Of a stretch of 64,000 bases of DNA, positions 1 through 64,000 are shown piece after piece; within the stretch, counting starts at the first letter, position 1; the number at the start of each line of letters is the position of its first letter. Both the position numbers and the translations under genes were made by a program. The notes under the pieces were generated by a model. It was not told where the DNA came from. It searched no databases and saw nothing but the letters and a program-made list of their open reading frames with translations. Origin of the DNA: Macrostomum lignano (Eukaryota); contig NIVC01002112.1 of the NCBI GenBank assembly GCA_002269645.1, forward strand, positions 1 through 64,000. The letters are read 5' to 3'.

Positions 1-252
1 GGCACACGACCTGACCCAATCCATGGCTGGCACACGACCCTGACCCAATCCCATGGCTGGCACACGACCCTGACCCAATCCCATGGCTGGCACACGACCC
101 TGACCCAATCCCATGGCTGGCACACGACCCTGACCAATCCCATGGCTGGCACCACGACCCTGACCCAATCCCATGGCTGGCACACGACCCTGACCCAATC
201 CCATGGCTGGCACACGACCCTGACCCAATCCCATTGGCTGGCACACGACCCT
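1..252. repeat. 30-bp tandem repeat (GGCACACGACCCTGACCCAATCCCATGGCT), intronic, truncated by window edge
   Basis: About 8 copies; several carry single-base indels, suggesting noisy consensus here. Confidence 0.95.
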
Positions 253-283
253 GATGAATTGCTCTGTTACTTCCAATTAACAG

Positions 284-550
284 TTTGAACAATGACGGAA
301 GCGTCGGAGGGGCCAACGGATATCTATCAGGTTGATGGCGGTCACGTGACGATTCTCTCGAGGCTGCCAGTTTTGCTGGCCCGTTCGCATTCAAGCTCTG
401 CATCTGGAGCTGTACGCGCAGCTTTGGCTGCTCAAAGTCCAAGCACAAGCTCATAAAAGCATCGTCACGGACTGTCACGATTGAAAGCCGCTGATAGTCA
501 AGCTTGATGGCAAGAATTCAAGCTGCTGATGAGGACGACGCTTGCTGCTG
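284..550 (+). CDS. Probable upstream exon of the giant gene (part of VWD domain), broken by apparent indels
   Basis: Acceptor ttaacAG at 282-283 and donor GTGAGT at 551. The 3' end reads ..RLLL in phase 0 into VNGKSVNVPY of the next exon, but no single frame is open. Confidence 0.5.
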
Positions 551-651
551 GTGAGTGGTTTAAACTCGCAAAAAAACTTAGTCTTTAGGAATGTAGAGTT
601 TTGAAAAATACCTCTAATAACTACGGGTACCCTGAATTATATTTCGGTCAG

Positions 652-1469
652 GTGAACGGAAAGTCCGTGAATGTGCCGTACAGCGAGCACAAAATTCGAG
701 CTTTCTACTCTGGCGAGGATCTCGTACTGGTGAGCAACAAGTGCGGATTCTGGGTGACCTTTGACGGCGAGTTTACGGCCACGTTCCGCCTGAGCTCCAA
801 CTTCTACAGAGGCCGAGTGTCCGGCCTTGCTGGCAACTGCGATGGCAACAAGGCCAACGACAACTTCGGCAATCTGAGCCACGCCTACAAGCTGTGGAAG
901 AGCAAAGGCTGGGTGAAGAACTGCAAAGGTCGGCCAAAGAAGTGCGGGTGCCATACTAAAAAAGAGAGGCGAGAGGCTGAGAGAGCTTGCAGAAAAGTAA
1001 TTGGACGCCATGGCTGTTCAAACACGGAGGTCCTGAGGCCATGCGTGATCGATTACTGCAGCACCAGGTATCGCCCAGACCTGCAGAGGAAAGTTCTGTG
1101 CGCCAATTTCTACCTGCACTCGAGACGATGCGCCCGTAATCACCGTCCAATCGCCTGGAGACACAAGAGCGGCTGCGGTGAGATGGGAATCTTTTTAGGC
1201 ATACGAGACTATAAGCGAGCTGAAATAGAGAAATCTCATTAACAATCTGGCGATTTTGATTTTCAGTCCTGAGTTGCGGTCGGCACCAACACTTTAGCCG
1301 CAAAGCGAACCCCTGCCCGAAGACTTGCGACAACCATTTCTTCGGCACCCCGAGGCGTTGCTACAAGCTTCCGAAAGCGGAGGGATGTCGCTGCAACAAA
1401 GGCTACGTATTGGATGGCACCAAGTGCGTGAAGCCAAAACACTGCGAGTGTCTGGCCAAGCTGTGCATC
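652..1469 (+). other. VWD (C-terminal half)-C8-TIL domain cassette of the giant protein
   Basis: VNGKSVNVPY..WVTFDG..RVSGLAGNCDGNKAND (VWD); C8-type Cys pattern ending AWRHKSGC; CGRHQHFSRKANPCPKTCDN..CRCNKGYVLDGTKCVKPKHC (TIL). Confidence 0.85.
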
Positions 1470-4400
1470 GACCGAGTGTCGCACCACAAGTGCCGCCACT
1501 GGAAGGCCCAAGGCAGATGTCGTAGGTACCCAGAAGTGATGGGCAGGTTCTGTCGGCTCACCTGCGGCATGTGCACGCCTCATTGTCGCAACCAGATAAG
1601 TACGCTCCTTTGCGAACAGATAAAGAAGAAGGGCAAATGTAGCAAACAGTTTTATCGCGTCATGTGCCAGGCCACCTGCCAACCGAATAAATGCCGTAAG
1701 TTCGTCGTCACCCAACTCGTTGCTACGCTCGTGTATTTAAATGGCGAACACGTGCTTAAACTGAGTCGCAAAACTTTCTATTCCAGGTTGCTCAGCTAAG
1801 CGACGCATTGTGTCAAAGTGCTCGGACAAATACAAGAACAAGGCTGTTACCACGCTGCGCTGGTTTCCAGACTCCAGAGGCCGGTGCAGAAAGAGCGTAC
1901 TGATACGCTACCATCCTTGCGGAGGTAAGCTGGAAGCGTATTTTCTGTCTGGAGCCAATTGTATTTCTACACATATTATGAGCTAATGTTTCACCGCTTT
2001 CTCGATTGCAGCTTGCCCGTACATAAGCAAAGTCCGTTGGTACAACTGCAACTATTGCAAAGGTGTGCAGATTGGCAAGCGACTTCTGCAGTACCGAGAG
2101 AAGCACGGAAAGAAGAGGTGTGTAAGAGTTCTACTTCTTATTAAGCGCAAGTGCCCTTGTCCGCCCATTGGCAAGAAGAAGAGCATCAGCTATACCGAGT
2201 GCAGGAATAATGTTGTCACGGTGCGAATCACCAAAACGTATAAGCCTACAAGACGTTGTTCTCGATGCGAGAGAAAAACGAGCACAAAAGTTGTGAGGAA
2301 AATCAGTAAGTTAGCTAGCGAGCGTCTTAAGCGCTTCTCCATTGAACTCGCGTTTGCATCGAAATTTTTACTCTAACAACAAAAATTTCAGACTGTACAG
2401 GCTTCTTCCACACTGGAAAGTGCACTCCAGGCCGCAAGTACTACTTTCGAATCACCTATAAGCGCTATGCTCACAAATGTCGCTGCCGGTCTCGCAAAGT
2501 GAGCCGGAAGAAAATTATGTGCCGCTGCAGCAAGCCAAAGTCTGTCTCTGTCTGCAAAGGCAGCTACTATCTGATCGTGACGACCCACTGGAAGCTGAAG
2601 AACGGCCGCTGCGTGCCTCATCAAACAAAAAGGACACGGAAAATCCGCTGCGATCGTAACCAACAAAATTTTGTGCGCTGTCATCGAAGCTCTTGCAAGG
2701 CTTTTAGGCATATCAGCTATTTTCACGTGCGCAACTGCAAGTGCCTGAAGTACTCCAAAGTAAAGCACATCGGAAAATGCTGTACGTATTTTCGTACGAG
2801 TTTTAGTATTTCAACTCGTCAAAATAGTTTCTACTTTTGAAATTAATAGAAAAGTTTATTACTGAATTTCAGGCTGTCCGCGGAGTTCCAGAGTTGTTGC
2901 TCGCATTAATCAATACTGGAAGAAGATCATTACTGTGACTTATACACTGATAAAATATCGCTGTATTAAAAAGATTATTATTCGCAAAATCCGAATCAAA
3001 TGCCCGAAAGGTGGTGTAATTGTTAGTTGCGACGGACGAAAAGGTCAGCGCGTCTTCACGAAGTTTTGGTATGAGAAAAAAGGAAACAACTGCATTAAGA
3101 GAACGTTGACGAAGAAGGTTACTGTCAGTAAGTGGAGACAGAATGACTGTCGATTAGCAATGGAAGCTTTATTGATGGTGCCGATCCATGTCGCTTATAA
3201 AACCGATTTAATTCCATTTTCAGAGTGCAGACGCGATGTGAAACGACTAGCGGGTCCATGCCGCCTGCTGTCGGGCAACGTTCGCTACCGGCGGGTTGAG
3301 TTCCGGTATTACAAGCGACGCTCAGGCAGCTGCTCCTGCGTCCCGGCAAAACGCGTCGCTCGCGAAATGTGCGGCTGCCGCGGCGGCAAACACACCAGGG
3401 TAACAAAGTGTCCCAAGGGTTGCACTACGAAGAACTGCGGTCGCCAGTGCACGTTCTCCAAGCTTTTCTATTTCTACAAAGCTTTTGGAAAGCGTTGCCG
3501 TGAGCATATCTTTAGGAGGCTTCACTTCCGATGCTGCTGCCGGCCCAACCGGCGCGTGAAAAATTGGTGTAGGAAGAATCAGTATCAGATGCGGCAAATT
3601 AGCTATTATCAACTGAAAGCGTACAGATGCCGTAAAGTATACAAAACAAGCAGTAAGCGGGTGCGCTGCAATCGAAAGCCGGAGACCAAAAGGATTCCCC
3701 ATCCGAAGAAGGGTTACTACTATCTGGCTACTTACAGCTGGTACGTCTCGAAGTGCAAGTGCCGGGTGAGAATTACCAAACGAGTCTGTAGAACGCACTG
3801 CCGATCGAAGAAAATAATTCGCTTTTGCGACAAAGTTCGCCGTGAAAAAGTCACTCGACACATAATCTGGCGTCTGCAAGGTTGCAACAAATGCATCTCT
3901 AAGGTGCACGATCGCAGAGTGCCTGTTCGCTGCAGCAAAACTGTTAAGAAGTGGAAGCACTGCAACAAGCGTACCGGCATTGTCACGCACTACAGACAGT
4001 GGTGGTATAGAAAAGACTGCCAATGTCTGAAGAGAACGACCACGAAGAAGCTTCGTTGCGGTAAGTATCGAATCATATTAATAATACATATTATGTTTAC
4101 ACTGCTGATCCATCGCCTCTCTGATCTCTTCTGAGCTGCCTGAACTCAGACCATGCTCATTCAAGCAAGGCAGGATGTTCAAATCCTATAACCTCAACTC
4201 AGATCATGCTCATTCAAGCAAAGCAGGATGTCCAAAGCCTATAACCTCAACTCAGACCATGCTCATTCAAGCAAAGCAGGATGTTCAAAGCCTATAACCT
4301 CAACTCAGACCATGCTCATTCAAGCAAAGCAGGATGTTCAAAGCCTATAACCTCAACTCAGACCATGCTCATTCAAGCAAGCAGGATGTCCAAAGCCTAT

Positions 4401-7400
4401 AACCTCAACTCAGACCATGCTCATTCAAGCAAAGCAGGATGTCCAAAGCCTATAACCTCAACTCAGACCATGCTCATTCAAGCAAAACAGGATGTCCAAA
4501 GCCTATAACCTCAACTCACACCATGCTCATTCAAGCAAAGCAGGATGTTCAAAGCCTATAACCTCAACTCACACCATGCTCATTCAAGCAAACAGGATGT
4601 CCAAAGCCCATAACCTCAACTCACACCATGCTCATTCATACAAAACAGGATGTCCAAAGCCAATAACGGGCCGCAGCTACTGCAATCCCAAACGAAATGC
4701 CTTCGAGAAGAAAATCACTTTTTGGATTCTGTCGAAGGGCCGCTGCCTGAAGCGAAGTCGTATAGAAAGAAAAAAGGTAAAATGCTCCTGCAAAGTTCAG
4801 AAAAGATCGGAATGCAAGCCTAAGAGCGGCGTTAAGGTTATCTACATCGGTGTAATGCGACCCAAGAATTGCAAATGCCGCCTAGTCTGGTCTGTGCACA
4901 ACAAGAGGCAGAGATGCAGTAAGTAAAATTGTGAAAAACTACTGCTAATATTGAGTTGAAATTTCGTGATTAGAAGGCAATTTACAAAATAACTTTAGAT
5001 TGCCACCGAGAAAACAAGCAAGCAGGCCGGCTGACCGTGCACTTCTGCGACAAGCGCAAGAACCGCAAGGGAACCGAAAAATTTCACTTCGTCCTGGTGC
5101 GCGGCAGGTGTGTTAAACGATCTAAGAAGACCTACAGAAACTTCCGCTGTCCTCGAGCCTACTATGAGAAGCGAAACTGCAACGAGGCCAGGCGCCTGCA
5201 GTTGGTGCTGAGGTACTACTCAGTGAAGAGGAACTGCAAGTGTGTCAAACTCGTACAGCGCAAACACGTCAAATGCGGTTGCAGTGGCAAAAAAGTTGAG
5301 CTTAAACGCTATTGTAAAAAGGTGCAAGGTGAAATAATAAAAGTCCGAATAACAAGAAGGTGGAGCAACCGACGCCACGTGTGCGTTACTAAGAAGAAGA
5401 CCACGAGTCACCGAGTTTGTAAGTTAATCAACTGTTGTTAAATATTCTAGTCTTCAAGCACATGAAGCATAGTCTAATCGTGGCATAAGACGACAGACTT
5501 TTGCAGCTTGACTAAAAAAACGCGCCAGGTGCTATTATCACAAAAAATAGGGAACTGTACAAAATAACACTTGTTTCTAAAAGCCACCATTACCCTTCGC
5601 AGTGTGTCGCAGCAAGAAGCGATATGTCAACAGCAAGTGCATCAAAAACAAATACTACATTGAGACAACGATCTACCACGAGCGCAAGGGTTGCAAGTGC
5701 ATTGAAAAGCGACTCAAACGAAAGAGAAATTGCCGTAAGTATTAGTACTTTCTTAATAAATCATAGTTAGTATAAATTCCGCTAAATTTTTTTACCTTGT
5801 TTTTTCTTTGCTAGACTGTAAGCGAATTATCCGACGCGGCAAGTGCCCACGACATGGCTATACACGTCGCGAAGTAGTTGAAGTTCGCGTGTGGGACATG
5901 AAGCATCGTCGGTGTCGCACCAAGCGCCAGTTCACCCGCCAGATCCGTTGCCGCTGCCCCAAAGGCTACAAGCGCCGATATTGCGAGGCCGGAAAGTGGG
6001 TGACGAAGTCAGTGCGGTTCATTCTAAAAAATACGCGCTGCTATAAAAAAGTCTCGAAGAGCAGCCGCAAGGTACACTGCCGTCGTGAGATAAGACACCG
6101 CTACGCCTCTTGTCAAGGCTGTCACCGATACATTTATACGCTGGAGCGGCGCCTGGATCCAAAGCGATGCGCCTGCTACTTTTCTGCGATTGAACGGCGG
6201 CGCTGTCCCTGCTGCTGCCCCAAAGGTTCCAACACGCGCCGTTGTGTTAAAGATGACGAATGGGAGAGAGTTTTCACGCACAATGCTCCTCTTACCGGAC
6301 GGCGCTGCGGTTGCCGAACATGGAAGACGCGCCGCCGCGAGAAAGTGTCCTGTTCGACCAGAAAAACTTACAAGTGGTTGAAATGTAATCGTCGCTCATG
6401 CCACAGTCACCAACAGGTAGTTAGCATAAATTTTCACATTTAAATGAGCAGTTATTGAATCCAGTCCTTACTTTTCCTTCAATAGGTAACATACTATAAA
6501 GCTAAGCGGTGCCGCTGTGAAAAGAGGCAACGCCTGACTGGCCGTAAGCGCGTCTGCTGTTGCCTGACGAAGCCACGGTTTAGCAAATTTTGCAAGAACA
6601 GCAGCGTCTACGAAAAGAAAATCTACTACCAACTGCACAACTGGCGCTGTAGACGGCGCGTTCGCAACCGTTTTCTGCATCGCTGGAGCTGCAAGCAAAA
6701 GCCAGTCATAAAAGTTGGAAGGTGATTGTTACTTAATCTTTTTTTTTATTTGTTTTAGCAGGCAAACAATTAAACTTATTCGCATATTCTGATTCCAATA
6801 CTCTACAGATGCAATAAAGGGAATTGCTATCAGTCCGTACACACTCTAATAAGTGTAGTTGATAAACCGCGCTGTCGTTGCAAGAACGTTGTGCGCAACC
6901 GACACAGGAGACGGTGCTGCTGCATTAAGAAGCCGCATAAAAACACGAAGTGCTTGAAAAACTGCTGGGTGACCACTTACACGAGTTATAAATTTGATGG
7001 ACGGCGTCGGGTATGCGTTGCTAAGATCAACCGCAGGACTAACTGCGTCAGTTGTCCAAGAAAAAGTCCTGCAGTTGGCGAGTGCAATAAAAAGACTTGT
7101 CGACGGCGCATCACGTATTTTACATATTCAATGGACAAATGTAAATGCAAGAGGCGCACTTACTATCGCTACAAAACCTGCTGCTGCCCAAAACCGTCCG
7201 TGTCGGGTCCAGTTTGTAAAAAGAATCGATATCGGGTGTGGTACTACAAAACTTGGAAGCTGGTTCATGGTCAATGCGTTTCTAAAGTCAAAGAGTCAAT
7301 ACGATCTGTTAAGTGTCGCAGAGGTGTCATAAGGGTGCTTCGCTGCAACAAAGCCACATGCCGTCAAGTTGTGAGGCGCGAGGTCGTGAGTTGAAGCGCT

Positions 7401-10400
7401 GCCGCTGTTTAAGCAGTTGGCGAGTGACACAGCGAACCTGCTGCTGCCGGCCAGCACACATTATCAACACCAGGTGCGAGCGAAACCGTTACCTCTATCG
7501 CTACAAAACCACCAGAAGACTCAATCAGAAGCGTGTGTGTGTCAGTCGCACAACAAAGCGCCTGTTGTACAAGGTTAGCAACTGTCGTACCACCGAAAAG
7601 AGAGGAGCCTGTAACAAGCGAACGCGACACTCTACTGTTTACATTACACACAGAAAGATTCACAAATGCAAATGCATTGTGTACCGCCGATCAACGCGCC
7701 GGGTGCTGTGCAGTAAGTTCTCATTTGCAATATTTTTACTAGACAGACAAAATCAAATGCAGTTTGTTTATTTTTACTAAATGTCATACTTTTAGGATGC
7801 AAAGGTTCGAGCGAAAAGAGAGGAAAGTGCAGCAAGACTACCTGCAAAATGGCTATTGTAAAAACGTGGTTCACCTCTCATGGTAAACTTGACAATTTCA
7901 AATGCAAGCGACACCAGAGAGTATTCTACCTGCGCTGCTGTTGCCACCCTCGACCGACATACAAGCTGTTCTGCAACAAGCGAACTGGCTCCACCATGAA
8001 GCGGCTCACGCGGACTGTGTTCGTCGCGTCAAGCAGAACATGCATAAAGCGGCATTCCACTGTTGTTGTGAAAAAACTTGGTGAGAAATCTTACCCGTTC
8101 ATTTCAGTATAAACGAAATGAATCCATTATGCAATGAAAACTGACTGGCCGTCATTACATTTTAGTGTGCCCAAAGAATTACTGTCGGTCAAGCAAGTGC
8201 AATAAGAAGACTGGCTACAAAGTGCGCTACTGTTACCATTTTACCAAAGTACGGGGTCTGTGCAGATGCAACAAACGCATTACTCAGAAAAAGATTATTT
8301 GCAGTGAGTAAATTTTTTATAAGCTATAATCTTTATAATTTTTCTTGTTTTATATGAAGTTGTATTTTGTAAATTTTACCGAAATCCAGGCTGTCAACAA
8401 AGCAAGCGCGTTAGCTTCTGTCAGGGCCACACAAAGAAGATATCAGTGATTACATATTGGAAGCTTTCAACTCGAGAAAACAGGTGCATTCGAATGGTGA
8501 AGCGCGTGACTAATCACCTAGTCTGTCCAAAGAACCATTGGGTGACACGTTCATGCAAAGGTTGCCAGGGAGTGAAGCATATTCATCACTACCTAATGCG
8601 ACGCTGCCATTGTCTTCGAAAAACACGTTCTTACCGCATTCGCTGTTGTTGTCCGAAGTCCCACCACAAGAAGCGTTGCCTTGGAAACAAGTGGCTTTTC
8701 GAGCAAGTGAAATATAGATTGCGACATGGTGTCTGTAAGAAGACTGTCTGCAAAAAACAAGTACCCGTTGCTTGTCCAAAAAAGAAAACCAAGCGTGGAC
8801 AGTGCAAGGGCTGTGTCAGGAAGCACTATACATGGTACTACCACGTTCGAGGCTGCAAATGTCTGTTGAAAAAGCGAAAAGTCCGAAAAAGTCTTTGTTG
8901 CTGCCCCAAGCCTCGCAAGTATGTGCAGTGCAAGGGTGGCGTGAAGCAGAAGGTATGCTTGTCCTGGAGCCTGTGTTCCGGCAGCTGTTTAAAGAAGCGA
9001 CACGTCACTACCTCTAAAGTGATTTGTCCTTGCAGTACAATAAAACGGTTCGCTTGCAACATGAAGTCACTCAAGCAGAAGGCAGAAATCACCAGCTATT
9101 CACTTCAAGGCTGTAAATGTGTCAAGAAGCTTCAAGTAAAGTACGTGCATTGCAAGTGTCGGCCTTCAACAAAAAAGTTCGAGAAGTGCGGTAAAAAATC
9201 CAAGCGACGAGTGTTTCGCATTGTATTCCAGCTCTATCATCAGAATGGCAAAGTTGTTTGCAAACCAAAGCGCTATCTGTTGTACTGGGAGCCGTGCCGG
9301 TGCAAGGCGTCACAGCGAACCAAAACTTGCGCTTCTAATGGGCGAGTTTTCGTAACTGTAATCAAGAAATGGAATTTGTGCAAGCGCCACGGCCGGAGGG
9401 AGTGTGTACTGAAGACTTCATTGTTGCAAGAAGCGGTAGAATGTCAAGGAAAGAGTGTCAAATGGTCTAACTGCAAAAACTTCCGCACGACTCGTACTGT
9501 TATTAGACAGAAGCCTGTGCTTTGCCACTGCAAAAGCTTTGTTAAGAAAAAAGTATTTGCTTGCAGTAAGTATGCCAGGGTTGATGACTAATTTCTTAAT
9601 GCACCGGTTTTCTCCACATATTTAAACATTTGCTCAAATATTTCAGATTGTAACAAGAAGTCATACAAGAAACGAGTCTGCCATCACAAAACCGGTATCA
9701 TTGCTGTAATCCAGAAATCGTTTCACTCTTGCTGCGGTGCCACCAGCTGCAGTTCCAAGAGCCAAACTTCGTATTATCCGGTGAAATGTTCAAAGCGTGA
9801 GCGTGTCTCCCGACTATCTCGGAAATGCGGTATTATGCATCAGCACGGTTGGTACACCAAGTATCTGCTGACATGGAAGGTACGACAGGACTGTAAGTGC
9901 GTCAGTAAGCAAAAGAAAGAGATGAAGCTGTGCCGTTGCAAGAAAAATTCAAGCCGCACTAAATGTAGCCGCAGCGGTCGCTACTTCGTGACAGTGCGCT
10001 ACACATACAAACGCAAGGGCTCCACCTGCCACTTGACTCGAACTGAACAGCGACGGCCTGTTAAATGCAAGGGCAAGAAAGTGCAAATCAAATTTTATGG
10101 ATGTTCAAAGTGCCGGCGGCGTGTTTCTCTCAGTCAGTGCTACGTGCATTCTTGCCGTATTCATCACTATAGAAAATCAGGTCTGCAGCGCTGCTGCACT
10201 CCAAAGCCCAAGACGCGTCACTATTGCGATGCCCGAAAGGGTCGCCGTGTATGGGAGACGACAACATACTCTCTGGTCCCGAGCAAGCCCCTCTTGAAGG
10301 ATCGCGATGGTCGAGTGCGGGTTCCACAGCTTAAAGTCGTATCCAGGAAGAGCTATCGATACGTGAATGTCCGATGTCCCAGAGGGGAGAAGAAAGAACA

Positions 10401-13400
10401 TTGTGATCGACGCACCGGGCTTTGGAGAAAAGTGGTAACTACCTGGCACATAGTCGGTTGCAAATGCGTTAAGAGGCTGAAGCGCTATAGTGGAAGATGT
10501 CGTGAGTTTTTTATATTATTGTTCCTTCTACCTATTCAGTGTTATCTGCTGGAAAACTAATGCAACTTTTAAAACATTTTCGTTTTATCAACCAGGCTGC
10601 CAGCCTCCGAAAGTTCGATGGGGCAAGTGCCGCAATCGGTATATGGTAAAAACAGTGATATACTTCACACTGAAGAATCGAGAGTGCATCCGGCAGGTAA
10701 GGAGGCACAGATATCTGTGCGCATGTCTGAAGGATCGCAAGTTTACAGTGTGCGATGGACGTGGTCGCTGGAAGACTTGTCAGATCAGCTACCAACTGCA
10801 GCGACAAAAGCAGCGTTGTTTAAAACTGAAGCAGTGCCGCAGTCGGCCGCACACTTGCTCTGCGCCAAGAGAAAAACGCGGTCCGTGCATCCGCTGCCGC
10901 CGAATAATCACGCGATACGTGTGGCACCTTAACAAGAAGAAGTGCAAATGTGAAAGGCGTGTACAGACCAGGCGGGCTGACTGCGACTGTCACAAGAAGA
11001 ATAGTTCCAGGACTGAATGCAAGCGCGGCGCATTTATAACTACAATTTACCGATACAAACTGATTGGGGAGCGATGCGTCCGATCCGTCTCCAAAGTGGC
11101 GAAACCTGTATGTAAGTAATAAATCGGCTTCTGCCTACTTACATATTTTCTGCTCGTATTCCTGACCGGTGAATTGCGCGTTCATTGGAAATTCAATAAC
11201 CACCAACTCCATAGATTGCGATGGGCGACGTAGAAGCAGGATTATTCGTGGCAGCTGCGTCACAGCCCGAGGAAGTAGCCATCGGGGCTATCAGAAGCTC
11301 ATAACTGAATGGAAAGTAAACCGAAAGTGTAGGTGCGTGCGTCAGCATATCGTGCGCTGGGTTCCATGCGTGTGCAAACTAATCAGCAAGTACAGGACGC
11401 GCCGCTTTTCAAAGTGTATCGGTGGCTCAACTGTTCGCCATACAACTGTCTTCTACAAGCTGGTTGGCTACAAATGTATCAGAAAAGTGCAGACACGACA
11501 CAAGAAAATTAGTAAGTTGATGATGACAGTTGTGGCAAATTAAAACACTCAGTTGCTTTCGCATTCAGCCTAGATTGTTTAGATGCAAAATTGATGCAAA
11601 TTATACGGTTAATTTTCAGAATGCTCGAGATCAAAGACGGTTACTGGAAAATGCAAGCTTAACAAATATGGCGACAGGTATTCTGAGATCCGTCTGTTGC
11701 GCCTGGTTAGCAACGGACGATGCGGCTGCGTTTGGAAGCAAAAAAGCCTGAAATACCGAATCTGTCGGTGCCGAAAGGCGAAACGAGTTAATCGGTGTGT
11801 GAACAATAACACCCGGCGCACTGATCTCTTTACATTCCACCCGGTGCGAGGAGCACGGATCTGCAGACGCCGATTGAAACGAAGCGACAAAAAGATACGC
11901 TGCAGAGGAACCTATAGTAAAAAAACCAAATGTCACCGCTGTGGATTCATCGTGCACCACTACAATTCTAAACCTATCAATTGCAAGTGCGTTACTCGAC
12001 GGGTGCGCGTGGAGAAGCTGAGGTGCTGTTGTCAGAAAAGTGTCACTAAGCGATCATGCGACACTAGTCGGCATATGTGGGTGACTGTTACTATTAGCTA
12101 CAAGCTGCGTCGTTACAGGTGCATCCCCAAGCGAACAGTTTACACTAAACTAGTGCGGTGTGGTAGAAAAAATCCCGTCTATAAATTTTCACGTGTCAAA
12201 AAGGTTTCCGCAAAATTTTCAAAACCATCTACTATGCTGTCGGATGCGGATGCAAGTCGAAGACGACTGTGTACAAGCAGCGCTGTGCTTGTTCTTCGGT
12301 ACGAAAATATGTCCGCGGGAAGTGTGTTGGCTGGTTCGCTCTTGACATCTGGCTGGCTTATAAGCTCAAGCCAACCGGAAAGAATATACCAGGAACTAAC
12401 AAGCCTCAGAAAAAATGCGTGAAATATGTGGCCCATAAGAAAAAGCGCCGCTGTAAATGCCCAAAAGGCTTCAGGAAGCGCATTTGCAAGAGGCATAATC
12501 TGGAAATTTTCGAGACCGTCACTTATCATCTGCGTGGAAACAGTTGCGAGCGCAAGCGTAGCGTTCGCAATAATCGACTACCGTGTTCTACAAAACTTCG
12601 ATGGGTTCGCACACAGGTAATGCCTCGTGCCTGCAGTAGTCGAAATAAATACGTTCAAGTTATTAAGAAAATCTACGTCTATGCTAAGAACTGCAAGTGC
12701 CTCTATGTGACTCGAAAACACACGCGTATATGTGACTGCGCTAAGAGGCATGGTCGAAAAAAGCTGGTTAAATGCGTGGGCAATAACAAAGTGGTGACTT
12801 ACACAGAGTGGTGGGTGCCCAAGGGCTACGGTTGCAAAAAGATGTCTCATAAATCGGTGCGACTTGTGCGCTGCAAGGGCGCGAAGATTGTGCCCGGAAA
12901 TTGCAGTCGGAAAGGTTTCCGCATCTATTATTTGTACCAGCGGCGGGCGAAAAAATGCCAATGTATTTGGGTACTCGTGAAGCGCGTGACTGTTCCATGC
13001 AGGTAAGAAAAACATTAGAAAATGTATCTTTGATATGAGTGGCTGTCATAGTTTTATTTTTCTAGTTGCTTAATTACCGAATTCACCAATTCAGGTGCCG
13101 CAAAACGGTCGTCACAAAGAAGTGCATATCCAATGAAGTTGTGACAGTTACAAAGAAGTGGCTTCTTGTTGGCAAGAAGCTGAAGGCCCACTGCAAGCTT
13201 GTAAAACGTACTCACAAAAGAAAGGTGCCGTGCAAAGTTGGTCGATATGTAAAACAATCGCGGTGCAACTTCAAAGGGGTCAAGCACATTGAAACGACCG
13301 AAATCAGCCTCAATAACTGCCTCTGTCGTAAGCGTGTGACCCGACGCAGCTGCCGCTGTCACTGCCGAAAGATACCTGATCGACGCTTCTGTAAAAATGG

Positions 13401-16400
13401 TCGCATTTTGGTCACAGTGAAAACAGCATCTAAGCTTCGTAACTGTGCGTGCTATAAAGATAGCAAAGTTTCCCGCAAAGCTGTGCGCTGTAAGAAGTCT
13501 ACTAAAACTCGTGGTCCGTGCAGGAGAGGACGTAATGGAGACAAGTACCGCAAGCTGACGCACATTCAATGGACAGTCCGGAACTGCAAATGCCGAAGCG
13601 TTCGCAAAGTTACTCATCAACTCTGCGGCTGTGACAAGCGTCGTCAAGTTAAGAACAGCTGTCTGGCTGGCTATATAAAGGTCACGAAAATCACTGAACG
13701 ACGACTGGTACGTGGTCGTTGTCGACGAATTCTCGTTGGCAAGCGACGCCAACGCTTGAGCTGTGGTCAGGTGAAAGTGAAAAAGGTTTGCAACAAGAAG
13801 TCTGGACAGCTTAACGTTTTTGTGACGAGGCCATACGTTAAGCACTGCAGATGCTTTAAAAAAGTAACGCGGCACATACGCCGTTGTGGTAAGTATTGCG
13901 TTTAAATTTTTAGCTTAGTTCGTGCAAATCATGGCGTCAAACGTATCTTATTTTTAAGTAACAATGCACACTCAAACAAAATACTTTCAGGTTGTCATCA
14001 CGGTAGCAAACTAGTTTCGACTGCACCGTGCAACAAGAAATCGTGTCGCCAGAGGCTGCTTTTTAAGAAACAGGTTCTCAGTGGCGAAAAATGCATTTGG
14101 AAGAGTTATCATCGGCATCGCGTGTGTTGCTGTAAGGGCTACAGACGCACTGTTAAATGCGACCGCAAACGAGGGTACGTCATCACAACTATCACCAAGC
14201 GAGTTCTCAAACAGTGGAAGTGTATCAAGAAGGTTACTAAGAGCAGCAGGAAAATTAGTATGTGCTGTTGTTTTTAGCTCTTAATACTGGAAATGTTACC
14301 TTAAGTATTTGACATGCAATATAAAATGTTTCATGATATTTTCAGAGTGCAAGCGTCATAATACGGTTTCCAAACAAAAGCTTCCTGGCGGTGTGCTGAA
14401 GGTTACCCGTTGCTCGGTTAAGCGGCAGGATTGCAAGTGCGTGAAAAGCTGCAAAACTGTGTTCTTGAGATACAGTGAGTCCCGTTTAAAATTTTATTTT
14501 CATTTTTCTTCCGCTCAGGCAAGGTGGCGAATGAACATCGTTTTTTCTAACATTAACATTACAGAATGCAAGAAGCCAGTGCAAAGAGTTCTTTGCAAGT
14601 GTTCTCGTGGCCGTTGTCGTAAGGAGCGCTACATCACCGTGTGGAGACTATCGAATGGTAGATGCCTCAAGCAGACACGTCGCGTGGATAAACCGATCCT
14701 TTGCAAACCGAAAAAAATGACTCGTAGTTGCTGCAGTAAACCAACAAAGTACGGATTTTATTTGGTTGAGACGACCGTCTCCTGGTATCAAAAGGCATGT
14801 CGCTGTCATAAAAGAGTTCAAACTCGTTCGGTTGTCTGCCGCTGTTTGAAGCCACACAAAAAGAAGATCTGCCACCGGGGACATATAGTTACATTCCATT
14901 ATTCTTACCGATTAAGTCGTGGTCGCTGTGTGCGGGACGTTAAGCGTCAATCACAGGCGGTTCGATGCGACACAACTTGGCGGCTGTCACACAGTACAGC
15001 AGGAAAACCAAAATACTATAAGGTATACAAGCGCTTTGTCCGATCTGGATGCAAATGCATACGGCAAACCAAACGAGTGCTGTGCTACTCTGATTGTCGT
15101 CGGTGCACTTTGTCATACAGGTGCGAAAATGGCAATCAAGTTGCGGCCATTCGAAACTGTTGGCGTTTGGTTGGATGTCGTTGCGTCAGCTATAGAACTG
15201 TCTCTAGAAAGCGTGTGTCATGTCCTAAATCGACCATACAACGAAATTGCAAGCGCTGTAATCGCACAGTAATAATCAAGCAATACAGCGTTCGCAAGTG
15301 TAAGTGCATTATGAAGAAGCAAGTGAAGAAGAGCAAATGCTGTTGCAACAAGGCAACAACGACCCGAGTTTGTATTCGCGGTGCGATACGAATCAGACGG
15401 ATTACTCACACGCTAAGAAATGGTCGCTGTTACTCAAAAACAAAGGACTCTTTCAGGCGTGTGAACTGCACACGCCGCGTGCTCAGGGCTATCCAGGGAA
15501 GGTGCAAAGGAGGAAAACAACGGTACATCGTGCACTACTGGGTAAAGATTGGCTGCCGTTGTGTGCGCCGTGTCCGCTCTGAATTCCGAAAGTGCGCTTG
15601 TGCCCACAAAGCTGTCGATCTTTTCTTGGTAGTTGACCTGTACGGAAAAGACAGGCGTGGCTACAAGAAACGAATAGTCAGCTTCCTAAAGACCGTTTCC
15701 ACCTACTTTTTGCACACCTCTGCAAGTGTTCACATTACTATGGTTTCCTACAACTGGAATGTACACGTTCACAAATTGAAGCATTTGAAAAATCTACCTA
15801 TCAAGGCATTTACCAACACAAGAACCGATTTGTGCGGGGCTCTTAAGGAAGTCAATAGGCGTCTACACGCTAAGTCCCGACCGGGTGTAGAAAAGATTGT
15901 AGTAATCATTACCTGCGGCAAACATAGCAAGCAGCACAAGACAGTCGCACTGGCCGACAAGATTAAGCGCAAAGCCAGCGTTTTCGTTGTTGGCTTCCGT
16001 CCGATTCCCAAATCCGGTCTATACGTCAAGTGGCTGGCTTCAAAACCAATCAAAATGCATTACATGGAACTTGGAATTCGCCGCAAGTAGGTTAACCATT
16101 TCTTTTTGATGCAAATTTTCTGTATTTGAATTAAGTTTATGACACTTGTTTCAATGTTAAGATGCTTCAACTCATACATTCTGTAGGTATCACTTCTCCG
16201 CCACGCGCCTGTTTGAGAGAATCTGCAAGAAAGCTTGTGCCAAGCCGGTCGTTAAGCATTCCGCTTGTCACAAACACAACTGCAGGAGAGTGTATACACG
16301 CACCACATTCTATTTGGATCGGCGTAGAAAGAAATGCGTGCGCAGATCCAAAAGCTGGTGGAAGCTGTGCTGCTGCATTCACAGAGACAGCGTTGAAAAG

Positions 16401-19264
16401 AAGTGTTACAAAAACAGACTGTACCGAGTTGTCACCTCATACCGATTCAAGAAGCACGCCTGTCATCGAAGCGTGCGCCGGTATGACATTTCCGCTCAAG
16501 TGCATGCAGCCTGTCGGCCACGCTCCAAGCTTCACCGAGGACCGTGTCGCAAAGATGGCTGGAGGAAAGACACGATAGTAACTCGGCATGTTGCACAGTG
16601 CCGCTGTAAGGTTGGCCGCCGACACCAGCTCATACGCTGCCGTTGTCCTAAGCAGCACGTTGTCAACACCTGCGTTCGGGGAAATCACCAGCAGCGCTGC
16701 CACTATACTTACACTCTCAAACCGACTGGGTGCACCAAAAACCGCAGATGCCGCACTTCTCGCGTAACGTGCAAGACTCGAAAAATAGTCAGGGGTAAAT
16801 GCAATCGTTCGAGCTGCAAGAGAAGTATGGGAAGCATATGGTACACTGTGCGAAACTGCAAATGCAAGCGTCATTATAAAGTGTGGAAGGAAACTTGCTG
16901 TAAGTTCAATTTTCTACCAATGTAGTTAATTTTCTACTCAATCAAACAGTTACAAACCCTAAGTGTTATGTTATTTCAGGTTGCAAGCGGCAACTTCAGA
17001 AATACCGCTACTGCGACAAACGTTCGCAGCAGCATGTTGAAGTCCATTCTTGGCTTGAATTCCACAAACGCAGTTGTCGCCGCGTGTCTCGCAAAATTTA
17101 CCGACCAGTCCGCTGTCCTTCACCTCGAACGAAAAAATCCAAATGTGCTGCCAGACAGAATGGATTCTATCGAAAGTGGGTCGAGTGCTATTGGAAGAAG
17201 AGAAATTGTGTCTGCATCAAGTACACAAAGTCGCGCTATGAGCTTTGCAGATGTAGGCGCGGTTACGCAACCAAGAAGTGCCGCTCCGGCTCGTGGGTTT
17301 ACATTCACCATTATTGGCAGAAGTCTGGAAATAAGTGCATTGCACGCAGCAAGATCACCTCAAGAGTTCGTGTAACGTGCAGCTCCAAGCGTCATAGTGT
17401 TACTGGCCCGTGTAATATCGTTAAGGGAAATAAAAAGTACGCGCGAGTCGTGCAGACATGGAAGCGACGCGTCGGTTGCAGCTGCAAAACCGTTTCCAAT
17501 TCTTTCTTGAAGCTGTGCGCCTGTCAGAAGCCATACAAACGCTACAGTTGTCTTAGAAATAACCGCTTAGTGATAACTGAGTATCGCTTCTTTGTAAGTG
17601 GTAATAGTTGCAAGCTTCGAAAGTTTACAAGCTACAGACTTATACGTTGTCCGAAGGCGCGCACAAAGGTGTCAAAATGTACAGGCAAGACTCAAGCAGT
17701 TATTGTTGTCATTCACAAGCCTATAAAATGTAAATGCGTATCGAAGATCTACAGACGCGTGGTGCAATGCAAGTCCAAGTGTAGAGACCTGCTACCCACT
17801 GGAATATGCAGAAAGTGGGCCGCTTCTAACAAGATTCAATTGTGCGACAAATACCCGTATTTCGCCAAGCGTCTTTGCGCGAGGACCTGCCATCGTTGCT
17901 ATGGTAAGCACTAACTTTGCTTTATAGAACACGAATATTGATATTTTCAACTGTGATTCAAAACCAATTCTCCCACAGGCTGCCCCAAAACGCGGCTCAT
18001 TTATGCCAAAAATTTCTGCCTCAGCAAGCAGCGGCACTTCCGACGCTCGTTCATTTTGGCTCAGCGCACCTCATTCGACGTTTGCATGAGCAGCTGTCAG
18101 AAAAACAGCAAATGCCGGGCATTCGACTATGATCATTCAACGCGAAAGTGTCTCCTTCTGCGAATCAATCGCAGAGGTCTCCTCCTGCGGTTCCCGTCGC
18201 TGAAGTTGCGCAAGACGCGAGACTGTATTTTGTTTGAGCGGATCTGTCCTACTAAATGTCCCTTCCGCCGCATCCTGAAGCAATACAAGTGCAGCTGCAT
18301 CAAATTAGGCAAGCAGCGCGTATGCTACAGGACAGCAGCGGTGGCTACGTGGAAGCGGAATCGCAGCGGTAGCTGCCAAAGGCGGGTGCACAAACTGCGA
18401 GTGCCATGTCGCAAATGCGAGGACAGACGAGAATTCTGCAAGAAGTCGAAGTGTTCCAGGCACCTCGTACGTCATCTGTGCAATTACACTTGCGGTGTTT
18501 GCAAGCGTCAACCGAGAGGCTACCACTGGCGCAGCCGCTGCTCCAAGTCCGGCTGGCAGAAGGACATTAGAGTTCAGGTCTACTACGATAAAAAACTACG
18601 TCTGTGGCGCGTCTCTGTCAGAATCAAAAACCTGCGCTGCGTCCGTTGCCAAGTCGGCTCTTACCAGTTGATCGGACCGTGCAAAAATGGCCAACGCAAA
18701 ATTACAAAGATCGTCGCCCGCTTTGTCAATGGCCGATGTCGCATCAGCTCTCATGCTAAGACTTATAGCTGCAAGAACTGCGGCTTAGTCACCAGAAAGC
18801 TGATTAGCAAGTGCTATCGTCACGGCAAGAAATGGATCCGGCAGGTAGTCACACTGTACACAATCCGTGTGAAGGGTCACTGCATTGTTCGCCGAAGTCT
18901 CGCCGTTTTCTCTTGCTCGCCGAAATGTCCGCGCGATCGGTCCACCGTGTCTCAGTGCAAGTGCGGCAAGCGAATCCGCTGCTTCATGTATTACGTCACG
19001 TATCCCGGATCGAACGTTTGCGTGCCTAAACGATACACCTCCAGCGAGAAGTGCGCCTCAACTCAGAGTGAGTCAAAGCTTTCACTAGCTGTCATTCTTA
19101 ACTAAATCTTTCCTAAATACCTTCTGGCAAATCCCACGAATCCCGCACGTCTTCCAGAATGCAAAGACAAAATCCGCCCTGTTGACTGCCTGTTCGTGAA
19201 GAAGAGCAACATGTGCCGCTCAATGCGCAGTCTGTGCGCCAGGACTTGCGGCTACTGCAAATGA
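652..19264 (+). CDS. Giant Lys/Arg/Cys-rich secreted-type protein (VWD-C8-TIL, ShK-like x5, long Cys-hairpin repeat region, degenerate VWA, PAN/Apple); 5' end outside window
   Basis: Exons 652-1177, 1267-1695, 1787-1924, 2012-2305, 2392-2781, 2873-3127, 3224-4060, 4649-4918, 4999-5418, 5603-5734, 5815-6416, 6486-6721, 6809-7712, 7796-8080, 8166-8303, 8390-9565, 9647-10501, 10596-11111, 11215-11511, 11620-13002, 13095-13888, 13991-14257, 14346-14474, 14565-16086, 16187-16899, 16980-17903, 17979-19067, 19158-19264(TGA). All introns are GT-AG and phase-compatible. Exons sum to 15,628 nt, or 5,210 codons after restoring single missing bases near 7392 and 12191. Confidence 0.9.
4140..4665 (+). repeat. 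53-bp intronic tandem repeat that copies the downstream intron/exon junction
   Basis: Unit CCATGCTCATTCAAGCAAAGCAG|GATGTCCAAAGCCTATAACCTCAACTCAGA, about 9-10 copies; the last copy is the true acceptor at 4648/4649. Confidence 0.9.
15600..16086 (+). other. von Willebrand factor A domain with degenerate MIDAS
   Basis: VDLFLVVDLYGK..HITMVSY..TRTDLCGALKEV..RPGVEKIVVIITCG..VFVVGF..WLAS follows the VWA strand/helix order. Confidence 0.8.
17979..18250 (+). other. PAN/Apple domain
   Basis: SFDVCMSSCQKNSKCRAFDYDHSTRKCLLL..LFERIC matches the PAN CxxxC..CxxFxY..C pattern. Confidence 0.8.
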
Positions 19265-19419
19265 CTCTGAAACTGATTCTCCTTTTCTGATTATCTGACA
19301 AATTTGGTGAAAAGTTAACATTTGGTGGATTTTTTCAATTTGATCAAAATATATTAATTCAAAACTTATTCTATCGGCTCTCTTTAACAATCTTTTTGGC
19401 GTCCATACAGCACTCATGA

Positions 19420-20420
19420 CAGTCAGTCAGTCAGTCAGTCAGTCAGTCAGTCAGTCAGTCAGTCAGTCAGTCAGTCAGTCAGTCAGTCAGTCAGTCAGTC
19501 AGTCAGTCAGTCAGTCAGTCAGTCAGTCAGTCAGTCAGTCAGTCAGTCAGTCAGTCAGTCAGTCAGTCAGTCAGTCAGTCAGTCAGTCAGTCAGTCAGTC
19601 AGTCAGTCAGTCAGTCAGTCAGTCAGTCAGTCAGTCAGTCAGTCAGTCAGTCAGTCAGTCAGTCAGTCAGTCAGTCAGTCAGTCAGTCAGTCAGTCAGTC
19701 AGTCAGTCAGTCAGTCAGTCAGTCAGTCAGTCAGTCAGTCAGTCAGTCAGTCAGTCAGTCAGTCAGTCAGTCAGTCAGTCAGTCAGTCAGTCAGTCAGTC
19801 AGTCAGTCAGTCAGTCAGTCAGTCAGTCAGTCAGTCAGTCAGTCAGTCAGTCAGTCAGTCAGTCAGTCAGTCAGTCAGTCAGTCAGTCAGTCAGTCAGTC
19901 AGTCAGTCAGTCAGTCAGTCAGTCAGTCAGTCAGTCAGTCAGTCAGTCAGTCAGTCAGTCAGTCAGTCAGTCAGTCAGTCAGTCAGTCAGTCAGTCAGTC
20001 AGTCAGTCAGTCAGTCAGTCAGTCAGTCAGTCAGTCAGTCAGTCAGTCAGTCAGTCAGTCAGTCAGTCAGTCAGTCAGTCAGTCAGTCAGTCAGTCAGTC
20101 AGTCAGTCAGTCAGTCAGTCAGTCAGTCAGTCAGTCAGTCAGTCAGTCAGTCAGTCAGTCAGTCAGTCAGGCAGTCAAGTCAGTCAGTCAGTCAGTCAGT
20201 CAGTCAGTCAGTCAAAGTCAGTCAGTTTCAGTTTTCAGTCAGTTTTCAGTCAGTCAAAAAGTTTCAGTCAGTCAGTCAGTCAGTCAGTCAGTCAGTCAGT
20301 CAGTCAGTCAGTCAGTCAGTCAGTCAGTCAGTCAGTCAGTCAGTCAGTCAGTCAGTCAGTCAGTCAGTCAGTCAGTCAGTCAGTCAGTCAGTCAGTCAGT
20401 TCAGTCAGTCAAGTCATCAG
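19420..20420. repeat. (CAGT)n microsatellite, about 1 kb
   Basis: Pure tetranucleotide array, degenerating after about 20170. Confidence 0.98.
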
Positions 20421-20865
20421 TTTCACAGTCAGTGGTCAAGTGTTTTGCCCTCGATCCGGGGCGCCACATGAGAAGCAGTCAGAGACAGAGGAGAGAGCAA
20501 AGTGGAAGCATGAGAGTTGCACTGCTAGCTGAGTGCAGGGACGGCCCAGTGGGCATCAGGCACGCAGCTGATTCATCCCCTGCTCCACCCTTCCGTCTCT
20601 CCGTCTCTTTTTCTCTCTTCTGAATTTCTCTGTCCCCAAAAGCTACCCCTGCCTCAGCTGTGCCTGTCATAACCAATGGCAACGCAAACCGTCTCTCTAC
20701 CGTTGACTTGCTTCCCTCTTCTCACTGCCTCTCCCCCTGCCTAAAAGCTTACCTGCAGCAGCAGAGAGAGGCTTTGAAATAAAGGAAGGAAGGCAGAGAA
20801 ATTAATTTTTTTCTTTTCAAGCTCTCCAGACTTGACTAGCAGCTGGAACAGACAGTTACTGCAGC

Positions 20866-21382
20866 ATGGCCGACTTCGCCAAGGATAAATCATATGGAGT
20901 TGTTGATCCGCACAATGTCCAAGAGCTCACGAATCACGTAAGCTGGGGCTTGTCAGGGGACGTCTTTACGAACCTGAAGTTGGCAAAAACACAAAGCTTT
21001 AAGGAACACCATGTTTGAACCGGATTCAAGCCAACAGTATTTAGCGTATTGCTTTTTTGGGCACTGTCGAAAATTAAAGCGACAGTCTGCGTGGATCGGC
21101 CTGTTCGTTCAAGCTACTAAATTAAGATTAGCTTAAGCGAGTATTACTAACGAACTGTCTATGGTTTTTTAATATCTGTAGTCCGGGATATGCTTACTGA
21201 TCCGCTACCCTCCTCGCCACCTGCAGCTGCAGGCCATGCTGCAGGGCATGACCGACAATTTCGGCCACACCAGCGACCGCATCACCGGCCGAATCGACGA
21301 AATGGGCCGGCGTATTGACGAACTCGAGCGCAGCGTCGCCGACCTGATGACCCAGGCGGGCGTGGAGGACTTTCGATCGTAA
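20866..21382 (+). CDS. HSBP1: Heat shock factor-binding protein 1, two exons (20866-20937, 21227-21382)
   Basis: MADFAKDKSYGVVDPHNVQELTNH|LQAMLQGMTDNFGHTSDRITGRIDEMGRRIDELERSVADLMTQAGVE aligns with the HSBP1 family motif DP..VQDLT..Q..L..M.D.F..SD.I.GRID.M..RID.LE...ADLMTQAGVE; phase-0 GT-AG intron. Confidence 0.92.
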
Positions 21383-21679
21383 TTAATTGGATCGTTTGAA
21401 AGTGGCGATGGTTGTCTTACATTTTTTGACCTACGAGTCACAATTGTTCATTTACACTTCACTCAGTTGGTTAGTAGAATTTCCTCTTAGCAATCAAGCT
21501 TGACGTGTTTCTTCATTTGGATCATATCGATGCAGTCTAAAGTTGCTAGACTAACCCCAGTCCATAGATGTGGCCATTGCCCCATTTCTTCGATTACCCT
21601 GCGGATTCCCGTTCCACTGGTGTGGGTTTCTAAATATCCCCGGTTCACCGGTGGATTGCTCCCGTCCACCAGTTCAGAG

Positions 21680-22017
21680 GAGGGAGGATCAGCCCAGTGC
21701 GTCCAGCGCGGCGCTCTGATGTGCCAGCGGCCCAGGCTCGAGTCCAAGTGCAGTCACATTAATTTGGGGCTAAATTGGAATCTCGGCTTGGCTCTGCTCG
21801 TTTAATTAACGCCCTTGAGAGCCACACCAAGGCACCGTGAAGTGTACATGCCTAGCGATAAATAAATTTTTGGGCCGCTGTACACTCGATCCTGTGTGAG
21901 TGCCTGTGCGTATGACTGCGTACGGATCCGCGCGCTTGTGTGCCTGCTCAGGGGAGTCTGCGGAATCGGCCGTAATGCCTCTCACCGGTTGTGTGACAAT
22001 GTCGCTTAAAGTGCGCC
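21680..22017 (+). mobile_element. tRNA-derived SINE, family A, copy 1
   Basis: Near-identical to 52663-52962 and (reverse) 52224-52490; A-box/B-box-like head (AGCCCAGTG, GGCTCGAGTCC); shared 3' end GTGTGACAATGTCGCTTAAAGTGCGCC. Confidence 0.8.
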
Positions 22018-22579
22018 CCTGACTCTAATCCTAAAATGCCACCTCCTACTCTTCAGCAAAGCGGCACACCAGGTAAGAACTACACTGTAGCATGAGAACA
22101 ATTAGTCGAATCCAAATGAAGAAAATGAAAAGCCATGCAATTTCTTCCTTTAATTTTGCTCTGTTGATCACGAAATGCGAAATCTTTTCTAGACTTATTT
22201 TCCGATACTACAGCGCTGGCGTCTCTGTGATAGAAGTCACAAATCAAATAGTTCTTATTAGTTCCTTATAGTTCGCTAATTTATACAGTCCATCGTACTT
22301 TTACAAATAGAATGCTTCGAATCAAACATTCGAAAAACATCAGCAGCTCCACTTCCGTATGTGAAATGTTACTTTTTTAATAGTCAGAAATTGTGTAACA
22401 CAATATATAAACGTCCACGTTCGTAACACATATCTGAAAGTTCCTCTTTTTAAAATAAAATTTTATTAATCGCATTCGTTTATTTGTTTTTAATAAAGCA
22501 CGAGTACATTGAATTTTGCAGGCTGCAGCTATGACATTTATTGCGTTGGGAAATCCTGAGCCTCCCCACTAATGTTTGC

Positions 22580-22853
22580 GCGCACCCTCACTTTCTCCCA
22601 GTTGTGATCCCTGTGCCCCCGTGATGACTCATATATCCCAAGGGTTTGCACAGGTGTTTTCATGCAGTCTGAATTACGTCACAGGTATGTACACCCTTTT
22701 AGCTGCTGCTGTGCTTTGGGGATTGGCGCAATTGGGGATTCTTGTGTGTGAATCGCACGACAACCCTAGCCATTTTTCGCACAAGGGCTAAATTATCGGT
22801 ATCGAACGCACGATCGTGGTGCGAGAGAGTCAGACGTGTTTACCGCTAAGCTA
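22580..22853 (-). mobile_element. Putative second tRNA-headed SINE-like element
   Basis: Minus strand reads TAGCTTAGCGG (A box)..GCGTTCGATACC (B box) followed by a non-tRNA body; single copy in window, 3' boundary uncertain. Confidence 0.45.
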
Positions 22854-25771
22854 CTCAAAAACTTAAACTACGTGTAACGCATCACGTACACGCGCGTATT
22901 CCTGGCAACTGAATCGTGTCAAACTGCACTAGTGTATGCAAATTTAACCATCATGAGAAGAGTTGCCAATACCCTGTCAGTCGTAAAAGATTCGATAAAA
23001 TTACAAACGGCCTGTAACCTATAACCTATATAGTCCGAAAACAATTAGAGTGTAGCCTGTCGCTGAGATCGTTTCAATATTTTATATTAGACCTTAAATA
23101 AACCTGGCGGGAAATTAAATATAAACAGTTTAACAAAAACGTACAGACTGTACCAACCAGTCAAATTTAAACGTTTTCCTGCGTATGTTTGTCTTCGTTT
23201 AAAAAAAAACTAGTAAATTGTAAAATATTTTTAAAGAAAGAAAGGCTTCTCTCACTAAATTGGTTATGTTCAACTTCTATCCATCTGACGATTTTTTAAC
23301 AATGCTGCTCTTTGTCTTTTGGCTTTTCATATTACCGATTTCAGAACCAGAATCGGTTCGAAGCTTCATATTGTCTGTTCCGTTTTCAGAATCGGTTCCA
23401 GAACCATGTTCTGGATCTGGAATTTGGATCGAGAAATTTTCTTGATCCGTTGTCATGTTTACTGAAGTACACTTTAACAGTGAAATCTATTTGAAATCGT
23501 CAAATTTTATTATTGGTATATTCTATATAATTATTCCGTTTTTGTAATATCCAAGAGGAAACAAAGTCAAGGAAAAACAAAATTAAACTGTAAAGACTGA
23601 CAAACATAAAATGGGTTCGAAGCTTTTCATTTTCCTACCGATTCTGGTTCTGGAATCAGAATTATTTTGGTTCTAGAACCGATCTTCGTGAAAAGCCTAT
23701 TTTTGGAGACTTTGTGCTTTACTAGGCCTATTTTACTTCCCTTTCTAATTAATTTTGCATGTATCTAATTAGTGTATTATTAAATTTAATTCTACAGCTA
23801 CAAACTAAATTATATTATTTTCTTAAAGTCTTAGGCTATTTAATAAAATTTAGTAGCATTCCATATGATTTAAACAAAAATGCTGCATTTTTCTACTAGC
23901 CAAAAAATTTAAACCACTTCCTGTGTATCAAAAGCCTATATAATGATTCAATATTGTTAATTCTTAAATCAATTTAAAAACATGTACTTGAAAGTTGAAA
24001 TAAAATGCTTCAACTCTATATTTTTAAATTTTATCATGTAACTATTAGTTAATGCCTATTTATTATGATTAATTGTTATTTGAAAACAACATTATGTATA
24101 AATAAGATTTTTTCTTTTTTTGTAAAGATTTCACTATATAATTTGAATACCTTCTTAAAGGCCATTATTTATTTCTTGATTTAAAATTGATTTTTCCTAT
24201 TTCGTATCATTTTCACTTAGCCTAGGCCTATCTCTTATTTAAATATAGTCTATAGGCATTTATAAATTATAATACATAAATTGTTTATTTTAATCAACCA
24301 TTTTGAGGCCTTAAAGCATATAAATATATATAGCATTATGGCAATCTTTTATCTTTACTTGTTAAAATGTACTTTATTTTGAAAGTTTGCTATTTCATTT
24401 AGTTTAATGATGAATACTATATTGGATTCAGTAGCAGAAAATCTAGGGTTCTTAAATATGGGGGGCAGATTAGCCAAAATGTTCAGGTTGGGCTAGAAGA
24501 AGTCGAAAATTAAAATACCCTCCTTACATACAAGTCTAGTCTAGCCATAGCAAAAAAGGAGGGCAGCCACCCCCATTCTCTCTTCCTAGATTTATTACTA
24601 AATAGGTTCAATAGATAGATTGATAAGTTTCAAAAACTTTATAGGAAGCTATATTGTAATATCAAGGTCATAAACAAGGTCAAGCAAGTTATCAACTAGT
24701 ATAATAGATAGAGCTATAGATGAAGCTGGACTAAGATAATTGACTTATTTGATTGCTTTAGTTATATGAGCTAAGTCTAGTGTATCTATCTTGCATAGGC
24801 TAAGTCTACCTATTAGACAATTTATCAGAGATTTTATGCAAAAAACAAATCTTTCAAGCCATGTCATTCTATACCTATTATAATTGCAACTTTTCCAAGA
24901 AAAAATAAACCTTTAGTAAAGTAAAAGATTACCAAATATACATAAAGCTATTCATTTTGTATTTTTGAAAAATCTATTCAACAAAAGTAATGAACTTTTA
25001 TAGAAAGTTTTTTTAAACTTACATGAATATAGTAAAAAAGTTACAAATTTGTTTAAATGCACATTAACAGAAATTGGGATTAGGAAAAAGTGGCTAGTTT
25101 AAAAAATAAGTAATAAAGATACCCTATAATTATCCAAAATAATAAAAAATATAAAATAAGACAATTTTGTCTAAGTATTTTTATTTAAATAAATTGAAAT
25201 AATTTTTACTAGGTAATTTTATCAAAAGACAAGAAAAATTTCAGGATTTCTTGTTGTGTCTTATTTGTCTTGGACAATGAAGATTTGGGTCAAATTTATC
25301 ATTAGCACATTTGTCATATGATTTTGTCATATTAACTATCATCCATTTATACCATTTTTCTTAATTTCATATGGCTATAATGTATTGAGTTTGAGAAACA
25401 AACTGATATAAATTTTAACACATAGCTAATAGAAAACTAACCATATCAATAGTTGAATGAAGTAAAAGTTTAAATATAACTATAACAAACACATATTGAC
25501 AAGTGCTTTGACTAAGAAAACTAAGACAAATAGCATACTAAATCAAAAGCATATTGATTTTTCTCGACTATCAATTAGTGTTGCTTTTCTGTTCAAAAAA
25601 GGTTTTTAGTGTCATCAACAACTTATATGCTTGACAGTAGTATGGTTAGCATTGTTTGCACAATCTTGCAAAATCCTAAAATACATAGAAACCCTGATTT
25701 TATTTTCGTGTGGTGCACTAACAAAGATGCCAGGGAACTATAAAACAGTCAGCTGCAGAACGGAGGGGCAT

Positions 25772-26162
25772 CTCCTCTGTAATTGAGATTGGAACTGGGA
25801 GGGACATCTCCCCTGTCATTGAGATTGGAACTGGGAGGGACATCTCTCCTGTCATTGAGATTGGAACTGAGAGGAACATCTCCCCTGTCATTGAGATTGG
25901 AACTGGGAGGGACATCTCCCCTGTCATTGAGATTGGAACTGGGAGGGACATCTCCCCTGTCATTGAGATTGGAACTGGGAGGGACATCTCTCCTGTCATT
26001 GAGATTGGAACTGAGAGGAACATCTCCCCTGTCATTGAGATTGGAACTGGGAGGGACATCTCCCCTGTCATTGAGATTGGAACTGGAAGGGACATCTCCC
26101 CTGTCATTGAGATTGGAACTGGGAGGGACATCTCCCCTGTCATTGAGATTGGAACTGGGAGG
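25772..26162. repeat. 36-bp tandem repeat immediately upstream of the LRRCC1 LRR exon
   Basis: Unit GTCATTGAGATTGGAACTGGGAGGGACATCTCCCCT, about 11 copies. Confidence 0.95.
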
Positions 26163-26179
26163 GCAATATATGAACTGAG

Positions 26180-43361
<17,182 letters not shown>

Positions 43362-44440
43362 CACTTTCGAATGAGTGCTGCCTTTTTGCTGGTCCGCGAA
43401 AATCGCGCAAAATACTGACAGAATTTAGAAAAGTCCATGGCCGGGGAATCGAACTCGGGACCTTACAGTACGTTTGTTAGCGTACAGATGGCTGTGCTCA
43501 TTTTAAATAAAAGCATTGTAATTTGTTTTTTAAATGTATTTTTAGACTCAAATTTTTTATATTTCACCGTGTGTCAGGGTTTGTTAAACAGCATGTAGCA
43601 GTTTTTGTTAATTGATGTTTAAAATACATTGATAGCATGTTTTATCTGCGGGCAGCAGGCTTGCCTGAAGTAATTAACATAGATGTAAACAATAAATATT
43701 AATTTACTTATTGAGTCGCTTTGTCTTGTACGCTCGTATGTAAAAATATTGATTGAAATAAAAAAACTTGCCATATTAGGCAAGTGACGTCATAGGAGGG
43801 CACGCGGCTATACCTGCGATTTTTGGAAGCTACGCCGATTGAAGCTGATAAGAGCTGACACTGCATAGGCAGACTTCCCCTAGCAACCGGCTAAGTGCCT
43901 CGGCAAAGCTGAAACCCTAAATTAAATGCTCGTTTAGCTTTAATAGAGATTCGCTTTGTACAAAACTTTCTAGGCTCTGACTGCAGTCGAATGCAAAATA
44001 CGAAATTACACAGCTTAGCTTTGCTAATACCCTAATTGCCACTAATTAGCCTGCTGCTGTACAACTCAAAAGCAACAATTACTACTTAACAATGGCTTTT
44101 TCCTGTCTAAAGAGACCGGCGATTTTCCAAGACAACAAAACTAATTGCTGCTTTGTCTGAACCTGCGCCACTCCCTCTATGAACTCATTTTCCTGTTGCC
44201 TGCCGGGGAGGGGGTGTTTCATCGATGCTACCTGGTACAAGTTACTGGTAAATAGTGGGAAGCGAAAAGTAAAAAAAAGTTTCATATAGTGCTACGGAGT
44301 TTCGTTTCATAGACTAATTTGTAAATCTAACGACAAAAGTTACAAGCTCTGAGTCACGGATTCTATATTACTAAGATGTGTCACTCCAACATCCGCTACT
44401 GTATTTAGCGGCCGTCTCCGAGATCCCGAAATCCCCGGGG

Positions 44441-45025
44441 TTAGGGCCACAGACACCAGCTGCTGCTGCTAATGCTTGAGAGCAGCAGAAGCTATAGTCT
44501 ATGGTCTGAACCCCAGGGTTAGGGCCACAGACACCAGCTGCTGCTGCTAATGTTTGAGAGCAGCAGAAGCTATAGTCTATGGTCTGAACCCCGATATTAG
44601 GACCACAGACACCAGCTGCTGCTGCTAATGCTTGAGAGCAGCAGAAGCTATAGTCTATGGTCTGAACCCCGATATTAGGACCACAGACACCAGCTGCTGC
44701 TGCTAATGCTTGAGACCAGCAGAAGCTATAGTCTATGGTCTGAACCCCGATATTAGGACCACAGACACCAGCTGCTGCTGCTAATGCTTGAGAGCAGCAG
44801 AAGCTATAGGGCCGTATGCAGAAAGCTTAGTCCAGACTAGCTAGTCCGGACTTGGGTAGTTCATTCTATAGTCTATGGTCTAGCTACCTTAGTTCTGTCT
44901 ATAGTAGACCGGTCTAACTTTGTGTTTCTGCATACCAAATCCAAGTCCAGACTAGCTTTTCAAGACCGGACTACCCTAGACAGAGCTTTCTGCATACGGC
45001 CCATAGTCTATGGTCTTAACCCGGG
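44441..45025. repeat. 78-bp tandem repeat, 5 copies, last interrupted by a MITE
   Basis: Units start at 44441, 44519, 44597, 44675, 44753. Confidence 0.92.
44809..45002. mobile_element. 194-bp MITE, PIF/Harbinger (Tourist)-like
   Basis: Perfect 19-bp TIRs GGGCCGTATGCAGAAAGCT / AGCTTTCTGCATACGGCCC; 3-bp ATA duplication; the empty site GCTATAGTC is visible in the four neighbouring repeat units. Confidence 0.85.
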
Positions 45026-45589
45026 TGTTTTTGCGCTGCAGCCAGGCGGCTGGAGTGGCCCATCTAGGGGTGTATACGAAGTAGAATCTGTGCTCTGTGT
45101 AGTGACTTAGAATGTCTATGGCCAAACAATGGGTGTCTCGGCTGGCGCAGTCGCAGACAATTTTATCAGGATCCGGAGTGTCATGACCAACGGTTTAATA
45201 CCATTTAGAATTGAGAAATTACGAAGGCAAAATCAATTTTATCCGAAATTTCCAAAGCATGTCGTCTTTTTTATTTAAATCGTTGCTTTTCAATTGCGGC
45301 AAATTACAAAAGAAGCAAAGTTGCGCGACTGGAAAAATTTAAAGATGATGAACAAAATGGAGTTAAGAAGCGATACGTCTGCCATTGCTTTTTTATTGCC
45401 GGTACCGTCTGCGATTTTAATTGGTTTGGGATCTGTTTGAGTCTAGAAATTTTATTTGCTATGACAGCTGTTTTGTGTTCCTCCGCTTCAGACATTTGAG
45501 AATCCATGCTCCGATGCTCGTGACCGTTTTTAGCTGCGTGTGCTTATTACACTGCATCTGGTGTTCATAACCGTCTACTTCATGTATTC

Positions 45590-45925
45590 TCCCCTGTCCA
45601 AGGTGTTTATAGCCGTCTGTCCCGGGTGTTTATAGCCCTCTGTCCCAGGTGTTTATGACCTTACGCTCGTACGAATTTTGTGTTTATGGCCCTCTGTTCA
45701 GAGTGTTTATGGCCCTCTTTACCGGGTGTTTATGGCCGTCTGTCCCGGGTGTTTATAGCCGTCTGTCACTGGTGTTTATGGCCCTTTGTCCCAGGTGTTT
45801 ATGACCGTCTGTCCCGGGTGTTTATGGCCGTCTGTCCCGGGTGTTTATGGCCGTCTGTCCCGGGTGTTTATAGCCGTCTGTCACTGGTGTTTATGACCCT
45901 CTGCCCGGGTGTTTATGGCCCTCTT
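45590..45925. repeat. 23-bp tandem repeat (TGTTTATGGCCGTCTGTCCCGGG)
   Basis: Degenerate array just downstream of the TTLL10 stop. Confidence 0.88.
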
Positions 45926-46036
45926 TCCTAGATGTTTTTGGCCTTCTGTCCCACGTATTTCGTGACTCCTCTCTGTCCCAAAATCGCAGCAAATTCCGAC
46001 AAACACTGTAATTCCTTCGCCCGCATGCACCTGAGC

Positions 46037-49000
46037 TCAGGGAAAACAGCTGCTAATCAATTTCCCCAGTACGGCAGGATTCTGCGAGCTGAACACCTGG
46101 CAAAAATTTCTAGCCGTTGTCGGCGCCGCCACCGGCAGACCGTCGCGGTAGCGCAGCGAGGCTTCGGTTGCTATGGCAACGGCCTCGCGCCACATCGAGC
46201 CGAGGCTAGTAGACAGAGCCATCGTATTCTTGGCGTAGCAGGGGAAGCAGTTGAATTCTAGCAGGCTCACTCGCAGATCCTCGTCAACAATGAGGTCGGG
46301 CCCGTAGATTCGAAACACGCAGCCGGGCCTGCGGCTGGCCAGGTAGGGCCGGCAGGACCAGGCCAGGTAGCCTGCGATGGCCGCCACCTTGAGGGGAATC
46401 CGGCTATTTCATTAGCATTTTATTTGTATAATATTTTGAAATTAGGCTGCTTTAAATAAATATTTTGGTTGGATGTTTCTAGGAATTTTCGGCTTACAAT
46501 TGCACAATGGCCTGTCCATCCATGCGCCCCGATCTCTTATCTTCTTTCTCTCTCCGCTGTCCCTTTCCTCTCTCTCTCTCTCCGTTCTCACTCTCCAATC
46601 TCTCCTCTTTTCTCTCTCCTTTCTCCTTTCTACTCTCTACTCGCTACTCTCTCCTTTCTAATCTCTCCTTTCTCCTCTCTCCTCTCTACTTTTCTACTCT
46701 CTTCTCTCTCCTCTCTCCACTCTCCTCTCTACTCCCTACTCTCTACTTTCTCCTATCTCCTCTCAGCATTCCAATTCGGCTTGCAACAATGCTGACCGAC
46801 CTGTCTGTAAAGCTTCTGCCGGCACCAGCCTTCGGGCACAGCCGGCCCGTTGCCATTCCGTCGCCGTCGCTCCAAGTAGGCGTCGAGCTCGTCCGGCAGC
46901 CAGGTTGTCGCCTCCTTGACGCACTCGTACTGCCGGCCGCCGCGCCGCTGCACCCACTGGTTGGTGAAGTGAACGCGAGGGTCGCGGCTGTCGCCAGCGT
47001 AGGCCCGGCTGCTGACCTTCACGTAGCCGGGATGGCAGAAGGCGAAGTAGCCGCGGTCGCCTGGCCGGCCGGGACAGGAGCAGCTCAGCACCAGCAGGTA
47101 GACTCGCAGATCGAATTTTCTCTTATCAACTAGCAGAGGACGCTCGATGTACTTTTGCAGTACGTAGCGTTGAAGGCGAGCTTTTTGACCGATGCAGCGC
47201 TGGAGAAGATCGATGCTGTTGGGCTGCTGGGCCCGGTACATGTGGATGCCGATGCCCTGCGATGAACTGCGGGTTTGGCCCCGCTTGCCAGAGCTTGGCT
47301 TACATTTCAGTGACTGACAGAATCTCATCTCATCTCATCTCCCCCATCTCACCTCATCTCATCTCACCTCACTTCATCTCATCTCCCATCTCATCCACCT
47401 CACTGCACCTCATCTCATTTCATCTCCCTCATTTCACCTTATCTCATCTCACCTCATCTCCCTCCCCACACCTCTCCTCACATCACCTAACCTAACCTAA
47501 CCTAACCTCAGCTCAGCTCATCCCATCTCATCTCATCTCATCTCACCTCACCTCACCTCACTTTGTCACCTCGGCTCATCCCGTCCCATCTCACCTCGCA
47601 GATTTGTCACCTTCAAGCATGTCATTCTCATTGGATTTAACAAATTATATACTCATAACTCAGATTCTACGAGTATTTTTAGCATTTACTCATATTCCGA
47701 TTTGAATTTAAAACTTCTATCTACTAGCTGCTATATCTACTAGTACTATCTACTAGTTACTATCTACTAGCTACTTACTAGTTACCCTCGTATATACTCA
47801 CAATCAGCAAGATTGACAGATGTGTTTGATGTTAGAATTTCTAAGAGATGTTGCTGTCATCAAAGCTAAATGGATAGACTGTTGGCAGATAAAAATGTTA
47901 TATAATTACTCCCAACAAAGAGTTAGCATCAAAAGAGAGTATAGCAGCAGGTAAGCAAAGCAACTAATTAAACAAGTCAGCTCTTACTTGGTCCTTTTGA
48001 GTACGTAGACTCCTGGGTTTGCGTCTGAAATAAATCAAAACCTCAGTATTAGCATTGAGACTTCTCAAACAAAGTACGAGCTAACACAGAAGTCGGCGAT
48101 TCCAGTCATGCGCTCATACACACGCTCACACAAGGTGTACAGCGTACACTCTCTGTGCCTTGGGGCTGGCCCTTGTGGGTCAAACGTATTCCGCCAAAGT
48201 GCATGCTATTTAAATTACTTCATTGATGTATAAACAAACTATAAACGCAGTCCTAGATAGGATTTAACTCCTGATCGCTTATTGGCTGCCACAAACTTTC
48301 TCGTGGGGACGAGAATGTGCATCTACGCAGCAAATGTACACAACCCTCTCTCTCAGGACGTCAAACCCCAGGCCCCAACCCCATCCCCCTTCCTCCGCGC
48401 TCACCAAGATGCCTTATCCATCTAATGTACGCCGCAAATGTACACAACCCTCTCTCCCTCTCTCTCAGCACGTCAAACCCCCAACCCCAATCCCCCTTCC
48501 TCCGCGCTCACCAAGATGCCTTATTCATCTACGAACGCCGTAAATGTACACCACTCTTATCTCATCCTGCCAAACCCCAACCCCCGACCCTCTTTCTTCG
48601 CGCTCACCAAGATGCCTTATCAGCTGCTGCCTACCCCCAGGCCGGGATTGGCTGTGTACATCGTGAACCGGCGATAATTGAATTCGGCCCCAGAGGCGTC
48701 AAAGAATTTCAGGCCGGATTGGCCGGCCTTTCGGCTGAGAATTCTGGCCATGTTCCATTTGTCCGAGGCGAACAGGCTGGGCTGGTGGTACGGCTCGAAT
48801 ATTAAACAGTTGCCTGTGGGTAAGCGTTTGTACTTACATTTATTATTGATTATACTGACAACGGGTCATTTCTTGGCAAACCCTTTGAGATAGCTCCCCA
48901 ATTTCTTAGATCTTTCGCTTCCCGGGTCCTTTAATGGGCGGCTCGCTGATCTGTTCAAAACCACTGCTTAACTTAACTCATCATGGCAATTGATATCTCA

Positions 49001-50131
49001 CTCAATCAGCTTTTTTACCAAGACAGTTCCAGTCGAGTTTCTGCGGCTTCAGAAACACCAGACTTAATGTGGTCTCAGGCAGTGAGGAAATTTTGCTAGC
49101 CAAACTTGCCGCTGCCGCCTCTGCCGCCGCCTCAGTTGCAGCGGCCTCAGTTGCAGCGGCCTCAGTCTCAGTTGCAGCGGCCTCAGTTTTCTCTAAATCC
49201 CCATTGTCTAACTGAAGCTGCAGATTCTCGCGCAGGGAACTGTAGTCAAGGACTCGGTAGCCAAGGTGGCTGACTGTTTCCATTATTCTGGAAAGACAAT
49301 TTGACGTTGGAGAATCCTGCTGCTCACTGAAGGATAGGAGAGGGTAGCAGTGCTCACTAAAGAATCGGAAAAGGTAGCAGTGCTCACTAAAGACTTTGGT
49401 GAGGGTAGCAGTGCTCACTAAAGAATTTGGGAGGGTAGCAGTGCTCACTAAAGAATTGGTGAGGGTAGCAGTGCTCACTAAAGAATTTGGGAGGGTAGCA
49501 GTGCTCACTAAAGAATTGGTGAGGGTAGCAGTGCTCACTAAAGAATTGGTGAGGGTAGCAGTGCTCACTAAAGAATTGGTGAGGGTAGCAGTGCTCACTA
49601 AAGAATTTGGGAGGGTAGCAGTGCTCACTAAAGAATTGGTGAGGGTAGCAGTGCTCACTAAAGAATTTGGGAGGGTAGCAGTGCTCACTAAAGAATTTGG
49701 GAGGGTAGCAGTGCTCACTAAAGAATCTGGGAGGGTAGCAGTGCTCACTAAAGAATCTGGGAGGGTAGCAGTGCTCACTTAAGGATCGGGATAGAGCAGG
49801 ACAGAGCCAATAAGTCTCATGAGCATCTAAAAAGTCTCAGCTCACGCGTTTCTGTTAGCTCTGAAGGCATAGTTCCTAGGCCGGCCGGCAACAAAGAGGC
49901 CCAGTCTGCCAGAGAACTGATTGAGCAGCCTTGAGCAGCAAGCCTCCGCCAGGTAAGGAGACGTCAGCACCTTCCTTCCATCGGCTTCTTCCATCGCTTT
50001 GTCTCCGGCAGTCGTCAGTTTCGACTGAGGCAGCGGCGGCGGCGGCGTCGGCAGAATGGCGTCGGAATTGGCCGGCCTCATGACTAATCCGCCGCTGTCT
50101 TCTTCGTGTGGGCCCGTCATCACCGGCTCTA
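46037..50131 (-). CDS. TTLL10: Tubulin-tyrosine-ligase-like protein, TTLL10 (tubulin glycylase) type; N-terminal exons uncertain (candidate ATG exon 51525-51719)
   Basis: Exons (minus) 50131-49846, 49326-49019, 48813-~48608, 48024-47988, 47266-46801, 46387-46037. Motifs VYVLKRTNSSQGIGI, VLQKYIERPLLVDKRKFDLRVY, HPGYVK, HFTNQWVQRR, YGPDLIVDEDLRVSLLEFN parallel TTLL10 WICKPTASNQGKGI, VQRYIQNPLLVDGRKFDVRSY, HLTNQFMQKK, IGCDFLIDDNFKVWLLEMN. Confidence 0.75.
48320..48620 (-). repeat. About 100-bp tandem repeat, 3 copies, each carrying ATAAGGCATCTTG|GTGAGC (minus strand)
   Basis: GCGCTCACCAAGATGCCTTAT occurs near 48398, 48503 and 48599. Confidence 0.8.
49340..49780 (-). repeat. 30-bp tandem repeat resembling the TTLL10 acceptor
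   Basis: Minus-strand unit CACCAATTCTTTAG|TGAGCACTGCTACCCT, about 15 copies; true acceptor CCTATCCTTCAG|TGAGCAG at 49327/49326. Confidence 0.9.
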
Positions 50132-50215
50132 CTTGGTAATGTCTCTTGTGGATCGAAATAGTCTCATCTTAGCAGACTTGATATGCCTATATTAGAGGTT
50201 TTCTTTTATAGTCTT

Positions 50216-50305
50216 GTCTATGGGTCATTGTAATTATACTTTTACCCAGACGCAATGAAAAAATATTTTGGCCATTATTCCACAGTTTTGATGTGTACCA
50301 TAGAC
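50216..50305. mobile_element. Short GTCTATGG...CCATAGAC-bounded element (MITE-like)
   Basis: 8-bp inverted termini; internal TTGTAATTATACTT..ACCCAGACGCAAT..GGCCATTATTCCACA shared with 51063-51295. Confidence 0.55.
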
Positions 50306-51062
50306 ATTTGGATTGAAAAAATCCATTGCTCAGTATTTCTGTTAATAAATACAGAAAAACAAGAAGTAAATGAACAAAAAGGAAAAATCATTAAAACTAA
50401 AGTACCAGCTACACGAAAAGAGTTAATAATAAATGTCACAGCTAGTGCAGTTTATCAGTTTGTAGTCGAAATTTGACAATGTAAAAATCATTTTGTCACC
50501 CAAAGTGAAACATGCACAGTTCTCAAAGCCGCAGTTTCCAACGATGCTCGACACTTTAGCCTGATGATTTGGCACTGCAAAAGGAGTTGGTCTATGTTGA
50601 ATGTTTTCTATGAAAGAGAAATACAGGTGCTCAAGTATAGTTGCCGAACTTACCATTTGAAAGATGCACGTCTTGGTTAAGTTGGCATGCGACTGATGAG
50701 CTTCGTCTGATGAGCTTCTTTGGTACCGCAGTATCCAAGCTGGGATTCTTTGGGACTGTCGGCTGCTCGACTGAATCGATTGGCCGCTTTCAGGCATCGT
50801 TTATAGCCGTCGAGGCGTTGAAGACTGCATGGTCGCGTTTTCTTCCTAGGTAGCGCCGCACGGTTCGTTCAGTCGTCGACAGGAAGATTTTTTCAATTAA
50901 TAAGCGCGGCTGTTTGACGAGATGCACTACAGCCATAGTTGTTTGACAAGACAAATAGCTTTTTCTCCCACTACTCGCTTTCCTGATTTCTTGCAAGACG
51001 CAAGCAAAATCAGCACTCATCACAGTGTTGTCTATGGTCAAACTAAGCCACACAACTCAGTC

Positions 51063-51295
51063 GTCTATGGGTAAAATAACTCTCAAAACAGCCAATTGAA
51101 GCATGATAAAAAGTGTGGAATAATGACAGCGACAAAAGTGTGGAATAATGGCCGCAAAAGTGTGGAATAATGACTGAGCGCTGAGTGAAAGTATAAATAC
51201 TATACAATCTACCATTGTAATTATACTTATACCCAGACGCAATAACAAATTTTTTTGGCCATTATTCCACACTTTTCAGGTTCTAGGCCATAGAC
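51063..51295. mobile_element. Longer GTCTATGG...CCATAGAC-bounded element with subterminal AAAGTGTGGAATAATG repeats
   Basis: Inverted termini; three direct AAAGTGTGGAATAATG copies and one inverted copy; further partial copies near 51908-52030 and 52985-53050. Confidence 0.55.
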
Positions 51296-52223
51296 ATAAG
51301 GATTTGAAACAACGTAGCCGTTATTAAGTGTATTTTAACAGATAAGCCCGTGAACCATTTGACAGTAGAGGCTTGCTTGAAATATTATATACATATTAGT
51401 TGATATTGAACAAATGCAATGTTGAAAACGCCAAATTGCATGAAAAAAAGATAATTATATTAAGCTTAACTTTTGCAACACACTTCATCAGTTTGTATAG
51501 TCAACATTTTACAGCGAGTGTTTACTTATCGCCCCGAAATAAAGCTGCAGTTCTCAAAGCGGCAGTTCCCATCTGCTCATTGAAGCCACTCACTCCCGGC
51601 AGGTCCGGCAGTTCTTCAGTTCCGTGGTCGTTCTCAATCCAATCAATGAAATCCCGCCAGGCCTGGTCATCGTGGTGGTCCGTTGAACTGAGCTCAGACA
51701 GCAGTTGCAACTCGTCCATCTTGACTCCGTTTAGCGAGTCCGCGGGAAGATGTTTGCATTAATAAGCGCATGCAACCATAGTTGCTTTGTAGAGAGAGAG
51801 TTTTAATTTTTGAGAACCGCATGAGATAATCAAAGACAGCTTTGGGGAAATTTTGTCTATGGCCCATCTAAGTATATGGTAGACCTCGTATAGCTCTCGT
51901 GTGTTTCGTCTATGGTAAACTAAATCGCAAAACAGCCAATCGCAAGAGCCAAAGTGTTGAATAATGGCCGCAAAAAGTGTGGAATAATGACATGGTGCTG
52001 GGTAAAAGTATAAATACAATGCACCAATGTACCAATAACTACCGCGGATCTTAATTTTGATGTCGCAGGTTGCTCATTGTACTCTGTTCTGCTTACATCA
52101 TTTGTTTGCTTACACCTGGCTTTTCGACACGCGACGTCAATAGCAATTAGTTCCGACAATTGTTTTACAGTTGCTCCCAATGTGCAGTTTTTTTAGTTAA
52201 AGGCAGGGGGCTGTGTGCACCCT

Positions 52224-52490
52224 GGCGCACTTTAAGCGACATTGTCACACATCCGGCGAGAGGCATTGCTGCCCATTCCACCGACTCCCCGGAGCAGGTA
52301 CACACTCGCACGGGAGTGTACAGCGGCCCTAACTTTATTTATCGTTAGACATGTACACTTCCTTGTGCCTTTGGGGTTGGTGTTAATTACAAGAGCAGAG
52401 CCGATCCGAGATTCCAATTTAGCCCCAAAATTAATGTGACTGCATTTGGAATCGAGCCTGGGCCGCTGCGCGCTAGACCACTGGGCTAAT
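52224..52490 (-). mobile_element. tRNA-derived SINE, family A, copy 2
   Basis: Reverse complement carries TAGCCCAGTGG A box, GGCTCGATTCC B box and the family 3' end. Confidence 0.8.
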
Positions 52491-52662
52491 GTACAGTTAA
52501 CCCCCATGTACAAAGTTCATCGCGTGACTGCTTTTGCATGTCTATTTTTATCCACCTGACCACCCCTCAGCTTTTGCCATGTGTGGAAATGGTAAATTGT
52601 TTCTTACAATGTTCAAATCGGCTCAACAAGTGCATCTTACATGCGGATTTCTCCCTTCCACC

Positions 52663-52962
52663 GGGGGGGTGTAGCCCAGTGGTCCAGTGCGGCGCTCTGA
52701 TGTGCCAGCGGCCCAGGCTCGATTCCAAGTGCAGTCACATTAATTTGGGGCTGAATTGGAATCTCGGCTTGGCTCTGCTCGTGCAATTAACGGCCTTGAG
52801 AGCCAACCCCCCAAGGCACAAAGTGTACATGCCTAGCGATAAATAAAGTTAGGGCCGCTGTACACTCCTGTGTGAGTGTGTACAGCCTGTGCGTATGACT
52901 GCGTACGGAATGGGCAGCAATGCCTCTCGCCGGTTGTGTGACAATGTCGCTTAAAGTGCGCC
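52663..52962 (+). mobile_element. tRNA-derived SINE, family A, copy 3
   Basis: GGGGGGTGTAGCCCAGTGG..GGCTCGATTCC head; body and 3' end shared with the other copies. Confidence 0.82.
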
Positions 52963-54658
52963 AGCCCTTGGGCCTCTACTAACTATAAAAACTGTGGGTA
53001 GCAGCTGTGGAATAATGGCCAAAACTGATTGCTATTGTGTCTGGGTGATAGTATGCATAGCCAAAACAGCTCAGCTCAATATGATAGACAATTTGCCATT
53101 GCTCTGAGGACCAGAGCATTTCCTATACATAAACAAAATCAAGCAACTAGGACAGGGTATTGAGTAGTTCCTGAACTAGGACTGACTAGGACTAGAGAGA
53201 GTCTTAGAGCACTAATGAGCATTTCTGCTCACTTGTAACAGCTGTTTCGATGCTGAACAACAGGAACTGATTAAGGCTATTAGACTTTTGCAATCGCATC
53301 AACAAACTCGACCTATTATCAGATGGCCACGGGGGGGGGCTAGCCGTCTGCTCGTAGCATTCGTTGGCAAAAACAACGGGTCTGAAATGAACTTGCTCTG
53401 TAACCAGGCAGTTCCACCCAGATACGAGTATGTGACATTAACTATGTACTTAGTCATTAAGCTTTCTGATGTGTTATGATATTATTCTCTTAGGTAAAAC
53501 ATCCAATGAAACTTTCGTTTCATATTTATCACTACAATAAATTAGTGTTCTGACAATGTACACATATTTTTGCTCAAATCAGTGTACAATTGGTTTCGAC
53601 TCATTTAAAAATTGATTTGACCAATCTTTGACTCCCGGAAGCTATTGGGCGGTCATGCGGAATCAACTTTCAGAAATTGTAAGTTCAGTAGTATTGAGAG
53701 AATAATACTGCTAAATCTTGTATCTAGGATAAAAATGCAGTATTTAAAATGTACAAAATTGATAAATGAAAAATCAAATGATGAATAGAATTAATAAATT
53801 TCAGTTGTATAAGTTTTGATGCTCGATACTACTACTGATTCATTTGAAACGAGTAGCTGATTCGCTTCTTAAGTAAAAATTATCGCAAAACTGCGCTCTG
53901 AGGGGCTTACATATGACGTGAGCAATCTTGTAACTTTCACACCTATGTGAGATGGACATTGTTCTTCAAATTGTGAAGCCTTGAAAGCAGAAATTCTCTA
54001 AGCTACACGACAGGTGACCCCCCCCCCGTTGTCCGATGAGTCAATGCTAGGCATAAAATTTGACATCACCGCACAGTTACAAACAACTAACACCATTTGC
54101 ACAGTTTGAATCAGTCCGCGTGACCCTGGATTTCTGAGTCATAGCGAGCGTCACGACACATCAACCTTTAATTGTTGGCATCCTGAATTTGGATCCCGGT
54201 TGTCAAAATTGGCACTCTGTTTTTTCTAAGCTGGAGTCTGCAGATTTCTGCAACAGTTCTGTGGGCCAAAGAGGTTGGGTAGAGATGTTGGTTGGACCCT
54301 GACGCCTAGAAAACCCAGGCGCGACCCCACAGTCTGAGGTCAGGGCCCGCGGTCACCTACAGGGCCCCAAAGGGCGTCTCAACCCTCCCGGGCCCTCGCC
54401 AACCCTTCCCTAAACCCAGTGCTCTCAATTTCTCTGCAAGTATAGGGCGGATAGGAAAATCCCAGTTTGCTCCCCACCAATCCCGGGAGCCCTCTTTAGT
54501 CAGACCCCCGTCTGGCCGCTCGAGCTCCATTTACCCTCGTGACCCGAGCCTGACCCTAGCGGGACACCGAGGCCCATGGCGGAGTCATCCGAGGCGAGAG
54601 GCAGGGCCTAGCCAGACGGAGAAAAGCACTCACATTTATCCGATTCTATTCCTTTCCA

Positions 54659-54666
54659 TGACGTCA
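54659..54666. promoter_or_regulatory. Palindromic CRE (TGACGTCA) about 320 bp upstream of the CYP26-like ATG
   Basis: Exact motif match only; function untested. Confidence 0.3.
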
Positions 54667-54984
54667 TCGGGGCTGACGATGCTAAAAATAGATCTTCCTA
54701 ACCCGAGACGCGAATCTTTGCTAAACAATGGGGTCGACAGATGAGGAGAGAGAAAGGGGTCAGCGGCGCCCACCTCAGCTTCGGAGCGAGGGCGAAGCCG
54801 GGTCATCACGTGCGGTCAGTCAGTCAAAGCGTGGAGAAGGCTGGGGCATCAGCCTCTGCGCAGATATTATAAATAGATTGAAGAGCGGTTTCCCTAACCA
54901 GCCAGATCCAGTTAGTATAATTGAAATAAATTCGGCAGTTTCGATATTGGCTTTATCATTTATTTTAACTAAGTGACAACAGCA

Positions 54985-58556
<3,572 letters not shown>

Positions 58557-58589
58557 CTATTGTACTTTCATTGGAGAGTTTAGAAGTTT

Positions 58590-58850
58590 ACGTGTAACTT
58601 TTGCGTACATTCTGCGCTGGTGGAGGGGGGGGGTAAGGGATTGAGAGCCTTTGTACATTCTGCGCTGGGTGGTAAAAGGGGTAAGGAATTGAGAGCTTGT
58701 GTACATTCTGCGCGGGAAAGGGGTAAGGAATTGAGAGCTTGTGTACATTCTGCGCGGGAAAGGGGTAAGGAATTGAGAGCTTGTGTACATTCTGCGCGGG
58801 AAAGGGGTAAGGAATTGAGAGCTTATGTACATTCTGCGCGGGGAAGGGGT
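58590..58850. repeat. 40-bp tandem repeat downstream of the CYP stop
   Basis: Unit TGTACATTCTGCGCGGGAAAGGGGTAAGGAATTGAGAGCT, about 6 copies. Confidence 0.92.
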
Positions 58851-59827
58851 AATTAATTGAGTCTGTGAACATTCTGTGCTAAGGAGCAAATTATTGAAGA
58901 TAAGTGATACAATTGTGCGCTAAGGGATAAGGACAGGTGTACATTTGTGTGCGTTTCACTGATTCTTTTTAATCAATCAAATACGTCAAAGATAGACAGA
59001 ATGAAACGGTGGACATGTAGGCGTTTTGATAGTACTCGGTGAACTTTACAATTTTACTGTCCCTCTGACTAGAGAGCAAAAACTAGTGATTTTAAGTACA
59101 TTAGAACTTTTGTAAGTACAGTTACATTCAATGCATCATTTTTTCACTTTATTGACCTCTCCGGAATTTCATTACGTTTCAAAGTACATGCGTGTACTAA
59201 ATAATTAGTCCGTGCTTATCACGTATCGCTTTTCTATTTATTTTTTCATTTTAAACATAATTGCAATGCATCTTATTTATACAATTACGAATATTTTAGT
59301 AGCTCGGCTAAATATTCCCAGTTAAAATTGTATTTAATATTGCTCTATTGAAACTGCTGCATCTATTTACTCCAGTCTTGCTGCCTTGTCTTGCAAATAA
59401 GAAACGAACAAAAATAACTTTGCCAGATTTACTTGCAAGTATGTACAATTGATATGAGATTCCGTTTTTTATTGATTTCGAAATTACTAATAGGCATAAA
59501 TTACATATGCACTTGATCGCATGGTCAAAAATGCAACCAGAAGACACTACAAAAAATTTAACGAACAATTTCAGTACAGATAAGTACATTGGCTGCATTA
59601 AAAGTATGAACAAAGACTCAGTATATAGACGATGCGATTTTCTGTGTTTTTCCTTTGAAAAACTACCGGAACCCGACAAGAAAGCTAAGTTCCGGTGTTT
59701 TTTATCTAGCGCGGGTGTTTTTCGACCAGATTTGTCTTTGGCAAGACCCCATTCAGAAAACACAACAATCAGTTGTATTTTGAGCCTTACCGCTCTTTGA
59801 ACAATCACTCTTCTCAAACTTTCTAAT

Positions 59828-60045
59828 GCCAGTGGCTGGAGCGTCCGACTGAAAAGTCGGGGGTTCGATTCTCGACCCACTCGAAACAACTTTTGTCCTT
59901 GAGCAAGACACTCAACTCTGCATTGCTTCAGTTCACCCAGCTGTTAAATGGGTACCATTGAGGGTGTGTGTGGCGACTCCCCAGTGTTTGGACTGAACAG
60001 CCGGCCGTATAATAGCTGCGGCTGAGCTGTCGGTTGCACATCTGC
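59828..60045 (+). mobile_element. tRNA-headed CORE-type SINE
   Basis: tRNA-like head (GAGCGTCCGACTGAAAAGTCGG stem-loop, GGTTCGATTC B box), then GTCCTTGAGCAAGACACTCAACTCTGCATTGCTTCAGTTCACCCAGCTGTTAAATGGG, colinear with the MIR/CORE motif GACCTTGGGCAAGTCACTTAACCTCTCTGAGCCTCAGTTTCCTCATCTGTAAAATGGG; 3' end uncertain. Confidence 0.7.
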
Positions 60046-60085
60046 CCATTAATATGACCTACAAAGTTGCTGCTAAGTACACTGT

Positions 60086-62339
60086 TCAGTACAGTGCCGA
60101 CAGCGCGGCTCCGTCGATGAGCAGCGCCGGATCAACCAGCGAGTCCTCCAGCGGCGCCTCCGTGCTGTACTCGAACGCGTGATGCAGCGGCCCAGTTTTG
60201 CTCAGCGCTGGCAGCGGCAACTCGCTGTGATGGCACGGCAGCGGCTCGGTGAAAAAGTACGGATCCAGCAGCGCCTTGCCCGCCCGGACTCGCCGGTCGG
60301 ACCTGTACACCAAGAACTTCTTCAACAGGTCCACGGCCGCCTGGCTGGCGTCCGGCAGCAGCTCCTCGAAGGGCACCGGGCTGAGCTGGTCGAAGCTGAT
60401 CTTGTTGTAGTCCGGCAGGTCGCCCATGCCAGGCCAGCTGGCCTCGCTCGGCGTGCCCAGCACCCGCGTGACGCAGTACAGCTGCTCGATGTCGCTCTCG
60501 CCGGGGAACAGCGGCGAGTTGGCCAACATTTCGCCGAACACGGCGCCGACAGCCCAGAGGTCGACGCCTTCGTCGTAGCGACGGGCGGAATAGAGCAGCT
60601 CCGGTGCCCGGTACCAGCGGGTGGCCACCTGCGGGAGGGTGGTGGTACTTGTCGTTTTCAAGTACATTTTGATTTTTAAAAGTTCCCAGAAATGTTTAAC
60701 AAACTGTCATCCCCCAAATACAACTTATTTAGAGCAAAACGGAGACGTTGGGGCTGGTGGGGGTTGGGGCTAGTGGGGGTTGGGGCTGGTTGGGGCTGGT
60801 GGGGTTGGGGCTAGTGGGGGTTGGGGCTGGTTGGGGCTGGTGGGGGCCGGGGCTGGTGGGGGTTGGGGCTGGTGGGGGTTGGGGCTGGTGGGGGTTGGGG
60901 CTGGTGGGGGTTGGGGCTGGTGGGGGTTGGGGCTGGTGGGGTTGGGGCTGATGGGGGTTGGGGCTGACCGGCTACTTTCTTCTGTCGGATGAAGCTGAGA
61001 GTTTGATCAGACGATTTTGAGTAAAATAAAAATTTTACAGGCTATGTATTGACGTGAGGGGAGGTGTTGATGCACTCTATGTACTAGTAAATAGTAAGTC
61101 GTCTTGACAAAGATATTGTCAAGGACTACAAGAAGTTACTGTTGTATCGGGACGTATCTATAATACTCGTGTACTTATAGTAGAAAATGGACAATATATT
61201 TGAAGGCCGAATTTTTAAGCGACACTGGCCTTTAAATAAAGACTGTAACGTCCTGATATAACTGCAGCTTCTTGTGGTTCTTGGACATTAATTAGAGCCG
61301 AATGTATTCTTAGAATCACGCGCCCAGCTTGTGGTCACGAACTAATAAAATTAGTACATTAAGTACTTTGTACTCGAAAACCAATCAACTTCGTACGAGC
61401 GATTATTATTTCGAGAGCAACCAACCTGATGGCTGTACTGCCGGTCGCCTTGCAGGCGCTGGAAAACCCTGGCCAGTCCGAAGTCGGCAATTTTCAGCAT
61501 CCCAGTGGCCGAAATGAGCAAATTGGCCGGCTTCAAATCTCTGTGCATGATCTGGTTCGAGTGCAGGAAGTGGACGCCTTTCAGCAGCATCACCATGTAG
61601 CTCTTCACCTGGATATATGGGAAGTCGGCGAGGATAAATTAAAGATCCCCTACCTGGAGATATGGGAAGTTGGTGGGGATAAATTAAAGATCCCCTACCT
61701 GGAGATATGGGAAGTTGGTGGGGATAAATTAAAGATTCCCTACTTGGAGATATGGGAAGTCGGTGGGGATAAATTAAAGATCCCCTACCTGGAGATATGG
61801 GAAGTCGGTGGGGATAAATTAAAGATCCCCTACCTGGAGATATGGGAAGTTGGTGGGGATAAATTAAAGATCCCCTACTGGAGATATGGGAAGTCGGTGG
61901 GGATAAATTAAAGATCCCCTACTTGGAGATATGGGAAGTCGGTGGGGATAAATTAAAGATTCCCTACCTGGAGATATGGGAAGTTGGTGGGGATAAATGG
62001 GAGGCAATCATGTTCTCAATATCTTCTCACCTGGGATTCGGCCAGCGGTTTATCGCAGTTGCGAATAACCTCAGCCAAATCCGAGGACATGAAGTCGAAC
62101 GCGAGCACGAAGCCGGCGCCGTGCGAGAAGACGTCGCGCAGCCGAACCACGTAGGGATTGTCTTCGATTTCTTGCAGCGCTTTGATCTCGCGCAGCGCCG
62201 CATTTGGGATGCCCTCCTCAATGCGCCGAAGCATGACTTTTTTTAGGGCGACAAGCTCGCCGCTTTCAATATGCTTCGCCTTAAACACAATGCCGTGGGC
62301 GCCCTCGCCAATCCTGCCCAGTATAGTGTAGCGATCCAT
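60086..62339 (-). CDS. CDK20: Cyclin-dependent kinase 20 (CCRK), three exons (62339-62031, 61608-61426, 60628-60086)
   Basis: [81 protein letters not shown]; phase-0 GT-AG introns. Confidence 0.97.
60748..60965. repeat. G-rich 16-bp repeat (GGGGCTGGTGGGGGTT) in CDK20 intron 2
   Basis: About 13 copies with multiple G4-G5 runs. Confidence 0.92.
61609..61998 (-). repeat. 45-bp tandem repeat in CDK20 intron 1 copying the acceptor
   Basis: Minus-strand unit GACTTCCCATATCTCCAG|GTAGGGGATCTTTAATTTATCCCCACC, about 8 copies; true acceptor GACTTCCCATATATCCAG|GTGAAG at 61609/61608. Confidence 0.93.
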
Positions 62340-64000
62340 TGCCGGCGATTCAATTTAGGATCTCTATAGGAACTCTGTGGGTTAATGGCGTGAGCAGCTA
62401 GAACTTTATTAATGCATCGTCACCTAACTAGTCTGTATCATTATTAACATGACTATTTTTTATTTAATAAAATGCGTTTGGCTCCAATATAGAACACATA
62501 TAGGTAACTGCATGTTCAGAGTATAGAGGAAACAGCATACTGGCAGTTTAAAAATTAAATCAAATGATAGATTGACAAAAAATATTAAAATCCATAAGTT
62601 TGTCTATTTAAATGGCATATTTATTGACATGGGTGCATTGAAATATCTGAATGCAAAGCTAAAACAACTAATTAAATATAATTCATCAGAGTAAATAAAT
62701 AAATACTATTTGCAACCCATATTTCATGTATTATTAAGATGTATAATATATTACATTAAAATACAAAATAAAATTTAAACTAGCAAGTGAAACAGACTCT
62801 GGGAAATTTGACAGCTATTAGAGAAATATAAAACTTTTTATACTATTCAATAGTAGTGGTGGAATGAGTTTTGGGGGCTAACATAGCTCTTTGTGGAAAA
62901 AGAATTTAAGCTTTAAATGTAATATTAATAATACATTTAAAAAAATACTTTTTTATCCATCAATTGTCTATATCAACATGTGATATGATACCATTCTTTT
63001 AACTAAATCTTGCAGTAAAATTTTCATAAGAGTTTTTTTTTAATTCACCAGACAAACTAATTATATATAATATTACCTAGTATAGTGTCACAAAAATATC
63101 TGAAGAAATATTCTCATATTTTCAAATTTAGCTATACAACCATTACTTCAGCTCCAATTCGCGAACAAAAGGTTCAGCGAATAATATTGACCTAGCAGCT
63201 GTAAAATCTCTCAACAAAAGATATTATGAGATTTATAATGATATATTGTACGTACCTAGTTATCTAACCCGCACCGTACAAAAAATAAATTTAAAACATG
63301 TGAATTGAAACTCCTTTGTTCCGATTTGTGGGTGTCGTGTTACTACGGAATTAAGCGTTATAACAACTTTTTTAAAATTATATTATTGTTTAACGAGCTT
63401 GACACATTTTTAAGCAATACTTCCGCAAGTTTTAGTTTTTATGCAAATAAAAGTTAAATCAACTTGAATAAATTCTTTATTTTCATTAGTTTTAGTCATT
63501 CTATAATTTTAGTAAATTCAACAATTTTTTGTTTTCTGTTCAACCGTACACAGTTAGGCAATATTTGTTTGATTCAGGATTTAAGAAGAAAAATTCATAG
63601 GTTCTTCGAGGAATTTATTGGGTTATTATTTTTATAATACAGCCAGCTGCATACTTCATTCTATTTTTACATGCAAATTTAGACAGATGTTCTGATTTCT
63701 AAATATACTTTATGAACACATATTTATCTAGCGGTAATCTAAGCACTCAAAACAGAAAATTTCATCGATTATTGATTGAATTCTCACAGTAATTTTTATA
63801 CCATAAAATTAGGTACTAAATTCGAAAAAAGAGTATATTGCTGGTTTTACTACAAAAGCCAAAATTAAAAGGGATAGTATTAGTATGTATAGGTTTTTAA
63901 AATATTGCAATGCTTCTAATGAAAAAAGCAGCACAGTAATTCTGTAGTGTAGAGATTAGTACAAGATAAAGCTCTTTAAGTTTTGTTCTATTTTCAAATG

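What the first reader, a model, noticed from the sequence alone, without database searches (positions are those of the whole stretch)
284..19264. Giant (>5,200 aa) polycationic, disulfide-dense gel- or adhesive-like protein with an unfamiliar domain architecture
Seen: one spliced gene encoding VWD-C8-TIL, 2 ShK-like, about 4,000 aa of Cys-hairpin repeats, degenerate VWA, more repeats, ShK, PAN/Apple, ShK, repeats and a terminal ShK. In a sampled stretch about 27% of residues are K/R and about 12% Cys, and acidic residues are scarce. No Ser/Thr/Pro mucin tract is present. Known: VWD-C8-TIL cassettes drive polymerisation of gel-forming mucins and vWF, and occur in the Macrostomum adhesive proteins Mlig-ap1 (K/R-rich) and Mlig-ap2. 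Inference: a secreted polymer that binds polyanions (mucus glycans, substrate or microbial surfaces) through charge rather than O-glycans, for example a glue, rhabdite, cocoon or defence component. I do not recognise this architecture as a described protein.
Basis: partly seen in the sequence, partly recalled or inferred. Interest (0 to 1): 0.9.

Follow-up and report, generated by a model that had tools for sequence, protein, structure and literature searches.

The report
Giant polycationic flatworm cysteine-repeat protein
The window holds most of an unannotated Macrostomum lignano gene for a secreted protein of more than 5,200 residues, built mainly from about 90 copies of an undescribed 44-residue disulfide-stapled beta module, and it belongs to an uncharacterised family of giant proteins found so far only in flatworms, parasites included.

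Summary
Window 589-19264 (+) encodes a spliced gene of 28 exons and 27 GT-AG introns (25 of them 69-108 nt). My model has 5,229 codons and no stop. It is 28.4% K+R, 10.0% Cys and 3.4% D+E, net charge about +1,300, with no Ser/Thr/Pro tract.

Domain order: VWD (C-terminal half only)-C8-TIL, two ShK-like, about 80 Cys units, VWA without a MIDAS motif, 11 units, ShK-PAN-ShK, units, terminal ShK.

Corrections:
- Coding evidence starts at 589, not 284.
- The signal peptide and the N-terminal half of the VWD are not in the window.
- Two 1-nt frame breaks (near 7387 and 12185) must be bridged.

The organism is Macrostomum lignano. The gene is not Mlig-ap1, ap2 or ap3. It is an unannotated paralogue in a family seen only in flatworms. 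The exhaustive search returned 21 cluster representatives; every one carrying an organism name is a flatworm (five carry none) and all are annotated as hypothetical. The family shares the same N- and C-terminal modules.

The repeat unit has no Pfam match. AlphaFold models it confidently (pLDDT 95) as a three-stranded beta module, and Foldseek finds no PDB counterpart.

The most likely role is a disulfide-linked extracellular polymer that binds polyanions. The tissue and the actual function are unknown.

The parts
589..19264 (+). Gene body present in the window: 28 exons, 27 GT-AG introns, 5,229 codons, stop codon at 19262-19264. The 5' end is missing.
649..867 (+). C-terminal half of a VWD domain (Pfam profile positions 78-150 of 156)
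943..1176 (+). C8 domain
   Evidence: Pfam 23.4 bits; aligned within the D assemblies of FCGBP and VWF
1177..1451 (+). TIL domain (spans intron 1, 1178-1266)
1446..1694 (+). Two ShK-like domains. ShK1 is strong; ShK2 matches only Pfam's Crisp model.
1692..15601 (+). First array, about 80 Cys units of about 44 residues, with alternating A and B subtypes (introns included in the range)
7385..7392 (+). Apparent 1-nt frame break inside a B unit (gtcgtg^ag)
12183..12189 (+). Apparent 1-nt frame break in an A/T homopolymer run inside a B unit
15602..16086 (+). VWA domain lacking the MIDAS serines (DLYGK in place of D-x-S-x-S)
16236..17773 (+). Second array, 11 Cys units
17765..18511 (+). ShK-like (weak), PAN/Apple (strong) and ShK-like (weak) module
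   Evidence: It aligns to the C-terminal modules of the flatworm relatives.
18674..19054 (+). Last Cys units (2 at E<0.01, plus weaker ones)
19158..19261 (+). Terminal ShK domain on its own exon
284..588 (+).

Best explanation
This is most of a Macrostomum lignano gene for a secreted modular protein of about 620 kDa. Its 5' end lies outside the window. It belongs to an uncharacterised family of giant proteins known so far only from flatworms.

About 77% of the chain is an array of about 90 copies of a module of about 44 residues. Each module has 4-5 conserved cysteines and is predicted to be a short strand plus a long beta-hairpin. Two subtypes, A and B, alternate, so the structural period is about 88 residues.

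The array is punctuated by a VWD-C8-TIL D assembly with two ShK domains near the N-terminus, a VWA without a metal site in the middle, a ShK-PAN-ShK module near the C-terminus and a terminal ShK.

Inferred mechanism:
- The modules form long, disulfide-stapled, protease-resistant rods.
- The D assembly links chains into multimers in the secretory pathway, as in VWF, mucins and FCGBP.
- In this paralogue the solvent-exposed loop and strand positions are filled with Lys and Arg (net charge about +1,300).
- The secreted polymer would therefore bind and cross-link polyanions such as sulphated or acidic glycans, glycocalyx or nucleic acids.

Shown here: the gene structure, composition, domain order, repeat unit, family membership and organism. 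Inferred: secretion, multimerisation, rod shape and polyanion binding. Unknown: the tissue and the physiological role.
For: - Gene model and composition.
- Repeat unit and A/B alternation.
- Exon structure: 23 of 27 introns are phase 1, and most sit at the same point of the unit (C|xC). This is typical of modules spread by exon duplication.
- Structure: AlphaFold gives pLDDT 95.2 and pTM 0.65 for an AB pair, and pLDDT 91.4 for ABAB, with the same three-strand pattern in every unit.
- D assembly: aligns with FCGBP and VWF structures.
- Family: exhaustive phmmer finds 21 representatives. Every one that carries an organism name is a flatworm; five carry none (three MetaClust entries, one Logan contig, one JGI metagenome contig). 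Lengths reach 5,275 residues.
- Shared modules: the N-terminal D assembly plus ShK pair and the C-terminal ShK-PAN-ShK module align between this protein and members from M. lignano, cestodes, trematodes and a monogenean. The alignments run to the last residue of several of those proteins.
- Charge: cysteine and hydrophobic columns are conserved across the family. The K/R excess sits in columns where the parasite proteins carry D/E.
- Secretion: complete relatives start with signal-peptide-like sequences, by inspection.
- Organism: CDK20 at 60089-62354 is 100% identical to M. lignano BOX15_Mlig023521g1.
Against: - No transcript, signal peptide or N-terminal half of the VWD could be shown for this copy.
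- Two frame breaks need explaining.
- No protein set holds this gene.
- There is only one D assembly and no CTCK domain, so the mucin/VWF mode of polymerisation is an analogy.
Disulfide pairing, rod geometry and the claim that K/R lie on the surface are inferred from sequence columns and secondary structure only.
- Relatives in parasites are only mildly basic, so charge cannot be the family's core function.
Confidence: 0.55

Rival explanations
1. This copy is a young, 5'-truncated or decaying pseudogene, a homeologue of a functional giant gene in the partly duplicated M. lignano genome.
For: - Two 1-nt frame breaks fall inside otherwise canonical units.
- The signal peptide and the N-terminal half of the VWD are absent, and a 30-nt tandem repeat lies directly upstream.
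- The gene is absent from the protein sets.
- A second copy of the neighbourhood exists at 94-99% identity.
Against: - There are no stop codons in 5,229 codons, although 5.7% of all single substitutions would create one. P(no stop) is 0.012 at only 0.5% neutral divergence.
- All 27 introns keep GT-AG.
- One break lies in an A/T homopolymer run and the other at a possible g/gg run. Such sites are typical of long-read assembly errors.
- The missing 5' end may simply lie beyond position 1 of the window.
- The corresponding Mlig_3_7 contig would end inside the gene, which would explain the missing annotation.
Confidence: 0.2
2. It is a cohesive component of the temporary adhesive of the duo-gland organs, acting like Mlig-ap1 or ap3 by charge interaction with the glycocalyx.
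For: It is from the same species, is very K/R-rich and has VWD-C8-TIL, as Mlig-ap1 does (PMC6410801).
Against: - The published adhesive-organ transcripts were all assigned to ap1 and ap2 (PMC6410801).
- The ap1 and ap3 K/R regions are cysteine-free low-complexity sequence, and ap1 also carries C-type lectin and EGF arrays, none of which occur here (PMC9229212).
- The family is conserved in endoparasites that have no duo-gland organs.
Confidence: 0.07
3. It is a polyprotein precursor that is cut into about 90 cationic, disulfide-stabilised beta peptides resembling defensins, serving defence.
For: The units are small, cationic, three-stranded and disulfide-bonded. There are 380 dibasic sites.
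Against: - Neighbouring units share boundary cysteines: the last Cys of an A unit is the first Cys of the following B unit.
- There is no conserved cleavage motif at unit borders.
- The AB pair is predicted with a pTM of 0.65, that is, with a defined relative orientation of the two units.
- D-assembly, VWA and PAN modules and mildly charged parasite relatives fit a structural polymer better.
Confidence: 0.05
4. The family is a conserved flatworm extracellular-matrix or organ-specific filament (for example basement membrane, protonephridial filter or reproductive tract), and this paralogue keeps that role. The charge would then be incidental.
For: - The same N- and C-terminal modules align across Macrostomorpha, Monogenea, Cestoda and Trematoda.
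- The domains are of matrix type (VWA, PAN, VWD).
- An unrelated lead: a 'ShKT-domain protein' is a protonephridial marker in S. mansoni (PMC11349301). Its relation to this family was not tested.
Against: - M. lignano has several diverged paralogues (28-47% identity), which suggests specialisation.
- No Schistosoma protein was among the hits.
- There are no expression data.
Confidence: 0.13

Closest known systems
Uncharacterised giant flatworm proteins: E. granulosus EUB62272.1 ('collagen alpha-3(VI) chain', 5,275 aa), Sparganum proliferum BHF74423.1, Cichlidogyrus KAL3317405.1, M. lignano PAA50356.1 and PAA78532.1, Calicophoron daubneyi 'ShKT domain-containing protein'
   Same: They share the same 44-residue Cys unit in long arrays, the D assembly followed by two ShK domains, a mid-chain VWA and the C-terminal ShK-PAN-ShK-units module. 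Cys content is 7.5-10%.
   Different: - Identity is only 22-47% (22-34% in full-module alignments; up to 45-47% in short blocks of the TIL-ShK region).
- The relatives are much less basic: K+R 15-26% and D+E 8-13%, against 28.4% and 3.4% here.
- At least one relative (P0006) keeps a MIDAS motif in its VWA.
- One M. lignano paralogue has about 31 units upstream of the VWD.
- None has a described function.
D assemblies of VWF, gel-forming mucins and FCGBP
   Same: The VWD-C8-TIL cassette aligns over residues 20-259 (E 1e-54 to FCGBP, 8rde). In those proteins it is the module that drives disulfide multimerisation.
   Different: There is a single cassette, and it lacks its N-terminal half in the window. 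There is no Ser/Thr/Pro tract, no CTCK domain and no VWC domain. The bulk of the chain is an unrelated Cys module.
Mlig-ap1 and the ap3 proteins of flatworm temporary adhesion (PMC6410801, PMC9229212)
   Same: Same species (ap1). They are giant, secreted and strongly cationic, and ap1 carries VWD-C8-TIL. For those proteins, electrostatic binding that heparin blocks is shown experimentally.
   Different: The ap1 and ap3 K/R regions are cysteine-free low-complexity repeats. ap1 also has a C-type lectin domain and 17 EGF modules. There is no ShK, PAN or VWA, and no sequence relationship was found.
[quoted passage not shown]
   Same: They are large flatworm secreted proteins with D assemblies and long repetitive cores.
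   Different: [quoted passage not shown] Their authors regard them as probably related to mucins on account of the repetitive central region. They have no ShK-PAN module and no array of the unit described here.

Membership tests
Flatworm giant Cys-hairpin-repeat proteins (unnamed family) | Long arrays of the ~44-residue unit with Cys at HMM columns 1, 3, 13, 33 and 46 and a hydrophobic second strand | tested here: met
   93 units here and 3-41 units in each relative of at least 600 residues, all found with the same HMM. Column profiles are conserved.
Flatworm giant Cys-hairpin-repeat proteins (unnamed family) | VWD-C8-TIL followed directly by two ShK-like domains | tested here: met
   blastp gives 33-45% identity to the corresponding regions of P0018, P0026, P0011 and P0002. 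The VWD N-terminal half is missing from the window.
Flatworm giant Cys-hairpin-repeat proteins (unnamed family) | C-terminal ShK-PAN-ShK-units module at the end of the protein | tested here: met
   Aligns to the last residues of P0003, P0024, P0007 and P0009.
Flatworm giant Cys-hairpin-repeat proteins (unnamed family) | N-terminal signal peptide | tested here: inconclusive
   Present by inspection in P0018 and P0026. The corresponding exons are not in the window.
Gel-forming mucins / VWF | Several D assemblies (D1-D2-D'D3) | tested here: not met
   One cassette only.
Gel-forming mucins / VWF | Ser/Thr/Pro-rich O-glycosylated tract | tested here: not met
   S+T+P is 15% overall and at most 24% in any 100 residues.
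Gel-forming mucins / VWF | C-terminal cystine knot (CTCK) for dimerisation | tested here: not met
   Pfam finds only ShK at the C-terminus.
Mlig-ap1 / ap3 adhesive proteins | Cysteine-free low-complexity K/R (GRK) repeat regions | tested here: not met
   The K/R residues here sit inside structured Cys units, and Cys is about 10% throughout. Definition taken from PMC6410801 and PMC9229212.
Mlig-ap1 / ap3 adhesive proteins | C-type lectin domain and EGF array | tested here: not met
   No such Pfam hits.
Mlig-ap1 / ap3 adhesive proteins | Expression in adhesive gland cells and presence in footprints | not testable with these tools
   No expression data were available.
Known small disulfide beta modules (TSR, Fn1, VWC, EGF, defensin-like) | Sequence-profile or fold match of the repeat unit | tested here: not met
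   No consistent Pfam hit for 24 AB units at E<=10. Foldseek against the PDB gives no hit at E<=0.001; the best are E 0.18 with TM 0.34 and E 0.15 with TM 0.14.

The most novel reading that the evidence does not exclude
The ~44-residue unit is a new protein domain and fold confined to flatworms. It builds a family of the phylum's largest secreted proteins, parasite members included. This M. lignano paralogue would be an extreme natural polycation: a stiff, disulfide-stapled rod carrying about 1,300 net positive charges, used as an electrostatic cross-linker in a secreted material.
Probability: 0.4. Interest if true: 0.75.

Novelty: new variant of a known kind. Interest (0 to 1): 0.6.

Why it matters
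- A confidently modelled repeat module with no Pfam family and no PDB counterpart would be a new entry for domain and fold catalogues.
- The module defines a family of giant proteins found so far only in flatworms. Members occur in Echinococcus, Paragonimus, Dicrocoelium and monogeneans, where they are unnamed or mis-named as collagen.
- A protein family restricted to flatworms, extracellular and very large is of interest for parasite biology.
- The M. lignano paralogue is a structured polycation, unlike the disordered K/R tracts of the known flatworm glue proteins. That makes it a distinct design for charge-based biological materials.
- M. lignano is a tractable model for in situ hybridisation, RNAi and transgenesis, so the function can be tested directly.

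Tried and rejected
- Treating 284-588 as the missing N-terminal half of the VWD. A frame-corrected conceptual translation did not extend the Pfam match. tblastn with the VWD N-terminal halves of P0018, P0026 and P0001 found nothing upstream of about 650.
- A profile of AB units in the word-indexed protein search found nothing, which I put down to the limits of its prefilter.
- The first splice model contained errors. It retained two in-frame introns (3128-3223 and 14475-14564). It used wrong acceptors at 2401 and 16950. It also proposed two implausibly short introns (47 and 41 nt), which I now read as frame breaks.
- I tested for covariation between the optional extra cysteines (the second Cys of CCC, and the extra Cys in B units) as a sign of a disulfide. 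There was no association.
I therefore could not reach the Mlig_3_7 copy of the giant gene.
- Literature searches on the accession numbers, on Macrostomum with ShK, on rhabdite chemistry and on Echinococcus 'collagen alpha-3' gave nothing relevant.
- Rfam and tRNA scans of the window found nothing.
Full report
**What is in the sequence**

The + strand from 589 to 19264 is filled with stop-free stretches rich in Cys, Lys and Arg. A splice-aware dynamic-programming model, corrected by hand, gives 28 exons and 27 GT-AG introns. Twenty-five of the introns are 69-108 nt long. One intron of 588 nt holds a 53-nt minisatellite.

The model has 5,229 codons and no stop, against 189 and 233 stops in the other two frames. 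It ends at a TGA at 19262-19264. The composition is K+R 28.4%, Cys 10.0% (525 cysteines) and D+E 3.4%, with a net charge of about +1,306 and a mass of about 621 kDa. The highest S+T+P content in any 100 residues is 24%, and there are 13 N-x-S/T sites.

**Domains**

Pfam was run on separate segments.

| Segment | Pfam result |
|---|---|
| VWD | Profile positions 78-150 only |
| C8 | 23.4 bits (cut-off 23.7) |
| TIL | 36.4 bits |
| ShK1 | 34.7 bits |
| ShK2 | Matches only the related Crisp model, 18.7 bits |
| VWA | 30.9 bits |
| ShK3 | 13.5 bits (weak) |
| PAN_1 | 40.4 bits |
| ShK4 | 13.9 bits (weak) |
| ShK5 (terminal) | 24.9 bits |

Residues 20-259 align without a break through VWD-C8-TIL of FCGBP (E 1e-54) and VWF chains in the PDB, so the D assembly is real. 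The VWA has DLYGK where a cestode relative has the MIDAS motif DESVS, so 'degenerate VWA' is a fair description.

**The repeat**

An HMM iterated on the protein itself converges on a 46-column unit. It finds 93 copies at E<0.01, covering 4,019 residues. One of the 93 is a spurious match over ShK2, which is why I speak of about 90 copies elsewhere. Cysteine autocorrelation peaks at 42-44 and 86-89 residues.

Two subtypes alternate:
- **A:** C-x-C-P-K ... C ... hairpin ... G-x-C ... V-x-C
- **B:** C-P-K ... G-x-C ... hairpin ... C-x-C ...

An AB pair has eight near-invariant cysteines.

Twenty-three of the 27 introns are phase 1, and most cut at the same point of the unit, C|xC. This is the signature of a module spread by exon duplication.

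Twenty-four AB pairs give no consistent Pfam hit even at E<=10.

AlphaFold2 was run with an alignment made only of paralogous units from this gene.
- An AB pair is modelled at pLDDT 95.2 and pTM 0.65.
- An ABAB stretch is modelled at pLDDT 91.4 and pTM 0.54.
- Every unit is a short strand followed by a hairpin of two 12-residue strands.

Foldseek against the PDB gives no match at E<=0.001 for either model. The best hits are generic beta meanders, with TM 0.34 and 0.14. I could not read the coordinates. Disulfide pairing and shape are therefore inferred.

**Weak points of the gene model**

1. *The 5' end.* Homology to relatives begins near 650. Neither the N-terminal half of the VWD nor a signal peptide is found anywhere in the window. 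Positions 1-254 are a 30-nt tandem repeat. The first exons probably lie upstream of the window.
2. *Two frame breaks.* At about 7387 and about 12185 the frame shifts by one base inside units that are otherwise canonical. Reading these places as introns of 47 and 41 nt gives poor splice sites and broken units, whereas adding one base restores perfect B units. One site lies in an A/T homopolymer run and the other at a possible g/gg run.

Since 5.7% of all single substitutions would create a stop, the absence of any stop limits neutral decay to well under 0.5%. Assembly error and a very young pseudogene both remain possible.

**Organism and locus**

The CDK20 gene at 60089-62354 (- strand) is 100% identical to M. 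lignano BOX15_Mlig023521g1. The Mlig_3_7 contig carrying that gene (NIVC01001046.1) is collinear with the window at 94-99% identity, with indels. The window is therefore another copy or another assembly. By my arithmetic that contig would end about 6 kb into the 3' part of the giant gene. This may explain why no protein set contains the gene.

**Relatives**

The word-indexed search with the N-terminal 697 residues found only an M. lignano fragment and a Calicophoron daubneyi 'ShKT domain-containing protein'. In the Calicophoron locus, repeat units continue beyond the annotated gene end.

An exhaustive phmmer search with exon 16 against 1.84 billion cluster representatives found 21 proteins at E<=0.001. 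Every one that carries an organism name is a flatworm:
- M. lignano paralogues
- the cestodes Sparganum (3,690 aa), Echinococcus granulosus (5,275 aa, named 'collagen alpha-3(VI) chain') and Dibothriocephalus
- the monogeneans Cichlidogyrus (3,665 aa) and Protopolystoma
- the trematodes Dicrocoelium, Paragonimus and Echinostoma

The N-terminal D assembly with its ShK pair and the C-terminal ShK-PAN-ShK-units module align between this protein and those relatives. The alignments run to the last residue of several of them.

Two relatives with complete N-termini begin with signal-peptide-like sequences, by inspection.

Cysteine content and the hydrophobic strand columns are conserved throughout the family. 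Charge is not: parasite members have K+R 15-19% and D+E 9-13%, other M. lignano paralogues have 21-26% and about 8%, and this gene is the extreme. The surplus K/R lie in loop, turn and third-strand columns where the parasite proteins carry D/E.

**Comparison with known proteins**

- *Mlig-ap1, ap2 and ap3.* This gene is none of them. ap1 has cysteine-free K/R low-complexity regions, a C-type lectin domain, a D assembly and 17 EGF modules. ap3 is GRK low-complexity sequence (PMC6410801, PMC9229212).
- *Gel-forming mucins.* It is not one: it has one D assembly, no Ser/Thr/Pro tract and no CTCK domain.
- *Planarian mucin-like matrix proteins (PMC6453901).* These have a different architecture.
- *Literature.* I found no paper on any family member.
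- *An untested lead.* A 'ShKT-domain protein' marks protonephridia in S. mansoni (PMC11349301). No Schistosoma protein was among my hits.

**Interpretation**

The best reading is a secreted, disulfide-stapled, rod-like polymer. Its chains would be joined through the D assembly, and in this paralogue it would act as a structured polycation that binds polyanions.

Rival readings are:
- a young pseudogene copy
- a role in duo-gland adhesion
- a polyprotein of cationic peptides
- a conserved matrix or organ filament in which the charge is incidental

The tissue and the function remain open, and they are directly testable in M. lignano.

Noticed in passing
window 4139-4667: A 53-nt minisatellite (10 copies, 95% matches) fills most of the 588-nt intron 7. 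Each copy repeats an AG-ending acceptor-like stretch (aagcag|gatgtccaaagcc) and the first codons of the following exon (GCPKPIT...), so the array offers a series of potential alternative acceptors.
   Followed up: partly
window 19420-20421: A (CAGT)n microsatellite of about 249 copies lies 160 nt downstream of the stop codon of the giant gene. Similar 4-nt arrays (read as SVCL / DRQT in translation) interrupt other genes at 28.4-29.8 kb, 37.0-37.5 kb and 40.3-41.1 kb.
   Followed up: no
window 1-254: A 30-nt tandem repeat (8.5 copies, 96% matches) sits at the window start, directly upstream of the first supported exon. It is probably intronic.
   Followed up: partly
window 20867-21381 (+): A two-exon HSBP1-like gene (heat shock factor binding protein 1) lies 1.6 kb downstream of the giant gene. 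Two in-frame acceptors, 6 nt apart, are possible for exon 2.
   Followed up: partly
window 32220-33560 (-): A single-exon ORF of 446 residues has the look of a rhodopsin-type GPCR and contains a run of 23 glutamines. This exact product is not on record in the gene collection.
   Followed up: partly
window 26174-43358 (+): Exons of a leucine-rich-repeat plus long coiled-coil protein are spread over about 17 kb and interrupted by microsatellites. The GPCR gene lies inside this stretch on the opposite strand.
   Followed up: no
window 55667-58553 (+): Several exons look like a cytochrome P450, ending with the haem-binding FGxGxRxCxG region at about 58.4 kb.
   Followed up: no
window 60089-62354 (-); L002: CDK20 is 100% identical in protein to M. 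lignano BOX15_Mlig023521g1. However, the Mlig_3_7 contig NIVC01001046.1 is only 94-99% identical in DNA and carries a 6.4-kb insertion relative to the window. The window is a different copy or assembly.
   Followed up: yes
window 21691-21887 and 52673-52867: A dispersed repeat of about 200 nt is present twice on the same strand at 91% identity. Its nature was not determined, and it has no Rfam or tRNA match.
   Followed up: partly
L001 46778-55944 (Calicophoron daubneyi): Repeat-unit matches continue for 10 kb beyond the annotated end of the trematode gene, to the end of the fetched locus. The 989-residue database protein is therefore a fragment of a much larger gene.
   Followed up: partly
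P0006 (Sparganum proliferum) residues 3555-3689: The cestode family member carries a lysine methyltransferase (Methyltransf_16) match at its C-terminus. This is probably a gene-model fusion with a neighbouring gene.
   Followed up: no

Follow-up and report, generated by a model that had tools for sequence, protein, structure and literature searches.

Positions 640-19264 (+ strand) of the window, the whole 64,000-nucleotide stretch of Macrostomum lignano DNA that we analyzed, code for most of a secreted, extremely basic protein of about 5,200 residues. The bulk of this protein is a previously undescribed module of about 87 residues, which occurs in about 45 tandem copies and is built from two homologous halves of about 43 residues each (A and B). 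Taken as a whole, we think it probable that the locus encodes a giant secreted module-array protein, with a disulfide map suggested by the co-loss of cysteines, that acts as a polycationic scaffold.

Gene model and domain order

The 5' end of the gene is incomplete (missing or damaged), and its stop codon is located at 19262-19264 (+). After splicing, the gene comprises 30 exons, 27 GT-AG introns, and 5,213 codons; this reading was obtained by removing the 27 introns and patching two apparent frameshifts, and the resulting sequence has no internal stops. Most of the introns are 69-184 nt long, one measures 588 nt, and phase 1 predominates. To pick splice sites, we relied on the splice consensus, on short introns, on phase, and on agreement with proteins already deposited, while picking them by maximal module-HMM score was dropped, because this rewards the deletion of any nonmatching sequence. 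Fifteen introns of the model match junctions in deposited M. lignano proteins, and the exons show 97-100% identity to proteins of this species. The gene matches the partial protein PAA60779.1 (BOX15_Mlig010738g1; residues 1-179 at 100%), and further matches are the partial protein PAA59660.1 (BOX15_Mlig029998g6) and UniRef A0A1I8FT25. The preliminary description of this DNA had set the repeats between 1787 and 19067, and both limits are exact exon boundaries in our model. Existing M. lignano gene models at the locus are fragments or leave out repeats. When 381 residues (8446-9588) were run in a word-indexed protein search, nothing matched, and the module alignment returned one fragment only; thus, the deposited protein sets lack the gene's central part. 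The features of the locus are as follows.

297..639 (+), damaged 5' part of a VWD domain; residues 41-127 of paralogue P0006 in pieces, in all three frames, with stops
640-864 (+), C-terminal half of the VWD domain; Pfam VWD, E=7e-9
943-1176 (+), C8-like cysteine-rich stretch, assigned by position and cysteine pattern only
1275-1451 (+), TIL domain; Pfam TIL, E=9e-8
1464-1574 and 1584-1694 (+), two ShK-type domains; Pfam ShK, E=1e-6, the second by pattern
1787..15595 (+), first array, about 40 modules of about 87 residues, from HMM searches; interrupted by short introns
7389..7390 (+), apparent frameshift in a B half; the downstream frame has the expected C-x-C ... CCC tail
12186..12187 (+), apparent frameshift in a B half, within an AAATTTT run
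15614..16226 (+), VWA domain; Pfam VWA, E=2e-5; contains the intron 16087-16186
16233..17770 (+), second array, about 5.5 modules, from the module HMM on the spliced protein
17780..19261 (+), whole C-terminal cassette: ShK, PAN/Apple, degenerate half-units, and final ShK; Pfam ShK, E=6e-5, within it
17780-17899 (+), ShK of the cassette; subthreshold Pfam ShK, E=7e-3, 17.3 bits against a cutoff of 20.9
17981-18247 (+), PAN/Apple; Pfam PAN_1, E=1e-8
18290-19054 (+), degenerate half-units, enclosing an ShK-like motif
18416-18502 (+), the ShK-like 6-Cys motif, without a Pfam match
19160-19258 (+), final ShK, at the cassette's C-terminal end

Cysteine accounts for 10.1% of the spliced protein, lysine plus arginine for 28.4%, threonine for 6.1%, and proline for 2.7%, and there are 12 N-x-S/T sequons. 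No C-type lectin or EGF domain was matched by Pfam in the window protein. Pfam searches with entire long homologues were mostly empty, possibly through the composition-bias filter of HMMER, and subsequences of them gave matches. A signal peptide was not found within the window; paralogue P0006 has one, together with a full VWD domain (Pfam E=4e-14).

The lack of a signal peptide in the window, the two frameshifts inside modules, and the segment 297-639, which fits the N-terminal half of the paralogue's VWD only via several frame changes and stops, could be taken to mean that this copy is a decaying pseudogene. We consider this improbable, because the 5,213 codons are otherwise open and a second genomic copy (NIVC01002242.1) differs from the window by 19 synonymous and 8 nonsynonymous changes (dN/dS 0.12, p=1e-7), and the gene is thus under purifying selection. 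The second copy itself carries eight coding indels of 1-2 bases at sites that read in frame in the window; all of them fall within the ~1.3 kb at the start of the locus, adjoining the end of that copy's contig, which indicates that the assembly makes such errors, especially near contig ends. Because this copy ends at window-equivalent 12567, 251 nt upstream of the P0049 gene, the frameshift sites 7389 and 12186 are beyond its reach. The deposited protein that matches is numbered as gene 1 on its contig and carries the label "partial," so the window start is probably near a contig end.

The module, its cysteines, and its predicted structure

The module follows the pattern x-C2-P-x7-C3-x18-C4-x12-C5-P-x8-C6-x17-C7-x-C8-x10-C1'. 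A half-unit HMM, iterated from 8 hand-picked units, gave 49 matches at E<0.1 in the whole 64-kb window; all of them are + strand and fall within 1789-17755, and the other frames, strand, and parts of the window gave none. At E<1 there were 60 matches inside the array region and 5 elsewhere. With a two-unit HMM, 33 full double units were found at E<0.001 within single ORF pieces, and the spliced protein yielded 44 clear copies (E<1e-3). The recurring Cys units of the preliminary description are real, and both of its example peptides are found, at 7179-7316 and 7083-7187 (+); the alternation that it noted between units with CxC/CCC first and units with CxC last is regular, since A and B halves alternate strictly over about 45 periods. 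Its view that the copies are diverged products of an old expansion agrees with a mean identity of about 24% and with the absence of any DNA-level repeat in the coding array by Tandem Repeats Finder, and, in line with its proposal of selection on Cys spacing, the spacing is conserved, with eight cysteine columns kept at 94-99% across the whole family (484 distinct modules from 123 proteins). The net charge per module is about +23. The preliminary description envisaged a rigid rod with cation-π ladders of R/K and Y/W. Over the same 484 modules, Trp makes up only 0.8% of residues and no column has more than 10% Trp; aromatic conservation is confined to a single Tyr/Phe/Trp column in each half (69% and 42%).

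The preliminary description had taken a hairpin of 40-50 residues as the unit, and the functional unit could indeed be such an independent hairpin, with A and B merely two sequence flavors. The halves are homologous (hhalign probability 77%, E=2e-5; C2=C5, C3=C6, and C4=C8 aligned), the one-half HMM picks up both kinds, and introns can flank one half, as in exon 8166-8303, which holds a single B half and has phase 1 on either side. However, the conserved cysteines of a half are odd in number (A has 3 and B, with C1' included, has 5), so that at least one bridge has to leave each half; the strict A/B alternation through about 45 periods and the joint loss of C3 and C7 described below also argue against independence. 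Phase-1 introns sit exactly between C1 and C2 or immediately before C5, which makes C2 to C1' the exon-defined unit. We therefore regard the independent hairpin as unlikely and the double unit of about 87 residues with 8 cysteines as the actual unit.

Co-loss statistics over the 484 modules revealed coupled cysteine pairs: C6-C1' (p=5e-8), C2-C4 (p=2e-6), C5-C8 (p=7e-5), and C3-C7 (p=2e-4). All three modules that lack C3 also lack C7. This co-variation suggests the pairing C2-C4, C3-C7, C5-C8, and C6-C1', in which C2-C4 and C5-C8 would each clamp one half, C3-C7 would tie the halves by crossing between them, and C6-C1' would close the module. An extra Cys after C6 and the middle Cys of the next "CCC" occur together in 127 modules and are both missing in 326, with 20 discordant cases (p=3e-90), suggesting an optional fifth bridge between these two residues. 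Modules without C7 also tend to lack C1 and C2' (p about 1e-7 to 1e-8); this coupling falls outside the proposed map, and degenerate or terminal modules may be its source.

AlphaFold2 models were built for two segments, with an alignment consisting of paralogous repeats of this one gene only.

8644..8895 (+), single module, with flanks 8605-8910; pLDDT 91.8, pTM 0.65
8605-9168 (+), two modules; pLDDT 90.4, pTM 0.51

Strands are predicted at residues E20-26, 29-40, 43-54, 60-68, 71-82, and 85-97. Rather than the one hairpin per unit proposed earlier, each half is thus predicted to form three strands, namely, one short strand plus a long β-hairpin. The two halves may lie side by side, as a sheet or sandwich, or may be stacked end to end.

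Known families and distribution among flatworms

Resemblance to TSP1 had been proposed at the outset, with TSP1 and CTCK as the families to look for. Among 30 modules compared with Pfam-A (hmmscan, E<=10), none matched TSP_1, Cys_knot, DAN, or VWC, and the long ORF pieces gave no TSP_1 match in Pfam. The PDB includes structures of CTCK, norrin, TSP1, and properdin. The best hit of a PDB sequence profile search was only E=0.26, and Foldseek against the PDB, run with the two models, reached at best E=0.78 and 0.14, with TM<=0.29; no TSP1-containing entry was among the best 50 Foldseek PDB matches listed per model. No significant match to a known family such as TSP1 or CTCK was therefore obtained in Pfam, PDB sequences, or Foldseek against the PDB, and the suggested likeness to TSP1 is not supported.

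We also weighed whether the module, instead of being a family of its own, belongs as a far-diverged member to a known cystine-rich family (CTCK/cystine knot or TSP1). UniProt automatically names A0A1I8HBY8, a 180-residue repeat-only M. lignano fragment, "CTCK domain-containing protein." The CTCK domain is characterized by CxGxC and CxC motifs that make an eight-membered ring. The module does contain C7-x-C8, and the inferred bridges C3-C7, C5-C8, and C6-C1' nest like those of a cystine knot (I-IV, II-V, III-VI). However, in its glycine motif, G-x-C, there is only one Cys, a Cys two residues ahead of C4 is present in only 14% of modules, and CxGxC is absent; the putative ring segments would be 9 and 10 residues long instead of 3 and 1, and about 45 tandem copies contrast with the one C-terminal copy of CTCK. 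TSP1 repeats are recognized by a CSxTCG motif and by a ladder of tryptophans, WxxW(xxW), that stack with arginines. Like TSP1, each half is predicted to form three long antiparallel strands, but neither the WxxW ladder nor CSxTCG appears in the module columns (484 modules). Together with the empty Pfam, PDB, and Foldseek searches, these differences make membership in either family quite unlikely.

An exhaustive profile search recovered 110 representative proteins at E<1e-3, 64 of them at E<1e-10, and not one of the 110 has a functional name. The proposal of a new disulfide-rich all-β module stands as regards Pfam, the PDB, and Foldseek, but the sequences themselves were already deposited; the module is new to curated libraries and is already present in sequence databases. 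All 30 of the organism-named clusters that we looked up are from Platyhelminthes, and so far the family appears to be absent outside flatworms, as judged only from these organism names. Across Platyhelminthes, both free-living and parasitic, the family is met repeatedly along with its accessory domains, with members in tapeworms, flukes, and monogeneans. VWA, ShK, and PAN domains are common to the sampled relatives, and some have VWD-TIL. By Pfam, the window protein has the order array - VWA - array - ShK - PAN - ShK - ShK; a like order is seen in Echinococcus W6UV63 (labeled "Collagen alpha-3(VI) chain"), Sparganum, the monogenean Cichlidogyrus, and M. lignano paralogues, where the order comes from reading the nonrepeat segments by eye.

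In the literature, we found no description of the family and no reports on the expression, localization, or binding of any member. An unnamed block of "hypothetical" or misnamed flatworm proteins thereby becomes a defined family with a module definition, a testable disulfide map, a confident structural prediction, and a conserved architecture. As matrix or surface components, giant secreted proteins that parasitic flatworms conserve and their hosts lack would have practical interest.

Proposed role and comparison with known systems

VWD-C8-TIL units drive disulfide-linked multimerization in mucins and von Willebrand factor. By analogy, the N-terminal VWD-C8-TIL unit of the window protein would join chains into a disulfide-linked polymer, and the disulfide-stapled array, which would resist proteases and shear, would display a very long polycationic surface that could bind polyanions, e.g., sulfated glycans of mucus, glycocalyx, or matrix, with the VWA, PAN, and ShK-type domains adding further contacts. 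We infer from these features a multimerizing polycationic extracellular scaffold, structural or adhesive. More tentatively, it is possible that the module represents a fold that is both new and confined to Platyhelminthes, and that its arrays form sub-micron stapled polycationic rods that are polymerized through VWD into a flatworm-specific extracellular material (e.g., matrix, mucus, or surface coat). If this is true, conservation all the way from Macrostomum to tapeworms, flukes, and monogeneans would make it a structural protein that defines the phylum and a surface or matrix target specific to the parasites. A module with a charge of +23 and 4-5 disulfides would also be an unusual building block for polyanion-binding materials.

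It is highly improbable that the duo-gland adhesive of flatworms (the Mlig-ap1/ap3 system) has this protein as its cationic cohesive component, since the family occurs in tapeworms, flukes, and monogeneans, which are not known to have duo-gland organs. The species is the same, the protein is likewise very large, secreted, and strongly basic, and Mlig-ap1 also has VWD and TIL domains (PMC6410801), but low-complexity Gly-Arg-Lys repeats make up the K/R regions in Mlig-ap1 and in the ap3 proteins of other flatworms, and Mlig-ap1 has a C-type lectin and 17 EGF domains that are absent from the window protein (PMC6410801, PMC9229212, PMC6745481). Identity with Mlig-ap1 or another known flatworm adhesive was rejected on the published descriptions of those proteins.

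Among known systems, TSP1 (PF00090; SCO-spondin, properdin, flatworm Mlig-ap2) shares with the module a small, stapled, basic, extracellular all-β form with three long antiparallel strands, as well as long tandem arrays in giant secreted proteins; the module differs in having neither the WxxW Trp ladder nor CSxTCG, in cysteine count and spacing, and in consisting of two covalently coupled halves in an 87-residue unit. The CTCK/growth-factor cystine knot is similar in its long β-hairpins, C-x-C motif, and, for three of our four inferred bridges, I-IV, II-V, III-VI nesting, whereas the module has no CxGxC, ring segments of 9 and 10 residues, and no Pfam or PDB match, and occurs in tens of tandem copies instead of as one terminal dimerization domain.

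Gel-forming mucins, von Willebrand factor, and SCO-spondin are, like the window protein, secreted and thousands of residues long, with an N-terminal VWD-C8-TIL followed by a very long repetitive center. The center of the window protein is, however, a folded polycationic cysteine module, not the O-glycosylated Pro/Thr/Ser region of mucins or the TSP1/LDLRA of SCO-spondin, and the C terminus is ShK-PAN-ShK-ShK, not CTCK. The CREMP protein is also a structural protein with about 10% Cys and many tandem small disulfide-stapled hairpin modules, each bridged internally as Cys1-3 and Cys2-4, in a chain thought to be extended and fibre-forming; its modules are much smaller, with 2 disulfides and flexible linkers, whereas the window module has an inferred 4-5 bridges, six predicted strands, and extreme positive charge, and no sequence or Foldseek relation connects the two. 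Finally, the K/R- or GRK-rich cohesive proteins Mlig-ap1, Tmed-ap3, and Mile-ap3 are huge secreted polycations of the same phylum, set apart by their published descriptions, in which the basic regions are low-complexity Gly-Arg-Lys and not folded modules and the accessory domains are different; the Mlig-ap1/ap3 polycations have been proposed to act by charge interactions, which heparin blocks (PMC6410801, PMC9229212).

A cysteine-rich repeat gene and its integrity

All long stop-free stretches between ~1260 and 19260 lie on the plus strand and carry 7-12% Cys and 21-35% Lys+Arg. A half-unit HMM, seeded from eight hand-picked units and iterated to convergence, recovered 43 copies at E<0.01, on the plus strand only. 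Relaxing the threshold to E<0.1 gave 49 copies inside the region and 0 in any of the five other frames or in the remaining 45 kb of the window, and at E<1 the counts were 60 inside versus 5 elsewhere in the window; therefore, the repeat is real and far beyond chance. Both peptides quoted in the preliminary description were located, at 7179-7316 and 7083-7187, and the limits it gave for the array, 1787 and 19067, proved to be exon boundaries of our gene model.

After removing 27 introns and applying two 2-nt patches, 640-19264 (+) reads as a single 5,213-codon frame to the stop. The introns are short (GT[AG]AGT...YAG), mostly phase 1, and interrupt one of two codons, that of the x in C1-x-C2 or the one preceding C5 (cysteines numbered along the repeat unit). 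In tblastn searches with the recovered proteins, the window exons were 97-100% identical to Macrostomum lignano entries, namely PAA60779.1 (Mlig010738g1, partial; aa 1-179 at 100%), PAA59660.1 (Mlig029998g6, partial), UniRef A0A1I8FT25 and Mlig029998g4, and 15 modelled introns reproduced the junctions of deposited M. lignano proteins; no deposited protein covers the central part of the gene, at 7.4-12.8 kb. Four other introns of A0A1I8FT25 ("Apple domain-containing protein"; 14658-14916, 15023-15456, 16881-16979 and 17293-17978) are probably prediction errors, because their splice sites are weak and splicing them out deletes whole modules or shifts them out of frame. A 53-bp tandem repeat at 4139-4667 (10 copies, 95% matches; also scored at period 211) lies almost wholly within the sole long intron, 4061-4648, where it yields a spurious open frame, "MSKAYNLNSDHAHSSKAGC...".

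Domain order of the predicted protein
N-terminal part: VWD C-terminal half, C8-like stretch, TIL, two ShK
Centre: ~40 modules, VWA, then ~5.5 modules
C-terminal part: ShK, PAN, degenerate half-units with a ShK-like motif, final ShK

Pfam-A matches in this protein were to the accessory domains only. The signal peptide and first half of the VWD, missing from the window, are present in the paralogue PAA59660.1. The spliced protein contains 44 modules at E<1e-3 and is composed of 10.1% Cys, 14.2% Lys, 14.2% Arg and only 3.4% Asp+Glu, giving a net charge of +1306, or ~+23 per module.

Two frameshifts, at 7389-7390 and 12186-12187 (the latter in an AAATTTT run), are each inside a B half, with the expected cysteine tail in the downstream frame, and at 297-639 the N-terminal half of the paralogue VWD could be matched only across several frame changes and stops. 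Just upstream of this damaged region is a 30-bp tandem repeat (1-254, 8.5 copies), and the window start is probably near a contig end. A second genomic copy, NIVC01002242.1 in the same assembly (GCA_002269645.1), matches window 12567-20421 at 99.2% identity. In ~5,980 bases of coding sequence, 19 synonymous and 8 non-synonymous differences separate the two copies (dN/dS 0.12; p=1e-7 against neutrality), and the gene is under purifying selection. The second copy carries eight coding indels of 1-2 bases, none of them further than ~1.3 kb from its contig end (reversed contig 1-1300, window 12567-13860), at sites where the window is in frame; the gene is split there into 150-aa and 1,595-aa "genes", and this looks like poor contig-end consensus. 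The assembly evidently makes such small-indel errors, so the frame defects of the window are probably assembly errors too.

Other features of the window
19420-20421: (CAGT)n microsatellite, ~249 copies, starting ~160 nt past the stop codon of the gene; its 351-codon "SQSV" ORF is surely no gene
26180-26683 (+) and 39725-43361 (+): leucine-rich repeats (LRR_4, E=2e-27) with long coiled-coil-like ORF pieces downstream, which may be one gene broken by satellite-filled introns
32220-33560 (-): ORF of a rhodopsin-type GPCR without introns (Pfam 7tm_1, E=4e-16); the region of its third intracellular loop contains a run of 22 Gln residues
46753-47328 (-): exons of a tubulin-tyrosine-ligase-like gene (E=2e-16)
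55679-58556 (+): cytochrome P450 exons, heme-binding end (E=2e-8)
60086-60667 (-): protein kinase exons (E=5e-15), CDK-like by eye
26686-28151, 28698-29696, 33948-35977, 40342-41022 and about 20 more: satellite arrays (e.g., 31-bp x47, (ACAG)n x250, 23-bp x88, (TGTC)n x174)

Downstream of the gene, about one-fifth of the window is tandem satellite, which accounts for numerous long spurious ORFs in either orientation and for strong AT/GC-skew swings in the composition profile.

The module and its proposed disulfide map

Listing consecutive units revealed a strict A/B order, in keeping with the alternation already proposed, and a two-half HMM found 33 complete double units at E<0.001 within single ORF pieces.

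Halves of the module
A half: C1-x-C2-P-x7-C3-x18-C4-x12
B half: C5-P-x8-C6-x17-C7-x-C8-x10

In a profile-profile comparison the two halves matched with 77% probability (E=2e-5), equating C2 with C5, C3 with C6 and C4 with C8, and the module therefore originated when a unit of ~43 residues was duplicated. The 30 aligned double units share ~24% mean identity with the first sequence, the conservation being of cysteines only, and at the DNA level Tandem Repeats Finder detected no repeat across the coding array, in line with the old expansion that had been suggested. Column statistics showed one conserved Y/F/W per half (69% and 42%), a Leu two residues after it, long strands alternating hydrophobic and basic positions, and G/N-rich turns.

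To derive a disulfide map, we aligned 484 distinct modules from the whole family and applied Fisher tests to joint Cys presence and absence. The eight core columns, C2 to C1' (the first Cys of the next unit), are 94-99% Cys, which fits the view that the cysteine spacing is selected.

Cysteine pairs coupled among the 484 modules
C6-C1': co-loss p=5e-8
C2-C4: co-loss p=2e-6
C5-C8: co-loss p=7e-5
C3-C7: co-loss p=2e-4; C7 also absent in 3/3 C3-less modules
Optional Cys (3-5 residues past C6) and the central Cys of the next C-C-C: 127 both, 326 neither, 20 discordant; p=3e-90

According to this map, C2-C4 and C5-C8 would be equivalent clamps, one in each half, while C3-C7 would bridge the halves and C6-C1' would close the module. 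The C2-to-C1' module coincides exactly with the unit bounded by phase-1 introns, and, given the predicted strands, each pair would be expected to lie at the same strand end whether the halves are arranged end-to-end or side-by-side. The optional pair, concordant in 453/473 modules (window example 8770-8895, CKGC ... CCC), explains the "CCC versus CxC" variants noticed earlier, and its covariation marks a putative fifth disulfide into the inter-module linker. Modules without C7 also tend to be without C1 and C2' (p about 1e-7 to 1e-8), a correlation that the map does not explain.

In a degenerate module at 10192-10500, C4 is missing and ~10 residues are inserted, "PSKPLLKDRDGRVRVPQ", without usable splice sites; C2, the proposed partner of C4, is retained.

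Relatives and comparison with known families

An exhaustive profile search over 1.84 billion representative sequences returned 110 proteins at E<1e-3, of which 64 passed E<1e-10 and 26 passed E<1e-30; the best match is 5,275 residues long with 49 matched stretches. Among 30 clusters looked up, every one with an organism name was from Platyhelminthes, and the rest were metagenome or run assemblies. Named relatives are from Echinococcus granulosus (W6UV63, auto-named "Collagen alpha-3(VI) chain"), Sparganum proliferum, Echinostoma caproni, Paragonimus kellicotti, Dicrocoelium dendriticum, Calicophoron daubneyi, Trichobilharzia regenti, Cichlidogyrus casuarinus and Protopolystoma xenopodis, together with several M. 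lignano paralogues. As judged from these sequences, the module family is conserved across the phylum Platyhelminthes. By reading the non-repeat segments, we recognized a VWA domain in the Echinococcus and Sparganum proteins, and a C-terminal ShK-PAN-ShK-ShK cassette in these two, a monogenean protein, one M. lignano paralogue and three unnamed sequences. An N-terminal VWD-TIL-ShK-ShK was seen in two proteins from the family search (P0003 and P0021), and one M. lignano paralogue has it after the array instead.

A match to a known family such as TSP1 or CTCK was sought with Pfam, a PDB sequence profile and Foldseek against PDB, and none was found. Scanning 30 modules singly against Pfam-A at E<=10 gave eleven unrelated families with one member each and no match to TSP_1, Cys_knot, DAN or VWC; the column statistics showed no Trp ladder either, and the proposed likeness to TSP1 was not supported. 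The module profile against all PDB sequences reached a best E of 0.26. AlphaFold2, with only the 30 paralogous modules as alignment input, predicted six strands (20-26, 29-40, 43-54, 60-68, 71-82 and 85-97) in a 102-residue one-module construct (mean pLDDT 91.8, pTM 0.65), and the pattern was repeated in a two-module construct (pLDDT 90.4, pTM 0.51). Foldseek against PDB found nothing significant for one module (best E=0.78, TM<=0.29) or two (best E=0.14, TM<=0.19); the matches listed were generic beta-barrels at rmsd 19-30 Å. Two signs, the high rmsd to compact proteins and a pTM that drops while pLDDT stays constant, hint that the chain is elongated and somewhat flexible.

The sole hint of a known family is the UniProt auto-name "CTCK domain-containing protein" of a modules-only fragment (UniRef A0A1I8HBY8), to which the Pfam, PDB and Foldseek tests give no backing. 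This name and "Collagen alpha-3(VI) chain" are both misleading, the latter presumably assigned via the VWA domain. The idea of a new module stands in substance, with a unit of ~87 residues rather than 40-50. The domain family is new but its kind is familiar: disulfide-rich extracellular modules in tandem, within a giant protein that bears a VWD. Our literature searches found no paper describing it; a genome paper lists an expanded "collagen alpha-3(VI) chain" family among tegument components, an annotation only, under the same name as W6UV63 (PMC8384839). The module family is already in sequence databases, yet unnamed and unstudied.

Proposed function and known systems

The sequence and structural predictions showed a secreted-type architecture with a folded, cysteine-stapled and extremely basic tandem array. 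In mucins and von Willebrand factor, VWD-C8-TIL units bring about multimerisation, and by analogy the gene product probably forms disulfide-linked polymers through them. The array may act as a long polycationic surface, chemically robust and able to bind polyanions, which the VWA, PAN and ShK-type domains would supplement with contacts to proteins or glycans. If the halves were end-to-end, 12-residue strands would give ~4 nm per half and, as an estimate only, a few hundred nanometres for ~96 halves.

Identity with the known flatworm adhesive polycations Mlig-ap1 and ap3 was rejected; their basic regions are low-complexity Gly-Arg-Lys and their other domains differ (PMC6410801, PMC9229212, PMC6745481), so the module protein is a different protein. 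The nearest analogue in kind is avian CREMP, which forms fibres, has ~10% Cys and consists of many small hairpin modules stapled by disulfides (PMC12723725).
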